Origin: Cellvibrionales bacterium
GTDB taxonomy: Bacteria > Pseudomonadota > Gammaproteobacteria > Pseudomonadales > JAHEIH01
Direction: 5' to 3'
Assembly (NCBI GenBank): GCA_024639455.1
Contig: JAHEIH010000026.1
Location: 31,279-95,278 of the forward strand
Length of the DNA: 64,000 nucleotides
This document shows positions 1-64,000 of this stretch, piece after piece. The notes beneath the pieces were generated by a model that was not told where the DNA came from, ran no database searches, and was given only the letters and a program-made list of their open reading frames with translations. Numbering within the stretch: position 1 is the stretch's first letter; each line of letters opens with the position of its first letter. Position numbers and translations under genes: made by a program.

Positions 1-2
1 AT

Positions 3-470
3 GTCGCACTTATTGATTCCAATGGCGCTATCAGCGCCCACGCCAATATATTCGAAATATTCAACCGACTCGACAACAGCATCGCCGATGGCCAGGACGC
101 CGGTGCCGTCCTACGCACACGCCATCAAGGTAGCGTTGTCGGCTATCAACTGTCGACGCTGTGCCTTGGAAAACAGCAGATCATCTGTCCAGCCCTAACT
201 GGACACTTCGACACCAACGTGCGAATCCGCATTGCGGCCAGAGATGTGAGTATCTGCGTCGAAAAGCCCACCCAATCGAGCATTTTGAACGTTTTGCAGG
301 CAACCATCGACAGTATTGACCCACACAACGACAGCCACGTGATGGTGCGTCTTCACGTTGAAGAGCAATTTTTGCTGGCGCGTATTACCCACAAATCCTT
401 TGACGAACTTACGCTGCACGTTGGTCAAACCGTTTTCGCACAGGTTAAATCTGTCGCACTCATGGGCTAA
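3..470 (+). CDS. modC: Molybdate ABC transporter ATP-binding protein, C-terminal part (5' truncated by window)
   Basis: Frame is open from position 3 into ORF 219..470; the C-terminus RIAARDVSIC...QSSILNVL...LARITHKSFDELTLHVGQTVFAQVKSVAL is a typical ModC TOBE/mop end. Confidence 0.85.
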   Translation, partial: VALIDSNGAISAHANIFEIFNRLDNSIADGQDAGAVLRTRHQGSVVGYQLSTLCLGKQQIICPALTGHFDTNVRIRIAARDVSICVEKPTQSSILNVLQATIDSIDPHNDSHVMVRLHVEEQFLLARITHKSFDELTLHVGQTVFAQVKSVALMG

Positions 471-472
471 TC

Positions 473-1465
473 ATGTATCAACACCCCTATGCCAATCTCA
501 CCCCCGACAAAGTCCTTGATGCTATTGAGGCCGTTGGCTACCCATGCGATGGCCGTTTAACCGCGCTTAATTCTTACGAAAACCGGGTCTTCCAGATAGG
601 GGTCGAAGATCAAGTGCCCATTATCGCTAAGTTTTATCGCCCCGATCGCTGGTCGCACGATCAAATTGCCGAAGAACACGCCTTTAGCCTCGAACTGGCG
701 GCAGAAGAGTGGCCGATCGTTGCACCTCTTCTTTCGCCCAACGGAGCATCGACCCATCGATTTGAAGGCTTTACGTTCGCCCTTTTCCCTCGCTTTGGTG
801 GCCACGCCCCTGAACTGGATAACCTAGACACCACCGAATTGCTCGGTCGCTCCATTGGCCGTTTGCACGCTATTGGGGCAAAAAAGGCCTTTGTGCATCG
901 CCCCGCCGTCGGTATGGCGTCTTACGGTAGCGAGAGCCGCGAATTCTTATTGCGCGGCGACCACTTGCCCGCCAGCCTTCGCAACGCCTACGACACGCTG
1001 ACTCGAGACCTGCTTGAGCTCATCGAATCTCAGTGGCAGGACTGCCATTACACGCCCATTCGTCTGCATGCCGACTGCCACCCAGGCAACATTCTTTGGC
1101 GAGACGAGCGCGCCGTGTTTGTCGACTTTGATGACTGTCGAATGGGGCCGGCGGTACAGGATGTGTGGATGCTGCTAAACGGAGACAGGCAAGACCAAAC
1201 CGATCAACTGGAAGCCCTGCTAGAGGGCTATGAAATGTTCCATGACTTTGATGACAATGAACTGCGGCTTATCGAACCCTTACGCACGCTGCGCATGATG
1301 CACTATGCCGCATGGTTGGCTAAACGCTGGCAGGATCCCGCCTTTCCGATAGCTTTCCCATGGTTTAATAGTGAACGCTATTGGTCGGAACACGTCTTAG
1401 AGTTGCGTGAACAATTTGCGCACTTACAAGAACCCATATTATCTAGAAGCAGAGGCAACGCCTAA
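473..1465 (+). CDS. srkA: Ser/Thr protein kinase SrkA/RdoA (YihE, APH family)
   Basis: LNSYENRV, AKFYRPDRW, RLHADCHPGN, VDFDD, DPAFPIAFPWF motifs. Confidence 0.93.
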   Translation: MYQHPYANLTPDKVLDAIEAVGYPCDGRLTALNSYENRVFQIGVEDQVPIIAKFYRPDRWSHDQIAEEHAFSLELAAEEWPIVAPLLSPNGASTHRFEGFTFALFPRFGGHAPELDNLDTTELLGRSIGRLHAIGAKKAFVHRPAVGMASYGSESREFLLRGDHLPASLRNAYDTLTRDLLELIESQWQDCHYTPIRLHADCHPGNILWRDERAVFVDFDDCRMGPAVQDVWMLLNGDRQDQTDQLEALLEGYEMFHDFDDNELRLIEPLRTLRMMHYAAWLAKRWQDPAFPIAFPWFNSERYWSEHVLELREQFAHLQEPILSRSRGNA

Positions 1466-1543
1466 AAACCATTGCGGCTTCAACAGCTAGCTAATCCTTG
1501 TCACGCCGCTTACAATGAGCTTAAAAGAGATATCGGAGTTAGT

Positions 1544-2365
1544 ATGACCGCGACCGCATCGGCGTTTACCCAAGATAACGATCCCATCTGGCAACGCATC
1601 CGCCAAGAAACACAGCGCGACGTGAGTTGTGAGCCTATTTTGGCCAGCTTTTTACATGCCACTATTCTCAATCACAGCCGTTTAGAAAGCGCCCTCAGCT
1701 TTCACTTAGCGAATAAATTAGACAGTCCCACCGCACCTGCCATGTTGTTACGTGAAGTGATAGAAGAGGCCTTTGCCAATGACCCATCTATCGGTGCCGC
1801 CATTCGCGCCGACCTGAACGCGGTAATGGATAGAGACTCTGCTTGCGACAAACTGTCAACGCCCTTGCTGTACTTCAAAGGGTTTCACGCGCTGCAAGCT
1901 TACCGCGTTGCTCACTGGTTATGGCGCAACGGCCGGGATAGTTTGGCGCTGTTTTTTCAAAACCGCATCTCAATGGTGTTCGGCGTCGACGTCCATCCCG
2001 CCGCTAAAATTGGTGAAGGCATCATGTTTGACCACGCCACCGGCCTAGTAATCGGCGAAACCTGTGTGATTGGCAACAACGTCTCAATCATGCAATCAGT
2101 GACCCTGGGCGGTACGGGCAAAGACCACGGCGACCGCCACCCCAAAGTCGGCGATGGTGTGTTAATTAGCTGTGGTGCGAAAATTCTAGGCAATATAAAG
2201 ATTGGCGACGGTGCCAAAGTGGGTGCAGGCAGCGTGGTATTAAACGAAGTTCCACCCCATTCCACCGTAGCCGGCGTGCCAGCCAAAATCGTCGGTCGCC
2301 CGGTAACTGCCAGCCCCGCACTGGATATGAACCACCAGCTCAGCTGCGACGGCTGCGACGACTAG
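1544..2365 (+). CDS. cysE: Serine O-acetyltransferase
   Basis: YFKGFHALQAYR, DHATGLVIGET, TLGGTGK..GDRHPK hexapeptide repeats; ATG at 1544 after GGAG preferred over the TTG at 1472. Confidence 0.95.
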   Translation: MTATASAFTQDNDPIWQRIRQETQRDVSCEPILASFLHATILNHSRLESALSFHLANKLDSPTAPAMLLREVIEEAFANDPSIGAAIRADLNAVMDRDSACDKLSTPLLYFKGFHALQAYRVAHWLWRNGRDSLALFFQNRISMVFGVDVHPAAKIGEGIMFDHATGLVIGETCVIGNNVSIMQSVTLGGTGKDHGDRHPKVGDGVLISCGAKILGNIKIGDGAKVGAGSVVLNEVPPHSTVAGVPAKIVGRPVTASPALDMNHQLSCDGCDD

Positions 2366-2405
2366 CTGGTACTGGCGCCGCAAAGCGTTATAATTCGCGC
2401 TCACA

Positions 2406-3212
2406 ATGGGGGACACCGTGGATTTAGATCGCTTTGGCGGCATTGCCCGCTTGTACGGCACCGAGGGTTTACAACACCTTAACAACGCGCACTTTCTGGT
2501 CGTCGGTATCGGCGGGGTGGGTACGTGGGCGGCAGAAGCACTCGTTCGCAGCGGCGTGGGTACGCTTACGCTAGCCGATCTCGACGATATCTGCGTCACC
2601 AATATCAATCGCCAGACCCACGCCTTGCAATCAACCATAGGCCAATCGAAAACCGCCGCCATGGCGCAGCGCTTACGCGACATCAACCCGGCGATTACCG
2701 TGCACGAACTGGAAGACTTCATCGACCCGCAGAACGTTCGCCAGCACATTGACCAGCGCTACGACGTGATCTTGGACTGCGCCGATACCGCGCATTCTAA
2801 GACGGCAATTATTGCCACAGCGAAGTATCAGAAACAGTTAGTGATCACGGTAGGGTCTGCCGGCGGTAAGCGCGACCCGCGCTTGATTACCAGCAACGAT
2901 CTCAACAAGACCGTGAACGACCCATTGCTCGCCAAGGTTCGCAGTCAACTGCGCCGCTTTCACAACTATAGCAAAAACCCCAAGCGAAGTTTCCAGGTAG
3001 AAGCGGTCTACTCTACCGAACACATGGTGTACCCAAGTGATGACGGTGGCGTGTGCACCACCAAGAATTTCAGCGACGGCGACACCGCGTTAAACTGCAG
3101 CGGCGGATTTGGTTCATCGACCATGATTACTGGCTGCTTTGGTTTCCACGCCGCCAGCCGCGCCATCGACAAATACCTAGCTCGGGTCGAACGCCGCCAA
3201 GGCGCGTTGTAG
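2406..3212 (+). CDS. tcdA: tRNA cyclic threonylcarbamoyladenosine dehydratase (ThiF/E1-like)
   Basis: RFGGIARLYG, GIGGVGTWAAEAL, DDICVTNINRQ, DPLLAKVR, LNCSGGFGSS. Confidence 0.92.
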   Translation: MGDTVDLDRFGGIARLYGTEGLQHLNNAHFLVVGIGGVGTWAAEALVRSGVGTLTLADLDDICVTNINRQTHALQSTIGQSKTAAMAQRLRDINPAITVHELEDFIDPQNVRQHIDQRYDVILDCADTAHSKTAIIATAKYQKQLVITVGSAGGKRDPRLITSNDLNKTVNDPLLAKVRSQLRRFHNYSKNPKRSFQVEAVYSTEHMVYPSDDGGVCTTKNFSDGDTALNCSGGFGSSTMITGCFGFHAASRAIDKYLARVERRQGAL

Positions 3213-4796
3213 GATCGAATTAAAGCCGTTAACGCGACTATGGGTGAGGTGCTTTTGCAGCCCTAGCGCGTTGAGTTTGCTGTCGATAGTTACGGCGTCG
3301 ACGTCCTCAGCGCGGCGGCCGTCAAGCATACTCAACAAGATATACGATAAGCCGCGCATGAGCCGCGCTTCGCTGTCGATCTCGAAATAGACACGCCCCT
3401 CTTCTGTGCGGTGACGCATCCATACCTTGGCCTCGCACCCTGGCACGATGTATTCGTCGTGGCGCAGGGCTGGATTGGGCGAGATGCGATCCCCCATCGA
3501 CATAATTTGGCGGTAGCGCGATTGCCAGTTTTGTTCCTCTAAAAGCTGGGCGATCAAGGCATCGCCGTCTTGCTGCTCGCCCTCGGCCTGCCCTTCGAAG
3601 AGTTGCTGTAAGGCGGCCACGGTGCGATCGATGTCTTCGCGGGTATTGTAGGCAGCCACTGAAAAACGGATTAACGCCCGGTAGCCAATCGCGTCGGCTA
3701 GGGGTTGGGCGCACATCTGCCCGGCGCGCACAGCGATCTCGCTCTCGTCCAACCAGTTCACCACATCACTCACGCCAAAGCCGCACTCGTCTGTGGGCAC
3801 GTAGGCCAACACGCCGATATTCTGTTCGCGGCGGCTGATCAACGTCAATTGCGGCAAGCGATCAAACTGCTCGATAGCGTAGGCCGCCAGTTCAGCCTCG
3901 TAGGCGTGCATGGCAGGCAAGTCACATCCCGCGAGAAAGTTAAGCACCGCCGCAAAACCAGCGATACCCGCGAGGTTGTCGGTGCCGGCCTCAAAGCGAC
4001 CGGGTGCCTCGCGAAATGTAGCGCCAGCCACGGTGACTTCGCTGATCATTTCACCACCGCCCAGCAAAGGGCACCAACGATTTAACAGCGCGCGCTTCGC
4101 CCACAATACGCCAACGCCGGTAGGGCCATACAGTTTGTGAGCAGAAAACACCAGAAAGTCACACCCCAACTCGACCACATCGAGATGTGCGTGAGCGGCG
4201 TATTGGGCGCCGTCAAAACCCCACACCCACGGGCCGCCAGATAACAGACGTTTTACCTCGGCTACGTCGGTGATACACCCCAACACGTTGGAGGCCGCCG
4301 ATAAGCTGACCACCTTGGTGCGTTCATTTAACAATGTCGCTAAGACCGATAGGTCCAAGCCACCGTCGCGCAGGGGCACAAAGCGGATCACCAACCCTTT
4401 GTCTTCCGCCTGCATCATCCAAGGCACCAAATTAGCGTGGTGCTCAAGCAAGGACAATACAATCTCGTCCCCCGCTTGTAAGTCCTCACATACTGCCTTA
4501 GCCACGGTATTCATAGCCATTGTTGCACCCTGGGTAAACACGCACTCGTCGGGGCAGGCATTGATGAAATCCGCCACCTGCTGGCGACAGCGCTCTAACA
4601 AATCCGTCGCCCCACGAGCTAGACGGTGGCTGCCGCGGTGAGCATTGGCGTTGGCATTCAGATAAAAATCATTGGTGGCATCCAACAGGACTTGTGGACG
4701 CTGGGTAGTCGCGGCGTTATCGAGATATATCAGGCGACGATTGGCCGCTTGTTGGAAAGCGGGAAAATGTTGTTTAAACGCCTTGGGGTCAAACAC
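3177..4796 (-). CDS. Cysteine desulfurase (CsdA/SufS class) fused to a C-terminal SufE/CsdE sulfur-acceptor domain
   Basis: YLDNAATTQRP, EHHANLVPW, SAHKLYGPTG (PLP Lys), RAGQMCAQPL (catalytic Cys); then WQSRYRQIM, VPGCEAKVW, DSEARLMRGL, SRVNG = SufE family. Confidence 0.88.
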   Translation of the reverse strand: MFDPKAFKQHFPAFQQAANRRLIYLDNAATTQRPQVLLDATNDFYLNANANAHRGSHRLARGATDLLERCRQQVADFINACPDECVFTQGATMAMNTVAKAVCEDLQAGDEIVLSLLEHHANLVPWMMQAEDKGLVIRFVPLRDGGLDLSVLATLLNERTKVVSLSAASNVLGCITDVAEVKRLLSGGPWVWGFDGAQYAAHAHLDVVELGCDFLVFSAHKLYGPTGVGVLWAKRALLNRWCPLLGGGEMISEVTVAGATFREAPGRFEAGTDNLAGIAGFAAVLNFLAGCDLPAMHAYEAELAAYAIEQFDRLPQLTLISRREQNIGVLAYVPTDECGFGVSDVVNWLDESEIAVRAGQMCAQPLADAIGYRALIRFSVAAYNTREDIDRTVAALQQLFEGQAEGEQQDGDALIAQLLEEQNWQSRYRQIMSMGDRISPNPALRHDEYIVPGCEAKVWMRHRTEEGRVYFEIDSEARLMRGLSYILLSMLDGRRAEDVDAVTIDSKLNALGLQKHLTHSRVNGFNSILQRALAAFDPS

Positions 4797-4799
4797 GGG

Positions 4800-5582
4800 C
4801 TACCTCATCTTGGCAAATAACGTCTCTGTATTATCGCGACACACCGCCGCCACCTCCGCCGCCGAACAACCCCGCAAGGCGGCGACGGCCTGCGCCACAC
4901 GGGCGACATTGGCCGGTTCATTGCCCGCTTCCAACTGCCCAAGCTCATCATCCCATAAGGGCATGGCGGGCGCATCGGTCTCTAACAACAACGCTGACAA
5001 GGGCAGTTCGGTAAAGGCACGATGGGCGCGACTGGCGTGGGGTCGCGTGGCCATGCCGCCAACACCAATCTTAAAACCGAGCCGGTGATATTGTTCAGCG
5101 ATCTCTAAACTACCACCAAAGCCATGCACCACTCCCCCGGCAGTAGGCCGATGGGCTTTCAAAAGGGGTAACAGAATGTCGTGCGCCTTTACACAGTGCA
5201 AGATCAACGGCAGCCGGTGTTCTATGGCCGCCATAATATGGCAGGTGAGGACCTCAATTTGTAGCGCCATGGGGATGTCCCGCAGTGCATCTAGGCCGCA
5301 CTCGCCCACCGCAACGGCACCAGACAAGGCGTCGTTTAATGCGCGGGGAAGCTCGCTAACGGGAAATTGGTCGGCCCACCAGGGGTGCAAGCCAATGGCA
5401 TAGTGTGCGGTGATCCCAAATGGTTGACACTGTTTAGCTTGAGTAATCACCCGTGACCAAGACTCAGGGTGGACCGAGGGGATAATCAGTTGCTCAACAC
5501 CCGCTGCCAGCGCTCGCTGAAGTACCTCGCCGCGATCCGCCGCGAAGTCATCAAAGTCGATGTGGCAGTGGCTGTCGATCAC
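4800..5582 (-). CDS. TatD family deoxyribonuclease (YjjV-like)
   Basis: IDSHCH, GLHPW, VGECGLD, LHCVKAH, VHGFGGS, LETDAP. Confidence 0.9.
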   Translation of the reverse strand: MIDSHCHIDFDDFAADRGEVLQRALAAGVEQLIIPSVHPESWSRVITQAKQCQPFGITAHYAIGLHPWWADQFPVSELPRALNDALSGAVAVGECGLDALRDIPMALQIEVLTCHIMAAIEHRLPLILHCVKAHDILLPLLKAHRPTAGGVVHGFGGSLEIAEQYHRLGFKIGVGGMATRPHASRAHRAFTELPLSALLLETDAPAMPLWDDELGQLEAGNEPANVARVAQAVAALRGCSAAEVAAVCRDNTETLFAKMR

Positions 5583-6299
5583 TTAGGCAGAAACGGGGTG
5601 ATAGTTGGCCTTCCAGTCAGCGTAACTGGCCACCACAGCGTCCATTTCCGCGTCGTCGAAGTCGCGCAGACCACTCAGTAACATGTGTTTCTCGCCACTA
5701 CCAACCACGCTGTCGCCGTCGACAATATCAAACGCCAACATCACTTCGCCGCGTTTGCCATTGGTGGTAATGGTCGTGTTTTCGGTGTTGGTTTCTAACC
5801 GTGGGGCTACCAGCGCGACACGCTGTAAGCTAATTTGCATCGACGCGTACATCACCATCGGGCGCGCGGGATTGATCATGGCGTTAGCCTGCTTCATTAG
5901 CGGTACCAACACGTGGGGAAAGGCGGTACCTGAGTAGGCGACGTAGGCGCGGATCAATTGCTCTACCCCTGCATCGAAGGCCTGTCGCTCGCCATCGCCA
6001 GTGATTTCTACATAGGCTTTGCCAGCGGGGTCGGCGATCGCACCGGGTGCAGAAGTGGGGAAGTTGAGCGCGACGTCTTCGGTCACCATGGCGGTAAATT
6101 TCAACCCAAGGTTTTGGTACAGCCCCATGGACTGCAATAAAACCGCAAACAACAAATCGCCAGGCACCGCAAAGCGTTTGGCATCGACATCGTGCAAAGG
6201 GTTGAAATCGTTGGCGACTTCCTTGGCGAACTGGCTGCCATGGGCGCGACTAAACACAACATTGCCAGCGCTATCGCGGCCGTAAAATTGATCTAACAT
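5583..6299 (-). CDS. Conserved hypothetical protein (DUF3581-like, possible hotdog fold)
   Basis: FAKEVANDFNPLHDVDAKRFAVPGDLLF and MINPARPMVMY resemble the DUF3581 family; abuts the tatD-family gene. Confidence 0.7.
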   Translation of the reverse strand: MLDQFYGRDSAGNVVFSRAHGSQFAKEVANDFNPLHDVDAKRFAVPGDLLFAVLLQSMGLYQNLGLKFTAMVTEDVALNFPTSAPGAIADPAGKAYVEITGDGERQAFDAGVEQLIRAYVAYSGTAFPHVLVPLMKQANAMINPARPMVMYASMQISLQRVALVAPRLETNTENTTITTNGKRGEVMLAFDIVDGDSVVGSGEKHMLLSGLRDFDDAEMDAVVASYADWKANYHPVSA

Positions 6300-6473
6300 T
6301 ATCTTCCTCGAAACGTTTTACAGCGAGACTATCGCGGCCATAGTAAATACCGGCCATTCTAACACTCCTGTAACAATTTCTCGCTACTGTGCTACATCAA
6401 ACTAACGTCAAATGCCCGTAGGCAAGCGATCTGAAATACACTATTGTTTAACAAAACACGGATAACGGCGGTT

Positions 6474-8537
6474 ATGTCGAATAAGTATAGTTACTTTCCC
6501 AAGGAATTGAGTTGGCTGTCCTTCAACGAGCGGGTATTACAAGAAGCCGCTGATATCGAGGTGCCCATTATCGAGCGGGTGCGTTTCCTCGGTATCTACT
6601 CCAATAATATGGACGAGTTTTTCCGCGTCAGAGTGGCCGACGTTCACCGTCAAATCGACCTCGCCCAAGTTAGCGAAGATCGCAGTCAACAACACACTGC
6701 AGAAGACCTATTACACCGTATCAGTGACAAGGTAGCGGAGCTTAACCAGCGCTTCAATCAAATCAGTAACGACATCATTCTAGGGCTCGCTCGACGCAAT
6801 ATCTTCCTGATCAACGAAGAGCAAATCACGGAGCGCGAGAGCGACTGGCTACACAAGTATTTTCGTGACAAAGTACTGCGCCACATCACCCCTGTATTTA
6901 TTTCTCCCCGAGTAGAATTGCGCCGCGCCATCGACGATGAAGAAGCCTATCTTGTTGGCGCACTGCACAACGAGGCCAAAACGCGCTACGTGTTAATCGA
7001 GATTCCCGTAAACCAAACCTCGCGTTTCATCGCCTTGCCTCGCGCCAAGGGCAGCCGACGCAAGTCGGTGATCGTTCTCGACAACGCCATTCGCCATTGT
7101 GCCAAACAAGTCTTTGCCCCCGTTTGCGAATTCGATCGCGCTGAATTCTATTCGCTCAAGGTCACCCGGGATGCAGAGTACGACCTGGAGCGCGACATTG
7201 AACACTCCATGCTGGAGAGGATGTCCGAGGGACTCAAGCAGCGCTTGACCAATCAGCCGGTACGCATGGTTTACGACCGAGAGATGCCGGCAGATATGGT
7301 GGCCATGCTGCAACAAAAACTCGGCCTCGACGATGTGGAAACCATGGTACCCAGTGGTCGCTATCGCAATTTCAGAGATTTCATCGGCTTCCCAAACTTT
7401 GGCGCCAAGTATCTTGAAAACCCCAAACTCTCCGCGCTGCGCAGCAAGGCGTTTGACGTTTATGAGTCGCCTTTTGAAGCCATCAGTCAAGGCGACATCA
7501 TGCTTTACTACCCCTATCACCGTTTCAAATACCTCACTGACTTTATCCGCATCGCCGCGTACGATCCTGCTGTGAAAACGATTCGCATGGCTATCTACCG
7601 CGTCGCTAAAGACAGCAGCATTCTGAAGTCGTTGATGGACGCGGTGAAGAACGGTAAGAAGGTACAGGTCATTGTAGAATTGCGCGCACGCTTTGACGAA
7701 CAGGCCAACATAGGCTGGGCGAGGGAACTCACGGATGCGGGCGTCGACGTCGAATTTGGTGTACCGTCGCTAAAATGTCACGCAAAATTAGCGCTGATTC
7801 AACGCCTAGAAAACGACACATTGGTCAGCTACGGGCACATCGGCACTGGCAATTTCAACGAAAAAACAGCCAAAATCTATACCGACTTTGCCCTTTTCTC
7901 AAAAAATCCCGCTTTGACGCAAGAGATTGGCCAGGTCTTTGACTTCGTTGTCAGCCCTTTTAAGCGATTTACCTTTAAGCACCTGATCGTCAGCCCTAGC
8001 CACACTCGGCAACGCATCAACCAGCTGATCAATGCAGAAATCGCTGCATCTGAAGCCGGCCAAAAAGGGGAGATTTTCCTCAAGGTCAACAACCTGGTAG
8101 ACAAAGACATTTGCGATAACCTCTACCGCGCCAGCCGCGCCGGAGTCAAGATCCGCTTATTGGTACGCGGCATGTGCAACGTATTACCGGGTGTTAAGGG
8201 CATGAGCGACAACATTCTCGCCCGCAGTGTCGTCGACCGTTTTTTGGAGCATCCGAGGGTCATGGTCTTTCACGCTGGCGGCGAGAAAAAAGTCTTTATC
8301 AGCTCTGCTGACCTTATGACACGCAATATCGAATTTCGCGTGGAAGTGGGTACCCCAATATTGGATGACAACCTGAAAAAAATGGTTCTCGATACGCTGG
8401 AAATTCAATGGCGTGACACAACCAAGGCGCGCATTATCGACGCCGAACAAAAAAATAATTACGTGAGACGAGGCAACCGCCGTAAGATTCGCTCTCAAGA
8501 AGAAATTTATAACTATTTAAAACAACGAGAATCCTAA
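6474..8537 (+). CDS. ppk1: Polyphosphate kinase 1
   Basis: KELSWLSFNERVLQEA, SNNMDEFFRVRVA, ELRARFDEQAN, KCHAK, GTGNFN, DRFLEHPR. Confidence 0.96.
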   Translation: MSNKYSYFPKELSWLSFNERVLQEAADIEVPIIERVRFLGIYSNNMDEFFRVRVADVHRQIDLAQVSEDRSQQHTAEDLLHRISDKVAELNQRFNQISNDIILGLARRNIFLINEEQITERESDWLHKYFRDKVLRHITPVFISPRVELRRAIDDEEAYLVGALHNEAKTRYVLIEIPVNQTSRFIALPRAKGSRRKSVIVLDNAIRHCAKQVFAPVCEFDRAEFYSLKVTRDAEYDLERDIEHSMLERMSEGLKQRLTNQPVRMVYDREMPADMVAMLQQKLGLDDVETMVPSGRYRNFRDFIGFPNFGAKYLENPKLSALRSKAFDVYESPFEAISQGDIMLYYPYHRFKYLTDFIRIAAYDPAVKTIRMAIYRVAKDSSILKSLMDAVKNGKKVQVIVELRARFDEQANIGWARELTDAGVDVEFGVPSLKCHAKLALIQRLENDTLVSYGHIGTGNFNEKTAKIYTDFALFSKNPALTQEIGQVFDFVVSPFKRFTFKHLIVSPSHTRQRINQLINAEIAASEAGQKGEIFLKVNNLVDKDICDNLYRASRAGVKIRLLVRGMCNVLPGVKGMSDNILARSVVDRFLEHPRVMVFHAGGEKKVFISSADLMTRNIEFRVEVGTPILDDNLKKMVLDTLEIQWRDTTKARIIDAEQKNNYVRRGNRRKIRSQEEIYNYLKQRES

Positions 8538-8538
8538 T

Positions 8539-10047
8539 TTGTCCAACAGCGCCCCGGAACAACCACAGCACTTTGCAGCCATCGACCTTGGCTCTAATAG
8601 CTTTCACTTGGTGATCGTCCGCGCCCTCAAAGGCGATCTGCAAACCCTCTTTAAACACAAGGAGCGCGTGCGTTTAGCGAGCGGTCTTAACAAACAAAAC
8701 GTGTTGAGCCGCGAAGCCATCCAGCGAGGCGTTGATGTGTTACAACTATTTGCTGAGCAACTCCAACCGCTCGAAGACTGCCTAGTCATGGCGGTGGCAA
8801 CACACACCCTACGTGAAGCGGAAAACCGCGACGAATTTCTTGAAGCTGCGCAAGAGGTCTTTCCTTATCCCATCGACATCATCAGCGGGCAAGAGGAAGC
8901 GCGTTTAATCTACAATGGCGTGGCACACGACGAACAACTGGATGGCAACACCTTGGTCATTGATATCGGCGGCGGATCCACCGAGGTCGTTATCGGCAAC
9001 GGTACCCAGGCTCAAATCGCACGTTCCCACCAAATGGGTTGCGTCAGTTTTACCCACCGCTACTTTAAAAAAGGGGCTGACCCAGAGCACTACTACCGCG
9101 CTAAGTTAGCCGCTCGACAACGTTTTGAACGTTTTGAAGAGATGTTCCGCCGCGTTGGCTGGCAAAATGTCCGCATTACTTCGGGCACCGCACAAGCGAT
9201 TGTTAGCGCGGCTGCCGCGCTCGATAAAGACTTTAACGCCTTGACGTTGAAGCACATTCACCAAGTGCGAAATTTGCTCTTTAAAAATCCGCAGCACACT
9301 ATTTTTAAGGATCTCACTGAGGAAAGGGTGTCGGTATTAGCCGCCGGCCTCGCCATCATGGAAACGATTTACGACGCCCTAAGTATTCACAGCGGCGTAT
9401 TTTCAACAAGTGCACTGCGTGAGGGCATCCTTTACGAAGCATTAGAAACCGATGACGCACTCACCATTCGCGGCAATACCTGCGACAGTTTGATGCGACG
9501 CTACCACGTGGATATGGAACACGCCGAGCGCGTGGCGCACAGCGCCGCACAATTATGGCAAGCCGCCTGTACGGAGTGGAAGCTCCCCACCACGAGCCTT
9601 AAGTTTTTAACGTTTGCAGCAAAACTTCACGAGGTAGGTCTTAACATCAGCTCCAGTGGCATGCACAAGCACTCAGCATACATCGTTGAAAATTCCAACA
9701 TGCCGGGGTTCAGTTTTGAGCAGCAATTATTTGTCGCGAGTTTGATTAGACTGCACCGTAAGAAGCTTAACCCTGACGTGCTACCGGACATTAGGATGGT
9801 GTCGCGCAGTGTACTTAAACGGCTTGTTGTACTGTTGCGTATTGCGATCATTTGGCATTTAAATCGCCATCCGTCGCCACCGTCATTACCATTAATAGCC
9901 GTGGAAAAAAATACACTCACACTAACAGTTGCCCACAATTTTGGTGAGGACTACCCTTTACTTATGGCGGATTTGCAGCGCGAAGTCGCTTGGTGCCACG
10001 ACACCCCTAGTTGGCCAACACTGGTGATTGAAACATTAGACGCTTAG
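8539..10047 (+). CDS. ppx: Exopolyphosphatase (Ppx/GppA)
   Basis: AAIDLGSNSFH, ISGQEEARLIY, DIGGGSTE, LREG, LHEVG; directly follows ppk1 (TTG start). Confidence 0.92.
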   Translation: MSNSAPEQPQHFAAIDLGSNSFHLVIVRALKGDLQTLFKHKERVRLASGLNKQNVLSREAIQRGVDVLQLFAEQLQPLEDCLVMAVATHTLREAENRDEFLEAAQEVFPYPIDIISGQEEARLIYNGVAHDEQLDGNTLVIDIGGGSTEVVIGNGTQAQIARSHQMGCVSFTHRYFKKGADPEHYYRAKLAARQRFERFEEMFRRVGWQNVRITSGTAQAIVSAAAALDKDFNALTLKHIHQVRNLLFKNPQHTIFKDLTEERVSVLAAGLAIMETIYDALSIHSGVFSTSALREGILYEALETDDALTIRGNTCDSLMRRYHVDMEHAERVAHSAAQLWQAACTEWKLPTTSLKFLTFAAKLHEVGLNISSSGMHKHSAYIVENSNMPGFSFEQQLFVASLIRLHRKKLNPDVLPDIRMVSRSVLKRLVVLLRIAIIWHLNRHPSPPSLPLIAVEKNTLTLTVAHNFGEDYPLLMADLQREVAWCHDTPSWPTLVIETLDA

Positions 10048-10698
10048 TGCATCATGCTGACGGGCTGTTGTGTTGCCATTAACATTATGCACTGGCCTCA
10101 ATTGACGCAGCTGTTTCTGATCGACCGTCCAGAGAATCTTGGTTAAATAGCTGCGATAAGGGCGCGCACGGTCGGGATCAAAGCGCCACCCCAAGCCCTG
10201 CTGCAAACATAGTCGGTGCAACTTTTCAACGCCGTGATTGATCGAGAGGTCATGCTCCGGCCAAATATCTAGATGACCAAAGTATTTCAGCAACAGCCGG
10301 TCCGCCGTCCAATCACCTAAGCCCCACAACAGTTTCAACTCTTCCCGCACCACGGCGGCGGGCTCACTGCGCCAGGATTCAAAGCCGCGGGTGTCGGCGT
10401 CATAGTGCTTACCCATAAGATGGATGGTGCGCGCCTTGGAGCGACTCACCCCGCAGGTAAACAGGTCCTTTTCTGGCAGTCGCCAAATCTTACCCATACC
10501 GGCTTTTCGCCGCAGGCAATGAATGATCTTCGCCGCGTCGCTATCGCAAAGCATTTGGGTGGTAATTATTTCAGTGAGCGCCTCACCAACAGGCATGTGA
10601 ACCGGCTCAATGGTCTGCACATCCTGCAGCCGCGAAAAATGCCCCAGCATCGGACAAGCCAACAATACTTGATTCATCGCCGTATTAACGTTGTGCAT
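10036..10698 (-). CDS. AlkA-like DNA-3-methyladenine glycosylase (HhH-GPD superfamily)
   Basis: IITTQML, GVSRSKARTI, LWGLGDWTAD (HhH), IWPEHDLSI, ARPYRSY; GGAGAA RBS before the ATG at 10698. Confidence 0.75.
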   Translation of the reverse strand: MHNVNTAMNQVLLACPMLGHFSRLQDVQTIEPVHMPVGEALTEIITTQMLCDSDAAKIIHCLRRKAGMGKIWRLPEKDLFTCGVSRSKARTIHLMGKHYDADTRGFESWRSEPAAVVREELKLLWGLGDWTADRLLLKYFGHLDIWPEHDLSINHGVEKLHRLCLQQGLGWRFDPDRARPYRSYLTKILWTVDQKQLRQLRPVHNVNGNTTARQHDALSV

Positions 10699-10861
10699 AG
10701 GACATTCTCCCTTAATACGCACTTTCCTGTGCTTACAAACATCATAGCGAATTATCGGCAGCCTCTTTAGACGGGTTGGTTCTGCTACGCCAAGTGCTTA
10801 TAGCTGTTCGGTCTTATAGTTGATTTGCGGGAAAACTTCCTGCCAAAAGGGCTTTAACGCC

Positions 10862-10886
10862 AAAAAAAAGCCCGCCAATAGCGGGC
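10862..10886 (-). terminator. Rho-independent terminator of the lipoprotein gene
   Basis: AAAAAAAA GCCCGC caata GCGGGC: hairpin with U-tract on the minus strand. Confidence 0.8.
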
Positions 10887-10912
10887 AATAGAGACCTCGG
10901 AGGCATCAACAT

Positions 10913-11620
10913 TTAGTCGCGACTGCGTTGATTACCATCGCGCGCGGTAGAGACTTTTTTGGGTTGACGAACGGCTTTCGGTTCATCGCGGTGGGACTTG
11001 TGCGCACGCGATTCGCGCGGTGGTTGAGCGGTGGCTTGATTATCGTTACGCGTTCTCTCCTCGCGATAATTAGCTCGACGTTCTTCCTTTTGCGAGCGTT
11101 CAGCAGGTCGATTGTAATGAAATGGACGCTGCTGAGGCGCTTCAAGTCGGCGCTTTTCGTCACGCGATCTTGCACCCGAATGATATTCACGCGAATAGCG
11201 ATCGCGATCGCGGCTGAGGTGGCCGTCGTGGCGATCACTGTATCTGTCGTAGCGCATTTTAGGGGACAACTTAACCCGCGGGTAGCGGTCGGCATGGCGG
11301 TAAACATGGCTGCGGTAGCCGTGCACTCGTGTCGGCACAAAACGTGGCGCCACCGTTAGCCATGGGCCGTGCCAGTGATTGGCGCGCATCCAATGGCTAC
11401 CACTGAAATAATAGTAGTAACCATCCATCCAGTAACTTCCAGGGTAACCATAGGACACATACACGCCGTAATACGAATCGTAGTAGTAATTCCCCGTTCC
11501 CCAAGATACTCGGACATCGGCATCAAAATCGGTGCGACCGTGAGCTTCTACTTCATAGACAGCACAGCCACTCAATGTGGCAGTCAGCCCTAGTGTTAGG
11601 ATCAATGCTAATCGCTTCAT
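10913..11620 (-). CDS. Hypothetical lipoprotein with Tyr/Gly/Trp-rich core and Arg/Asp-rich low-complexity tail
   Basis: MKRLALILTLGLTATLSGC lipobox, strong GAGGAGG RBS, terminator downstream. Confidence 0.75.
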   Translation of the reverse strand: MKRLALILTLGLTATLSGCAVYEVEAHGRTDFDADVRVSWGTGNYYYDSYYGVYVSYGYPGSYWMDGYYYYFSGSHWMRANHWHGPWLTVAPRFVPTRVHGYRSHVYRHADRYPRVKLSPKMRYDRYSDRHDGHLSRDRDRYSREYHSGARSRDEKRRLEAPQQRPFHYNRPAERSQKEERRANYREERTRNDNQATAQPPRESRAHKSHRDEPKAVRQPKKVSTARDGNQRSRD

Positions 11621-11662
11621 CAAACACCTCCTCGGTTTACAGTTTCAATATAAACCTCCTGC

Positions 11663-11679
11663 CTGAACTTAAGCTGAAC
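11663..11679 (-). promoter_or_regulatory. PhoP/OmpR-family direct-repeat box GTTCAG-N5-GTTCAG
   Basis: Minus strand reads GTTCAG CTTAA GTTCAG, followed by a TATATT -10-like hexamer, upstream of the lipoprotein. Confidence 0.55.
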
Positions 11680-11685
11680 CTAATA

Positions 11686-12552
11686 TTAATTTTTTTGCGT
11701 TTGCTGCCAGAGGGTCGCTAGCAAGATCATACCGAGACCTAGCAAGGTGCTTGGCAACACCTGCTCACCGAGGATGCCGTTGATCCACAACAATGAAATG
11801 ACGGGTGAGAGGAAAATAAGGTTGGCGATGCGGCTGACATGGCGGGCAGTTTGCATGGCCAATAACCAGGTCACAAAGCTGGCGCCCATTTCAAACAGTC
11901 CCACGTAAACCGCTGCCGCCAAGCTGGTAAAACTACCTGAGACCACGTCATTGACATTGGCTAATGGCCACAGTATCGGCAGGCTAAACAAAAACATAGC
12001 GCACAAACTGAGCACCGGATCGAGTTTGGCTCGCGAACTGTACACCCAGTAGAAGGCCCATAATAAGGTGCTGAGCAATGCCCATAGCACGCCGGATAAA
12101 TGGCTTCCAAGCAGTGTTGTCAGATCTCCGCCCGAGGCTACGATGACCACTCCGATGTAGGCCATGACACTGGCAGCCACATCTCGTCGCGAGAGCGTTT
12201 GCCCCAGTAAAAACACCGATAATAGACTGAGGCAAATGGCCCACGAATAATTAATGGCTTGCGCCTGTTGTGCAAGCAGCGCGTCGTAGGCCTGGAAGAG
12301 CACCAAGTAGTAAAGCACCGGATTTAATACCGCGAGGCCAAGCGTCGTTTTCCAGTGGCTTGCGATGAAGTCTCGCAGCGCGGACAAGCGCCCTTGCCAA
12401 GCAAGCATGGCTAGGAGTAATAACGCTGAACTGGTCGAGGCGATGGCGAGCACCGTGGGCACGGATAATTGGGCCAGTGCCAGTTTAAAAGCAGTAGCGC
12501 TGGTTGACCACATAGCGATGGTCAGTAGCGCGTAACGATAAGCGCTGGGCAT
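11686..12552 (-). CDS. DMT/EamA family transporter
   Basis: About 10 TM segments, WSTSATAFKL, AQAINYSW, LIFLSPVISL. Confidence 0.85.
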   Translation of the reverse strand: MPSAYRYALLTIAMWSTSATAFKLALAQLSVPTVLAIASTSSALLLLAMLAWQGRLSALRDFIASHWKTTLGLAVLNPVLYYLVLFQAYDALLAQQAQAINYSWAICLSLLSVFLLGQTLSRRDVAASVMAYIGVVIVASGGDLTTLLGSHLSGVLWALLSTLLWAFYWVYSSRAKLDPVLSLCAMFLFSLPILWPLANVNDVVSGSFTSLAAAVYVGLFEMGASFVTWLLAMQTARHVSRIANLIFLSPVISLLWINGILGEQVLPSTLLGLGMILLATLWQQTQKN

Positions 12553-12770
12553 TACGCGTCGAGGTCGGGGATCATTTGGCTGCGGATGCGCTGGATGGCG
12601 TCTTTCACCTGCAGTTTCTCACGTTTGAGTCGGCGCAGTTGAATTTGATCGGCAAAGGGACGTTGTAATAGCTCATCGATTTTTTCGTGCAGTATACGGT
12701 GTTGAGCACGTAACTGCGCCAAGCGATTATCGCCGATAGTAGGAATGTCGTTGGTATCCTGCTCAATCAT
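12552..12770 (-). CDS. DUF465/YdcH family small coiled-coil protein
   Basis: LRAQHRILHEKI...RRLKREKLQVKDAI...IPDLDA. Confidence 0.8.
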   Translation of the reverse strand: MIEQDTNDIPTIGDNRLAQLRAQHRILHEKIDELLQRPFADQIQLRRLKREKLQVKDAIQRIRSQMIPDLDA

Positions 12771-12861
12771 GCTCGCGCTCTTTTTCTCAGATGACGCCGA
12801 AAGGTGCTGAAAGCTTGAACCCAAAGCGTCATTTTGTCCAGTGTCCTTTGACTAGCGTTAT

Positions 12862-13266
12862 TTATTGACTACTGACATAGACACAAAGTACCGCTGCGTA
12901 TAGAAAAACCGCCCACGTCAGCAAGGTACCGACGAAACGTCCCGGCGATGTACCACTGGAACGCGCCAATCCCCACGCGTGAAGCAACCGACCCAGGGTG
13001 AGGGCTAAACCTAGCGCGTGCAGATGTATCGCCGCAACACCCATCAGCTCCAATACCAAGATCATCAGCAGTGCCAGCGGCACGTATTCCAAGGCATTGC
13101 CGTGCACCCGAATGGCGCGCAACATTTCCGGCACGCCGCCGTCGCCAAGACCCACTTTATGGCGCATACGCAACACCACGACGTACATCGCCAAGGCAAA
13201 AATCAACAACACATTAATACCAATGTAGAAACTACTAATCACTGGCATGATGGCGAGCGCATGCAT
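12862..13266 (-). CDS. MAPEG family membrane protein (YecN-like)
   Basis: GLGDGG, IRVHGNALEYVP, GRLLHAWGL. Confidence 0.87.
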   Translation of the reverse strand: MHALAIMPVISSFYIGINVLLIFALAMYVVVLRMRHKVGLGDGGVPEMLRAIRVHGNALEYVPLALLMILVLELMGVAAIHLHALGLALTLGRLLHAWGLARSSGTSPGRFVGTLLTWAVFLYAAVLCVYVSSQ

Positions 13267-13276
13267 GGGCTATTCC

Positions 13277-13921
13277 TCAACCGAAGTTTTTGTCAGACAC
13301 AAAAGGATTGGTGGCACGCTCCCGACCGAAGGTCGAATTAGGGCCGTGGCCGGGTACAAAATTCACGTCATCACCCAGCGGCCAAAGCTTGTTTCGAATC
13401 GAAGCCACTAAGGTGTCGTAGTCACCACGCGGGAAGTCGGTGCGCCCGATGGATCCCTGAAACAAGACATCACCGACGAGGGCCAGTTTAGAGTCGTTGT
13501 GGTAAAAAACGACGTGGCCAGGAGTGTGACCAGGGCAGTGTTTAACATCCAGTTTGACGTTGCCAAACTCAATGCTATCGCCATCTTCTAACCAGCGATC
13601 AGGCTCAAACGCCTCAGCAATGGGAAAACCCGCCATCTTGCACCATTCAGGTAATTTCTCAAGCCAGAATATATCTTCCTTTTGCGGCCCTTCAATAGGA
13701 ATGTTGAGCTGTTCGCGAAGCTCACCGGCACCTGCACAGTGGTCCATGTGAGCGTGGGTAAGGAAGATTTTTTCTAATTCGCAGCCGGTTTGTTTAACCG
13801 CCTCTAACAACTTGGGAAGATCGCCGCCCGGGTCGACAAGCGCGGCTTTGTTGGTCTCTTCACAGACCAGCAAACTGCAGTTTTGTTGGTAGGCTGTCAC
13901 GGGAATAACATACGCTTTCAT
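13277..13921 (-). CDS. MBL-fold metallo-hydrolase (GloC/YcbL-like)
   Basis: PVTAYQQNCS, THAHMDH, PGHTPGH, GDVLFQGSIGRTDFP, PGHG; true start MKAYVIPV at 13921. Confidence 0.9.
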   Translation of the reverse strand: MKAYVIPVTAYQQNCSLLVCEETNKAALVDPGGDLPKLLEAVKQTGCELEKIFLTHAHMDHCAGAGELREQLNIPIEGPQKEDIFWLEKLPEWCKMAGFPIAEAFEPDRWLEDGDSIEFGNVKLDVKHCPGHTPGHVVFYHNDSKLALVGDVLFQGSIGRTDFPRGDYDTLVASIRNKLWPLGDDVNFVPGHGPNSTFGRERATNPFVSDKNFG

Positions 13922-14026
13922 AACAAACTCACAAAAAAAATTTGCCCGCAGTGTAGCACACTTGGCTAGCCTGATTGGACACGGTCTTGTAGCATGGCGC
14001 AATCCACCTGTAGCGCGAGAATTGTC

Positions 14027-15277
14027 ATGAAAACAGCCTTTCTTTTGACCGGCAATGAACTCATGAGCGGCGACATCGTCGACTCCAACTCTGCCGAAAT
14101 GGCACAGATGCTGTTTGAAATTGGCCTGAGTGTCGACACCAAAGTGACCGTCGGCGACGACCGAGCGGCCCTGCATGCTTATATTGATTCTTTGAGCCGC
14201 GAGCACAATATCTTGATCGTCAATGGCGGGCTGGGGCCAACCCAAGATGACCTGACCGCTGAAATTTTAGCTCAAACGGCGGATTTGCCCATCGAAGAAC
14301 ACCCCGTTGCACGAGCCCACTTGGAAGCTTGGTGCGAACGACGCGGGGTAGCGCTGAGTCCGGCCAACCTCAAACAAGCTATGCTGCCCGCTGGCTGCCG
14401 TATTATTCCTAACGACCGCGGCAGCGCGGTCGGCTTCGAAATTGACCTACACGGCTGTCGCGTGATGACCACCCCCGGGGTGCCGTCAGAGCTGCGCTTG
14501 ATGATGCGGCACCATATTTTACCCACCCTCGAGGCCGACGCCAGCATTTGCTTCGATAAGCTTCAGTGCTTTGGCTTAGGTGAATCGCGCATCCAACAAA
14601 TGGTACATGACCACATGCCCAACTGGCCGGTGAGCATGGACTTGGGTTTCCGCGCTGGCATGCCGCTGTTGGAAGTAAAACTTCGCTCCAAAGGCGAACC
14701 AGAACTACACCAACACACCCTAGCCAAACTTCATCACTTGCTTGGTGAGCACGTGGTTTGTGAAGGCAGCGGCACTTTGCCGAATACCCTCGTGGCCTTA
14801 CTGGCGGAGCGCGGCGAACAAATCACCTTTGCAGAGTCGTGCACTGGGGGTCGCATGGCTAGCGAAATTACCTCTGTGCCTGGCTCCTCGGCGGTTTTCG
14901 GAGCAGGCTTTGTGACCTACTCCAACGCCATGAAGTGCGACATGCTGGGGGTAAACGCCGCCACATTGGCACAATATGGCGCGGTGAGCGAACACGTCGT
15001 GTTGGAAATGGTCAATGGCGCCATGGGTCGCTCAGGAGCGCAGTGGGGGGTGGCGGTATCAGGCATCGCGGGGCCCGATGGGGGTAGCGACGACAAACCG
15101 GTCGGCACAATTTGGATCGCCTGGGGCAAACAGCATGCAATGAAAACACGCCGTTTGAGACTACGCATGGACCGCTCAATGTTCCAGCGCATGGTGTGCG
15201 CCATGTCTCTCGACCTCATCCGCCGTGACTTATTGGGCCTGGAAGCTGAGCCAAGCTACTTCGGCCGCTACCTCTAA
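14027..15277 (+). CDS. cinA: CinA family competence/damage-inducible protein (MoCF-like domain + NMN deamidase PncC domain)
   Basis: TGNELMSGDIVDSN, GGLGPTQDDLT, PGVPSE, AESCTGG, SGIAGPDGG. Confidence 0.9.
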   Translation: MKTAFLLTGNELMSGDIVDSNSAEMAQMLFEIGLSVDTKVTVGDDRAALHAYIDSLSREHNILIVNGGLGPTQDDLTAEILAQTADLPIEEHPVARAHLEAWCERRGVALSPANLKQAMLPAGCRIIPNDRGSAVGFEIDLHGCRVMTTPGVPSELRLMMRHHILPTLEADASICFDKLQCFGLGESRIQQMVHDHMPNWPVSMDLGFRAGMPLLEVKLRSKGEPELHQHTLAKLHHLLGEHVVCEGSGTLPNTLVALLAERGEQITFAESCTGGRMASEITSVPGSSAVFGAGFVTYSNAMKCDMLGVNAATLAQYGAVSEHVVLEMVNGAMGRSGAQWGVAVSGIAGPDGGSDDKPVGTIWIAWGKQHAMKTRRLRLRMDRSMFQRMVCAMSLDLIRRDLLGLEAEPSYFGRYL

Positions 15278-15582
15278 TGTGGGCGATCGGCATCGCCCGC
15301 CACAGGGAAGCGCACCGGAATACGAATATCCACGGGGGTGGCGTTAGGGTCGCCCAAGATAGGCGAATCGCTCGAGAGGGACTCATTGAACTGGGCACAA
15401 AAGGCTTGGCAGAGTAGTTCCACTGCCCGCTGACGGCTTATCAGCTGACACTCCACCCCGGCTTGCATATAGCCTTCCAGTCGCAAGCGACGTGTCGGAG
15501 ACACGCCAGCGCCAGCGGACATATCGGCAAAGAGCTCCCGCAAACGGCTAGCTACGCAACGTTCAAACTTTGCCAGATTCAC
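15274..15582 (-). CDS. Hypothetical protein
   Basis: GTG start overlaps the upstream TGA (GTGA coupling); RLRLEGYMQAG motif; no recognisable family. Confidence 0.6.
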   Translation of the reverse strand: MNLAKFERCVASRLRELFADMSAGAGVSPTRRLRLEGYMQAGVECQLISRQRAVELLCQAFCAQFNESLSSDSPILGDPNATPVDIRIPVRFPVAGDADRPH

Positions 15583-15896
15583 ACCTTGTTCTCTTGCACC
15601 AGCACCCAAGGCGCCGCAACAACCGCCCAAACCATAGGACGATCGTCGTGAAAACGGGCGGCCACCTCGTCACTCAGTCGACCCACTTGCTCAGCCTCCA
15701 TCCAGGCTTTGAATTGCTCGGTATCGTCCTGAGCCAGTTTTACCGCAACTTGTACAAGATCCAAGCTATCGCCCACGTGGAGCACAACACCTTGGGCGTA
15801 AAAACGCTCCAGTTCTTCCCAACCGACTTGCGCCGTTTCAGCATTGAAATAGGCGGCCAACTGCTCAGGATCGTTGCGATCAATTTCAACTACCAC
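15579..15896 (-). CDS. DUF2288 family protein
   Basis: ETAQVGWEELERFYAQG, LDLVQVA, WAVVAAPWVLVQ. Confidence 0.82.
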   Translation of the reverse strand: MVVEIDRNDPEQLAAYFNAETAQVGWEELERFYAQGVVLHVGDSLDLVQVAVKLAQDDTEQFKAWMEAEQVGRLSDEVAARFHDDRPMVWAVVAAPWVLVQENKV

Positions 15897-15906
15897 GATA
15901 GATTCC

Positions 15907-16344
15907 TCAATTTTCTAGCAAAAAGGTCACCGGACCGTCGTTGACCAGGCTGACTTGCATGTCAGCGGCAAAACGCCCCGCCGCGACATGCGCAATTTTT
16001 GTGGCGGTGTAATCCAGCGCGGCATGGTATAGCTCTCGCGCCATATCAGGCGGCGCGGCACTACTGAAGCTAGGACGCAAGCCCTTGCGAGTATTGGCCG
16101 CCAGCGTAAATTGCGATACTAAAAGGACACCGCCGTTAATATCTTGCACACTCAGGTTCATCTTCCCCTGCTCGTCGCTAAATACTCGGTAGGCCAGTAA
16201 CTTATCGATTGCCGCCCGCATCGTCGACAATGTGTCGTGGGCTTCCACCCCAACCAAACACATCAAACCCGCACCAATTTCCCCGACTCTCTCGCCGTCG
16301 ATATCGACCGCCGCCGATGCCACGCGCTGCAATAATAGTTTCAT
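15907..16344 (-). CDS. dtd: D-aminoacyl-tRNA deacylase
   Basis: LLQRV, GKMNLSV, VSQFTL, GRFAADMQVSLVNDGPVT. Confidence 0.95.
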   Translation of the reverse strand: MKLLLQRVASAAVDIDGERVGEIGAGLMCLVGVEAHDTLSTMRAAIDKLLAYRVFSDEQGKMNLSVQDINGGVLLVSQFTLAANTRKGLRPSFSSAAPPDMARELYHAALDYTATKIAHVAAGRFAADMQVSLVNDGPVTFLLEN

Positions 16345-16499
16345 AGCCGCTCCTTATGACGGCATTGTAGCGTAACTTGCCGGTGGTCTCAGCTAACGCG
16401 CGCTAAACTATTTTTGAATTTCTCTTTAAATGCGAATATTGAGTACCAATTGAAACTCCGGCGTGATGCCAACTTAAAGGCGAAGCTGCAAACTTTAAG

Positions 16500-16913
16500 T
16501 TGATTCCGAATGAGATTACGCGCGTGAGTAGAGCACCAAATGACATTGACCGCTATATTGGGCAGGCCATGCGCCGCATACGCGAATCTCAATTTATCCG
16601 CATGGAACAAGCCGCCGATGCACTGGATATTAGCCCCCAGCAAATCTCCAAAATAGAACGCGGCACCAGCAAAATCAGCGCCTCGCAGTTTTTCCAATTG
16701 TGCTATTTTTACAAAATAAGCCCAGCACGGATTTATCAACAGTTACCGTTAAGAGACACCTTGCAGTTCATCCAAGAAGATAATCCGCATGGCTACCGCA
16801 AGCAGCACTTACTGGAAGAATCGCTGAAAGCGGAAATTGATGGCCTAAACCCAGCAGCTCAACAGCAATTGCTGGATTTGCTGAAGACCCTGAATCATAG
16901 ACCTGAAGGGTAA
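16500..16913 (+). CDS. XRE-family helix-turn-helix protein (start uncertain, possibly GTG at 16524)
   Basis: IDRYIGQAMRRIR...ALDISPQQISKIERGTSKIS. Confidence 0.75.
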   Translation: MIPNEITRVSRAPNDIDRYIGQAMRRIRESQFIRMEQAADALDISPQQISKIERGTSKISASQFFQLCYFYKISPARIYQQLPLRDTLQFIQEDNPHGYRKQHLLEESLKAEIDGLNPAAQQQLLDLLKTLNHRPEG

Positions 16914-16951
16914 AGCAACTGGGGATATTTCTCGGGCCTTTCGTGGGACAT

Positions 16952-17166
16952 CATAAGGCCGTTACCGCCATGGAGGCGGGTATGTCATTGTTGCAGGAGC
17001 AAAAAATGCCCCCTGGCCGCGTCCCTATCGGTCGTCCTGCCCTTCGGGACATAAGGCCGTTACCGCCATGGAGGCGGGTATGTCATTGTTGCAGGAGCAA
17101 AAAATGACCCCTGGCCGCGTCCCTCTCGGGCGTCCTGCCCTTCGGGACATAAGGCCGTCCCTGGCC
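16952..17166. repeat. 98-bp tandem repeat (2 copies plus a partial third) built from REP-like GGA-loop hairpins
   Basis: CATAAGGCCGT starts at 16952, 17050 and 17148; the first two units each contain a 48-bp double hairpin (16963-17010, 17061-17108) that is absent from the third. Confidence 0.9.
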
Positions 17167-17197
17167 AAAAAAAAAGCCCTCTTGCGAGGGCTTTTTA
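17167..17197. terminator. Bidirectional Rho-independent terminator downstream of typA
   Basis: AAAAAAAAA GCCCTC ttgc GAGGGC TTTTT. Confidence 0.88.
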
Positions 17198-17200
17198 GGA

Positions 17201-19018
17201 TTAAGCGGCGGCGTTTTTAGCGCGCTTACGCTCGTGCTCTTTCAAGAATTTCTTACGCAAACGAATCGACTTAGGTGTTACTTCAACGAGCTCGTCGTCT
17301 TCGATGAACTCCAGTGCTTGCTCCAAGGTATGACGGATAGGTGGCGTCAGGGTCAGCGCTTCGTCGGTACCAGCGGCGCGAACGTTAGTCAACTGTTTGG
17401 CTTTAGTGGGGTTAACCACCAGATCGTTGTCGCGCGAGTGAATGCCCACGATTTGACCTTCGTAAATGTCGATACCGTGGCCAAGGAAGAGGCGACCACG
17501 ATCTTGCAAATTAAACAGTGCATAAGCCAAGGTCTTTCCGTTAACCATCGATACCAGTACGCCGTTTTGACGGCTGACAACTTCACCTGCCTTCACAGGA
17601 CCGTAGTGGTCAAAGATAGACGTCATGATGCCAGAACCCGACGTCAGAGTCAGGAACAAACCACGGAAACCGATCAAGCCACGTGAAGGCACGATAAATT
17701 CGAGGCGAACACGGCCTTTACCGTCGACTTCCATATTGGTCATCTCGGCTTTACGCAGGCCCAGCTCTTCGATCACGGCGCCTTGATGCTGCTCTTCAAC
17801 ATCAATTACTACCTGCTCAAAGGGTTCTTGAACTTCACCGTCAACCACACGCTGGATAACTTCTGGGCGTGACACACCCATTTCGAAGCCTTCGCGACGC
17901 ATGGTTTCAATCAATACTGACAGGTGCAGCTCACCACGTCCAGATACGATAAACTTGTCAGGCGAATCACCTTGTTTAACGCGCAATGCCACGTTGTGGA
18001 TCAACTCGCGGTCCAAACGGTCTTTAATGTTACGCGACGTGACGAATTTGCCTTCTTTACCTGCAAACGGTGAGTCGTTGACCTGGAAAGTCATGCTCAC
18101 GGTGGGCTCGTCAACGGTCAGTGCAGGCAGCAATTCAACATTCAATGGGTCACACAGCGTGTCGGAAATGCTCAGACCCTCAATACCGGTAAGACATACG
18201 ATATCACCAGCTTCGGCTTGAGGAACCTCGAGACGCTCAAGGCCTAAGTAACCCATAACGGTGAGCACTTTACCTTTGCGTTGCTTGCCATCCGCGGTGG
18301 CTACAACCACTTGTTGATTGGGTTTTAAAGTACCGCGCGTGATACGACCTACACCGATAACACCCACATAGCTGTTGTAATCGAGCGCAGAAATTTGCAT
18401 TTGGAAAGGCTTGTCGACTTCAACATCAGGCGCTTTCACCTTGTCAACAATCATTTGGAACAGCGGCGTCATATCGTCAGCCAATTCCGAAGGATCCATA
18501 CCCGCAACACCGTTTAACGCAGAGGCGTAAACAATCGGGAAGTCCAACTGCTCATCGGTCGCACCCAAACGGTCGAAAAGATCAAATACTTGATCCACAA
18601 CCCAATCAGGACGCGCACCAGGGCGGTCAACCTTGTTGATAACCACAATAGGGTTCAACCCTTTTTCGAACGCTTTTGAGGTCACGAAACGTGTTTGTGG
18701 CATAGGGCCATCAACGGCATCAACCAACAGCAACACGCAATCCACCATCGACAGAACGCGCTCTACTTCGCCGCCAAAGTCGGCGTGCCCGGGGGTGTCC
18801 ACGATGTTGATGTGGTAACCGTTCCACTCGATAGCGGTGTTTTTGGCGAGAATGGTAATACCACGCTCACGCTCTTGATCGTTAGAGTCCATGACGCGCT
18901 CGGCGCCTTCGTCACGACGCTTAAGCGTACCAGACTGCTCGAGGAGTTTATCTACCAGAGTAGTTTTACCGTGGTCAACGTGGGCGATAATCGCAATGTT
19001 GCGCAAGTTCTGTTTCAC
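17201..19018 (-). CDS. typA: Translational GTPase TypA/BipA
   Basis: [73 protein letters not shown]. Confidence 0.97.
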
Positions 19019-19153
19019 AAATTTACCTGTGGGGTGGAATAAAAGGCGCGCATTATACAGGTATTAATAGGTGAACAGATAGCAACAAATGCACTATTTT
19101 GATGAATTTTTGAACAATTGTTGCCCGCCGAAGCGGGTAACTAAAGCAGGAGG

Positions 19154-20575
19154 CTAACCAATAAAGCTGACACCGAAGTATTTGTAAGCCACGGTATTGA
19201 GGAAAATAACCAACAGAATCACCGGGATAAAGGTCGTCAGAGAGACGTCCACGTAGCGCTCAAGGAAGGAATGGCGGTAATTGGGGGCGCCACGTTCAAG
19301 CTCGCGGTGAAAATTAGCGCGTTTCCAGTGGAACAACACCAACAAACAACTTAATAAACCATTGAGCGGCAACACCGTGTCGTAGAACACGTCGATAATC
19401 ACATCGAAGAAGGACTTATTCGCCCCACCATAGCTCATAAAGCTGGTCAGCCAATCGGCGCGGCCAAATGAATAAATACAGAGAATACTGAATACCAACA
19501 CCGACACCGCCAGCATAGACAGCGACTTTTTACGGCTGTATTTCATCGAGCCCATGATGGCCGAATTGGGTACTTCGGTGATCGACACCAGAGATGTAAT
19601 AGCGGCAAAAAATACCAATAAAAAGAAGATCGACGCCACCGCGCTGGCACCGCCGTAACCAATGTTGGCCTGCAAGGCCAAAAAGATCTTCGGCAGGAAG
19701 GTAAAAATCAACCCCACCGACGAGTCACTTAACTCAGCGGTATCGATATCGGGGTTGAAGGAAAAAATAGCTGGCATGATCAACAGACCAGCACAAAACG
19801 CCACGGCGGTATCTGTGAATGCCACGAACTTGGCACTGCCAGGCAGATCGTCGTCACGCTGCATGTAGGAGCCATAGGTAATCATAATACCCATGCCCAA
19901 CGAGAGTGAGAAAAACGCCTGTGACAACGCTGTATTGATAACACTTGCGTTAATTTTGCTAAAGTCTGGCACGATATAATATCTAACACCCGCAAACGCG
20001 TTATCGAGCGTCAAGACGAACCCCACCAACAAAATCAGCATCACAAACAGCGCCGGCATCATGATTTTTGCGCCCTTTTCAATGCCGTCTTTCACCCCGC
20101 TAAACAAGATGAAGTACACAATGGCATTGACCGCGATCAAGTACCAAAAAATATCATTGGTGTTGATAAAAGCACCGAAATAAGCCGGATCAGCCAACTT
20201 ATCAAGATTGCCACTGAGGGTCTCAAACAGATAACCAAACAGCCAGATTGTGATCACGGTGTAGAACACGGCGATCATGTAGGGCGTTAAAAGAGCGAGA
20301 AAACCGCCCGCCGTCCAACCCTTATGGCCGCTCGAAAGACTGCGAAAAGCGCTCATTGGCGCGTGCTGGGTATGACGACCGATGGAAATTTCGGCCAGCA
20401 TCACCGGCAAACAAATAAACACTACAAACAGGGCATAGATAAGCAAAAAAGCACCGCCGCCATTTTTAGCCGCCGCTACGGGGAAGCCAACCAAGTTGCC
20501 AATACCCACGGCAGAGCCTGCCGCCGCAAGAATAAAACCAAGGCGAGAGCCAAATTGCTCGCGATTCGCCGACAT
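19154..20575 (-). CDS. Sodium-dependent transporter, NSS/SNF family
   Basis: REQFGSRLGFILAAAGSAVGIGN, NGGGAFL, QAFFSLSLGMG..ITYGSY; true start MSANREQ at 20575. Confidence 0.92.
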   Translation of the reverse strand: MSANREQFGSRLGFILAAAGSAVGIGNLVGFPVAAAKNGGGAFLLIYALFVVFICLPVMLAEISIGRHTQHAPMSAFRSLSSGHKGWTAGGFLALLTPYMIAVFYTVITIWLFGYLFETLSGNLDKLADPAYFGAFINTNDIFWYLIAVNAIVYFILFSGVKDGIEKGAKIMMPALFVMLILLVGFVLTLDNAFAGVRYYIVPDFSKINASVINTALSQAFFSLSLGMGIMITYGSYMQRDDDLPGSAKFVAFTDTAVAFCAGLLIMPAIFSFNPDIDTAELSDSSVGLIFTFLPKIFLALQANIGYGGASAVASIFFLLVFFAAITSLVSITEVPNSAIMGSMKYSRKKSLSMLAVSVLVFSILCIYSFGRADWLTSFMSYGGANKSFFDVIIDVFYDTVLPLNGLLSCLLVLFHWKRANFHRELERGAPNYRHSFLERYVDVSLTTFIPVILLVIFLNTVAYKYFGVSFIG

Positions 20576-20649
20576 ATTGTTATTCCTATTTTTAGAGGAG
20601 AAGGCACATAGTAGATCAAATCCCCTCTGGTCGCGTCTAGTCCCCAAAT

Positions 20650-20732
20650 TCGCCAATGTTGGTGCGACAAAACGCACCAAAATATTCCGCAAGCCGCACC
20701 ATTCTCGAGCACCAACGCACCAAACAAGAGCA
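20650..20732. promoter_or_regulatory. Cluster of NtrC-type enhancer sites upstream of glnA
   Basis: TCGCCAATGTTGGTGCG (20650), CGCACCATTCTCGAGCA (20695) and CGCACCAAACAAGAGCA (20716) resemble TGCACCA-N3-TGGTGCA. Confidence 0.7.
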
Positions 20733-20803
20733 TCACTGATATTTGAGCCAACACTTATACCGACAACCAACTGATTTAATTGAATATTATTTTTTTCCAT
20801 GAA

Positions 20804-20819
20804 TGGCACACGACTTGCT
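20804..20819 (+). promoter_or_regulatory. Sigma54 (-24/-12) promoter of glnA
   Basis: TGGCAC-ACGAC-TTGCT. Confidence 0.85.
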
Positions 20820-20961
20820 GCAAGCGGATGCAGTCTTGCGCTATAGTAGTCGCTGGCCGAATGGAGCACTTTTTAATCAAAGTCTTCACAAGCATTACTC
20901 TTGTTTGTCCACCATCGGGCAAGCAGGAACAGAACACAAATCCATTTTTGGAGGTACAACC

Positions 20962-22368
20962 ATGTCAGAGAATACTCTGAAACTTATCAAAGATAACGAG
21001 GCGAAATGGGCCGACCTGCGCTTCACCGACACTCACGGTAAAGAGCAACACGTGACCATCCCTGCTAGCGAAATCGACGAAGATTTCTTCGTAGACGGCA
21101 AGATGTTTGACGGTTCTTCAATCGCCGGCTGGAAAGGCATTAACGAATCAGACATGATTTTGATGCCCGATGACGCTGCGTCTCTCATGGATCCCTTCTT
21201 TGACGAGTCTACAGTCATCATTCGCTGCCAGATCGTTGACCCCATCTCAATGCAAGGTTACAACCGCGATCCACGTTCTATCGCTGCGCGCGCTGAAGAA
21301 TACCTGGCATCTTCTGGCATTGGCGACACCGCCTTGTTCGGTCCCGAGCCCGAGTTCTTCGTTTTTGACGACATCAAGTGGCACTCAGACATGTCTGGCG
21401 CTGGCTACAGCATCAACTCTGAAGAAGCCGCTTGGTCTTCAAGCCGTGATTTCCACGATGGCAACATGGGTCACCGCCCCGGTGTTAAAGGCGGTTACTT
21501 CCCCGTTCCTCCCGTCGATTCACTGCACGAAATCCGCGGCCAAATGTGTAACGCCATGGAAGCCATGGGCTTAGAAATTGAAGTTCACCACCACGAAGTA
21601 GCCACTGCTGGTCAGTGTGAAATCGGTGTTGGCGCCAACACATTGGTGAAAAAAGCTGACGAAGTTCAGGTACTGAAATACTGTGTACACAACGTTGCTC
21701 ACATGTACGGCAAAACCGCGACTTTCATGCCCAAGCCTCTAGTAGGTGACAACGGTTCAGGTATGCACTTGCACCAGTCAATCTCTAAAGGTGGCAACAA
21801 CATCATGGCGGGCGATGCCTACGCTGGTCTGAGCGAAGAAGCTTTGTACTATATCGGCGGCATCATCAAGCACACACGTGCAATCAACGCTTTCTCTAAC
21901 CCTGCGACCAACTCTTACAAGCGTCTGGTACCCGGTTTCGAAGCACCCGTAATGCTGGCCTACTCAGCGCGTAACCGCTCTGCGTCTATCCGCATTCCTT
22001 TCGTAAACTCTGCGAAAGCACGTCGTATCGAAGTTCGCTACGGTGACCCTGCGGCCAACCCATACCTGATGTTCACCGCCATGTTGATGGCTGGTCTGGA
22101 CGGCATCAAGAACAAGATCCACCCCGGCGACGCGGCGGACAAAGACTTGTACGACCTGCCCCCAGAAGAAGAAGCGCAAATTCCAAAAGTGTGTGCGAGC
22201 CTCGAAGAAGCTCTGGCCGCTCTGGATGCTGACCGCGATTTCTTGAAAGCCGGTGGCGTTATGGATGACGACATGATTGACGCTTACATTGACCTTAAGA
22301 TGCAAGACGTCCAGCGCATTCGCATGACTCCACACCCCATCGAGTTCGACATGTACTACTCAGTATAA
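20962..22368 (+). CDS. glnA: Glutamine synthetase type I
   Basis: [58 protein letters not shown] (adenylylation Tyr); GGAGG RBS. Confidence 0.98.
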
Positions 22369-22385
22369 GATTTCGATCTATACGC

Positions 22386-22411
22386 ACCCGGGTGGCAACA
22401 CCCGGGTATTT
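22386..22411 (+). terminator. Hairpin/terminator between glnA and ntrB
   Basis: ACCCGGGTG gcaa CACCCGGGT ATTT. Confidence 0.7.
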
Positions 22412-22462
22412 CCTTCGGGAACCTCATATACAACTCATCGATAGCCACCACATGGGTGACCT

Positions 22463-23545
22463 GTGGAACAAGATAACCTTTACACTCTGCTACTTAACAA
22501 CCTGACCACCGCGGTCTTGTTGATCAACGATGAGCTCAATATCGAATTTATCAATCCCGCTGCCGAAGCCCTGCTTAAAGTGAGTGGCACTCGCGCGTTG
22601 GGACAAACCCTGTCTCGCTTTATCGATTTACAAGACGAATCTTGGCAAGTGTTGCTTAACGCTTTAAAAGAAGGCGTTACCTACACCCAACGCCAAGCCA
22701 TGATTGAGGCCCCCGGACACCAGCAATCCATGGTGGATTATATCGCCACGCCCGTCGATCTGAATGACAGCGGCCGTTTATCCGTGATGGTGGAAATGCA
22801 ACCCGTTGACCGACTGCTGCGCATTGCCCGTGAAGAATCATTGATCAGTACGCAAGCCACGAGCCGCAGCCTGATTCGAGGTCTAGCCCACGAAATTAAG
22901 AACCCGCTGGGCGGACTGCGTGGCGCGGCCCAATTACTCGCCAGCGAACTCGACTCCGCCGAATTGCGCGACTACACCGAAGTCATCATCGAAGAGGCCG
23001 ATCGACTACGCAACTTGGTCGACCGTATGCTCGGCCCCCGCAAACCATTACAGCGAATCAACACTAATATCCACGAAGTGATTGAGCGCGTGGTAACCTT
23101 GGTCAATGCAGAATACAGCCAGTGGATTAGCTTTGAGCGCGACTACGACCCCAGCATTCCAGATATCGCCATCGACAGGGAACAGATGATCCAAGCCCTG
23201 CTGAACGTCGTGCGAAATGCGATGGAAGCACTGCAGGCAGCGAGCGTTGAAACACCGCATATTGGTCTGCGCACTCGTGTTTTTCGCCAATTTACGATTG
23301 GAGTAGAGCGCCACAAATTAGTGTGCTGTATCGAAATTACCGATAACGGCCCAGGCATTGCCGCCGACATCCGTGAAAGCCTATTTATGCCCATGATTAG
23401 CGGCCGCCCAGATGGCACCGGCCTTGGGCTTTCTATTACCCAATCTATTCTCAACCAGCACCAAGGACTGGTTGAATGTGATTCACACGAGGGGCTAACG
23501 CGCTTCTCGATGTTCCTACCTCTGGAGACACGCAATGATCAGTGA
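22463..23545 (+). CDS. glnL: Nitrogen regulation sensor kinase NtrB (NRII)
   Basis: PAS domain, GLAHEIKNPLGGLRGAAQLL, RDYDPSIP, DNGPGI, GTGLGL. Confidence 0.95.
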   Translation: MEQDNLYTLLLNNLTTAVLLINDELNIEFINPAAEALLKVSGTRALGQTLSRFIDLQDESWQVLLNALKEGVTYTQRQAMIEAPGHQQSMVDYIATPVDLNDSGRLSVMVEMQPVDRLLRIAREESLISTQATSRSLIRGLAHEIKNPLGGLRGAAQLLASELDSAELRDYTEVIIEEADRLRNLVDRMLGPRKPLQRINTNIHEVIERVVTLVNAEYSQWISFERDYDPSIPDIAIDREQMIQALLNVVRNAMEALQAASVETPHIGLRTRVFRQFTIGVERHKLVCCIEITDNGPGIAADIRESLFMPMISGRPDGTGLGLSITQSILNQHQGLVECDSHEGLTRFSMFLPLETRNDQ

Positions 23546-24971
23546 AGACATCGTATGGGTAGTCGACGATGATCGCAGTATCCGCTGGGTGCTTGAAAAG
23601 GCGCTCAGTCGCGCCGAATACCACACCCGCTGCTTCGATAATGGCACATCGCTACTGGATGCACTGCAAGTATCTCAGCCGGATGTCATCATCAGCGACA
23701 TTCGCATGCCTGGCATGGACGGTCTGGTACTATTAAAAGAGATCAGTGCCGATTTTCCAGATATCCCGGTGATCATCACTACCGCCCATTCCGATTTAGA
23801 GAGTGCCGTATCGTCTTATCAAGGCGGCGCCTTTGAATACCTACCCAAGCCATTTGATATTGATGAGGCACTCGCCGTAACTCAGCGTGCACTAAAACAG
23901 GCACGCGAACAACGCAGCACAGCTCCCACCATCACACCAGCGGTACAAAGCGATATTATTGGCGAAGCAGCAGCCATGCAGGAAGTCTTCCGCGCCATCG
24001 GACGTCTATCGCAGTCCCATATCACTGTATTGATCAATGGCGAATCGGGTACCGGTAAAGAGCTGGTTGCTCAGGCACTGCATCGCCATAGCCCACGCAG
24101 AGAAAGGCCCTTTATCGCGCTAAATATGGCAGCGATTCCTCGCGATTTAATGGAATCAGAATTGTTCGGCCACGAAAAAGGCGCTTTTACCGGCGCGGCG
24201 TCGATGCGCCAAGGTCGTTTCGAACAAGCCGATGGTGGCACGCTGTTTCTGGATGAGATCGGCGATATGCCCGCCGAGACTCAGACACGCTTATTACGGG
24301 TATTAGCGGATGGCGAGTTTTATCGCGTCGGCGGCCATACGCCAGTCAAAGTCGACGTGCGTATTATTGCCGCCACACACCAAAACCTTGAAAAACTGGT
24401 CGCTGATCACAGCTTCCGCGAAGACTTATTCCATCGATTGAACGTGATTCGCATTCATATTCCCAGTTTGCGCGAACGCCGAGAGGATATCCCTGCGTTG
24501 GCCAAGCATTTCTTGGCGCGCGCGGCCAAAGAGCTCAGCGTTGAGACCAAGCAACTGCTGGCAGAGACCGAGAAACTGATCAGCTCATTGAATTGGCCTG
24601 GCAACGTGCGCCAATTAGAAAACGCCTGTCGCTGGTTAACGGTCATGGCATCTGGGCGAGACATCCTGCCTAATGATCTGCCCCCAGAGCTATTGCAAAG
24701 CAGCAGTGGCAGTGCCATGAGCCAGAACATTAATGGCAATGGCGGCAGTAGCGAGTGGACCGATTTCCTCTATCAATGGGCTGACGACACACTAAGTGAA
24801 GGTCGCCAAGCCATTTTAGATCGCGCCGTACCCCAGTTTGAGCGCACCATGATCGAAGTAGCCCTAAAACACAGCAAGGGCCGCAAACGCGATGCAGCTA
24901 TTTTATTGGGCTGGGGGCGTAATACCCTGACCCGTAAAATGAACGAACTCAACATACAGAGCGACGACTAG
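23535..24971 (+). CDS. glnG: Nitrogen regulation response regulator NtrC (NRI)
   Basis: [46 protein letters not shown]. Confidence 0.97.
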
Positions 24972-25136
24972 TCGCTCTTATCTCCTTTGTTGGCAACGCT
25001 GCAGTACCTTTCGCTGCAACATCTCAGCTCACCTGTCAGACCTTTCTCATAGAGAAAGGCTACTGCTGTTAATACAACCCCTTGGTCTTCGACCAAGGTC
25101 CCACAGAAACACTGCGCAAGCCCAAACATCAGACAT

Positions 25137-25165
25137 AAAAAAACCCGCCATGCGGCGGGTTTCTT
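25137..25165 (-). terminator. Rho-independent terminator after amtB (possibly bidirectional)
   Basis: AAAAAAA CCCGCC atgc GGCGGG TTTCTT. Confidence 0.82.
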
Positions 25166-25184
25166 CAGAGCTTGAGATCGAGGC

Positions 25185-26453
25185 TTATTTGCCAGTGAAC
25201 TCGGGGTAGGCTTCCATACCGCACTCCGCGATATCGACACCTTCGTACTCTTCTTCCGCCGAGACACGAATACCCATAACAGCTTTGATGATTGACCATA
25301 CGATCAGGCTAGCACCGAATACCCAAACAAAGATCACCAGGGCGCCGGTCAATTGACCCATGAAGGTCGCGTCGCTGTCTGACAGCAGTACCGCGAAGAT
25401 ACCCCACAAGCCAACCACACCATGTACAGAGATCGCACCGACAGGATCATCGAGTTTCAGTTTATCCAAGCCAATGATGCTGAACACTACCAATACACCG
25501 CCAATCGCGCCGATAATGGTGGCCAACAGAGGCGTAGGATCTGCAGGTTCTGCAGTGATCGCCACAAGACCAGCCAGTGCGCCGTTCAACGCCATGGTTA
25601 AGTCAGCCTTGCCGAACAGAACGCGAGCAGTCAGCAGCGCAGCAATCAAACCGCCAGCCGCGGCGGCATTGGTGTTCAGGAATACGTTTGCCACTTCGTT
25701 AGCTACCGAGATGCCACCCAATTTCAGGGTTGAACCACCGTTGAAGCCGAACCAACCCATCCACAGGATAAAGGTACCTAGGGTAGCCAGCGGCAAGTTA
25801 GCACCTGGAATCGCCTGTACTTGACCCTCTTTACCGTACTTACCTTTACGTGGGCCGAGCAACAGTACACCCGCCAGCGCTGCAGCAGCACCCGCCATGT
25901 GAACGATACCTGAGCCAGCGTAGTCGCTAAAGTTCAACTCGCCGATGAAGGGAACAGGGTTACCACCCCAAGTCCAGCCACCCTCGATGGGGTAGATGAA
26001 GCCCGTCATCACCACTGAGAACACCAAGAAGGCCCACAGCTTCATACGCTCAGCAACAGCACCTGATACGATCGACATACAGGTTGCCACGAAGACTACC
26101 TGGAAGAAGAAGTCAGACGCGCCAGAGTATACGGAATCTCCGTCAAAGCCCGCTTCAGCCGAAGCCGCTAAAACGCCTGCCACGGCTGCATCATCCATCT
26201 GCGCCACGGTGGTTACACCCGACAGGAAGTAGCCGCCGCCGTACATGAACTCGTAGCCACACACCAAGTACATGGTGCTAGCAATCGCGAACAAGGCCAC
26301 GTTTTTAGTCAAAATTTCAGTGGTGTTTTTAGCGCGCACAAGGCCCGCTTCCAACATGGCGAAACCCGCTGCCATCCACATTACCAGTGCGCCACAGATC
26401 AAGAAATAGAACGTGTCCATGGCGTATTGCAGTTCAAAAATTTGGTTTTCCAT
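25185..26453 (-). CDS. amtB: Ammonium transporter
   Basis: MWMAAGFAMLEAG, FFQVVF, SGAVAER, DYAGSGIVH, LWMGWFGFNGGS, DDPVGAISVHG. Confidence 0.95.
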   Translation of the reverse strand: MENQIFELQYAMDTFYFLICGALVMWMAAGFAMLEAGLVRAKNTTEILTKNVALFAIASTMYLVCGYEFMYGGGYFLSGVTTVAQMDDAAVAGVLAASAEAGFDGDSVYSGASDFFFQVVFVATCMSIVSGAVAERMKLWAFLVFSVVMTGFIYPIEGGWTWGGNPVPFIGELNFSDYAGSGIVHMAGAAAALAGVLLLGPRKGKYGKEGQVQAIPGANLPLATLGTFILWMGWFGFNGGSTLKLGGISVANEVANVFLNTNAAAAGGLIAALLTARVLFGKADLTMALNGALAGLVAITAEPADPTPLLATIIGAIGGVLVVFSIIGLDKLKLDDPVGAISVHGVVGLWGIFAVLLSDSDATFMGQLTGALVIFVWVFGASLIVWSIIKAVMGIRVSAEEEYEGVDIAECGMEAYPEFTGK

Positions 26454-26488
26454 CCTAGCTCTCCTTAAGCCTTGGGATACAACGCGCC

Positions 26489-27552
<1,064 letters not shown>

Positions 27553-27619
27553 GGTATCTCTCCAAAGATGATTCAGAAGGTTAATAGCCTTCTGTTGTAA
27601 TGTTTTACACACATGGATT

Positions 27620-27635
27620 TGCATCAGCCGTGCCA
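27620..27635 (-). promoter_or_regulatory. Sigma54 promoter of the porin-glnK-amtB operon
   Basis: Minus strand TGGCACGGCTGATGCA. Confidence 0.82.
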
Positions 27636-27719
27636 ATTTTTTTTATTCTATTATTTTCAATGCCTTACATATAAATTTAATTTTTTGCACCACAGATACA
27701 ACGGTTTTGAAAAATCTAT

Positions 27720-27754
27720 CGCACCATTATGGCTCCGCGCACCATCTTGGTGCG
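27720..27754. promoter_or_regulatory. NtrC binding sites
   Basis: Palindrome CGCACCATCTTGGTGCG (27738-27754) plus the weaker CGCACCATTATGGCTCC (27720), about 100 bp upstream of the sigma54 site. Confidence 0.8.
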
Positions 27755-27828
27755 CAAAAACTGTGCGTCGGTCTAGGGCACAGCGAGCTTCATTTGGGGT
27801 AGAATTTGTTAACACTTAGGAGAACCCC

Positions 27829-28062
27829 ATGAACAAGCCCCCTTTTTCGATCGAAGACTTCGTCAAACAAGCCGTCGATTTATTGCCCGGTGAAGCGGCA
27901 CGTGGCGATATGCAGAAGAACTTTCGCGCCCTCGTGCAAAGCGCACTGGAAAAGATGGATGTGGTCAGTCGTGCAGAATTCGACGCCCAAGCTGACAAGT
28001 TGCGCCGTTGCCAAGCACAATTAGCCGAATTGGAAGCTGAACTCAAAGCGCTGAGCGAATAG
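27829..28062 (+). CDS. ubiK: Ubiquinone biosynthesis accessory factor UbiK (BMFP/YqiC family)
   Basis: LEKMDVVSRAEFDAQ...LAELEAEL; conserved glnK<-ubiK->comM context. Confidence 0.82.
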   Translation: MNKPPFSIEDFVKQAVDLLPGEAARGDMQKNFRALVQSALEKMDVVSRAEFDAQADKLRRCQAQLAELEAELKALSE

Positions 28063-28095
28063 TCCGCTCAGTCGCGCGACACGCAAGGATGCTCT

Positions 28096-29586
28096 ATGTC
28101 GCTTACTCATACATTATGCTGTGCCATGCACGGCTTGGATGCGCCGACTGTCACCGTTGAAACACATATCGCCAACGGCCTTCCCTGCTTAAACATGGTC
28201 GGGCTAGCGGAAATGACCGTGCGCGAAGCGAAAGACAGAGTGCGAAGTGCGCTGCAGACCTCAGGCTTCGAGTTCCCGCAACGCCGCATCACCCTCAACC
28301 TCGCGCCCGCCGATTTACCCAAGGAAGGCAGCCGTTTTGATCTTGCCATCGCCATCGGCATCCTGACCGCATCAAAACAATTACCGGCAAATATAGCCAA
28401 GGGATTTATCTTACTTGGCGAGCTTTCTCTCGATGGCAGCCTGCGCCCAGTGCGCGGGGTGCTTAGCGCAGCCTTCTCCGCACACAAGCTCGGCTTTACC
28501 CTCATCGTTCCTCACGACAATCAGTACGAAGCCGCGCTTGTCTCCGGGGTCACAAGTTTCGCTGCAAAGAGCCTGCTTCAAGTGTGTGCCCACCTCCGCG
28601 GCGATGAGGATCTACCCCACTGCCAAGGTATTGCAACCACCCACTCGTCAAACACGGCGGACATGGCAGAAGTCGTGGGTCAAGCGCTTGCCAAACGCGG
28701 CTGCGAAATAGCCGCCGCGGGAAGCCATAACCTGCTGCTGTTCGGCGCACCTGGCACGGGCAAGTCGCTGCTTGCACAACGCTTTAAGACCATCTTGCCG
28801 CCGCTCAATGACAGTGAAGGTCTGGAGGTGGCAGCGATTTATTCCCTTCTTGGGTTGCCACAACTGTATGGTGAGCGCCCCTTTCACGCGCCGCATCACA
28901 GCGCCTCAGCGGTGGCCTTGTGCGGTGGCGGTAGCGACCCCAAACCGGGCGCGATAAGCCTCGCCCACCACGGGGTGTTGTTTTTGGATGAGCTTCCTGA
29001 ATTTCAACGACATAGTATCGAGATGCTGCGTGAACCGCTGGAAAACGGTGAGATCCATATCGCCCGCGCCAAACGCATCATTTGCTACCCGGCGCGCTTC
29101 CAACTGATTGCGGCTATGAACCCTTGCCCCTGCGGGTATTACGGCAGTACGCAACACACATGCCGCTGTAGTTTGGAACAGGTGCAGCGCTATCGCAGCA
29201 AGATCTCGGGCCCCTTACTCGACCGTATCGATTTACACATCGCCATGGACAGCGACAACATCGACTTGTTTGCCGATACAGCCAGCAACGAAAGCTCTGC
29301 CATCATCGCCCAACGTGTCATCGCCGCTCGGACGCGGCAACAGATGCGACAGGGCTGCAGTAATGCCCGGCTTGCGCCCCCTCAACTGAAGGCATTACTG
29401 GACAATTGTCCAAGCGCTCGCGACTACCTCAACCACGCGATGCAAACCCTTGGGCTTTCACCTCGTGGCGCACACCGCGCCATTCGTGTGGCCCAAACCT
29501 GTGCGGATTTAGATGTTAGGGCGCTGCAATTATGCGACGTGCAGGAAGCCTTATCACTGCGTCAATTTGACGTAAACTCGGCGTAG
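28096..29586 (+). CDS. comM: YifB/ComM Mg-chelatase-like AAA+ ATPase
   Basis: NLAPADLPKEGSRFDL, GAPGTGKS, LAHHGVLFLDELPEF, AMNPCPCG, SGPLLDRID. Confidence 0.92.
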   Translation: MSLTHTLCCAMHGLDAPTVTVETHIANGLPCLNMVGLAEMTVREAKDRVRSALQTSGFEFPQRRITLNLAPADLPKEGSRFDLAIAIGILTASKQLPANIAKGFILLGELSLDGSLRPVRGVLSAAFSAHKLGFTLIVPHDNQYEAALVSGVTSFAAKSLLQVCAHLRGDEDLPHCQGIATTHSSNTADMAEVVGQALAKRGCEIAAAGSHNLLLFGAPGTGKSLLAQRFKTILPPLNDSEGLEVAAIYSLLGLPQLYGERPFHAPHHSASAVALCGGGSDPKPGAISLAHHGVLFLDELPEFQRHSIEMLREPLENGEIHIARAKRIICYPARFQLIAAMNPCPCGYYGSTQHTCRCSLEQVQRYRSKISGPLLDRIDLHIAMDSDNIDLFADTASNESSAIIAQRVIAARTRQQMRQGCSNARLAPPQLKALLDNCPSARDYLNHAMQTLGLSPRGAHRAIRVAQTCADLDVRALQLCDVQEALSLRQFDVNSA

Positions 29587-29664
29587 CAAGAGACAACAAA
29601 TGAAGGCTCACACTCATGCGCCAAGCTTGCTACAATGTGCCCCCTTTTTTGAGACCCGACGTTC

Positions 29665-31671
29665 ATGCTCAACCCACGCCAAAAAGAAGCGGTGCACTAC
29701 ATCGACGGCCCACTCCTTGTGTTGGCCGGGGCTGGCAGTGGCAAAACGTCGGTCATCACCCGCAAAATGGCCTACTTGATTGAGCAGTGTGGCTACAAGG
29801 CGGGCAATATCGCGGCCGTAACCTTCACCAACAAGGCCGCCCGCGAAATGAAGGAACGCGTTACCAGCTTACTTCCTAAACCGCTCTCTCGCGGCCTGTC
29901 GGTGTCGACCTTCCACAACTTGGGGCTGCGGATCATCCGCAAAGAAATTCAGGCGCTGGGTTTTAAACCGGGCTTTTCTGTATTCGATGCCATCGATGCC
30001 AGTACGTTAATCAAAGAATTGATTATCGCCGACGATGTTGAGAAGGATCAGGTCGACTACCTGCAGAACATGATTTCCAACTGGAAGAACGAGATGATCT
30101 CGCCTGCGCAAGCGCTAAGCCAGGCCGAAGACGAGATGGAAGAGCTGGCCGCGCGGGTTTTCGAACGCTACCAAAAGGCGTTGCGTGCCTACAACGCCGT
30201 CGATTTTGACGACCTCATTTTGGTGCCCGTGGAACTGTTTCAAAAAGACCCCGAGGCGCTGGCGCGTTGGCGTAAAAAAATCCGCTATCTGTTGGTGGAC
30301 GAATACCAAGACACCAACATAAGCCAGTACATGCTGGTGAAGCAGATTGTAGGCGACCGCGGTGGCTTAACGGTGGTGGGCGACGACGACCAATCGATTT
30401 ACGCCTGGCGCGGCGCTCGCCCTGAAAACCTAGGCAAGCTGCAAGAGGATTTTCCCCATCTCAAAGTGGTCATGCTAGAGCAGAATTACCGCTCGACGGC
30501 GCGAATTCTGCGCATCGCCAATACCCTAATCGCCAACAACCCACACATTTTCGACAAGCAGTTGTGGAGTGACCTCGGCGTTGGCGACCCGATCCGTGTC
30601 ATTCGCTGCCCGTCGGAGGATGGCGAATTGGAGCGTGTGGTCACTGAGATCGTCGACTTCAACCTAACCCGAGGTATCAAGTTCGAGGATTTCGCCATCC
30701 TTTACCGCGGCAATCACCAGTCGCGTATTTTAGAAATGAAATTACAGACTCACCAGGTGCCCTACTCTATCAGCGGTGGCCAATCATTCTTTGCCAAGGC
30801 AGAAATCAAGGACATCATGTCCTACCTGAGGCTACTGGTAAACGGCAACGACGACAACGCCTTCCTGCGTATCATCAACGTTCCACGCCGCCACATCGGT
30901 ACCGCCACATTGGAAGGCCTCGGCGCCTACGCTGGTATGCGACACTTAAGCATGTTCGAAGCCATCGACGAAATCGGCCTAGAGGCACACGTTCCGTCCA
31001 AGGGGCTTAAGCAGCTGCGCGAGTTCAAAGACTGGATGAACCGTGTCGCCTACAACTGTTTTGAAGGTGAAGCTATTCGCTCGGTGCGTGAGATGATCGC
31101 CGATATCGATTACGAAGGTTGGCTACACCAAAACAGCTCAAGTAGCGCGGCGGCTGAAAAGCGCTTTCAAAATATCGAATTTTTGATCACGTCACTGTCC
31201 GATTCATTACAGCGCCAAGAGGACGACGGCGACGAGCCGAGCCTGGAAACCGCCATCAGCCGTTTGATTCTGCGCGACATGATGGAGCGGCAACAGGAAG
31301 AGCAGGAATGGGATCGTGTGTCGCTGATGACCATCCACGCGTCTAAGGGGCTTGAATTTCCCCATGTTTATATCATCGGCATGGAAGAGGAACTGCTGCC
31401 CCACCGCACGAGTATTGAAGAAGACAACATCGAGGAAGAGCGGCGCTTGGCCTATGTGGGAATCACCCGTGCCCGCAAGACACTCACCCTGACCTATGCC
31501 GGCAAACGCAAACTGTACGGGGAGACCTTCGATACCGAGCCTAGTCGCTTCTTAAGTGAATTGCCGCCGGACGACATTGCCTGGATCGGCCGCGACAAAA
31601 CTAGCGAAGACGACAACCGCGCCAAGGGGCGCGAGACCATGGATGGCTTGTTAGGCCTGTTTAAATCCTAG
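29665..31671 (+). CDS. rep: ATP-dependent DNA helicase Rep
   Basis: [62 protein letters not shown]. Confidence 0.95.
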
Positions 31672-32981
31672 AGCACCATTGCCGCTAGCCAACCAAACAC
31701 CAGTAGAGGCAGATTGTAGTGCAAGAAGGTAGGCACTACCGAATCCCACATATGATCGTGCTGGCCGTCGACACCCAGCCCCATACTAGGCCCCAGTGTC
31801 GAATCCGACGCCGGTGACCCCGCATCTCCAAGCGCACCCGCGGTACCCACTAAGGCCAGCGTCGCCAAAGGACTAAAGCCAAGCTGAATGGCCAGCGGGA
31901 CAAACACCGTAGCGATGATGGGAATAGTCGAGAACGACGAGCCAATCCCCATAGTGACCAACAAGCCCACCAGCAACATCGCCGCTGCAGCCAGGGATTT
32001 ATTACCGCCGATCCATTCTGCTGCGCTGGCAACTAGGGTGTCCACTTGACCTGTCGCCTTCATTACTGCCGCAAATCCTGCCGCCGCGATCATGACGAAA
32101 CCGATTTGCGCCATCATTTTCATACCGTTGGTAAAGACGCTATTGGCTTCGTACCAACGCACCACCCCCCCGGCCACAAATACAAAATACCCCGCCAGCG
32201 CCGCCAGAATAATCGCCCCAGACCAGAGCTGCACCACGAAGGCCACCACAATCGCTAGTAACGCCACCCACACGTGCGAAGCCGGGATCTGCTTGGTATT
32301 GTCGCTCACGGTATCGCTGCTTTGGTACTGCCGCGGGCGACGGTAACTCACCAACATGGCCATTAACAGCCCAAGCAACATCCCCAGGGCAGGAATAGCC
32401 ATGGCTTTAAAAAGCATACTCGCTTCGATCGCCACATCGCCATTACTGGCCACGTTAGCTAACAAAATATCATTGAGGTAGATGGCGCCAAATCCAATTG
32501 GCAGCAACATGTAGGGTGTCACCAAACCAAAGGTCAGAACACATGCGACCAAACGTCTGTCCATGTTGAGTCGATTAAAGGCACCTAGCAACGGAGGGAT
32601 GAGGATGGGGATAAACGCAATGTGCACCGGAATAAGGTTTTGCGAAAATACCGCCGCCAAGGCAACACTGCCAATCAGCGCCCACTTTAAACGGCCAAGC
32701 GCCGCCGATTCGGCGTGTAAACCAGCGATCAATCGACCCGAAAGGACCTTGGGCAAACCAGACACTTCAATACATACCGCAAACGCCCCCAGTAGGGCAT
32801 AACTTAGCGCTACAGTCGCGCCACCACCTAGACCACCGCTGAAGGCGTCGATGGTTTGCTGCAGATCTAAACCGCCCAACAAGCCGCCAATCAGGGCACC
32901 AACGCATAGTGAAGCGACAACATTAAAGCGCGCCAGGCTTAGCCCAAGCATGATGATGACGGCGATTACGATGGCATTCAT
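31668..32981 (-). CDS. YuiF-like Na+/H+ antiporter family (putative amino-acid) transporter
   Basis: [63 protein letters not shown]. Confidence 0.85.
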
Positions 32982-32989
32982 AGCGTGTC

Positions 32990-34234
32990 CTAGAGAAGTA
33001 CCCAGCGAGTAAACCACAGGTTGGTAATATAACCAAAGCCATAGGCCACTAGCAGGGGTAAGAACAACCGGCCGTAAGCGGCAAACGTCACCTCTTGCAT
33101 TTTACCCATGGTAATAATCCCTGCGGCCGACCCAATCACCAAAATAGACCCACCAACGCCTGTCGCGTAAGTGAGCGCCAACCAATCAAGCTCACTCATC
33201 GGCACATCGGCCTTGATAACCGCCGCGGTCATGGGCACGTTATCAATCAATGAAGACAACACCCCCATCACGAAATTGGCCCACGCCATAGGCATCAAGT
33301 CGTATAGTTTCGTTAACTCAAACAACAGACCAATTTCTTGTAGGATACCGACGATAAGCAGAACACCGAGGAAGAACAACAGGGTGTCAAAGTGAATCTC
33401 ACGAATGTAGTGCAGGATAGGCTCGTCATCGGAAGACGATTTGAACCATTCGTCTAGCAAGAACATGCAGCTAAGACCGAATAAGAATGTCAGGACAGGT
33501 GGGATACCAAAGCCGACATTGAACAACAACGTCATTAAAATTGTCGCCAAAAACATCCCCATGATAAAGCGATCACGACGAGTAAAGACGTACTCGTGGT
33601 GTTCAAAATCGACATAGCGGTTGAGACCTGGAAACAGCATCAACGCCAGTGCAATAACGGCCAGCAGCGAAGGCAAGATCAAGGCGAGTAGATCGACGAT
33701 GCTTACCTTACCCGCCAAGAAAATCATCAGCGTGGTCACTTCACCTGTCACCAAGCCTACCCCACCGCTGTTGATCGCAAAGACGATCAACGCCGCGTAC
33801 TTAACCCGCTTATGAGCCGGCATATCGACAGACGAGTAAATAGCTAAGGTAATCAACGTGGTGGTGATGTTATCTGCCAACATCGAAAAGGTGAACGCAA
33901 AACCACCTATCAACAGCAGCAAGGTACGTTCGTGCATACGTGGCGGCAGAAATTCCTGCACCAAATGGCGGATGATGTTTTTACTGTTGAGATAGGCTAC
34001 GAAGGTCATCGCTGCCATCAAGAACAGCCACAGCGTGGCGATTTCTAGCAAGTTTTCCGCAAAGCGCTCGGAAATCACTTCGTGCGGGAGCTCTTCTAGC
34101 GCTGATATATAGAACAGCACCCAGCTCAAGGTACCAATGAACAGCGTCGTTTTGGCCTTGTTGATGTGAATGATGTCTTCAAAGATCGTACACAGCAGCG
34201 CCACGACGGCTAATACGATAAAGACGGTAATCAT
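32990..34234 (-). CDS. nhaD: Na+/H+ antiporter NhaD family
   Basis: [56 protein letters not shown]. Confidence 0.85.
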
Positions 34235-34306
34235 TTTGCTGCCCCTAGAAACAAAAAATCCCCGCACAGTCTAGCTGAACGGGGATCTCATAGTTACGAG
34301 TGTCGA

Positions 34307-34732
34307 TTACAGTCCGTTGTGGGCCAACATATAATCAACGGTGACTTTAATGTCGTCATCTGAACACGACATGCAAAGACCCATAGCGGGCATCGCGTTG
34401 TAACCTTTGATGGCATTTTGATAAATAGTATCAACGCTGCGAGCAGCTAAGCGGGCAGACCATTCGGCTTTGTCATCAAATTTTGGCGCACCCGCCGCAC
34501 CCGTGGTGTGACATGCCATGCAGTTTGTGTTGTAAATCTCTTCACCACTCTTAGCTGCACCCGCTACCGCAGCAGAAGCCGTTGCACATGAGCTGTCGCC
34601 CTGAATACAAACACTACCTAGGGGTTTCAAACGCTCGGCAATCGCATCACGCTGTGCGTCTGATAGCGCTAATACCGAAAAGCTCGCAGAACAGATAGCT
34701 ACAAAAGCGAGAACTTTGGCAAACAATTTCAT
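34307..34732 (-). CDS. Cytochrome c5 family protein
   Basis: Signal peptide, ERLKPLGSVC, CMACH heme motif, GAAGAP, MPAMGLCMSCSDD. Confidence 0.9.
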   Translation of the reverse strand: MKLFAKVLAFVAICSASFSVLALSDAQRDAIAERLKPLGSVCIQGDSSCATASAAVAGAAKSGEEIYNTNCMACHTTGAAGAPKFDDKAEWSARLAARSVDTIYQNAIKGYNAMPAMGLCMSCSDDDIKVTVDYMLAHNGL

Positions 34733-35099
34733 CTCAGATACTCCGATAATCAACGTCGAGCGCCAGCATAGACGCCCTACAAAAAACTGCTACGCATTAT
34801 ACGGATAAATCTCCGCCACGCCTAGCCGCCATAAGCATATGCTTAATAATTACGACTATTGCGGTTAATTGGATGGGGGTTCTATTGAAAATGATGAATT
34901 AATCACCCCACTGACACGAATTTGATGGCATTTGCCCGCGCACGCAAAAATATTTTCGGTTAAACTAGGTGCGAAATTTAAGCAAGACCGATGCAAAGCA
35001 TCGCGGCTTGCCAACGCCGAGGCACGACGCCGAGGCCGGATCAGGTATCCCAGGGATGGATGCTTGAGACGTTATGGTTAGATTAATATGTCCCTTTAC

Positions 35100-35176
35100 G
35101 CACCCGTAGCTCAGTTGGATAGAGTGTTGGCCTCCGAAGCCAAAGGTCGCGCGTTCAAATCGCGCCGGGTGCGCCA
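35100..35176 (+). tRNA. tRNA-Arg (anticodon CCG)
   Basis: GCACCCG acceptor stem / CGGGTGC-G-CCA; D arm AGCTCAGTTGGATAGAG; anticodon arm TTGGC-CT CCG AA-GCCAA; T loop GTTCAAATC. Confidence 0.96.
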
Positions 35177-35299
35177 TCTCCATAAATGTCTCTGCATTTC
35201 TTATATTTGTAGCGCATTAAAGTTCACTTATACTCGTTTGTAGTCGTCAACACATCACGTACTCAAAATAATTTGTTACCTGCTTAGGATGCTCAACGC

Positions 35300-35665
35300 A
35301 TGAAAAAATTCATGGCGATGTTTACCGGTACTCAAACGGGTTCAAATGCTTCACGTTGGCAATCTATGCACCCTGAGGAACAACAACATCAAATGCTATT
35401 GGGTATGCAGGCATGGCAAGCATGGATGGAAACACACGCGGCTGCCATTCTCGATATAGGTGGGCCCTTAGGCAAAACGAAGTTAATCAATCACGACGGC
35501 ATTGTTGACACAAGTAATGCCCTAAGCGCCTACGTGATTGTTAGTGCAGCAGACCATGAGGCCGCCGCGGCCATGTTCATCGACCACCCCCATTTCCGCT
35601 ATTTTCCTGGCGATGGTGTTGAGGTCATGGAATGCATGCCTGTTCCTGGACAACCTCAAGAGTAA
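35300..35665 (+). CDS. YCII/DGPF-like dimeric alpha-beta barrel protein
   Basis: AWQAWM...GGPLGKT...YVIVSAADHEAAAAMFIDHPH. Confidence 0.65.
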   Translation: MKKFMAMFTGTQTGSNASRWQSMHPEEQQHQMLLGMQAWQAWMETHAAAILDIGGPLGKTKLINHDGIVDTSNALSAYVIVSAADHEAAAAMFIDHPHFRYFPGDGVEVMECMPVPGQPQE

Positions 35666-35676
35666 GCGGCTGACGC

Positions 35677-36102
35677 CTAATTATCGAAGCAAGGCCAGGC
35701 AGCTCGGCTGGCAGCACGCTTTTGTGACAACGCCAACCCTATGGCGGCGAGGCTGACAACAACCCCAAAAAGGTTGTTGAGTAATGCCCACCAAAACACC
35801 AACATATTGGCATAACTGCTCAGCTCTCCTTTCAACCATCGCGCGATGTGAGGCCAAATACCGCCAAGCATCAAAAGGATCGTCATAAATACCATAGCGA
35901 GTGCAAAGGTCATATAGTGTTGGCGATGACCCAACCAGATCACTAGCCACATTATTTGCAGTAAAAGAAGGCTACTGAAGATCTTTCCATTGGTAATGAA
36001 GTCCATTCCAAAGCCATATTTAGCGAGTAGCCAACACAAATTGAAGGCTATTGCCAACAACACATACAGGATCAATCCCTGCAGACTATGCCTAAATGTC
36101 AT
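35677..36102 (-). CDS. Hypothetical membrane protein (about 4 TM)
   Basis: Hydrophobic ORF starting 2 bp after the amidohydrolase stop. Confidence 0.6.
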   Translation of the reverse strand: MTFRHSLQGLILYVLLAIAFNLCWLLAKYGFGMDFITNGKIFSSLLLLQIMWLVIWLGHRQHYMTFALAMVFMTILLMLGGIWPHIARWLKGELSSYANMLVFWWALLNNLFGVVVSLAAIGLALSQKRAASRAAWPCFDN

Positions 36103-36104
36103 GA

Positions 36105-37736
36105 TTACTTCCCTGCTGCTTCGCGGGCCTTTTGAGCGGCCACCATGTTTTTTACCTGTTCTCGAAGCATAACTGCATCAAACATTTGGCCATTCTTAAT
36201 GGTGTATTCAACCCCCTTTGTGCGCTCAAACTTACCGGTTTGTCGATTGAGAATTTCATGGCCGGTACCGTAAAGCACTTTAAAATTGTGCAGTGGGTTT
36301 TCATTCACGATGACCATGTCTGCTTTTTTTCCAATGTGCACAGTGCCAATATCGTTTGCTAACCCCAACAATTCAGCTCCATTTAAGGTAGCTGCCTTAA
36401 TCACTTCGAGTGGATGGAAGCCAGCCTCTAGAAACATCTCTAACTCACGCACATAACCAAAGCCGTAAACGCCATAAATAAACCCAGTATCTGATCCTAC
36501 TGTGACGCGACCACCGGCATTTTTATAGTCATTCACAAACCGCATCCACAGCTGATAATTTTCATGCCACTCAGCCTCATTACTGCTGGTCCAGTCGTAA
36601 TGATACGAACCATGCACAAGAGGATTAGGTTTAAAGGCCCGCATCATGTAGGGCATGGTGAATTCATCTAGCCATTCAGCGCGGCTTACGCGCATAAAGT
36701 CTCGATTGGCCTCATAAATGCTAAAAGTAGGATCCAATGTGAAATCTAAGCCAATCAGTTCATTTATAGTTTGCTGCCAAATCGCCGATCCCGGGGCGGC
36801 TGTTTGTGCCCACAGTCGGCCCGCCTCTGAAAAGCGGTCTTGCTCATCGTTGTAGTTGTAGTCGTGCCGATAATTTTGGACGGTTTGCTTTTCAAACATT
36901 GCCTCGGGCAAGCCATACCAATGCTCCATACTATTCAGCCCTAAGCGGGCTGAATCAATCACGTTCATTCGGGTCACGGTCGCCTGAGAATGGTGATACA
37001 TGGTTTTCATCCCAAGACGTTTTGCCTCCGCAATGGCGGCCTCAATGGCTTCGGGTGCAGCACCAAGAAACTTAATGCCATCTGCGCCCTGCTTTTTAAC
37101 GGCACGTACCCATTGCCTGGCTTTATCGGCTTGGCTTATAGCTTCGGGAAATAAGGCATGTGCCACAATGCGTGGCGCAGCAATTTTACCCTGTTCACTC
37201 AATTGCTTATGTTTTAAGGTCCAGCCTAACCCCATCAACGAGCCGGGCTCCCGTATAGTAGTGATTCCATGGGCTAACCACAGTTTGGTGACGTATTCAG
37301 GATCGGTAAGTGCACCACCAAACACATGACTCGGGGTGCCAAAATGTGCATGAGAATTTATCAAGCCCGGCATCACATATTTACCGGTGGCATCGATAAC
37401 GCGCGTTTTTTCATCGCTATGGATATTACCCATTGCCAACGAGCCGGTTCCGCCACCAATAATATTCGTAATTCGATCACCTTCTACCACAATGGTCACA
37501 GGGCCTTGTAATGGCCCACCTGTACCATCGATAAGATTGGCATTTTTAATCACGAGACGCTCATAGGGTCCACTGGCTTCTTCCCCCAAGGCGCCGGCAA
37601 CGCTCGGCGGTGCCACCCCCATCGCTAATATTGTATTAATAACCTCTTCGCCAGGTTCTCCGCCAACCGCCGTAATAGCAAAAAGCTTGGCTGACATGAG
37701 TAGGCAAGCTAATGGCATTAATCGCTTCATTTTCAC
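36105..37736 (-). CDS. Exported amidohydrolase family protein
   Basis: Signal peptide; IDATGKYVMPGLINSHAH, GITTIREPG, GSDTG, ATLNGAELLG, GKKADMVIV. Confidence 0.85.
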   Translation of the reverse strand: MKMKRLMPLACLLMSAKLFAITAVGGEPGEEVINTILAMGVAPPSVAGALGEEASGPYERLVIKNANLIDGTGGPLQGPVTIVVEGDRITNIIGGGTGSLAMGNIHSDEKTRVIDATGKYVMPGLINSHAHFGTPSHVFGGALTDPEYVTKLWLAHGITTIREPGSLMGLGWTLKHKQLSEQGKIAAPRIVAHALFPEAISQADKARQWVRAVKKQGADGIKFLGAAPEAIEAAIAEAKRLGMKTMYHHSQATVTRMNVIDSARLGLNSMEHWYGLPEAMFEKQTVQNYRHDYNYNDEQDRFSEAGRLWAQTAAPGSAIWQQTINELIGLDFTLDPTFSIYEANRDFMRVSRAEWLDEFTMPYMMRAFKPNPLVHGSYHYDWTSSNEAEWHENYQLWMRFVNDYKNAGGRVTVGSDTGFIYGVYGFGYVRELEMFLEAGFHPLEVIKAATLNGAELLGLANDIGTVHIGKKADMVIVNENPLHNFKVLYGTGHEILNRQTGKFERTKGVEYTIKNGQMFDAVMLREQVKNMVAAQKAREAAGK

Positions 37737-37748
37737 CTCGAAAAGTCG

Positions 37749-39026
37749 TTATTGTGAGAGCGTGGTTAAAATCATTTCTGGGGTAATGTCACCGTTTAAA
37801 ATTCGGTGTAACGTCTCCCATGTTCCATCTGTAGACGTGTGCTGCACGTATTGCTCAACCACGTCTAATCCGAAGTTGTAACAGATGACATAGGTGCGAT
37901 ACGCCTCAATAAAATCGAGCCGCTGTGACGCCGTACCTCGCGTTTCAAGCCCATACGTCATAAGCCATTGGATGGTGTCTTCTCGGCTTACGCCGCCATA
38001 CAAATACATTCTTGCGGCTTCGTTGCGAGCATAATTCAGGTCCCGCTGTAGCTTAAGGTAATGTTGGTAGGTGGTGTAATCAATGTCTGCAATTCCCGCC
38101 AGCGGCAGCAATACTTCGCGCTCGTAAACGTCACGCTCATCAGCGGGAAAAGCCACATCAACCCCAAAGTTGGCGACGCCTTCCGTCACGATAGCAAAGG
38201 GGCCATAAAGCGGAAAATAATTGTACTCTTGCCAACCCCGGGACTTAGAAATATTAGATTCAACGAGTGTGCCATTAGTGTGGTGACCAGGATAAGCTTC
38301 GTGACAACCCAACTCAATGGCTCGTTCAATATGAACTGGCACATCGCTATTAATTAAAATTTGGCTACGACTGTCACCTAAGAACTGGGTAAATCCGACG
38401 AAGGGCTTATCTTGGACAATGATAAGCTGCAAGTTTTCATCGGCGGGCATTTCGATGTTAGCTTTGGTGCGTCTCCGACATTCCTGCAGGGCGGTATTCA
38501 TTACTACAGGTAGTTTTTCTACTGGAATAACGAACTGATCTCGGAAGGCTTCCATTCGCTCGTGCAGGGGGGCTTCGCCTGGAATCAATTGATCTAACTC
38601 AGCGATCAGCGCCTTAAAATGCGCCTCAGACCGCGAAGGCACGACCACGCCAAACATAAGGCGTGTTTCTTCATCAAAGCTTTTAGGTATATTGCCTTGA
38701 AGTATTTGTGCACGCGTTTTAGTAGCCAACAACCGGGCTTCTAATGATCGCTGCCGGCCATTTTGATCACTCGATATGGCACGTAACTCAGCGAGTAATT
38801 CAGCCGCATTATTTTCAATGACAGACAGTGTTATGGGGGATGTTTTAGCGGTCGCTAGGTGCTGCTTGTTTCCAATAAATACAAAGGGATTCGTATCGTG
38901 TTGAGTCAGTTGCAACGCTAGGGTTAGATACTCATCTGCCACCTTGTCTAATGCAGATGGCGCTGTCGCAGCGACCACGACTGAAGAATTGACGAGTAAC
39001 ACCCAAAAAACACATAACCACTTCAT
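37749..39026 (-). CDS. Exported DUF885-like zinc metallopeptidase
   Basis: Signal peptide; HEAYPGHH motif with a downstream TEG and YVICYNFG. Confidence 0.65.
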   Translation of the reverse strand: MKWLCVFWVLLVNSSVVVAATAPSALDKVADEYLTLALQLTQHDTNPFVFIGNKQHLATAKTSPITLSVIENNAAELLAELRAISSDQNGRQRSLEARLLATKTRAQILQGNIPKSFDEETRLMFGVVVPSRSEAHFKALIAELDQLIPGEAPLHERMEAFRDQFVIPVEKLPVVMNTALQECRRRTKANIEMPADENLQLIIVQDKPFVGFTQFLGDSRSQILINSDVPVHIERAIELGCHEAYPGHHTNGTLVESNISKSRGWQEYNYFPLYGPFAIVTEGVANFGVDVAFPADERDVYEREVLLPLAGIADIDYTTYQHYLKLQRDLNYARNEAARMYLYGGVSREDTIQWLMTYGLETRGTASQRLDFIEAYRTYVICYNFGLDVVEQYVQHTSTDGTWETLHRILNGDITPEMILTTLSQ

Positions 39027-39086
39027 AAACGCGACTCATAGGATTTATTTTTATCCTAGCAATCTCTCGTTTGATTCATTTAACAC

Positions 39087-39117
39087 TTCACGACATTTGA
39101 CCTATCATTTCACGACA
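39087..39117 (-). promoter_or_regulatory. AraC-type direct repeat (TGTCGTGAA x2, 22-bp period)
   Basis: TTCACGACA at 39087 and 39109. Confidence 0.55.
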
Positions 39118-39170
39118 ACTTCAACTACATTCTTCAAGCAAAAACTAAATTCGCGTAGACGGGAATAACC

Positions 39171-40220
39171 ATGGATAGCCCTTTAAAACACTACGATAGA
39201 AACGCCCCTTTGCGCATGTCTGCGGATATTTTGTTGGGTACTCTTGAAGCGGCTGCGGGTATAGGCATTGACGTCAGCGCATCACTTGAAAAAAGCGGTA
39301 TCGACCGGCGCTTGTTGCACCCTTGTGATACTTTTATACCCATCCATAGCATCGTAGACTTCTTTAACGACGTGGCAGAACATGCTCACTGCGACTACTT
39401 TGGGTTTCTTGTCGCCTGTGAACAACCGCCTAGTCGTTATTCGCACATAGGACGGGTCATCAAGTTCGCGAGCACCATCGGACAGGCCATCAACGATGCC
39501 ATATCGCTATCGCTACTCAATAGCGAATTTTCGAGGTGGGAGCTGGTCAATGAAGGGGAATACACCGCGTTAATCCGACGTACGCGGGTGGCATTAAATG
39601 TACCAATGACACAATTACAAACCTTGGCCATTACGTCTGTGTACAAGTCAATTAATAGCCTTTCCCAAAATAAATTTGAGCTGCACCAAGTACATTTTTC
39701 GCATGCACCTACCGACTATCGACGCAAAATGGAGGAGTATTTCCATGCGCCGGTCAGTTTTAATCAAAACTATAATGGCTTAGTTTTTCATAGCAAAGCC
39801 TTGGATACACCCATTCCTACCGCAGATCCTGAGCTTTACCAATTTCTGCTTAAACAACTGTCGGCGCTCGTTGCCACGCGCCCGCAACAAAATAATTTGT
39901 TGGCTACCGTGACCCACCATATCCAATCGACGTTAGGTACCACAAAATGCAATTTCGACTACATAAGTCAATTGCTTGGTATGCACCCTCGCAAGCTGCA
40001 GCGTCGAATGAGGGCAGAAGGTATCCATTTTAAACAACTGTTAAATGATGTTCGCCAACGAACCGCAGAAGACTTTTTGATCAATTCATCGGCCAGTATT
40101 TTGGAACTCTCTGACCTGCTTGGTTATCAAAATGCCAGTGCATTTTCGCGTGCGTTTAAACGTGCGACTGGCCTTCCTCCCGCTGTGTGGCAGCAACAAT
40201 ATCGAGCCGATACTCATTAA
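39171..40220 (+). CDS. AraC family transcriptional regulator (OruR/arabinose-binding-like N-domain)
   Basis: LGMHPRKLQRR, LLGYQNASAFSRAFKRATGLPP. Confidence 0.9.
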   Translation: MDSPLKHYDRNAPLRMSADILLGTLEAAAGIGIDVSASLEKSGIDRRLLHPCDTFIPIHSIVDFFNDVAEHAHCDYFGFLVACEQPPSRYSHIGRVIKFASTIGQAINDAISLSLLNSEFSRWELVNEGEYTALIRRTRVALNVPMTQLQTLAITSVYKSINSLSQNKFELHQVHFSHAPTDYRRKMEEYFHAPVSFNQNYNGLVFHSKALDTPIPTADPELYQFLLKQLSALVATRPQQNNLLATVTHHIQSTLGTTKCNFDYISQLLGMHPRKLQRRMRAEGIHFKQLLNDVRQRTAEDFLINSSASILELSDLLGYQNASAFSRAFKRATGLPPAVWQQQYRADTH

Positions 40221-40246
40221 CACTGGCAAGAATAGACTCCACCAGA

Positions 40247-40279
40247 GTCGCCAAATGGTAATTGGCGCGTCGCCAAATG
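40247..40279 (+). promoter_or_regulatory. AraC-type direct repeat (GTCGCCAAATG x2, 22-bp period)
   Basis: GTCGCCAAATG at 40247 and 40269, upstream of the TonB receptor. Confidence 0.6.
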
Positions 40280-40387
40280 ATAAGAACATGTCATTGCTAC
40301 GTTTTATATTGAATTCATATATCGCTTTAACTGTTTTCTGCAGCGCGATAAGTAACTAACAATAATCACAACACTGAGGTAGTCCCC

Positions 40388-42619
40388 ATGTTGACTCTCA
40401 AACCTACTAAAAAGACATTTTTGGCAACTGCCATAGCACTAATCTCACTCGATGCGACTGCACAAGTACTCGAAGAAGTGGTTGTGACCGCACAACACCG
40501 TGAAGAAAATCTGCAAGATGTACCCATTGCCATCACTGCCATAGGCGCAGAAGAACTTCGCGCGGCCGACCTCAGTGATGTCAATGCTATCTCTACACGC
40601 ACGCCAGGTTTTAGTATGGGTACGTTTACACCTGCGCAGCCACAATTGTTTATTCGTGGTATCGGTTCAAACGCTGATGGTGCCTCTGAAGACCAGTCAG
40701 TGGTGATGTTTGTCGATGGCGTCTATGTCGGTCGAACCGCAGGCCAAGCCTTCGATTTGTTTGATCTTGAACGGGTTGAAGTATTGCGAGGACCGCAGGG
40801 AACGCTTTACGGGAAAAACGCCGCGGGGGGTGCGATTAACATTGTGACGCAAAAACCCTCGCAGGAATTTTCTGCGGCGTTGGAGCTGTCTGCCGGTGAT
40901 CTTGGTTATAAGTCGACCCGTGGCAAAATCAATGGCGCACTGTCAGATACGGTCTCTGGCAAGATCTCCTACAGCTATAAAGAGCGCGACGGCTATGTAA
41001 AAAGTATTGTTGCCGATCTCGATAACTTTAATGCCTTTGAAAGCAAAGGCGTTCGCGCACAGCTGCTGGGCCAGCCCTCCGATACGATGGAGTGGCTATT
41101 CAGTATTGACTACTCAGACGACCAGCGCGTCGCCCCGGGTCGAAATGTTGGCACTGAATTACTACAGGGCCAAATTGTCGCGGGCAGTGGTTTAAAACCA
41201 GGATTTTATGAAAACCTACACACCAAAGAACCCTACTCCGATGTGCAATCCAAAGGCGCCTCATTGCAACTCGACTGGGATCTTGAGGGTGGTCATCTAA
41301 CATCAATCACTGCTTATCGTAGCGCCGATGCCAATGTCATCGACCTGTCGTTTGGCGGGGCGGTGGAGTACATTCAACTCGCATCTATGGATAACGGTGT
41401 CGATGAAAGCAGTAAACAATTTAGCCAAGAAATTCGCTATGCCATGGATGTTTCAGATGCGTTATTTGTGCAATCTGGTGTGTTCTTCCTCAACGAACAA
41501 GTTGATCGCTTTGAGTACAATGACATCTCTTGTAACGCCGTTTGTGTTCCCGTAGTGAGCGCCCAGCTAGCTGCCGCTGGTGTAGCAGCCGACATGATCC
41601 CCGCGCTGTTGCCAAACTATTTACCACTGCCTCTCTACGCGAGCACGACCCAATATAACGAGACAAAAAGTTACGGTATTTTTAGCCAGGCAACCTGGTC
41701 CATTAATGATCGCACCGATTTAACCGTGGGTGCTCGCTATACCAGCGAGAAGAAAGACGCGACCAACGTCGGTGTACCTGATTATGGGTTTGTGGTACTG
41801 CAACCCTTCGATATTGCTGTCAACAACACGTGGAATGCCTTTACACCCAAAGTGGCCATCAATTACAGCTTGAGTGACGACCTGATGTCTTATGCCTCGG
41901 TATCTACTGGCTTCAAGAGCGGTGGCTATCAAGGTATGGCCAGTACACTAGCCGCTGCCACGACACCGTTCAATGAAGAGCAAGTCATCAACTACGAAGC
42001 GGGCATTAAAGGCACACTGCTAGACGGATCGATGCGCTTTAATGCGGCGGCTTTCCGTTCAAATTACGATGATTTACAGGTACTTGTGCAAACCGTTGTA
42101 AATGGTGGCCCAGGTCCGATTATCACCCAAAATGCCGGTGAAGCAAAAATTCAAGGTGTGGAATTTGAAACCCAGTGGCAGGTGACTGATCACCTACAAC
42201 TGGCCGGTACCTACGCCTATTTAGACACTGAATACACCCGTTTAGAGGGCGATTTGGCGCCATTTACAGGTAACAAACTTCGCAATGCGCCTGAAAATGC
42301 CTATTCGATGAGTATCATTTTTGACTATCCCGTTGCTCATGGTGCGATCAATGCCCGGGCTGATTTCACACACAAAGACGAAGCCTTCCAAGATGTGCAA
42401 AATCGCGAAGAATCTAAAATGACAGCCTACGATTTGTTAAATCTTCGAGCCGCGTATACTTCAGAGAGTGGCTGGGAATTGGCCGCGTGGGTGAAAAATG
42501 CCACCGACAAACAATACATGCTGCACAACTTCACGCTAAACCCAGGTTTATCGCAGGGTATTACACCTGCAGCTCCACGCACCGTTGGCTTAACCGCCAC
42601 GATGTTTTTTGGCGAGTAA
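40388..42619 (+). CDS. TonB-dependent receptor
   Basis: LEEVVVTAQHREENLQDVP, DLERVEVLRGPQGTLYGKN, GFKSGG, NYEAGIKG, PRTVG. Confidence 0.92.
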   Translation: MLTLKPTKKTFLATAIALISLDATAQVLEEVVVTAQHREENLQDVPIAITAIGAEELRAADLSDVNAISTRTPGFSMGTFTPAQPQLFIRGIGSNADGASEDQSVVMFVDGVYVGRTAGQAFDLFDLERVEVLRGPQGTLYGKNAAGGAINIVTQKPSQEFSAALELSAGDLGYKSTRGKINGALSDTVSGKISYSYKERDGYVKSIVADLDNFNAFESKGVRAQLLGQPSDTMEWLFSIDYSDDQRVAPGRNVGTELLQGQIVAGSGLKPGFYENLHTKEPYSDVQSKGASLQLDWDLEGGHLTSITAYRSADANVIDLSFGGAVEYIQLASMDNGVDESSKQFSQEIRYAMDVSDALFVQSGVFFLNEQVDRFEYNDISCNAVCVPVVSAQLAAAGVAADMIPALLPNYLPLPLYASTTQYNETKSYGIFSQATWSINDRTDLTVGARYTSEKKDATNVGVPDYGFVVLQPFDIAVNNTWNAFTPKVAINYSLSDDLMSYASVSTGFKSGGYQGMASTLAAATTPFNEEQVINYEAGIKGTLLDGSMRFNAAAFRSNYDDLQVLVQTVVNGGPGPIITQNAGEAKIQGVEFETQWQVTDHLQLAGTYAYLDTEYTRLEGDLAPFTGNKLRNAPENAYSMSIIFDYPVAHGAINARADFTHKDEAFQDVQNREESKMTAYDLLNLRAAYTSESGWELAAWVKNATDKQYMLHNFTLNPGLSQGITPAAPRTVGLTATMFFGE

Positions 42620-42654
42620 TCCCCTTCTCGCCATTCATTGAAAACAGCAACGTT

Positions 42655-42680
42655 TAGCCACATTTATGTGGCTTTTTTTT
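42655..42680 (+). terminator. Rho-independent terminator after the TonB receptor
   Basis: AGCCACAT tt ATGTGGCT TTTTTTT. Confidence 0.75.
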
Positions 42681-42683
42681 GCC

Positions 42684-43100
42684 CTAGCAATCCACAATAT
42701 TTACCGGCACCTCAAGCACGTTCATGGCCAATCCACCTCGCGCCGTTTCCTTGTATTTGTTGTGCATATCCCAGCCTGTATCGCGCATGGTTTTTATGAC
42801 CTTATCGAGCGAGACAAAATGCTGACCGTCGCCACGCATGGCCATCCGCGCAGCTGAAATGGCTTTCATGGCTGCCATTGCGTTGCGCTCAATACAGGGC
42901 ACCGTGCTTTCTCCGCGTGTTTCATCGGGGCGCGCTGGTACATACCAACCCTTAATTACTTCCTCTAAGAAGCCATTACGAACAAGACGTTCTCTGTGAG
43001 TGCGCGAAAGATCGGCAGAACGTATGGCAATAGAGCCGTTCTTTTGAAGGTCGTGAAGAGCCTCTAAGGCATCAGCCAGCTTTTCGGAGGGGGTCGACAT
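42684..43100 (-). pseudogene. Chimeric ORF: N-terminus of a Fic-family protein fused in frame to the C-terminus of L-serine ammonia-lyase (SdaA)
   Basis: aa 1-66 (MSTPSEKLA...[21 protein letters not shown]...GEST) resemble the N-terminus of long Fic proteins; aa 67-138 (VPCIERNAM...[25 protein letters not shown]) are the SdaA C-terminus; junction at 42902/42903. Confidence 0.8.
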
Positions 43101-43110
43101 GGTAGCTCTA

Positions 43111-43195
43111 CTCGCTTTTTACGCGTATCAAATTCTCCCTTATTAAGTTGCATCATTATTCGCTTATTACGTCTAACCAAAATTCGCTTATTACG
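43111..43195. repeat. Four 13-bp direct repeats at an exact 24-bp period
   Basis: CTCGCTTTTTACG (43111), CTCCCTTATTAAG (43135), TTCGCTTATTACG (43159), TTCGCTTATTACG (43183). Confidence 0.8.
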
Positions 43196-43368
43196 CTTCA
43201 CCTTAGCAATCCGATATCATTTTAAGGGATTAAACCATCAAGATCGTGGATAACCAGACGGCGCAATTACGGACCATAGTTTCAAAATTTTAAAGCGCTG
43301 CAAAGCTAATAAAACCCGTGAATCAAGGCTTTAATAGCTCCTGAGGTAAGAAGAGAAGCTCGGCAGGT

Positions 43369-43418
43369 GGCAAATAACTGCGCCTGCGTTATTTGCACTT
43401 CCGCCATCCATGGCGGTC
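43369..43418 (-). repeat. REP-like double-hairpin element, same family as the 17-kb elements
   Basis: Minus strand GACCGCCATGGATGGCGGAAGTGCAAATAACGCAGGCGCAGTTATTTGCC. Confidence 0.75.
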
Positions 43419-43432
43419 GCGCCTGTCCCATA

Positions 43433-44182
43433 TTAAATTCTCATACCACCATGGACTTTGTAGACCACACCGTTGATAAAATCGTTTTCAAATAAATTCA
43501 CAGCCATCGAAGCCACTTCTTCCGGCTGACCACCCCGCCCTACCGGGACCATTGCCGAAGCTTTCTGCAGTGCGGCCTGATTCATCGACGCCACCATATC
43601 GGTCATGATAAAGCCCGGCGCAATCGCCACACAGCGAATCTTGTGCCGTGCTAACTCCTTGGTCCAAACAGTGGTAAGCGCCTCTACACCGGCTTTAGCA
43701 GCCGAGTAGTTGCTCTGGCCGTAGTTACCTTCGGCGGAGATACTGGAAATATTCAAGATACACGCCTGCTGTGTGTGCTCAACCATCAATTTTGCTGCAG
43801 CGCGGCCACACAAAAAGACGCCCGATAAATTAATGTTGATCACGGCCTGCCAATCGTCGAATGACATTTCACTAATGATGTTACCTGGCTCGCCTTTCAC
43901 CATCAGCCCATCACGGATAATGCCGGCATTATTGACCAAGCCGTTAAGCGCTCCAAAATTTTGCCAAATTTGCGCAAAGGCGGCCTCTACCGCCGCTTCA
44001 TTGCTGACATCGAGGCAGTAATAGCGACTGCCAGCCAACTGCTCCGCTGCGCTTACCAGCAACGCTTCGTTAACATCAATAAGCGCGATTTTAGCGCCTT
44101 TTTCAGTCAGCGCTTTGGCCATCGCAAAGCCTAATCCGCGGGCGGCACCTGTCACAGCAATGACTTTATTATTTAAATCCAT
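43433..44182 (-). CDS. SDR family oxidoreductase (FabG-like)
   Basis: TGAARGLG, NNAGIIRDG, NISS, YSAAK, APGFIMTDM. Confidence 0.9.
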   Translation of the reverse strand: MDLNNKVIAVTGAARGLGFAMAKALTEKGAKIALIDVNEALLVSAAEQLAGSRYYCLDVSNEAAVEAAFAQIWQNFGALNGLVNNAGIIRDGLMVKGEPGNIISEMSFDDWQAVININLSGVFLCGRAAAKLMVEHTQQACILNISSISAEGNYGQSNYSAAKAGVEALTTVWTKELARHKIRCVAIAPGFIMTDMVASMNQAALQKASAMVPVGRGGQPEEVASMAVNLFENDFINGVVYKVHGGMRI

Positions 44183-44413
44183 TCATCAATTCCTATTCTT
44201 GTTATTAATGGTCATCATATTTCAAAACAAAGATTAACATGAACAGAAATCCTTTCTTCGGTGATATCGCGCTTAAAAGTTATCTATCACCGCCTCTTTG
44301 TTAGGCTAACGCGACAAATGCCTAGTGTCTGGCTGTATACCCCTTGTTACATCATATTCAGTTGCTAAAATAAATATAAATATTGTACGAAAGATGTCAT
44401 CAAGGAATTAAAA

Positions 44414-44788
44414 ATGGTAGATCAACAGACACTCGGCGGCCGTATTGGGCTTTCTCGCAATGCGCGCAACTTAACCACCGAGCAGGTAGCAAAACGTATT
44501 GGTGTTAAAGTGTCCACGCTTCAAAACTGGGAAAACGATCGCAGCGAACCCCGCCCGAGTAAATTGCAGATGCTCGCGGGTGTTCTAAAGGTACCCGTAC
44601 TATGGTTACTGGCGGGCAACAACATAGACCAGGATTTCGAGGTCGATATCGATGTCTCAGAAACTGCCGATATTGCGTCTAAATTAGAACAGCTACACCA
44701 TCACCACCAACAAACCGCGAAGATAATTTTCGAACTGATGTCAGACATTCGTCGTTTACAGAGAGACATTGACGAAGACGTTGTTTGA
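44414..44788 (+). CDS. XRE-family transcriptional regulator with C-terminal coiled coil
   Basis: TLGGRI...IGVKVSTLQNWENDRSEPR..KL..LAGVL.V...WL. Confidence 0.85.
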   Translation: MVDQQTLGGRIGLSRNARNLTTEQVAKRIGVKVSTLQNWENDRSEPRPSKLQMLAGVLKVPVLWLLAGNNIDQDFEVDIDVSETADIASKLEQLHHHHQQTAKIIFELMSDIRRLQRDIDEDVV

Positions 44789-44971
44789 AGCCTTCGTTCA
44801 AGGGGGCAGAAAGCCCCCCATAGAGCTCGCAAGATAACTGTCGCTTTCAAGTAACTTTCCTTCGCGTTTTCCTATATTCAAAACCGCAAAAATAGCATAT
44901 TGTTCGAGTGCCACTTCTGCGAGCCACGGCATTTCGCAGCGTCATAAACTATAAAAAATATAAGAGGACGT

Positions 44972-46936
44972 ATGTCGACTACCGATAGCATCAATCCGCC
45001 CGTGTTCTATATATCTTCGGGTTTCATTATTGTCCTTGTGGCTATTACCGCACTATTCCCCGAGCAATCCAACGCTTTTTTTCAGAATTTACAGGCTGGT
45101 ATCGTAGAAAACGCCAGCTGGTTCTACGTGTTGGCCGTGGCCATCATTTTATTGTCCATCGTCTACTTCGGTTTCTCGCGCTTTGGTTGTATTCGGCTCG
45201 GTCCAGATCACTCCCGCCCTGAGTACGGCAACCTCTCTTGGTTCTCCATGCTATTTTCTGCGGGCATGGGCATCGGCATCATGTTCTTTGGCGTGGCGGA
45301 GCCCCTGCTCCACTTTGTTGCGCCACCCGCAGGTGAGCCACAAACGGTGGATGCCGCACGCGAAGCGATGCAACTTTCCTTTTTCCACTGGGGCCTGCAC
45401 GCCTGGGGCACCTTTGCCGTTGTGGCCTTGATCCTTGCTTATTTCAGTTATCGCACTGGGATGCCACTGACTCTTCGCTCGGCACTTTATCCTTTGATCG
45501 GCGATCGCATATCTGGCCCTGCCGGCCATGCCATCGATATTTTCGCTATTTTGGGCACAGTATTCGGTGTCGCCACCTCGATGGGTTTTGGGGTACTCCA
45601 AATTAATGCCGGCCTAGCCCACTTGTTGGGCGTGCCAGAATCGAGCATGGTGCAGTCCATTATTATTGTTTTTGTGACAGTTATGGCATTGATTTCCGTC
45701 CTTTCTGGTCTCGATAAGGGCATTAAATTCCTCTCGCAATTAAATATGATCTTGGCACTAGCACTGCTAGGTTTAGTGCTCCTCACGGGCCCCACCGTTT
45801 ACTTGATCCAGAGCTTCTTACAAAACATCGGTGTTTACTTGTCGGGCATCGTGGGTAAAACCTTCAACTTGTACGCCTACCAACCCACCGACTGGATCGG
45901 CGGCTGGACTATCCTTTACTGGGGCTGGTGGATCTCGTGGTCGCCATTTGTCGGGATGTTTATCGCGCGCATCTCACGTGGCCGCACGATACGTGAATTC
46001 TGTTTCGGTGTGTTGTTTGTGCCCGCCGGTTTCACCATGCTTTGGATGTCATTCTTCGGCAACAGCGCTATCGACTTAGTGCTTAACCAAGGCTTCCAAG
46101 AGTTGGCGCAAGTGGTGCAACAAAATAACTCGTTAGCGATCTTCCAGTTCTTTGAATACCGGCCGTTTTCTCAATTATTGTCTGGTCTAGCGGTGGTCAT
46201 GGTAATCGTTTTCTTTGTTACTTCAGCCGACTCTGGCGCACTGGTTATTAACATGTTGGCTTCAGGTGGCAATGAAAACACCCCCGTGTGGCAACGCGTT
46301 TACTGGACAGTATTGATTGGTTTAGTAGCACTTGTACTGATGTTCGCGGGCGGCCTTAGCGCACTGCAAACAGCGGCCATTGCTAGCGCGCTGCCCTTTA
46401 CCTTTGTCATTATGTTGGCAATTGTTGGGCTTCGTAAGGCACTCTCTACCGAGATCCTTAAGCGCGACCTGATCGTGGCGCACTCCACGTCTTTCCCGAT
46501 GATTTCGCCGAACGCCGATACTGAAACGCTTTGGCACGAACGTTTGGACAAAATCACCAATCTGCCCAGTAAAGAGGACATTGAATCCTTCCTCACTAAC
46601 ACGGTGCAATGCGCCTTTACCGATGTGGCTGAAGCCATGCTCTTGAAGGATATCCACGCCGAGATACTACTGAGCGATGGTAAGATCGTATTCGATGTAT
46701 TGCACGGCGATGAAATCGACTTCCAATACGCGGTTGAAGCTCGTCCACTTGTGCCGCCAACCTTCATCCTTCGCGACCACAACCCCATAGACGAAATCAA
46801 ATACTTCCAAGCGGAGGTGTTCCTGACAGAGGGTGGTCAGGGCTACGATATTGCGGGTTACTCACGCGAGCAGATCATCAACGACTTGCTCGATCAGTAC
46901 GAGAAGCACATCCACTTCCTGTCGCTGCTGCGGTAA
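44972..46936 (+). CDS. BCCT family choline/glycine betaine transporter (BetT-like, long C-tail)
   Basis: WFSMLFSAGMGIG, FFHWGLHAW, WWISWSPFVGMFIARISRGRTIREF, FFVTSADSG, EGGQGYD...DQYEKH. Confidence 0.92.
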   Translation: MSTTDSINPPVFYISSGFIIVLVAITALFPEQSNAFFQNLQAGIVENASWFYVLAVAIILLSIVYFGFSRFGCIRLGPDHSRPEYGNLSWFSMLFSAGMGIGIMFFGVAEPLLHFVAPPAGEPQTVDAAREAMQLSFFHWGLHAWGTFAVVALILAYFSYRTGMPLTLRSALYPLIGDRISGPAGHAIDIFAILGTVFGVATSMGFGVLQINAGLAHLLGVPESSMVQSIIIVFVTVMALISVLSGLDKGIKFLSQLNMILALALLGLVLLTGPTVYLIQSFLQNIGVYLSGIVGKTFNLYAYQPTDWIGGWTILYWGWWISWSPFVGMFIARISRGRTIREFCFGVLFVPAGFTMLWMSFFGNSAIDLVLNQGFQELAQVVQQNNSLAIFQFFEYRPFSQLLSGLAVVMVIVFFVTSADSGALVINMLASGGNENTPVWQRVYWTVLIGLVALVLMFAGGLSALQTAAIASALPFTFVIMLAIVGLRKALSTEILKRDLIVAHSTSFPMISPNADTETLWHERLDKITNLPSKEDIESFLTNTVQCAFTDVAEAMLLKDIHAEILLSDGKIVFDVLHGDEIDFQYAVEARPLVPPTFILRDHNPIDEIKYFQAEVFLTEGGQGYDIAGYSREQIINDLLDQYEKHIHFLSLLR

Positions 46937-47008
46937 TGACACTTGGTAGATACAATCATTGGGCCTAGCTTTCATTTTGATGGTGCGAGTAAGCCCCCCC
47001 CCCACAAA

Positions 47009-47036
47009 CAAAAACGCCCCAATGAAGGGGCGTTTA
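47009..47036 (-). terminator. Terminator between the convergent BCCT and TonB receptor genes
   Basis: AAAAA CGCCCC aatgaa GGGGCG TTT. Confidence 0.7.
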
Positions 47037-47056
47037 AGTCACAACCTAAGCGGGGC

Positions 47057-49708
47057 TTAGAAGTTGTAAGTCACGCGAACACCGGCCGTGCGAGGACGAG
47101 AGTATGCAACACGCTCTCTATCGTTCACGTAGTTACGAGACAGCTCTGCACGATCATCGGTCAGGTTGTCAACGTAAGCTTCGGCGGTCCACTCATTGGT
47201 GCTTACACCAGCGGTAATACCTAACATGGTCCAGCTAGCAATACGGTCACGGTTAATCGTGATGATATCGCTGTAAGATTCCGCTGAGTGCGCCATGTGT
47301 GGCATCACGTGGGCAATCATATCGCCACCAACATTCCACTCGTAGCGAGCAGACAAGTTAGCTTGGAAATCCGGCGCGAACGCCAAAGAATCGCCTTTAC
47401 GCACATCACCTGTAGGCGTAATAACATTGGTGATTTCAGTATCCAATGATGAGAATGCACCGTTGATGGTCAAACCAGGTACGCTGTCAGGCTGATAGAT
47501 GAAATCGGCTTCCAAACCCATAACCTCGGCATCAGCCGCGTTGTCCGAGAAGAACAAGTTGGTAATACTGGGGTCAAAGATAGTGGTTTGTAAGCGCGAA
47601 ATTTCTACGAAGAACACGCTACCGTTGAAACGCACTTGACCGTCAGCCAAATCAGTTTTCCAACCAAATTCGTAGTTCATCACTTCATCGGTATCGAGCT
47701 CGAAAGGTACAGTAAAGGTACCATCACCATTTGTCTTACCACCAGGGCGGTTCAACAGGCCAGGACGGTAGCCTTCAGATATCGTACCGTAGAACAACAT
47801 GTCCGCATTTGGACGGTAGTTCAACGTTGCCTTGAAGATAGTACCTTCGGCAATCGCTTTATCCGGCGCGCGCAGAGCATTGTAAATATATTGATTATCA
47901 CCGTCGTAGGTATCTATGTTGTAGGTAATCTTCTCACCGCAAGTACCGTTGTTGGTGAAGTTGCCATCGCCGTCGTAAAGATCAGAAATGTTGGTACCGT
48001 ATGAGTCGTTATCGCTACCATTACCGCCGTTACAGAATGACGAGTTAGCCGTACCGCGGAAGTCAACTTCCACGTTGTAGTATCGAGCACCCAAGGTGAC
48101 TGCCCACTCTTCATTAAGATCCGCAGTGACCTCGCCGAAGATGCCGTACTGTTTGTCGGTACGCAGTACATCATTCAGGAAGATAACCCCGTTGTTGTTT
48201 CCGTTAGCGTCAAGGTTGAAGGGATCATTCGGGTTAGAGCTGTAATCAGCACCCGCAAACGTGTAGTTGGGTAAGAATCCCAATGGTTTGGTAGCACCGG
48301 TCGGATCGTAAAACTCGTTCCACCAAGTACGCGCATTAATAGTCCCTGGGTAGGTAAAGGCGTTACGCTCTTTAAGCTCCAAGTCACTCATGAAGGCACC
48401 AGCCGTGAAGTTGGTCTTCTCGTTGAAATTGCCAGAGAAACGCAACTCGTGGGTCTGAACCTCAGTATTGGTTGAGCTATCTACGTACAGATTGGGCGCT
48501 TGACAGGTGCCGGTAGGCAGACCGCCTGGCGCATAACCGGTGTAAGTAACGAAATAGTCACAGATATAGTAAGGCAGGTATTGCCCTACGAAAAGATAAT
48601 CTGAATAGTCGATACGCTGAGTTGTTTGACGATCGGTATAAGCACCGGTGTAAACCACCTCAAGGTCATTCAACATGCCCTTCAAGGTCCAGCTCAAATT
48701 ATCGAAATCATCTTGTATTGTATTGTCAGTAAAGGTTTGAATCTCTAGATCGCCCAAATTGGGGTCAGCAAAGAAAACACCATCTGATTCAACACTTTGG
48801 GTAGCACCCGTCACCAATAAATTCCATTGGGGATTCAGGTCCATCGACAAGCCTAAGCGCGCGCCAGTGTAGGTCACGTCGTTAAGATTCTCGCCAACCA
48901 ATGCACTGTTGTCCGCATCGATAAATGTGACGTTGCTTAAATCAGCACCTGCCTGGAAACCCGCGCGCGCTGGATCAACAGCGACACCGTTAGAACGAAC
49001 GGTACCTGCCGCACGGAAGCGAGCACTTTCAGAGGCATTTCGTGTGGCTTGAACGTTATCGATATAACCGCCTTTATGGTCACGGTAGGCCACGGTACGC
49101 AAAGCGACGGTATCGCTCAGCGGCGCGTTATACATAAATTCAAAGTTGTTGCTGGGATCACCTGATGAGGTGGTCGCCAAACCAGCTTTGATCTTACCGT
49201 ATGTACCAGTGTGATCGGGCTTGTTGGTAATCAAACGCACAGTACCTGCCTGTGAGCTCGCACCGAATAGCGTACCCTGAGGACCAGACAATACTTCCAC
49301 ACGGCTTAAGTCAGCCGCGTATACGTCAAGGTTACGACCGGGCTGACCGAGAGGCTGCTCGTCTAAGTAAAGTGCAACGTTAGGTGCCAAACCCGCCACA
49401 CCAGCAGTGGTCAAGTTTGGTGTGGTAGATGCAATACCACGGATGTAAATGGTGTTTTGACCAGGACCAGCACCACCAGCGGTAACGCCGGGTAGCTGGA
49501 TTAGGTAATCTTCAAAGTTTGAGATACCCATTTGGTCGAGTTTTTGTTCTGTCACTGCTGATACAGTCACAGGAATATCTTGGGTTGATGCTGTACGTTT
49601 GGTTGCTGTAACGACAACCTCTTCAATCGCTGCCATTGATTGCCCGGCTGCCATAGCAGCAGATACTGCTACAACTGCACTAGCGAGATGTTTCTTTTGA
49701 ATATTCAT
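47057..49708 (-). CDS. TonB-dependent receptor
   Basis: IEEVVVTATKR, VEVLSGPQGTLFGASS, EGYRPG, NYEFGWKT, RPRTAGVRVTYNF. Confidence 0.92.
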   Translation of the reverse strand: MNIQKKHLASAVVAVSAAMAAGQSMAAIEEVVVTATKRTASTQDIPVTVSAVTEQKLDQMGISNFEDYLIQLPGVTAGGAGPGQNTIYIRGIASTTPNLTTAGVAGLAPNVALYLDEQPLGQPGRNLDVYAADLSRVEVLSGPQGTLFGASSQAGTVRLITNKPDHTGTYGKIKAGLATTSSGDPSNNFEFMYNAPLSDTVALRTVAYRDHKGGYIDNVQATRNASESARFRAAGTVRSNGVAVDPARAGFQAGADLSNVTFIDADNSALVGENLNDVTYTGARLGLSMDLNPQWNLLVTGATQSVESDGVFFADPNLGDLEIQTFTDNTIQDDFDNLSWTLKGMLNDLEVVYTGAYTDRQTTQRIDYSDYLFVGQYLPYYICDYFVTYTGYAPGGLPTGTCQAPNLYVDSSTNTEVQTHELRFSGNFNEKTNFTAGAFMSDLELKERNAFTYPGTINARTWWNEFYDPTGATKPLGFLPNYTFAGADYSSNPNDPFNLDANGNNNGVIFLNDVLRTDKQYGIFGEVTADLNEEWAVTLGARYYNVEVDFRGTANSSFCNGGNGSDNDSYGTNISDLYDGDGNFTNNGTCGEKITYNIDTYDGDNQYIYNALRAPDKAIAEGTIFKATLNYRPNADMLFYGTISEGYRPGLLNRPGGKTNGDGTFTVPFELDTDEVMNYEFGWKTDLADGQVRFNGSVFFVEISRLQTTIFDPSITNLFFSDNAADAEVMGLEADFIYQPDSVPGLTINGAFSSLDTEITNVITPTGDVRKGDSLAFAPDFQANLSARYEWNVGGDMIAHVMPHMAHSAESYSDIITINRDRIASWTMLGITAGVSTNEWTAEAYVDNLTDDRAELSRNYVNDRERVAYSRPRTAGVRVTYNF

Positions 49709-49898
49709 GAAAAATTTAACCCCATAATTTTTGGTTATAGTTATTAGAATATTTATATTGAATCGATGCTATAAAATCCCCTTTTAAAAAAGCACAAAAA
49801 ACGCCTAAGAGCAAGCTGATACGGTTATTTTTATTCAATGCGGTTATTTTTTAGCCTCCTTTTTATATTTATTTTCAATTGCTTGCAAAAGTCTCTCA

Positions 49899-51446
49899 TT
49901 AGAGCCTCTCATTAAATCCAGCGTCGGCTGGAATTTCACTTTCACGCTTTGATATAAAGTCGCGTAATTTTTGATCAATCTCCGGATCAAGCGACGGTTG
50001 CTGATACTCTGTTAGCAAGAATTTGGCCGCCGCCAATGATCGCGTTTCGAGGTCTTTTTCGCCGTCGAACTCCCACTGGGCGAAAAGTTGACCGTCGAAG
50101 TGCTCGGGCATGAAAAAGGCTTGTTTGAAATTTTCCATTGTGTGGGGATGCTCGAAATAGCGTCCCGATGGGCCGACGTCGCGCACCGCGACCAACGCCT
50201 CATCAAAATTATCCCAATTGGGACCAGAGGCCATTTTATAGGCCATAGCACACTGCTCCGCATCGGCCATAAATTTGGCCACCGAACACAGCAGGCCCGA
50301 TTCTGCCCAACCGGCGGCCTGCCAAATAAAATTAGCGCCGGCGTGCATCACCGACATGAGCGTCGAAGCCCCCTCGTAACCCGCTTGTGCGTCCAATGTT
50401 TTTGCTGCACTTAACGCCCCAGAGGAACGGAAGGGAACTGAATAATGGCGCGCCATTTGCGCCAGCATGTAATTCATCAGCGATGTTTCAGGGGTGCCGA
50501 CGAATGGCATACCTGTTTTCATCGATACAGTGGACAAGTAGGCACCGTAAATCGCCGGCGCACCCTTACGCACCAATTGGGTATACGCTAAACCCGAGAG
50601 GGTTTCAGCATTGATCTGTGCCACCGAAGCTGGCACCGACGCTGGTGTATTGGCGCCGCCCAAGGTAAACGGCGTACATAACACAGGTTGTCGGCGCGAC
50701 ACATAGGCACGCAGCGCCGAGGTCATGGTGGTGTCCCACACCAACGGCGACGTGCCTGAGATATTAGCCACCGTGACCGCGTGGTTTTCCAGAAAATCCT
50801 CGCCGAACAAGATATCGCACATCGCCAGAACATCTTCAGCGTTTTTACCAGAACTGGTCATCCCCATAAACATCTTGTCTGAGTGGACCATGGACGAATA
50901 GGTAATGTGTAAATGGCGATGGGCTACAGGGATGTCGCTGGGATCGACGATGTGATGTCCGGTAGAGTGCATGCTCGGTAACATGTGCGCCAACTTGTGG
51001 AACATAGCCAAATCATCAAGCGTTGCTATTCGGCGCTGATTGTTAAGATCGCGCACATAGCTGGCACCCGACATCGGCACAAATACGGCCTTGTTGTCGC
51101 CAACGGCTAGATTATACGCGGGGTTTCGCGCGGTAAAGGCGATTTCCGATGGGAGGCTAGCGAGCAGTTCACGCAATAAATGGCGATCAATATACACGCG
51201 CTGATCGACCACCTTGGCGCCGGCACGCCGCCAATCATCACGTGCCACCGGGTCGCGGAAGGTCACACCGACATTTTCCAAAATGGCCATAGATGCCTCG
51301 TCGATACGGGCAATCTGGTCAACGTTCATGACGGCTACCGGGGGTAGCACGTTGTTCAATGTGGGTAGCATGGGCGCGAGCTTTGATGATCGACTAGCGA
51401 TTCGCTCTTGTCGTGCGCCTCGTCTACGCAATTGTCCTTTGGCCAT
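49899..51446 (-). CDS. Trimethylamine methyltransferase (MttB) superfamily, non-pyrrolysine, divergent paralog
   Basis: SDKMFMG, SPLVWD, GTPETS, FRSSGALSAAKTLDAQAGYE, GANFIWQAAGW, VGPSGRYF; no in-frame TAG. Confidence 0.88.
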   Translation of the reverse strand: MAKGQLRRRGARQERIASRSSKLAPMLPTLNNVLPPVAVMNVDQIARIDEASMAILENVGVTFRDPVARDDWRRAGAKVVDQRVYIDRHLLRELLASLPSEIAFTARNPAYNLAVGDNKAVFVPMSGASYVRDLNNQRRIATLDDLAMFHKLAHMLPSMHSTGHHIVDPSDIPVAHRHLHITYSSMVHSDKMFMGMTSSGKNAEDVLAMCDILFGEDFLENHAVTVANISGTSPLVWDTTMTSALRAYVSRRQPVLCTPFTLGGANTPASVPASVAQINAETLSGLAYTQLVRKGAPAIYGAYLSTVSMKTGMPFVGTPETSLMNYMLAQMARHYSVPFRSSGALSAAKTLDAQAGYEGASTLMSVMHAGANFIWQAAGWAESGLLCSVAKFMADAEQCAMAYKMASGPNWDNFDEALVAVRDVGPSGRYFEHPHTMENFKQAFFMPEHFDGQLFAQWEFDGEKDLETRSLAAAKFLLTEYQQPSLDPEIDQKLRDFISKRESEIPADAGFNERL

Positions 51447-51471
51447 CGGAGAGTTTTACCTTGTTATTTTT

Positions 51472-51528
51472 TCAAAAAAAACCGATGAGTTTTTGAGGTT
51501 AGTGCTGTCTCAAAAAGTCACCGGTTGT
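51472..51528 (-). terminator. Long hairpin with U-tract between fhs and the second mttB-family gene
   Basis: Minus strand AACCGGTGACTTTTTGAG...CTCAAAAACTCATCGGTT TTTTT. Confidence 0.6.
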
Positions 51529-51558
51529 TTCATCCTCTATGCCGAGGTTTTCGTTTGC

Positions 51559-53250
51559 TTAGAACAGGCCTTCGATATGGCCGTCCTGGTTAACGAAAAT
51601 ACGTTCAGCGGTGGGCACACGAGGCAGACCAGGCATAGTCATGACGTCACCACAGATCACTACCACGAAACCTGCACCGGCTGACAAACGAACATCACGG
51701 ATAGGCACCACGTGGTCAACCGGGGCACCGTAGAGATTGGGATCCGTACTAAACGACAACGGGGTCTTCGCGATACACACAGGCAGATGCCCGAACTCTT
51801 CTTGCAGTGTGGCAATTTGATCGCGGACTTTTTTGTCAGCGATGATGTCGTTAGCACCATACAGCTCAGTCGCGATGGTTTTTACCTTGTCCCACAGGCT
51901 CACGTCGTCGCTGTACAAGGGGCGGAAATTATCTTCGCCTTTCTCGATCACGGCAATCACTTCGCGCGCTAGATCTTCAGCACCTTCACCACCCATAGCC
52001 CAGTGATCAGACATGATAGCTTTCGCGCCAATCTGCTCACACAATTCTTTCAACATGGCGATTTCAGCATCGGTATCGGCGCTGAAACGGTTGATGGCAA
52101 CCACCACCGGCACACCGAATTTACGGGTGTTTTTCACGTGGCGAGCAATGTTAGCAAAACCTTTACGAACGGCTTCAACGTTCTCGGTTTTGAGCTCTTC
52201 GAGGGCAGCACCACCGTGCATTTTCAGCGCACGAATAGTACCCACAATGACCGCTGCATTTGGCTTCAAGCCAGACTTGCGCATTTTGATGTTGAAAAAC
52301 TTCTCTGCACCCAGGTCGGCACCAAAGCCTGCTTCAGTTACTACGTAGTCAGCCAGTTTCAAGGCGGTAGAGGTCGCCAACACTGAGTTACAGCCGTGCG
52401 CGATGTTCGCGAAAGGACCGCCGTGAACGAATGCTGGCGTGCCTTCCAAGGTCTGTACCAAGTTGGGCTGGATAGCGTCTTTCAACAGCGCAGTCATCGC
52501 GCCTTCAGCATTCAATTCGCGCGCGTAGATGGCTTTCTGATCGCGGGTGTAACCGATCACAATGTTGCCCAAACGCTGCTGCAAGTCTTCCAGGCTGGTT
52601 GCCAAACAGAAAATCGCCATAACCTCAGAAGCCACGGTGATATCGAAGCCATCAGTGCGTGGGTAGCCGTTACCAATACCCCCCAAGCTGTTAGTGATTT
52701 GACGCAGGGCGCGGTCGTTCATATCCACCACACGACGCCAGCTCACACGACGCACATCGATACCCAGATCGTTGCCCCAGTAAATGTGGTTATCGATCAT
52801 GGCAGACAACAAGTTGTGCGCTGCACCGATGGCATGGAAGTCGCCGGTAAAGTGCAGGTTAATGTCTTCCATTGGAATGACTTGAGAGTAACCACCCCCA
52901 GCAGCACCACCTTTGATACCAAAGCAAGGACCGAGCGAAGGCTCGCGCAAGCAAATGGCAGTTTTCTTACCCAAACGCGACAGTGCATCGCCCAAGCCCA
53001 CAGTGGTGGTGGTTTTACCTTCACCCGCTTTGGTGGGGTTGATACCAGCAACCAAAATCAACTTGCCATCTTGGCGGTCTTTCAGGCCATTGATGTAGTC
53101 GAGGCTAATTTTCGCCTTATGGTGTCCGTAGGGCTGCAGATCGTCATAGCCCAAGTCAAGTTTAGCGGCGACTTCGGCAATGGGGCGAATCTGGGCTTCG
53201 CGTGCAATTTCGATATCCTGCTTAGGATTCTTGTGTTGTGAGGCTGGCAT
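51559..53250 (-). CDS. fhs: Formate--tetrahydrofolate ligase
   Basis: [67 protein letters not shown]. Confidence 0.97.
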
Positions 53251-53274
53251 CTTAGTGACTCCTTAAAACCATTA

Positions 53275-55365
53275 TTATTTTGCTGAACGACGGCGTCTGC
53301 CGCGGACAGCATTAGTGTTAGCCGAACTTGAGCTGCGACGGTCAGCTAGACCGGGAATCGCCGCTTCAAGTTTGGGGAAGGGATCGGTGCTGTGGGGGAA
53401 TCCCATAGCGCCTACAAAATGGGCTTGGAACGAGGCTTCTGTCGCGGTTTCGATCTTTTCAATACGGCGGATCACCGGCTCGACTTCGTTGCGAGCGTGG
53501 CGATTGATCAACGCAATGCGGGCGCCTTCTCCAGCGGCATTACCGACGCCTCCGACATTGGCGAGGTCACAATCGGGGATCATTCCAAGTAGCATCGCGT
53601 ATTTGACATCGATACGGCTGCCAAAAGCACCCGCCAGTTTGATGCGCTCAACGTTTTCACTACCAAACTTATCCATCAACAAGCGTATGCCAGCATATAA
53701 AGCCGCCTTGGCCAATTGGATGGCACGCACGTCATTTTGAGTAATCTTTAAGGTGCGCGTTCCTTGGTATAACACGTAGCTGTACGTGCGACCGTCTTGA
53801 ATCACGCGCGGTGAAGGTCTGTCATCCTGCGGCTTAATCACACCATCGCGGTTGATAATGCCAGCGAGGAACATCTCACCAATAATTTCGATAATACCGG
53901 AACCACAAATACCGCTGATCTGAAGGCTTGACGATGACATTTCAAAGGTAGGGTCATTCGACCACGGGTCACAACCGATAACTTTGAAGGCCGGGTCCAG
54001 CGTCATGCGATCGATGCGCACGCGCTCAATGGCGCCCACTGCGGCGCGCTGGCCGCAGCTAATTTGTGCGCCTTCGAATGCAGGCCCGGTGGGGCTAGAC
54101 GCCGCCAGCATACGATTGCGATTGCCCAACACGATTTCGGCATTGGTACCCACGTCGACAATCAAGGTCAACTCATCTGACTGGTCTGGGCGCTCTGACA
54201 ACACCACGCCCGCAGCGTCAGCACCAATGTGACCAGCCAAGCAAGGCAGTAAGAAAATACGCGCTGCATCGTGCAGCGGAATATCGAGTTCCGCAGCGCT
54301 GACTTCCATCGCTTGATCAACCGCCAAGTTAAACGGTGCACCACCCAATGGCACAGGGTCAAGGCCTAGCAGAATGTGGTGCATGATGGGGTTACAAACG
54401 ATCACCACATCCATCACGTCGCTAGCTTTCAACCACGCCTGCGTCGCCGCTTCTTTGATCAAATCGGCAATGCGCTGACGGACAACTTTGCTCATTTCCT
54501 CGGCGCCGCCCTCATTCATCATCGCGTAGGACACGCGACTCATGAGGTCTTCACCAAATTTAATTTGTGGATTCATCGCCGAGGCTGAGGCAAGCACCTT
54601 ACCATCGCTCAGGTCTGCCAAGTGAGCGACGATACTGGTAGAACCCAAATCGATAGCACACCCATAAGCCTTAGCTTCGTGGCCGGGCCAAATGGCAACG
54701 ATTTGCGGAGGCTTGCGCACTGAGTTGAAGATCGCCACGCTGACTTTCATCGACGTGTCCGGCGTTTTCTTCATATGCTCGGTAACCATAGCTTGCAGAT
54801 GTCTCACCATGGACAGTTCATACCACAACCCAGTGAGATCATTATTAGACTGCAAATCTGTCACCAAGCGGCTCATATCTGCGTGGGGGACATCCATAAT
54901 GGGCGCTGGTATATAGGCGGTAAAAACCGACACTGCGGGTGCCAAGTCAATATCGCGATCTTCAATCGCCTTAGCAATATCCTGTTCATGCGACTGGCTA
55001 CTGGCGGGAATTTCGATCACAACATCGTTCATGATCTTAGCGGTACAACCCAAGCGAGCACCGAGTTGTCGCTCGTCCCCTACACGCCCCGCTTCCACTT
55101 CTTTAAATTCTGACAAACTGTCATGGGTCGAATTCACCCCATATTTGGGGAAGTCGCCCACTACGTGGTAGACCTTGCACGTGCCGCAAATACCTTGGCC
55201 ACCGCAGACTGACTCTACGTCAACACCCAAGCGACGAGCTGCCCGTAAAACGGGCATACCCTCAGGTACCTCGCCTCGGATACCCGAGGGGGTAAAAATC
55301 ACTTTGACGTTTTTCAGGTTCTTCGCACGGCGAGACCTGCGTGAGACCAAGGTTGATTCGCTCAT
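53275..55365 (-). CDS. Reductive activator of corrinoid proteins (RACE/RamA-like; N-terminal 2Fe-2S + ASKHA ATPase)
   Basis: CGGQGICGTC..RLGC, DLGSTS, NPQIKFGEDLMSR, DVGTNAE, GPAFEG, GICGSG, LAGAFG, GNAA. Confidence 0.9.
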   Translation of the reverse strand: MSESTLVSRRSRRAKNLKNVKVIFTPSGIRGEVPEGMPVLRAARRLGVDVESVCGGQGICGTCKVYHVVGDFPKYGVNSTHDSLSEFKEVEAGRVGDERQLGARLGCTAKIMNDVVIEIPASSQSHEQDIAKAIEDRDIDLAPAVSVFTAYIPAPIMDVPHADMSRLVTDLQSNNDLTGLWYELSMVRHLQAMVTEHMKKTPDTSMKVSVAIFNSVRKPPQIVAIWPGHEAKAYGCAIDLGSTSIVAHLADLSDGKVLASASAMNPQIKFGEDLMSRVSYAMMNEGGAEEMSKVVRQRIADLIKEAATQAWLKASDVMDVVIVCNPIMHHILLGLDPVPLGGAPFNLAVDQAMEVSAAELDIPLHDAARIFLLPCLAGHIGADAAGVVLSERPDQSDELTLIVDVGTNAEIVLGNRNRMLAASSPTGPAFEGAQISCGQRAAVGAIERVRIDRMTLDPAFKVIGCDPWSNDPTFEMSSSSLQISGICGSGIIEIIGEMFLAGIINRDGVIKPQDDRPSPRVIQDGRTYSYVLYQGTRTLKITQNDVRAIQLAKAALYAGIRLLMDKFGSENVERIKLAGAFGSRIDVKYAMLLGMIPDCDLANVGGVGNAAGEGARIALINRHARNEVEPVIRRIEKIETATEASFQAHFVGAMGFPHSTDPFPKLEAAIPGLADRRSSSSANTNAVRGRRRRSAK

Positions 55366-55372
55366 AGTGAAC

Positions 55373-57886
55373 TTATGCTCTCAGTTTCGCGTTTTGGGCA
55401 TCGTAAGGTGATTCTTCAATCACGGTCGCCTGGTAGAGTTCGCCCAGGATTTCGATCTGCAATGCGGTGCCAATGGCAGCATATTCTGGCGCCACCAAAC
55501 CCAGTGCCAGTGACTTTTCAACACGCCACCCGTAACCACCCGAGGTGGCCCGGCCAACCAGTTCGCCGTCTTTGTAGATCGCTTCTGAACCGCGCGCATC
55601 CGCGTCGGTTACACCATGGACTTCTAGGGTAACGAAAGCATTTTTGAAGCCGCGCTCCTGCCACGCTTTCAGGCCTTCTTTTCCGATGAAGTCGCACTCC
55701 TTGTCGAGGCGAACGAATCGGTCAAGACCCGACTCGAGCGCTGAGTACTCGATCGACATTTCGCGAGGAATCAAACGGTAAGATTTTTCTAGGCGCATAC
55801 AATCCATGGCGCGGATACCGAAGGGTTTGATATCAAACTCTGCACCGGCCTTCATCAGCTCATCAAAGATGTAGTTTTGCATCTCCATGGGGTGGTGCAA
55901 TTCCCAGCCCAATTCGCCGACAAAGTTTACGCGTAACGCGTGTGCTTGGGCGTAGCCAACGTTGATGAACTTGCCGCTCAACCATGGGAAATTGGGGTTG
56001 CTCAAATCAGTGTCGGTAATCTTCTGCAGCACGTCGCGCGCCTTGGGACCCGCCAGCACCAGCACGCCCATCTGCGTGGTGATCAACTGTAGGTCTACGC
56101 TGCCATCGGTGGGCTTAAGCTTGTGCAGGTAATCAAAATCATGGGTTTCGAAAGCGCCAGCAGATACTAAGTAATATTTATTGGCAGCCATCTTGTAGAC
56201 AGTGAATTCAGCACGCACACCGCCAGAGTTAGTCAGCATATGACACAGACCTACGCGACCCACTTTCTTAGGAATAGTGTTCGCCAAAATAGATTCCAAC
56301 CACGCTTCAGCACCGGGGCCGGTAACCATGGTTTTGGCAAAGGCCGACATATCTAACAGACCAACTTTCTCGGCTACGTGCTTACACTCGTTGCCGACAA
56401 ACTCGAAGTAGTTAGAGCGACGGAAAGAGTTTTTCTCGACGATACGGCCATCTTCTAGCGGCGCGGAGTGGTTCTTTTTCCACAATACATCCGCCATGTT
56501 GAGATCTTCTTCGCTCAACGAGTAATCTTTGGGGGCAAACCAGTTGGGGCGCTCCCAACCATATACCGAACCAAAGACGGCACCGAGCTCTTTCATGCGG
56601 TCGTAGCATGGGGTAGTTCTCAGAGGACGCGCAGATGAACGCTCTTCATCGGGATAGTGCGTGGTAAATACGTTGCGGTAGGCTTCTTCGTTCTTGTCGC
56701 GCAGGTAGCCACGTGATGCATACGGGCCAAAGCGACGTGGATCCACGCCCATCATGTCAACGGTAGGCTCACCATCTACAATCCACTCGGCCAACTGCCA
56801 ACCGGCACCACCGGCAGCGGTGATGCCAAAGCTGTGGCCTTCATTCAACCAGAAGTTTTTCAGACCTGGCGCGGGACCAACGATGGGGTTACCATCCGGG
56901 GTGTAAGCGATCGCACCGTTGTATACGTACTTCACACCCACATCACCAAAGGCAGGCACGCGCTCCATACATTTTTCGATGTGCGGCATCAAGCGGTCGA
57001 GTTCTTCGTTGAACAGCTCCCATTCGCAATGTTCACCGGGGCCATCGACATAACATACCGGCGCACCTTGCTCGTAGGGACCTAACAGAAGACCACCCGC
57101 CTCTTCGCGCAGGTAGTAACCAGAATCTGATTCACGCAGCACGCCCATCTCGGGCTCACCGCGCGCTTGACGCGCTTTAATTTCGGGGTGTGGCTCAGTC
57201 ACGATAAACTGGTGCTCTACGGGAATCACAGGCACATCAAGGCCAACCATTTCACCCGTCTTGCGTGCAAAGCTACCGGTACATGACACCACGTGTTCAC
57301 ACACGATATCGCCCTTGTCGGTGCATACCTTCCACATACCATCAGCTTGCTGCTCAATGCTCAACACCGTGGTGAAGCGGTGGATTTTTGCACCCATATT
57401 GCGGGCACCCGTGGCCAATGCCTGGGTCAGATCCGCCGGTTGAATGTAGCCATCTTCAGGGTGCTGGATCGCACCAAGCAAGCCTTCGGTTTCGCACAGC
57501 GGCCAAATTTCTTTCACTTGCTCTGGTGTCAAGAAATTAACATCAACGCCCACAGTTTTGGCCACGCCGCTGTAATACTTGTACTCGTCCATGCGGTATT
57601 CGCAGTTGGCTAAGCGGATGTTACTCACCTTGCTCAAGCCAACGTTCTTACCGGTTTCTTTCTCGAGTTCTTGGTAGAAGTCCACAGAATACTGGTGCAA
57701 CTTGCCTACCGAGTAGCTCATGTTAAACAGGGGCAGCAATCCGGCGGCGTGCCAAGTAGAGCCAGAAGTCAGCTCTTTACGCTCGATCAGAACGCAATCT
57801 GACCAACCTTTTTTAGCTAAGTGATAAAGGGTACCTACACCCACTACACCACCACCAATCACGACTACGCGAGCTGTTGATTCCAC
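55373..57886 (-). CDS. Dimethylglycine dehydrogenase-like flavoprotein (DAO + GcvT domains)
   Basis: IGGGVVG, LTSGSTWHAAG, YTPDGNP, GWERPNWF, GELGWELH, RLEKSY; GTG start at 57886 after AGGAG. Confidence 0.88.
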   Translation of the reverse strand: MESTARVVVIGGGVVGVGTLYHLAKKGWSDCVLIERKELTSGSTWHAAGLLPLFNMSYSVGKLHQYSVDFYQELEKETGKNVGLSKVSNIRLANCEYRMDEYKYYSGVAKTVGVDVNFLTPEQVKEIWPLCETEGLLGAIQHPEDGYIQPADLTQALATGARNMGAKIHRFTTVLSIEQQADGMWKVCTDKGDIVCEHVVSCTGSFARKTGEMVGLDVPVIPVEHQFIVTEPHPEIKARQARGEPEMGVLRESDSGYYLREEAGGLLLGPYEQGAPVCYVDGPGEHCEWELFNEELDRLMPHIEKCMERVPAFGDVGVKYVYNGAIAYTPDGNPIVGPAPGLKNFWLNEGHSFGITAAGGAGWQLAEWIVDGEPTVDMMGVDPRRFGPYASRGYLRDKNEEAYRNVFTTHYPDEERSSARPLRTTPCYDRMKELGAVFGSVYGWERPNWFAPKDYSLSEEDLNMADVLWKKNHSAPLEDGRIVEKNSFRRSNYFEFVGNECKHVAEKVGLLDMSAFAKTMVTGPGAEAWLESILANTIPKKVGRVGLCHMLTNSGGVRAEFTVYKMAANKYYLVSAGAFETHDFDYLHKLKPTDGSVDLQLITTQMGVLVLAGPKARDVLQKITDTDLSNPNFPWLSGKFINVGYAQAHALRVNFVGELGWELHHPMEMQNYIFDELMKAGAEFDIKPFGIRAMDCMRLEKSYRLIPREMSIEYSALESGLDRFVRLDKECDFIGKEGLKAWQERGFKNAFVTLEVHGVTDADARGSEAIYKDGELVGRATSGGYGWRVEKSLALGLVAPEYAAIGTALQIEILGELYQATVIEESPYDAQNAKLRA

Positions 57887-57990
57887 AATGACACTCCTAA
57901 TATGAATTCGAATTATGGGCGCACAAATACGCCTAATTATCATTTTGGCAAGAGTCTACCGATGCAGCTCAAACGCGTACTATGTTAATT

Positions 57991-58068
57991 GCGACAGGCA
58001 AGTACTCATTTACGACAGCGGCTATTTCCCTATTTTTTTTATGGCGCGTTGAGACAACTGTATGTCGC
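57991..58068. promoter_or_regulatory. Two oppositely oriented GbdR-like boxes (TGTCGY-N15-TGTCGC) in the divergent promoter
   Basis: GCGACA (57991) / ACGACA (58012) facing the dehydrogenase; TGGCGC (58042) / TGTCGC (58063) facing mtgB; 21-bp period. Confidence 0.6.
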
Positions 58069-58151
58069 GAAGGAAAAGGGTGCGCGAGGAAAGTCCATGC
58101 AATATAACAGCGATAAAAAGTCTAACCCTATCTATCGTTGAGAACTGAATT

Positions 58152-59720
58152 ATGACTGATGCAGCAACCAATGTACGTCGCGGTGGTCGCCGCGCCGGTG
58201 GACGAGCCGATCGCAGAGCAGCAGCCGGTGAAGCAGTAATCGCTCCCGCTTATTTGACGCGTAAAATCCCTACTTTCAGCATTCTAAACGAGGAAGGCCT
58301 AGCCCAGATCGAACACAATGCCGATACCATCTTGGAAGAAATTGGTATTGAGTTCCGCGACGACCCTGAGTCACTGGACATACTAAAAAACGCCGGCTGT
58401 GACGTAGTTGGTGAACGGGTTAAATTTCCCCGTGGCATGTGCCGCCAGATCATTCAAGCATCGGCACCGCGCGAATACACCCAACATGCACGCAACCCAG
58501 CGCGCAGTGTAAAAATCGGTGGCGACAACACCGTTTTCGTACCCGCTTACGGCTCACCTTTCGTTTACGACATCGAGCAAGGCCGTCGTTACGCCACCAT
58601 TAAAGACTTCGAAAACTTTGTAAAACTGGCCTATATGTCTCCCGGCCTTCACCACTCGGGCGGCACCGTGTGCGAACCCGTTGACTTGCCGGTTAACAAG
58701 CGTCACTTTGACATGCTTTACAGCCACATGAAGTATTCAGACAAAGCGTTTATGGGCTCGGTTACAGCACCCTCTCGCGCACAAGACTCGGTCGACATGT
58801 GTAAGATTTTGTTTGGTGATGATTACTTGGATCCTGCCACTGGCAAGCCCAAGACCTTCATGACTAGCCTGATCAACGCTAACTCGCCTATGACTTTCGA
58901 CGACACCATGCTCGGCGCCGCCAAGGTATTCGCGCGCACCAACCAAGCCTGTATCATCACCCCCTTCATTTTGGCCGGCGCCATGTCACCGGTGACCGTA
59001 GCCGGCACAGCGGCGCAATCATTGGCCGAAGCCATGGCTGGAATGACTTTGGTGCAGCTGGTCAACCCCGGTGCTCCTGTCATTATGGGCAGCTTCGCCA
59101 GTTCGATTTCTATGCAGTCTGGCGCCCCCACTTTCGGTACCCCCGAGCCCGCCATGGTACTTTACGTAATGGCTGAACTAGCACGCCGCCTGGGCGTACC
59201 TTTCCGCTCTGGCGGTAGCCTGTGTGGCTCTAAACTACCCGACGCACAAGCCGCTAGCGAAGCCGCCAATACCTTAATTCCCACCACGTTAGCTGGTGTG
59301 AACTTTGTACTTCACACCGCTGGTTGGTTAGAGGGTGGTCTGGCAATGGGTTACGAGAAATTCATCATGGATGCTGACCAAGCAGCGATGATGGCTGTGC
59401 AATTGGCCGGTGTCGATATATCTGAAAACGGCCAAGCAATGGACGCCATTCGCGAAGTGGGTCCAGGTAGCCACTTCTTAGGTTGCGCCCATACTCAAGC
59501 CAACTTTAAAACAGCCTTCTACCGCTCAGCCATTACTGACAACAATAGCTATGAACAATGGGCATCAGAAGGCAGCAAAGATATGGCGACTCGATCCTAC
59601 GAGCGCTGGAATAGCATGTTAAATTCTTACGAAGCACCCGCGCTTGACGAAGCCACCGATGAGGCTCTGCTGGACTTTATCAGTCGTCGCAAATCGGAAA
59701 TGCCCGACGCAACCCATTAA
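58152..59720 (+). CDS. mtgB: Non-pyrrolysine MttB-family methyltransferase, probable glycine betaine:corrinoid methyltransferase (MtgB-like)
   Basis: PAYGSPFV, HHSGGTVCEPVD, SDKAFMGSVT, INANSP, SGAPTFGTPE, PFRSGGSLCGSKLPDAQA, HTAGWLEGGL, VGPGSHFLG. Confidence 0.85.
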   Translation: MTDAATNVRRGGRRAGGRADRRAAAGEAVIAPAYLTRKIPTFSILNEEGLAQIEHNADTILEEIGIEFRDDPESLDILKNAGCDVVGERVKFPRGMCRQIIQASAPREYTQHARNPARSVKIGGDNTVFVPAYGSPFVYDIEQGRRYATIKDFENFVKLAYMSPGLHHSGGTVCEPVDLPVNKRHFDMLYSHMKYSDKAFMGSVTAPSRAQDSVDMCKILFGDDYLDPATGKPKTFMTSLINANSPMTFDDTMLGAAKVFARTNQACIITPFILAGAMSPVTVAGTAAQSLAEAMAGMTLVQLVNPGAPVIMGSFASSISMQSGAPTFGTPEPAMVLYVMAELARRLGVPFRSGGSLCGSKLPDAQAASEAANTLIPTTLAGVNFVLHTAGWLEGGLAMGYEKFIMDADQAAMMAVQLAGVDISENGQAMDAIREVGPGSHFLGCAHTQANFKTAFYRSAITDNNSYEQWASEGSKDMATRSYERWNSMLNSYEAPALDEATDEALLDFISRRKSEMPDATH

Positions 59721-59735
59721 TAAATCTCTTTCATG

Positions 59736-59760
59736 AAACGGCCTAACGGCCGTTTTTTTT
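59736..59760 (+). terminator. Rho-independent terminator after mtgB
   Basis: AAACGGCC taac GGCCGTTT TTTTT. Confidence 0.85.
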
Positions 59761-59850
59761 CGCATTTTCAAAGACCTGTTACAAAACATAAGATTGACCA
59801 AATAATATTATTGGTTTAAAACGCAACTATATTTTGAAGCGTCGATTCAT

Positions 59851-60825
59851 ATGCTTAACATAAAAACTGAAACCATTAAGATAGGTTTTTTATTGCTCGA
59901 TGAGTTCACTATGATGGCATTTACCGCCGCCATTGAACCATTGCGTATGGCTAACCGCCTACTGGAACGTGATCAATACACGTGGGACCTTATCACCCAG
60001 AACGGTGAATTATGCCGAGCCAGCAACGGCATCGCTGTTCAAGCCGATCACGGCTTGGTGAATATGCCTGCGCTAGACTACTTGTTTGTTTGCGGTGGCA
60101 TTAATGTGCAAGACAAGTACAACGCCAACCTCGCTAGCACACTGACTAAAATCGCCAAATCCAAAACTATTTTGGGCGGCGTTTGCACAGGCAGTTACAT
60201 CCTGGCAAAAACGGGTTTGTTAAACGGTTATCGCGCCGCCATCCACTGGGAAAACCTCGCCAGTACCCGTGAAGAATTTCCCTCCATCAATGTGGTAGAA
60301 GATATCTTTGTCTTCGACAAAAACCGCTACACCAGCGCCGGCGGTGTGGCAGCGATGGACATGATGCTGCACGTGATCAGCATGACCATGGGAAACACCC
60401 TGGCTACCAATATTTCAGAACAGTTTTTGTTGTCGCGCATCCGTGACCGCGAGGACCAGCAGCGCACCCCGCTACACATAAAACTCGGCCCTAACCAACC
60501 TAAATTGACCGAAGCTGTGTCGCTAATGGAAGCCAACATTGAAGAACCCATTGGGCTAGAAGAATTATCGTCGCTAGTGGGTATATCTAGACGCCAACTG
60601 GAACGCCTGTTTCAAAAGTACTTGCACTGCGTACCAACTCGATACTATATGGAATTGCGCCTGAAGCGGGCACGTTTGCTACTGCTGCAGACCGACAAAC
60701 CGGTGATCGACATCGCGCTAGCTTGTGGCTTCATTTCTGCCACCCATTTCAGCAAATGCTATCGCGATTTTTATAGTATTCCACCCAGCGGAGCTAGACG
60801 CCAAAAATTAAAGGCCTTGCACTAA
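59851..60825 (+). CDS. gbdR: GlxA/GbdR-family AraC regulator (DJ-1/PfpI + AraC)
   Basis: AIEPLRMANR, GGVCTGSY, IHWEN, QPKLTEAVSLMEANIEEP, SRRQLERLF, ACGF..ATHFSKCYR; located in a betaine cluster. Confidence 0.8.
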   Translation: MLNIKTETIKIGFLLLDEFTMMAFTAAIEPLRMANRLLERDQYTWDLITQNGELCRASNGIAVQADHGLVNMPALDYLFVCGGINVQDKYNANLASTLTKIAKSKTILGGVCTGSYILAKTGLLNGYRAAIHWENLASTREEFPSINVVEDIFVFDKNRYTSAGGVAAMDMMLHVISMTMGNTLATNISEQFLLSRIRDREDQQRTPLHIKLGPNQPKLTEAVSLMEANIEEPIGLEELSSLVGISRRQLERLFQKYLHCVPTRYYMELRLKRARLLLLQTDKPVIDIALACGFISATHFSKCYRDFYSIPPSGARRQKLKALH

Positions 60826-60847
60826 GCTAGTAGCGCAAGGCCTTTAT
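60809..60847. terminator. Bidirectional hairpin between the convergent regulator and methyltransferase genes
   Basis: TAAAGGCCTTGC...GCAAGGCCTTTA inverted repeat overlapping the regulator stop. Confidence 0.65.
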
Positions 60848-60870
60848 GTAGAGCTCAATTCAATCGCGAA

Positions 60871-61776
60871 TTAGCTACTGCGACGACGTCCGCTAGTTCG
60901 ACGGCCACGTGCACCAGCCTCACCTGCAGCAGGCGCCTCACGGAAACGCTTGATCCAATTAACGCAATCGGGGTCGCGCCCCATCATCACGTCCGCACCT
61001 AACGTGGCGCTGATAATTTCCTTGTGCATGGGGTTGGCAATCGCCGACGTCATACCCGCGTGAATCGCCATACTTAAGAAAGCACCATTCACACCGTCGC
61101 GGTTGGGTAGACCAAAGCTGATATTTGAGGCACCACAAGTGGTGTTTACTTTCAATTCGGTACGTAAACGGTGGATCAATTTCATCGCTTGCAAGCCAGC
61201 GGTATTAATAGCACCCACAGGCATCACCAGCGGATCAACCACGACATCACACGCGGGAATACCGTAGTCAGCGGCGCGGTTAACGATCTTTTTCGCTACT
61301 TCGAAACGCACATTGGGGTCTTCAGAAATACCTGTTTCGTCGTTCGAAATCGCTACCACAGCAGCGCCGTATTTCTTAACCAGCGGCAGTACTCGCTCCA
61401 TTTGCTCATCTTCGCCGGTCACTGAGTTCACCAGCGCTTTGCCTTTGTAAACCGCCAAGCCAGCGGCTAGCGCCTCGACAATCGATGAGTCGATAGCCAG
61501 CGGGGTATCGGTCAGCGACTGCACTAACTGAATGGTTTCAGCCAAAATCTTGGGCTCGTCGGCCAGAGGAATACCAGCGTTGACGTCTAACATGTGCGCA
61601 CCCGCTTCAACCTGTGCTAAAGCGTCAGCTTTCACTCGGCTGTAATCGCCATTCTTCATCTCTTCTGCGAGAAGTTTACGGCCGGTGGGATTGATGCGCT
61701 CACCAATAATTACGAAGGGGCGCTCGAAGCCCATCACGACTTCTTTGGTAGCTGAACTTAAAATTGTGTCAGTCAT
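60871..61776 (-). CDS. Methyltetrahydrofolate:corrinoid methyltransferase (pterin-binding; MtgD/MetH-domain-like)
   Basis: IIGERINPTGRK, LDVNAG, IDSS, VNSVTGE, VDPLVMP, GASNISFGLPNR. Confidence 0.9.
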   Translation of the reverse strand: MTDTILSSATKEVVMGFERPFVIIGERINPTGRKLLAEEMKNGDYSRVKADALAQVEAGAHMLDVNAGIPLADEPKILAETIQLVQSLTDTPLAIDSSIVEALAAGLAVYKGKALVNSVTGEDEQMERVLPLVKKYGAAVVAISNDETGISEDPNVRFEVAKKIVNRAADYGIPACDVVVDPLVMPVGAINTAGLQAMKLIHRLRTELKVNTTCGASNISFGLPNRDGVNGAFLSMAIHAGMTSAIANPMHKEIISATLGADVMMGRDPDCVNWIKRFREAPAAGEAGARGRRTSGRRRSS

Positions 61777-61806
61777 TGTTATAGTGTCTCCATCAGAAGA
61801 AAGTCA

Positions 61807-62427
61807 TTAACGATGCGCCGCGTCGACAAAACGCACGATCGATGTCGCCATGTCGCCGATACCGGTAAAGCGGTACTCGTACGACAAACCTAACTCTTCA
61901 GCCGCTGCCTGTGCCGCCTGCTGTAGCTCACAATCTTCCGTCTGAGCTAAATAGACGAGCTTTTTGTAGTGACCAAAAAACATCGGTTTTAGGGCGGGCT
62001 TTTTATCCAGCCCGAGCCCTCTAATCACCAGGCGATCGAAATGCCGCGCCAGGAAATCCGTTAAATAAAAGGTGCCAAGTTCGTCTTCATGCATCGCATT
62101 GAAGGACTCATCACCGGCAAAAAATTGGTAGCAGTGGGCGCCGGGGATGCGATCGACATCTTCCTCGGCTAGCAACCGGTCCAACATGCCACCTGTACCA
62201 CAGTCGCCATAGGCGACAAAAACCTCAGCGCCACGCGCTTTTGCTCGATCAATACTTTCGCTAACCGCGTCAGTAATGAGATCGGGGCGGTTGTGCAACT
62301 CCGCGGTGATAGCGTCGACACTGACGTGCGACCAATGGTTGAGCTTTTTCAACGCGTTGATTTCTTTCAACAGCGCCGAACAAGCCACAATGACTATCTC
62401 AGCGGGTGGCGCGGCATCCGCCCCCAT
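61807..62427 (-). CDS. DUF1638 family protein
   Basis: IVACSAL, LHNRPDLI, YGDCGTGG, GAHCY, TFYLTDFL, HYKKLVYLAQ. Confidence 0.8.
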   Translation of the reverse strand: MGADAAPPAEIVIVACSALLKEINALKKLNHWSHVSVDAITAELHNRPDLITDAVSESIDRAKARGAEVFVAYGDCGTGGMLDRLLAEEDVDRIPGAHCYQFFAGDESFNAMHEDELGTFYLTDFLARHFDRLVIRGLGLDKKPALKPMFFGHYKKLVYLAQTEDCELQQAAQAAAEELGLSYEYRFTGIGDMATSIVRFVDAAHR

Positions 62428-62435
62428 GACTGGTC

Positions 62436-63143
62436 CTAAGCCGCGCGACGCGTGGCGATCAGGTCTTTCGCCATATCGACAGCAACACCAGCGTCGCGGC
62501 AGTAAGCATCGGCGCCAACGGCCATACCAAACTCTTCGTTCAGAGGCGCACCACCCACCATGACGATGTAGTCATCGCGAACGCCTTTCTCAACCATAGT
62601 GTCGATAACGACCTTCATGTACGGCATAGTAGTGGTCAGCAACGCTGACATGCCGAGGATGTCGGGCTTGTGCTCTTCAAGTGCATCAAGGTATTGCTCG
62701 ACAGGTACGTTGATGCCGATATCGATAACTTCGAAGCCAGCACCTTCCATCATCATTGACACCAAGTTTTTACCGATGTCGTGGATGTCGCCTTTAACCG
62801 TGCCGATAACCATTTTTCCGATCGACTCAGCGCCAGTTTCGGTCAAGATGGGACGCAAAATTGCCATACCCGCTTTCATGGCGTTAGCCGCACACAGTAC
62901 TTCGGGCACGAACAGAATGCCGTCGCGGAAGTCGACGCCCACGATAGCCATGCCAGCAACCAGTGCGTCAGACAACACCTTGTCAGCTCCCCAACCGCGA
63001 TCTAACAGAATCTGAGTGCCTTCAGCAATTTCATCTTCAAGACCGTTATAGAGATCGTCGAACATCTGCTCAACCAGCTCTTCATCGTTGAGTTCGTTGA
63101 GGTCGAGGAAATCATCATCGTAATTATCGTCTTGGCCTGTCAT
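62436..63143 (-). CDS. Cobalamin (corrinoid)-binding methyl-carrier protein (MtgC-like)
   Basis: FVPEVL, GTVKGDIHDIGKNLV (DxHxxG), MSALLTTT, VGGAP; start MTGQDD after GGAGG. Confidence 0.92.
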   Translation of the reverse strand: MTGQDDNYDDDFLDLNELNDEELVEQMFDDLYNGLEDEIAEGTQILLDRGWGADKVLSDALVAGMAIVGVDFRDGILFVPEVLCAANAMKAGMAILRPILTETGAESIGKMVIGTVKGDIHDIGKNLVSMMMEGAGFEVIDIGINVPVEQYLDALEEHKPDILGMSALLTTTMPYMKVVIDTMVEKGVRDDYIVMVGGAPLNEEFGMAVGADAYCRDAGVAVDMAKDLIATRRAA

Positions 63144-63233
63144 GGAAAATCCTCCGGTAAAATCAAGCACACATGCCACGCATGTTACAGCGTGCAGAAT
63201 ATTGGCGAACGGGATTTGCCATCCCTCGCTTTT

Positions 63234-63260
63234 GCGACACTGCACTATCGAAATGCGACA
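63234..63260 (-). promoter_or_regulatory. GbdR-like box upstream of the corrinoid-protein operon
   Basis: GCGACA at 63234 and 63255 = TGTCGC-N15-TGTCGC on the minus strand. Confidence 0.65.
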
Positions 63261-63486
63261 CACGCTTTTTATCACCCGTAACTCCCTGTCTACAAAGGGG
63301 TTGTGGAATTTCAATTTTTGAGGGCAGGTCGTTTTTTTACATATAGACGCCGCTGAGATGCAAATCGGCGCAAGATGTTAGCGCTAGAATCGCTGGATTA
63401 TAGAAAAATTCGCATTGATGTTGCGATATACCCCGTCATACTTGCGGGTTAGCGTCATCTACGATTTCAACGTTGAGGGTTTAACT

Positions 63487-64000
63487 ATGCAGCGATACTC
63501 CGGATTCGAGCTGTTTAAACAGAGTCTCAGTCACCATGAGAACTGGCAGAGCGTCTGGCGCAATCCCAAGCCAAAAGACAAGTACGACGTCATCATCGTC
63601 GGCGGTGGCGGCCACGGCCTTGCTACGGCCTACTATTTGGCGAAGGTTCACGGCATCACTAATGTCGCGGTACTGGAAAAGGGCTACCTCGGCGGCGGTA
63701 ACACTGGCCGTAACACGACGATTGTGCGCTCTAACTACCTGTGGGACGAAGCCGCTCACCTTTACGAACACGCCATGAAATTGTGGGAAGGCCTGTCGCA
63801 AGACCTCAACTACAACGTGATGTTTTCGCAGCGCGGTGTGCTCAACCTAGGCCACACTCTGCAAGACATGCGCGACATTCAACGCCGTGTTAACGCCAAC
63901 CGCTTGAACGGTATCGATGGTGAAATACTCGACACCAAGCAAGTGCAAGAGATCGTACCAATGATGGATTGTTCGGCGAACACCCGTTACCCCGTCATGG
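63487..64000 (+). CDS. soxB: Sarcosine oxidase subunit beta (3' truncated by window)
   Basis: MQRYSGF...[51 protein letters not shown]; missing from the ORF track because there is no stop in the window. Confidence 0.93.

Follow-up and report, generated by a model that had tools for sequence, protein, structure and literature searches.

A predicted glycine betaine catabolic gene cluster of the MtgBCD type in an uncultured marine gammaproteobacterium

The 64,000 bp stretch of DNA analyzed here (the window) is from an uncultured marine gammaproteobacterium and carries an apparent betaine catabolic cluster, which is chromosomal and whose GC content (0.51–0.54) lies inside the range of the remainder of the window (0.46–0.58). 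All of the genes named in a first-pass annotation of this DNA were found by open reading frame, Pfam and NCBIfam analysis to be present where it had placed them or close by; the BCCT-family transporter gene is also present but lies outside the span that had been assigned to the system. Two genes encode MttB-superfamily proteins. Gene A ("MttA", 515 amino acids; bp 49899–51446, minus strand) matches PF06253 with 628.8 bits over profile positions 1–500 of 500, and gene B (522 amino acids; bp 58152–59720, plus strand) matches it with 767.3 bits. Both had been described as free of an amber codon, and internal stops are indeed absent from both open reading frames. In HMMER alignments the X (pyrrolysine) column of Methanosarcina MttB (7xcl) pairs with L357 of gene B (GSLCGSK) and L345 of gene A (GALSAAK), in agreement with the leucines previously aligned there by eye. 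No NCBIfam equivalog model claims either protein; the sole match is to the TMA model (273 and 268 bits vs a cut-off of 525).

The corrinoid-handling genes lie on the minus strand. The MtgC-type corrinoid protein has B12-binding_2 and B12-binding domains and is contained in an open reading frame at bp 62436–63314; the most likely start is Met58 of this frame, which would give a gene at bp 62436–63143 and a protein of 235 amino acids (six relatives have 232–242). Its DxHxxG motif, one of the features recognized at the outset, reads D-I-H-D-I-G and does not vary among the 7 proteins aligned. MtgC is 70–82% identical to six relatives from proteobacterial loci, and its scores against the NCBIfam models for MtgC, which we take to represent the proteins of anaerobes, stay under the cut-offs (209.7 vs 370 and 167.8 vs 310 bits). 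The expected pterin-binding protein is an MtgD-type methyl-THF:corrinoid methyltransferase (bp 60871–61776; PF00809, 103.4 bits) that exceeds the PRK07535 cut-off (359.6 vs 259 bits) and is 61–87% identical to proteins of related loci. The activator, a RACo/RamA-like corrinoid reductive activase (bp 53275–55365), has the anticipated 2Fe-2S and ASKHA parts as a Fer2 domain and three RACo domains (RACo_linker, Raco_middle and RACo_C_ter); it matches the solved RACo 3zyy with 283.7 bits over residues 20–665 and falls under the AcsV (366.5 vs 800) and RamA (95.2 vs 500) cut-offs. The DUF1638 gene (bp 61807–62427; PF07796, 100.7 bits) lies between mtgD and mtgC, and its product has been proposed to help in corrinoid recharging (PMC12478193).

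Genes for the later demethylation steps and for C1 metabolism lie among these. The DMGDH-type flavoenzyme (bp 55373–57943, minus strand) has DAO, FAO_M, GCV_T and GCV_T_C domains, the GcvT domain being of the THF-binding kind; the solved proteins that it matches best are human and rat DMGDH (619 and 616 bits, vs 352 for Arthrobacter DMG oxidase). The N-terminal part of soxB (sarcosine oxidase beta) lies in an open reading frame at bp 63415–63999 of the plus strand; it most likely starts at the in-frame ATG at bp 63487, which is preceded by GAGGG, and runs to the window end at bp 64000. It scores 303.6 bits over positions 1–169 of the 407 of TIGR01373, below the cut-off of 529.45, as would be expected of a fragment cut by the window end. 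The formate-tetrahydrofolate ligase gene fhs (bp 51559–53250, minus strand) is a strong match to PF01268 (889.4 bits) and NF010030 (911.7 vs a cut-off of 652). A methylene-THF reductase gene (metF) was not found within the window, so what becomes of methyl-THF is not encoded here; the system, which had been called complete, is so as regards passing the methyl to THF and reactivating the corrinoid but not for this step.

Two transport genes lie next to the cluster. The BetT-like BCCT transporter (bp 44972–46936, plus strand; PF02028, 646.5 bits) exceeds the TIGR00842 cut-off (529.7 vs 407.55), is just under that of the BetT subfamily (692 vs 695) and is below that of the betaine BCCT model (582 vs 650); it probably imports choline or betaine. 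A TonB-dependent receptor gene with Plug and beta-barrel domains (bp 47057–49708, minus strand) lies downstream of gene A and is followed by a terminator-like hairpin (bp 47012–47035). Its matches to BtuB models are weak (37.3 bits over residues 7–182 and 33.7 bits over 4–217) and cover only the N-terminal ~200 residues, an orthologue of at least 40% identity is present in 0 of the 80 related loci discussed below, and its membership in the betaine system is uncertain. No cobalamin riboswitch, cob gene or btu gene was found in the window.

Eighty related loci, fetched via gene B and 43 of them with full flanks, were compared with this cluster. In 28 of the 80 (22 of the 43 with full flanks) the MttB orthologue has all four core genes (mtgC, DUF1638, mtgD and the RACo gene) no more than 10 kb away; in the other 52 they are not within the available sequence, which is not evidence of absence since many contigs are short. 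DUF1638 is co-located in 30 loci, the gene B orthologue is linked to DMGDH in 17 and to GbdR-like genes in 34, and five of the 28 core loci have a DMGDH of at least 50% identity. One Porticoccaceae MAG (L024) has fhs, DMGDH, MttB, MtgC, DUF1638, metF, MtgD, RACo, two GbdR-like genes and soxB together. A gap of at least 1.1 kb separates DUF1638 from mtgD in 24 of the 28 core loci, and an MTHFR gene lies inside it in four inspected core loci and in that of Sinorhizobium meliloti (L082); in L076, where the gap is 10.6 kb, the two genes are not neighbours. The window cluster differs from its relatives in that it is without their usual in-cluster metF module. The cluster around the S. meliloti gene B orthologue matches the mtgBCDE cluster of that species, with genes for a cobalamin-binding protein, DUF1638, metF, a methyl-THF:cobalamin methyltransferase, an ASKHA protein and bmt (PMC12478193).

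Immediately beyond gene B is a GbdR-like AraC-family regulator gene (bp 59851–60825, plus strand) with a DJ-1/PfpI sensor domain and HTH_18; its product scores 430.4 bits against the GbdR model NF052371 (cut-off 480) and 156.7 against the next family. The pairing of such a regulator with mttB is not unique to this genome: 26 of the 80 loci have a GbdR-like gene immediately after the MttB orthologue. A hairpin between the convergent regulator and mtgD genes (bp 60809–60846; a 16-pair stem with 7 G-C pairs, then a T run) is likely a two-way terminator. Both divergent intergenic regions contain GTCG(C/T) direct repeats with a 21 bp period on the minus strand, which are predicted GbdR-family operators. 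Operator 1 (bp 57990–58017; plus strand TGCGACA-N14-TACGACA) precedes the dmgdh start by 47 bp and gene B by 135 bp, and operator 2 (bp 63233–63260; plus strand TGCGACA-N14-TGCGACA) precedes the corrected mtgC start by 90 bp and soxB by 227 bp. The pattern was built after both sites had been viewed; in its exact form it has two matches in the 64 kb, both in these regions, and any match in 0 of 100 shuffles. The relaxed pattern has five matches in the window (0.59 expected), the two operators and three in coding sequence. With GCGAC relaxed to RCGAC ahead of the locus count, 16 of 28 related loci (~0.4 expected) have RCGAC-N16-RCGAC in the 400 bp before mtgC, on the strand opposite to it, and 14 of these 16 hold a GbdR-like gene; sites on the same strand as mtgC are enriched too (9 of 28), and the argument from orientation is therefore soft. 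The related regulator CdhR is reported to bind GGTCGC half-sites with a 15 bp spacer, which are called very similar to GbdR, SouR and ArgR sites (PMC5806209). The GbdR-like protein probably activates the divergent promoters through the 21 bp-period repeats.

Gene B is a probable glycine betaine:corrinoid methyltransferase (MtgB). It scores 729.8 bits against the S. meliloti structure 4yyc, 437 and 436 against D. hafniense MtgB (2qne and 9yce) and 136.9 against the pyrrolysine MttB 7xcl. Its Y133, R352 and H388 correspond to Y97, R312 and H348 of the D. hafniense enzyme, for which mutagenesis and a betaine-bound structure have demonstrated betaine binding (PMC13080624), and these three residues are invariant in 120 of 120 close homologues. 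The nearest relatives are gamma- and betaproteobacterial (73–79% identity; Pseudomonas, Halomonas and Aliamphritea species are among them), and the S. meliloti orthologue is 65% identical. These identities, like those of MtgC, speak against the earlier picture of a hybrid between anaerobe-type hardware and a Pseudomonas-type regulator.

It seems quite likely that the locus serves glycine betaine catabolism as a cluster of the aerobe-compatible MtgBCD type of proteobacteria, and that it works by the following steps, all of them deduced from homology and synteny. Betaine or a precursor would enter, possibly through the BCCT transporter, and gene B would move one betaine methyl to the Co(I) of MtgC, leaving dimethylglycine; MtgD would then carry the methyl from methyl-Co(III) to tetrahydrofolate. 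Co(I) is sensitive to oxygen, and the oxidized Co(II) form would be expected often in oxic cells; the activase, perhaps with DUF1638, would reduce it back to Co(I). The DMGDH-type enzyme would convert dimethylglycine to sarcosine and sarcosine oxidase would convert that to glycine, both giving C1 units to THF, and Fhs would act in the THF-linked C1 oxidation branch, turning formyl-THF into formate and ATP. The second paralogue, MttA, probably passes the methyls of a different, anionic quaternary amine to the same MtgC/MtgD pair. The proposed route from betaine to DMG with the methyl going to THF, and on through sarcosine to glycine, fits the gene content and agrees with the MtgBCD model in the literature (PMC12478193).

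MtgC, MtgD, the activase and DUF1638 might instead form mainly a split cobalamin-dependent methionine synthase, with a homocysteine-binding MtgE encoded elsewhere and betaine demethylation secondary or absent, a possible but doubtful reading. Ruegeria pomeroyi mtgC and mtgD mutants are methionine auxotrophs and metH is absent from most MtgBCD genomes (PMC12478193), and MtgC shares 75% identity with its S. meliloti counterpart, in whose cluster bmt/mtgE is also found; however, no homocysteine methyltransferase gene was found in the window, the four genes have DMGDH, soxB, fhs, two MttB genes and the regulator as neighbours, and they have a predicted operator in common with the betaine-side genes. 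The published model is dual-function (PMC12478193), so a methionine synthase role adds to the betaine catabolic reading more than it competes with it.

The specificity of MttB-family proteins varies (PMC13080624), and gene B could have another quaternary amine as its substrate, for instance choline or proline betaine, in which case the DMGDH and sarcosine oxidase would serve a separately formed product. Of the four residues that contact betaine in D. hafniense MtgB, F356 is the one not conserved: gene B has glycine there, as do 120 of 120 homologues (a tryptophan four residues upstream, itself invariant, may be a substitute), and the adjoining transporter scores best with the choline BetT subfamily. 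This is nonetheless rather unlikely given the invariance of the other three residues, the higher score of gene B than of its paralogue against D. hafniense MtgB (437 vs 325 bits), its linkage to DMGDH and GbdR-like genes and its S. meliloti orthologue's place in a cluster that matches the published mtgBCDE cluster of that species.

By its sequence, gene A is a non-pyrrolysine corrinoid methyltransferase with an altered and rare substrate pocket. At the four betaine-binding positions it has S126, R340, Q376 and G384, so that only R312 is kept, the pocket carries an extra tryptophan, and the protein falls in a three-member S/Q subclade (support 0.999). That genes A and B are redundant betaine isoenzymes is improbable, although both are full-length non-pyrrolysine MttB proteins in one cluster, two PF06253 proteins are raised on betaine in R. 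pomeroyi (PMC12478193) and three of the four mtgB homologues of P. inhibens are reportedly upregulated on it (bioRxiv 10.64898/2025.12.19.695462): the two are 39% identical, H348E, Y97A and F356L cripple D. hafniense MtgB (PMC13080624), and none of the 80 loci recovered with gene B has an MttA-type gene, cross-hits of 37–41% being all that they give. A recent acquisition from strict anaerobes that works only under anoxic or micro-oxic conditions is very improbable, for in spite of the oxygen sensitivity mentioned above and the first description of corrinoid methyltransferase systems outside MetH in anaerobes (PMC12478193), all close relatives found for gene B, MtgC, MtgD and the activase are proteobacterial, the cluster GC content is within the window's range, the sarcosine oxidase with which the cluster is paired uses oxygen, and function in oxic culture has been shown in R. 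pomeroyi (PMC12478193) and P. inhibens (bioRxiv 10.64898/2025.12.19.695462).

The first-pass annotation had regarded such systems as described in anaerobes and proposed in roseobacters, and had made the locus' novelty depend on whether the architecture was already characterized in relatives. The former is out of date, and the pathway was published in 2025: MtgBCD has been shown genetically in aerobic R. pomeroyi, where knock-outs of mtgC and mtgD abolish growth on betaine (Mausz et al. 2025; PMC12478193), and mtgC is reported in marine Gammaproteobacteria, often beside genes for later demethylation of DMG and sarcosine (PMC12478193). P. inhibens knock-outs of mtgB1, mtgC and gbcAB are described as well, the mtgB1 gbcAB double mutant failing to grow on betaine (bioRxiv 10.64898/2025.12.19.695462). 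The B12 pathway from betaine to DMG is no longer new, and the locus is a good but ordinary example of it. Beyond the first-pass annotation, it offers little-explored details in the 21 bp-period repeat, the altered MttA pocket and the missing metF module.

The cluster comprises four transcription units, as judged from the ORF listing and from profile searches of the window. The first, on the minus strand from bp 57943 to 49899, encodes a dimethylglycine dehydrogenase (DMGDH)-type flavoenzyme, a 2Fe-2S/RACo-type corrinoid activase, formate-THF ligase (fhs) and the MttB-family protein MttA, with intergenic gaps of 7, 24 and 112 bp; 3′ of it lie a TonB-dependent receptor gene and then a terminator-like hairpin (bp 47012–47035). 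The second unit, on the plus strand, consists of a second MttB-family gene, gene B (bp 58152–59720), and a gene for a GbdR-like regulator (bp 59851–60825), and is closed by a 16-pair hairpin at bp 60809–60846. The third (minus strand, bp 63143 to 60871) encodes the corrinoid protein MtgC, a DUF1638 protein and the pterin-binding methyltransferase MtgD, and the fourth, on the plus strand, is soxB, which is truncated by the window end. Every gene listed in the first-pass annotation is thus present, although the BCCT transporter gene, which it placed within bp 49899–64000, lies beyond that span at bp 44972–46936; its reading of the cluster as one for betaine demethylation is supported by homology and synteny.

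Both MttB-family ORFs are uninterrupted, and each product covers positions 1–500 of the 500 in the PF06253 profile. In HMMER alignments L357 of gene B (in GSLCGSK) and L345 of MttA (in GALSAAK) lie opposite the X (pyrrolysine) of Methanosarcina MttB chain 7xcl, which bears out the earlier by-eye placement of a leucine at this position and the lack of an amber codon; both genes belong to the non-pyrrolysine branch of the superfamily. By the pyrrolysine-dependent model TIGR02369 neither is a trimethylamine methyltransferase, as the two proteins score 273.1 and 268.5 bits, under its cut-off of 525. Characterized enzymes were compared through their PDB chains, by alignment and bit score, and gene B protein scores 437 bits against Desulfitobacterium hafniense MtgB. 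The active site of that enzyme was defined in 2026, with Y97, R312, H348 and F356 as its betaine-binding residues (PMC13080624); the numbering of chain 9yce is the paper's numbering offset by 2, and with this offset the four published residues land on the correct letters. The equivalents of Y97, R312 and H348 in gene B are Y133, R352 and H388; the position of F356 is taken by G396, with W392 four residues earlier. This pattern (Y, R, H and G with a nearby W) is invariant in 120 of 120 homologs. The gene neighborhood is likewise that of published proteobacterial clusters, gene B being associated with mtgC, mtgD and genes of betaine catabolism. Given the match at three of the four binding residues and the strong synteny, gene B likely encodes a glycine betaine:corrinoid methyltransferase (MtgB).

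The other components are each recognizable by their domains. The corrinoid protein contains PF02607 and PF02310, and its DxHxxG motif, reported in the first-pass annotation, is DIHDIG and invariant in seven of seven aligned proteins. Its six relatives are 232–242 residues long and sequence conservation starts at Met58 of the 292-codon ORF, so the gene should occupy bp 62436–63143; an 80-residue N-terminal extension appears from alignment with the relatives to be an ORF-calling artefact from an upstream TTG. The protein is 75% identical to its Sinorhizobium meliloti counterpart and has the features of the proteobacterial (aerobic) MtgC type, and its scores below threshold for the two NCBIfam MtgC models (209.7 versus 370 bits for NF047996 and 167.8 versus 310 for NF047995) are consistent with that type. 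The pterin-binding methyltransferase contains PF00809 and scores 359.6 bits against PRK07535 (cut-off 259), and so is of the MtgD/MeTr type. The activase has all four Pfam domains of the RACo/RamA architecture (2Fe-2S ferredoxin, RACo linker, middle and ASKHA C-terminal) and scores 283.7 bits against chain 3zyy, but falls below the more specific models for AcsV (366.5 versus 800) and RamA (95.2 versus 500). The DMGDH-type enzyme has DAO, FAO_M and GcvT domains, and its closest solved relative is DMGDH; it is predicted to be a member of the dimethylglycine dehydrogenases. The soxB piece, a 195-residue fragment covering model positions 1–169 of 407, scores 303.6 bits against TIGR01373 (cut-off 529.45). 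An Rfam search at gathering thresholds found no cobalamin riboswitch or other regulatory RNA in the window, its sole match being a tRNA at bp 35100–35173 on the plus strand. The TonB-dependent receptor (bp 47057–49708; 883 amino acids) lies between the BCCT transporter gene and the end of the dmgdh-fhs-mttA unit. A role for it as a B12 importer finds no support, as its likeness to BtuB (34–37 bits) is confined to the N-terminal approximately 200 residues and none of the 80 gene B loci listed has an ortholog.

Close relatives of gene B are numerous: among 8000 scored hits, the best 120 share 73–100% identity with it and include proteins of Aliamphritea, Amphritea, Sedimenticola, Nitrincola and Pseudomonas paeninsulae and of Comamonadaceae and Rhodocyclaceae MAGs. 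A scan of genome contigs yielded at least 587 relatives among 601 pattern matches, and 80 of these loci, at 63–79% identity, were taken on; they include Pseudomonas borbori, two Halomonas, Azoarcus, Kiloniella and many gammaproteobacterial MAGs. When twelve window proteins were compared with these 80 loci by tblastn, MtgC, the DUF1638 protein, MtgD and the activase were found together near the MttB ortholog in 28 (22 of the 43 with full 10-kb flanks); these are called core loci below. A GbdR-like gene with at least 45% identity is near the MttB ortholog in 34 of the 80, and in 26 it lies directly 3′ of it on the same strand. DMGDH (at least 50% identity), fhs and soxB are nearby in 17, nine and seven of the 80, respectively. 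In S. meliloti the gene B ortholog (65% identical) faces genes for a cobalamin-binding protein, DUF1638, metF, a methyl-THF:cobalamin methyltransferase, an ASKHA protein and bmt, an arrangement that agrees with the mtgBCDE cluster of Mausz et al. (PMC12478193). The relatives and the S. meliloti match indicate that the demethylation proteins are of proteobacterial type and are not a loan from anaerobes, so the “anaerobe-type” chemistry of the first-pass annotation does not describe them, and recent transfer from anaerobes is rejected. The host is an uncultured gammaproteobacterium, whose Rep helicase does not exceed 65% identity to those of named genera (Oceanicoccus, Cellvibrio; 64% for Motiliproteus).

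Pseudomonas is the model genus for the GbcAB route of betaine demethylation. Gene B orthologs are nevertheless present in Pseudomonas sp. sp1636 (locus L005), P. borbori (L007) and a Halopseudomonas aestusnigri MAG (L061), and the first two of these loci also hold MtgC, DUF1638, MtgD and activase genes; the B12 route therefore exists within the GbcAB model genus. The P. aeruginosa GbdR regulon comprises the GbcAB Rieske betaine monooxygenase, DgcAB and SoxBDAG. The window resembles it in having a regulator with DJ-1/PfpI and AraC-type HTH domains beside betaine catabolic genes, but profile searches found no gbcAB or dgcAB in the window, and here the first demethylation would be corrinoid-dependent and the second carried out by the DMGDH-type enzyme.

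The systems closest to that of the window are MtgBCD(E) of the aerobic marine and soil Proteobacteria Ruegeria pomeroyi, Phaeobacter inhibens and S. meliloti, which have the same components (PF06253, B12-binding, pterin-binding, RamA/RACo-like and DUF1638 proteins) and likewise lie beside genes for dimethylglycine (DMG) and sarcosine demethylation and C1 metabolism. The aerobe R. pomeroyi requires mtgC and mtgD for betaine use, and its response to betaine includes higher levels of two PF06253 proteins and of one RamA-like and one DUF1638 protein (Mausz et al. 2025, PMC12478193). This outdates the view, taken in the first-pass annotation, that such systems were described in anaerobes and proposed in roseobacters. 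Mutants of P. inhibens in mtgB1, mtgC and gbcAB are described in a preprint (10.64898/2025.12.19.695462). As mtgC is reported from Alpha-, Gamma- and Deltaproteobacteria of the sea, frequently adjoining later demethylation genes, and MtgBCD has already been reported in marine Gammaproteobacteria (PMC12478193), the novelty once suggested for the cluster is unsupported; the locus is a further gammaproteobacterial example of the known MtgBCD route, from an uncultured lineage. MtgB/MtgC/MtgA of D. hafniense and Methanolobus vulcani, which demethylate betaine anaerobically, share its chemistry and fold family, but their context is acetogenesis or methanogenesis, whereas that of the window is oxidative catabolism (DMGDH and sarcosine oxidase); gene B has Leu at the pyrrolysine position and retains three of the four betaine-binding residues of D. 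hafniense MtgB (PMC13080624), with F356 replaced by Gly. In comparison with MtgBCD(E), the window lacks a metF2 module and mtgE, and it has in addition a GbdR-like regulator with a predicted operator and, within the DMGDH operon, a second MttB paralog with a divergent pocket.

The first of these differences is seen between DUF1638 and mtgD, which are separated by only 30 bp in the window. At this position a methylene-THF reductase (MTHFR) gene is present in S. meliloti (L082) and in four related loci (L002, L023, L024 and L025), most of which five also have genes there with PF12225 (MTHFR C-terminal) and PF13769 (“Virulence_fact”, approximately 100 amino acids); folD is adjacent in L023 and L025. 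The space is at least 1.1 kb in 24 of the 28 core loci (including L076, in which the two genes are 10.6 kb apart and non-adjacent), and it is small (342–626 bp) only in L013, L033 and L040, which probably also lack the PF13769/PF12225/MTHFR module. Because the gap is so short and profile searches found no MTHFR among the window ORFs scanned, methyl-THF oxidation is predicted to need a gene elsewhere.

MttA is 39% identical to gene B and does not have the MtgB set of betaine-binding residues. Its pocket positions are S126, R340, Q376 and G384, so that of the four only the Arg is retained, and there is an extra Trp at 375. Among its best 120 hits only two metagenomic clusters (92% and 70% identical) reach 70% identity; the remaining relatives are 61–65% identical, and the named ones are mostly from Rhodobacterales or Hyphomicrobiales. 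The Ser site is Thr in 116 of these 120 relatives and the Gln site is His in 118, and in a tree MttA groups with the two metagenomic clusters on a branch of their own (support 0.999). None of the 80 gene B loci listed has an MttA ortholog by tblastn. On three of four Rhodobacterales/Mesorhizobium plasmids inspected, a 60–61% identical MttA homolog adjoins FAD oxidoreductase, aldehyde dehydrogenase and DHDPS-family genes, and on Cereibacter sphaeroides 2.4.1 plasmid pB (L083, bp 8920–16854) an enolase-superfamily gene is also beside it; L081 and L084 have similar neighborhoods. These plasmid neighborhoods resemble the hydroxyproline betaine/proline betaine catabolic neighborhood of Kumar et al. 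2014 (PMC3950512), which in the passages searched mentions no MttB gene. The likeness is a lead and not a result, since the window has no such neighbors. In Eubacterium limosum several substrate-specific MttB modules (MtpB, MtcB, MtyB and MthB) feed one corrinoid protein and methyl-THF methyltransferase (PMC12478193); MttA can be likened to this arrangement, and it retains the R312 equivalent as the E. limosum enzymes do (PMC13080624), but it falls in a proteobacterial clade.

The regulator scores 430.4 bits against NF052371, below the equivalog cut-off of 480 but well ahead of the next family (156.7), and is best described as GbdR-like by sequence. The repeat TGCGACA-N14-T(G/A)CGACA is present in both divergent intergenic regions, at bp 57990–58017 and 63233–63260; the exact repeat occurs only at these two sites in the 64 kb, and none of 100 shuffles gave any match. 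On the opposite strand the sites read as GTCGC repeats, spaced with a 21-bp period and directed toward dmgdh and mtgC. The CdhR site is given as GGTCGC half-sites with a 15-bp spacer and is described as closely resembling those of GbdR, SouR and ArgR (PMC5806209); the half-site spacing in the window is as reported for this group, which suggests that the approximately 21-bp direct repeat is a GbdR/CdhR/SouR/ArgR-type operator. The pattern was picked post hoc from the window sites and was loosened once, to RCGAC-N16-RCGAC, ahead of the locus count; five relaxed sites lie in the window (0.59 expected), three of them intragenic. In 16 of the 28 core loci a relaxed site on the opposite strand lies within 400 bp upstream of mtgC, versus approximately 0.4 expected from a background of 0.036 sites per kb per strand, although same-strand sites are enriched too (nine of 28 loci). 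A GbdR-like gene is present in 14 of these 16. Among the 12 core loci without such a site mtgC is within an operon in eight, and three of those eight (L016, L018 and L024) have the site upstream of mttB instead. A literature search for GbdR together with corrinoid found no described link between them; the term “GbdR” is absent from the main text of PMC12478193 and from that of the P. inhibens preprint, the sources cited here name no regulator for the route, and in a Rhizobiaceae preprint of 2026 the regulator that responds to betaine is termed “elusive”. We tentatively suggest, at rather less than even confidence, that a GbdR-family regulator acting through the conserved GTCGC operator (21-bp period) may be the betaine/DMG-responsive switch of the B12-dependent MtgBCD route in Gammaproteobacteria, and that the MtgC/MtgD/activase core may also serve the rare S126/Q376 MttB paralog, whose substrate would be a marine quaternary amine different from betaine.

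Three other regions of the window may be mentioned. At bp 3177–4796 (minus strand) an apparent fusion encodes a 539-amino acid protein with a SufS/CsdA cysteine desulfurase (residues 2–400) and a CsdE/SufE acceptor (400–534). A nitrogen-control block (bp 20803–26453) contains glnA, ntrB, ntrC and a “marine subtype” ammonium transporter gene; the glnA ORF as listed starts approximately 54 codons too early and overlaps the neighboring sodium-dependent transporter ORF. A gene for a QhpR-like AraC regulator adjoins that for a second TonB-dependent receptor, of the siderophore subfamily (bp 39171–42619), apparently unrelated to the betaine cluster.

The locus thus offers three modest leads, none of which overturns current understanding: a candidate regulator and operator for the B12 route, an MttB protein of uncharacterized specificity, and a form of the cluster that has no methylene-THF reductase gene of its own. 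Among marine osmolytes betaine is a major one, and its turnover by way of MtgBCD is coupled to the supply of vitamin B12.

Follow-up and report, generated by a model that had tools for sequence, protein, structure and literature searches.

Conserved arginine-rich tails on the partners of an acidic-tipped corrinoid carrier: a candidate electrostatic tether in a predicted glycine betaine demethylase cluster

INTRODUCTION

The closest described relative of the locus analyzed here is the MtgBCD(E)/RamA-like/DUF1638 system of aerobic bacteria, known from Ruegeria pomeroyi (Mausz et al. 2025, PMC12478193) and Phaeobacter inhibens (Price et al. 2018, PMC5764234), presented in the main texts of 2018 and 2025 as a glycine betaine demethylase, or split methionine synthase. 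In Phaeobacter, DUF1638 is genetically required together with the activase, its function being left unassigned in the main text (PMC5764234). The word ‘arginine’ does not occur in these main texts, where neither Arg-rich tails nor an acidic handle are mentioned, and appears in the supplements of PMC12478193 in protein names only. The pairing of such tails with an acidic carrier start is apparently undescribed, as no paper on it was found in the literature searched.

The window considered is a stretch of 64 000 nucleotides from a Cellvibrionales bacterium, of which region 49899..63143 holds the genes of a predicted glycine betaine demethylase, MtgB/MtgC/MtgD, along with those of a RamA-type activase and DUF1638. 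Its gene set and domain families match those of the described system, and the identity of every gene is backed by Pfam (Table 1). A sequence-only reading of the window had proposed that Arg-rich tails on all catalytic partners of the corrinoid carrier, together with an acidic start of the carrier itself, form an electrostatic docking code. All the termini it quoted are present in the translated ORFs, and its interpretation is partly supported, binding itself being a prediction.

GENES OF THE CLUSTER

Both MttB-family genes, the only two in the genome, are uninterrupted, match PF06253 end to end and contain no in-frame amber (pyrrolysine) codon, while the activase and DUF1638 are single-copy genes. 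MtgB matches the PDB entries 4yyc (730 bits), 2qne and 9yce (436–437 bits). Genes for a BCCT transporter, a dimethylglycine dehydrogenase (DMGDH), SoxB and Fhs adjoin the system; the first three of these neighbours, together with the similarity at 437 bits to glycine betaine methyltransferases of solved structure, suggest that the substrate is glycine betaine. The described system has an MtgE arm, whereas here a stand-alone homocysteine methyltransferase is absent from the genome, the sole PF02574 match lying in a 1241-aa MetH frame. Since full-length MetH is present and stand-alone MtgE is not, the system here probably serves demethylation only.

The carrier MtgC starts at an ATG at 63143, with GGAGG 8 nt upstream, and begins MTGQDDNYDDDFLDLNELNDEELVEQMFDD. 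It has a net charge of −29 and a pI of 4.05, and its DxHxxG motif (D119-H121-G124) is invariant in 53 sequences. Conservation was assessed in 80 related loci, which span Alpha-, Beta- and Gammaproteobacteria as well as Actinomycetota (four classes; 43–75% GC) and whose carriers are 74–82% identical to MtgC (74–77% in the Ruegeria, Leisingera, Epibacterium and Salipiger loci). In the tree, MtgC groups with roseobacter-group loci at 99% support.

Table 1. Genes and terminal elements of the cluster (positions in the window; strand; supporting observation)
Feature	Position	Strand	Observation
mtgC, corrinoid (B12) carrier, 235 aa	62436..63143	-	Pfam B12-binding_2 (PF02607) + B12-binding (PF02310)
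DUF1638 protein, without tail	61807..62427	-	Pfam PF07796
mtgD, pterin-binding methyl-THF:corrinoid methyltransferase, 301 aa	60871..61776	-	Pfam Pterin_bind, PF00809
GlxA-type AraC regulator, without tail	59851..60825	+	DJ-1/PfpI + HTH_18
mtgB, MttB-family (non-pyrrolysine) glycine-betaine-type methyltransferase, 522 aa	58152..59720	+	Pfam MTTB, 767 bits
Dimethylglycine-dehydrogenase-type enzyme, without tail	55373..57943	-	DAO + GCV_T
RamA/RACo-type reductive activase of corrinoid enzymes, 696 aa	53275..55365	-	Pfam Fer2, RACo_linker, Raco_middle, RACo_C_ter
Formate-tetrahydrofolate ligase (Fhs), without tail	51559..53250	-	Pfam + translated ORF
Second MttB-family methyltransferase (MttB2), 515 aa	49899..51446	-	Pfam MTTB, 629 bits
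MtgB N-terminal Arg-rich extension, residues 1–33 (Arg cluster 9–22)	58152..58250	+	23/26 orthologs
MttB2 N-terminal Arg-rich extension, residues 1–25	51372..51446	-	Motif conserved in orthologs
MtgD C-terminal tail, residues 281–301, APAAGEAGARGRRTSGRRRSS	60874..60936	-	Ala/Gly/Pro spacer, then Arg cluster
Activase C-terminal tail, residues 666–696, ending VRGRRRRSAK	53278..53370	-	49/49 homologues
Activase N-terminal run SRRSRRAK (ORF: VSRRSRRAK)	55321..55344	-	Not a conserved part of the system
MtgC acidic N-terminal extension, residues 1–19, MTGQDDNYDDDFLDLNELN	63087..63143	-	Missing in the sister clade and in solved anaerobic corrinoid proteins

ARG-RICH TAILS ON THE CLIENT ENZYMES

MtgB begins MTDAATNVRRGGRRAGGRADRR, and the anaerobic 2qne and 9yce align with it only from residues 34–39, as do sister-clade MtgBs from residues 33–39. 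The three exceptions among its orthologs are one sequence cut by a contig end and two that are Arg-rich but below the threshold. MttB2 begins MAKGQLRRRGARQER; the motif R-x-R-x-G-G-R-x-A-R-R-x-x-R occurs in 75 of 80 MttB2 orthologs, the other five being one truncated sequence and four with the motif in frame upstream of the start chosen by rule.

At the other terminus, MtgD ends with ARGRRTSGRRRSS. Alignments with PDB MeTr, MtgA and MetH folate domains reach MtgD residues 13–292 at most, and the tail is predicted as coil, with residues 287–301 at pLDDT <50 (predicted disorder). It is found in 52/52 homologues from MtgC loci, 59–86% identical to MtgD, with medians of 23 aa for the tail, 9 for the spacer and 11 for the span of the cluster. 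In the activase, the alignment with PDB 3zyy covers residues 20–665 and 3zyy has no counterpart of the C-terminal tail (medians: tail 32 aa, spacer 20). The N-terminal Arg run of the activase, which had been counted as part of the code, turns out to be idiosyncratic: it recurs in 2 of 52 homologues, both possibly over-extended ORFs.

Stand-alone MtgE from main-clade loci carries a C-terminal tail in 10 of 11 matches, and six MttB paralogs devoid of the N-terminal tail bear a C-terminal Arg cluster instead. The tail is position-independent, occurring at either terminus. Among protein clusters with at least six members in the 80 loci, Arg-rich C-ends reach 100% in the MtgD and MtgE clusters only; the frequency is 1% for the carrier and 3% for DUF1638 (69 homologues), and the other high-scoring C-end clusters inspected are wrong-frame ORFs. 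Tails occur on every client family and on no other conserved genes of the 80 loci. A conserved tag on exactly those proteins that have to dock onto the carrier is supported, but ‘all partners’ was too strong, as 7 of 13 Chloroflexota MtgEs lack the tail and 6 have it, despite an adjacent carrier gene. Likewise, Fhs, DUF1638 and the partial SoxB are free of such ends, as had been stated, but the DMGDH ORF begins MIIRRICAPIIRIHIRS; this start, 24 residues upstream of the DAO domain, is probably an over-long call.

Tat signals consist of an N-terminal S/T-R-R-x-F-L-K motif followed by a hydrophobic stretch of 12–20 residues and a cleavage site. The sequence-only reading rightly set them aside: half of the four tails sit at the C-terminus, those at the N-terminus lead into a conserved soluble core with no uncharged hydrophobic stretch in between, and the homologues of the tailed enzymes are crystallized cytoplasmic enzymes.

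THE ACIDIC EXTENSION OF MtgC AND ITS CO-OCCURRENCE WITH TAILS

In MtgC, residues 1–11 have pLDDT <50 (predicted disorder), helix 1 comprises residues 20–32, and L15 and L18 of the extension are invariant. PDB homologues align from residues 19–26 onward. An acidic start is present on 81/81 carriers of the main MtgC clade; it is weaker in Chloroflexota (median 5.5 acidic residues; at least 5 in 19/26), where the tails of the partners are still full.

A natural control, new here, is provided by a sister clade (loci L162–L178 and L230; Actinomycetota and Caldilineaceae), whose operons contain MtgB, corrinoid protein, MtgD, activase and DUF1638 in the same order. Their carriers are 45–51% identical to MtgC and begin at the equivalent of about residues 18–20. 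The acidic start is found in 0/16 carriers, and tails in 0/15 MtgDs, 0/15 activases and, at the N-terminus, 0/13 MtgBs. The carrier cores of the two clades hardly differ in charge (medians −14 and −11), so that it is the extension that sets them apart. The co-occurrence anticipated across homologous clusters is thus borne out, both elements being present in the main clade and neither in the sister clade, although for carrier, MtgD and activase this amounts essentially to one clade split. Compared with sister-clade, anaerobic and fused forms (tail in 0/18 fused MtrH-corrinoid proteins), the charged elements of the main clade appear to occur together and to be lost together, with Chloroflexota MtgE as a partial exception. 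In the MttB family, tail-less sequences do not form one clade (AU p 0.0006, for a group chosen after the first tree was viewed and with long branches present) and FastTree needs three changes, so that tail state seems to track carrier type rather than the MttB tree.

This distribution bears on two proposals about what the tails serve. Protection of the cobalt from O2 had been suggested as their rationale; Actinomycetota and Caldilineaceae are mostly aerobic, so the split is not one of aerobes versus anaerobes, and the rationale gains no support. A shared scaffold had also been suggested. Taken as DUF1638 (net charge −12), onto which the tails would dock instead of MtgC, it would fit the genetic requirement for this protein of unassigned function alongside the activase in the Phaeobacter main text (PMC5764234), and the acidity of DUF1638 and the MtgD tail vary together (r 0.33, p 0.02). 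Nevertheless, DUF1638 is present at 37–45% identity in the wholly tail-less sister operons, and it is the carrier N-terminus that changes alongside the tails. As DUF1638 occurs with and without tails, this scaffold is not favoured, and docking on another acidic protein of this kind is rated improbable, slightly more so than the action in cis considered below.

CHANCE, COMPOSITION AND CHARGE

A crude ORF set of the 2.88-Mb genome (2296 ORFs of ≥150 aa) contains 16 in which a 12-residue window near the N-terminus holds at least five Arg, and 17 with such a window near the C-terminus. Four tailed genes out of nine adjacent ones correspond to P of about 5e-6 per cluster and 1e-3 genome-wide, or to a chance P = 0.045 when the two MttBs are counted as one family. 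Conservation is a stronger argument than this within-genome estimate.

Arg is five-fold enriched in tails over cores. The ratio R/(R+K) reaches 0.95 and 0.90 in tails, the cores having 0.59 and 0.72, and still amounts to 0.88–0.89 for tails in loci of ≤53% GC. By this measure, the Arg preference of the tails is strong and exceeds what composition would give. The five-fold enrichment argues against the view that tails and acidic start are functionless low-complexity leftovers, such as gene-fission linker remnants or a composition effect. That both elements are disordered and variable in exact sequence would suit this view, as would the short linker by which fused MetH joins its folate and cap domains at the same place. 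Against it also stand the retention of the tails in 52/52 and 49/49 homologues across the four classes and 43–75% GC, their recurrence at either terminus of MttB paralogs, and the high-GC sister-clade genomes that lack them. A neutral origin, already unlikely, is given very little credence.

Proteins that bind RNA or phosphate show an equally extreme preference for Arg, which in this respect counts against a tether to the carrier. The tails could instead target a polyanion outside the system (RNA, the nucleoid, polyphosphate or an anionic membrane), which would bring the clients together at one site or in a condensate, the acidic start being a separate adaptation or a releasing competitor. The R/(R+K) of 0.90–0.95 and the frequent RGG/RRGGR-like strings in the tails, which resemble arginine-rich nucleic-acid-binding tails, speak for it, as does the only comparable C-tail elsewhere in the genome, that of a 449-aa ORF with eight Arg among its last twelve residues. 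However, the joint gain and loss of the acidic start with the tails would be left unexplained, a carrier at net −29 would be repelled, and no hydrophobic or amphipathic membrane-binding element is visible in the translated ORFs. Polyanion binding is thus considered unlikely, if less so than any scaffold, cis or neutral role.

Charge also co-varies between partners. The carrier extension and the MtgD tail are correlated in net charge (r 0.40, p 0.003, independent contrasts), as are the extension and the MtgB N-terminal tail (r 0.45, p 0.03), core charges co-vary in the opposite direction to tails, and the activase tail shows no co-variation with the extension (r 0.15, p 0.30); an independent-pairs test had just four usable pairs. 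Because the acidity of DUF1638 correlates with the MtgD tail too, this co-variation is suggestive and not specific, and it could stem from a common cause, for instance the acidity of the proteome as a whole. The cores bring in a further possibility, namely that tails act in cis: each would fold back onto its own enzyme, whose surface is acidic, to balance charge, keep the enzyme soluble or inhibit it, until the incoming carrier displaces it. The cores of all clients have a negative net charge (MtgD −8, activase −20, MtgB −11) and are more acidic where the carrier extension is more acidic. However, sister-clade and anaerobic enzymes of the same fold manage without tails, and if tails acted in cis alone, the carrier would not be expected to change in step with them; this role is judged quite unlikely.

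A CANDIDATE TETHER

Gene identities, conservation, predicted disorder and co-occurrence are established. The preferred reading, regarded as somewhat probable, is an electrostatic tether between the Arg tails of the clients and the acidic handle of MtgC. As the hub, MtgC has to receive one after another a substrate methyltransferase (either MttB-family enzyme), the THF methyltransferase MtgD and, following its own oxidation, the activase. The clients carry a disordered spacer and an Arg cluster at whichever terminus is free, and MtgC a disordered acidic run leading into the acidic first helix of its cap domain. The Arg cluster would bind this handle weakly and non-stereospecifically, tethering would raise encounter rate and local concentration, and the folded domains would then dock as in other corrinoid systems.

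A bolder extension, considered unlikely, is that spacer plus Arg cluster make up a portable address tag defining the clientele of one B12 carrier, with the docking client pulling the cap off by its handle, since the cobalt-shielding cap domain has this acidic handle as its N-terminus. If so, any enzyme tagged at either end would be admitted to MtgC, the reactive cobalt would be uncovered only with a tagged client in place, and competing clients (several MtgB paralogs, MtgE, MtgD and activase) would be ranked by tail strength.

COMPARISON WITH KNOWN SYSTEMS

The anaerobic three-component systems share their folds with the present cluster (2qne and 4o0q, MtgB and MtgA of D. hafniense; 7xcl/7xcn, MttB/MttC of M. 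barkeri; 1f6y/2yci, MeTr of Moorella and C. hydrogenoformans; RACo, 3zyy), as well as the logic of MT1, carrier, MT2 and activase. Unlike those described here, their chains start and stop at folded domains, with neither Arg tails nor acidic extension, native ends being deduced from the chain lengths of crystallized constructs. Fused MetH has homologous folate, cap and B12 modules, and its carrier likewise visits several active sites in turn. Its modules are covalently joined, whereas here the tail-and-handle pair would act as a non-covalent stand-in for these linkers.

Acidic hubs read by basic partner surfaces are also exemplified by helix II of acyl carrier protein and the acidic C-terminal tip of SSB. 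They resemble MtgC in that a small acidic protein or peptide deals with many clients through electrostatics. In contrast to these hubs, the basic element here is a disordered client tail where the hubs above meet a folded patch, and the acidity resides in a B12 cap domain extended at its N-terminus.

The MtgBCD cluster and its host genome

Nine genes, identified from translated ORFs and Pfam, are encoded at window positions 49899-63314, and a sarcosine oxidase beta gene starts at the window's end. As judged from the genes alone, the set is the aerobic MtgBCD system, which a study on Ruegeria pomeroyi describes genetically (PMC12478193); its carrier, MtgD, activase and DUF1638 parts have been described in Phaeobacter inhibens as a split methionine synthase (PMC5764234). 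The hub is MtgC, the corrinoid (B12) carrier, and its putative clients are MtgB, a second MttB, MtgD, the activase and, in other genomes, the stand-alone homocysteine methyltransferase MtgE.

Features of the window in and around the methyltransferase cluster (nine cluster genes together, 49899-63314)
Feature	Window position	Strand	Remark
TonB-dependent receptor	40388-42619	+	just upstream of cluster
138-aa ORF	42684-43100	-	possible gene fragment
BCCT betaine/choline/carnitine transporter	44972-46936	+	between the two receptors
TonB-dependent receptor	47057-49708	-	just upstream of cluster
MttB-family methyltransferase (second MttB)	49899-51446	-	cluster gene
Formate-THF ligase			cluster gene
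RamA/RACo-type reductive activase	53275-55365	-	cluster gene
Dimethylglycine-dehydrogenase-type enzyme (DMGDH)			cluster gene
Ile/Arg-rich stretch of the DMGDH ORF	57872-57943	-	
MttB-family protein, MtgB type	58152-59720	+	cluster gene
GlxA-type regulator			cluster gene
MtgD, pterin-binding methyltransferase	60871-61776	-	cluster gene
DUF1638			cluster gene
MtgC, corrinoid protein	62436-63143	-	cluster gene; ATG start with GGAGG upstream

The TonB receptors, lying beside a B12-dependent pathway, might speculatively serve corrinoid uptake. For the 138-aa ORF, the match to a serine dehydratase alpha-chain model is confined to the final 65 model positions. The DMGDH ORF begins with the Ile/Arg-rich stretch (MIIRRICAPIIRIHIRS), 24 residues ahead of the FAD domain, and this front is probably an over-long start call, not a tail.

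The host genome (2.88 Mb, 51.7% GC, 99.5% complete) contains these two MttB genes only, one activase and two proteins with a cap domain, MetH and MtgC. MetH is full-length (a 1241-aa frame at genome contig C15:216010-219930, locus L081) and coexists with MtgC, MtgD, the activase and DUF1638, and no MtgE is found in this genome. The same unexplained coexistence of MetH was remarked in Sinorhizobium by Price et al. (PMC5764234).

Charged termini in the window

The sequence-only reading had proposed that Arg tails on all catalytic partners dock the acidic carrier, and every peptide it quoted is present in the translated ORFs. Arg-rich ends are rare in the genome: of 2296 crude ORFs with a length of 150 aa or more, 16 have one at the N-terminus and 17 at the C-terminus. 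Their occurrence in four of nine neighbouring genes has P ~5e-6, or 0.045 for a genome-wide scan in which the two MttB are treated as a single family. MtgC has a net charge of -29 and a pI of 4.05, with -13 in the first 30 residues; its first 34 residues include 13 acidic ones, versus 4 in the equivalent segment of the sister clade (related operons with a 45-51% identical carrier). In AlphaFold2 models based on 53-sequence alignments, both folded parts are confident (mean pLDDT 86.5 for MtgC and 90.3 for MtgD), pLDDT is <50 in MtgC residues 1-11 and MtgD residues 287-301, and MtgD residues 281-301 are coil. Reading the Arg-rich ends as Tat signals was rejected from the translated ORFs, and a composition artefact as their source from Arg/Lys counts in tails versus cores.

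Conservation in the main clade and further clients

A carrier search of a species-level genome collection gives 597 relatives; a homologous-protein search with the carrier returns near-orthologs only. The main clade, that of the acid-extended carriers, was sampled as the best 80 of these 597 loci (74-82% carrier identity; Gamma-, Beta- and Alphaproteobacteria and Actinomycetota). Together with the window, an acidic start is present in 81/81 carriers, with medians of 23 residues, 9 acidic and 0 basic, before an invariant DDLY. The C-end is Arg-rich in all 52 complete MtgD genes and in 49/49 activases, as is the N-end in 23 of the 26 MtgB orthologs, the exceptions being one gene cut by a contig end and two Arg-rich ends under the threshold. 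Second-MttB orthologs display the motif R-x-R-x-G-G-R-x-A-R-R-x-x-R in 75/80 cases; one of the other five is truncated, and four have the motif in frame upstream of the rule-chosen start. The N-terminal Arg run of the activase, formerly counted in the tag, is not conserved (2/52 homologues). The tails have a common build, namely a flexible spacer (median 9 residues, Ala/Gly/Pro-rich, in MtgD; median 20 in the activase), an Arg cluster ~10 residues long and ~2 residues to the end.

The same type of end is found in further clients. MtgE encoded near the carrier bears a C-terminal Arg cluster in 10/11 hits, the eleventh being a partial match that is probably unrelated. Nine of the 11 distant MttB paralogs in the 80 loci have N-terminal tails; the other two and a third paralog have C-terminal tails of the ..GGRRGRRGRRRRG type instead, and three more C-tailed paralogs occur in Chloroflexota. 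A distinct MttB subfamily of ~507 aa lies beside the carrier gene in loci L244, L245, L247, L018, L032 and L041; it is 22-29% identical to the window enzymes, starts at the core (MI.(S/T)FA.LLS..) and has its Arg cluster at the C-terminus. In an all-vs-all clustering of the ORFs of the loci, Arg-rich C-ends reach 100% in the MtgD and MtgE clusters only (1% in the carrier, 3% in DUF1638), and the other high-scoring clusters inspected are wrong-frame ORFs from high-GC DNA. No further tagged family is found in the 80 loci, since the 32 unassigned ORFs flagged by at least 5 Arg in their final 15 residues all resemble out-of-frame readings of high-GC DNA.

Groups without tails and intermediates

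Sister carriers, retrieved in a 50%-identity representative search, begin MT(P/K)EE(I/L)L..LYDETL.GN, without acidic start. The 18 sister loci sampled, from Actinomycetota and Caldilineaceae, have the same operon (MtgB, carrier, MtgD, activase and DUF1638). Five or more acidic residues ahead of the DDLY-equivalent are found in 0/16 carriers of this sample (median 2), and tails in 0/15 MtgD, 0/15 activases and, at the N-end, 0/13 MtgB. Mis-called ends do not account for this absence, since several sister genes begin or end right at the boundary of the folded domain. The core charge of the carrier is alike in both clades (median -14 in the main versus -11 in the sister clade). A crude Arg threshold also flagged the C-end of 10/13 sister MtgB; that segment is no tail but a helix conserved in the family (..YVxRRRAELGD; in the window, ..FISRRKSEM). 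At one sister locus (L164:9663-12524), MtgD-like and activase-like frames are joined in a single 953-aa ORF, which could be a gene fusion or an artefact of the assembly or of a frameshift.

Actinomycetota and Caldilineaceae are mostly aerobic groups. With the tail-less clade lying in them, the earlier argument that tails may limit oxygen exposure of Co(I) gains no support. The co-occurrence proposed for a comparison of aerobes with anaerobes holds insofar as tails and acidic start are present or absent together, but the split is not one of aerobes versus anaerobes. In the remaining, mostly anaerobic loci, 18/18 MtrH-like proteins are fused to a corrinoid domain and lack a tail, and tails are found in 0/3 activases and 0/2 MttB. 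The fused MtrH-like pterin methyltransferases, with their corrinoid domain at the C-terminus (L185-L208; Clostridia, Synergistota and relatives), represent the MtgD-MtgC pair in covalently joined form.

Chloroflexota carriers, 60-70% identical to the window MtgC, have a shorter acidic start (median 5.5 acidic residues; at least 5 in 19/26). Tails are found there in MtgD (10/10), activase (15/16) and MtgB (6/6), and in only 6/13 MtgE, so that tail strength is not simply set by the charge of the extension. The claim that all partners are tailed is thus not strictly true, a tail being absent from seven of the 13 Chloroflexota MtgE. These seven (L243, L244, L247, L250, L251, L263 and L292) are encoded directly downstream of the adjoining carrier gene and end at the folded domain.

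Evolutionary history, composition and charge co-variation

In the tree of carriers, main-clade members form one group (99% support), as do sister-clade members (100%), and the contrast in carrier, MtgD and activase is therefore essentially one evolutionary split. In an MttB FastTree of 76 rows, the tail-less sister MtgB (100% support) is nested among tailed lineages, and the N-tail, C-tail and no-tail states require at least five changes. Grouping all tail-less rows is rejected by IQ-TREE on a 41-row subset (lnL difference 34.2, AU p 0.0006), a test in which the tail-less group was defined after the first tree was seen and one long branch is involved.

MtgD tails contain 367 R and 21 K, activase tails 334 R and 38 K, giving R/(R+K) ratios of 0.95 and 0.90 in tails versus 0.59 and 0.72 in cores; at loci of at most 53% GC, the tail ratio is still 0.88-0.89. 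The selection in the tails is for Arg, not Lys. That tails and acidic start are neutral leftovers is extremely improbable.

The more negative the net charge of the carrier start, the more positive is that of the MtgD tail (Spearman rho 0.52, 53 paired loci; r 0.40, p 0.003 in independent contrasts). The MtgB N-tail behaves likewise (r 0.45, p 0.03, 23 tips), and the activase tail shows no correlation (r 0.15, p 0.30). An independent-pairs test of extension versus tail charge has 4 supported pairs only. Client core charges shift in the opposite direction, so that the tails stand out. A correlation with the MtgD tail is seen for the acidity of DUF1638 as well (r 0.33, p 0.02); the co-variation may thus stem from a common driver and does not single out a receptor. 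It was rejected as specific receptor evidence, given DUF1638 and the activase tail. DUF1638 itself, present in operons of both main and sister clades, is very improbable as the tail receptor, an action of the tails in cis is judged distinctly improbable, and binding of the tails to a third-party polyanion is unlikely.

A probable weak tether, the simplest account

All four of these alternatives account for the shared gain and loss of tails and acidic start less readily than a weak electrostatic tether between client tails and the acidic handle of the carrier, which, on sequence grounds, is the simplest account and a reasonably probable one. Every client would offer an Arg cluster at one terminus, held on a flexible spacer, and the hub carrier a disordered acidic run that passes into helix 1 of its cap domain, itself acidic; the tether would be the non-covalent equivalent of the covalent linkers in fused MetH. 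Such a tether fits a carrier common to several competing clients, often encoded at separate loci, as reported for R. pomeroyi (PMC12478193).

If true, a conserved and transferable charge tag would be a simple, testable answer to how separate proteins at low cellular abundance can efficiently share one oxygen-sensitive B12 carrier, as well as a sequence rule to tell which methyltransferase paralogs are served by MtgC and a means of engineering split B12 enzymes, with the sister clade as ready-made tail-less controls and swap partners. In abundant marine bacteria, MtgC-based systems are reported to be one of the major routes by which glycine betaine is demethylated and methionine is made (PMC12478193).

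Comparison with known systems

The word 'arginine' is absent from the main texts of PMC12478193, PMC5764234, bioRxiv 10.64898/2025.12.19.695462 and PMC12366255, and appears in three supplements of PMC12478193 in protein names only. Combined-term literature searches gave no published description of Arg-rich tails with corrinoid proteins, nor a paper on structure 4YYC. Solved anaerobic homologues align with the folded parts of the window proteins only. The alignments of D. hafniense MtgB (2qne) and of 9yce begin at window MtgB residue 34-39, the MeTr and MtgA structures end at window MtgD residue 279-280, RACo (3zyy) ends at window activase residue 665, and the corrinoid proteins 1y80, 7xcn_M, 3ezx and 4jgi start at window MtgC residue 19-26. 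Unlike these anaerobic structures, the MtgB-type structure 4yyc keeps an Arg-rich N-end.
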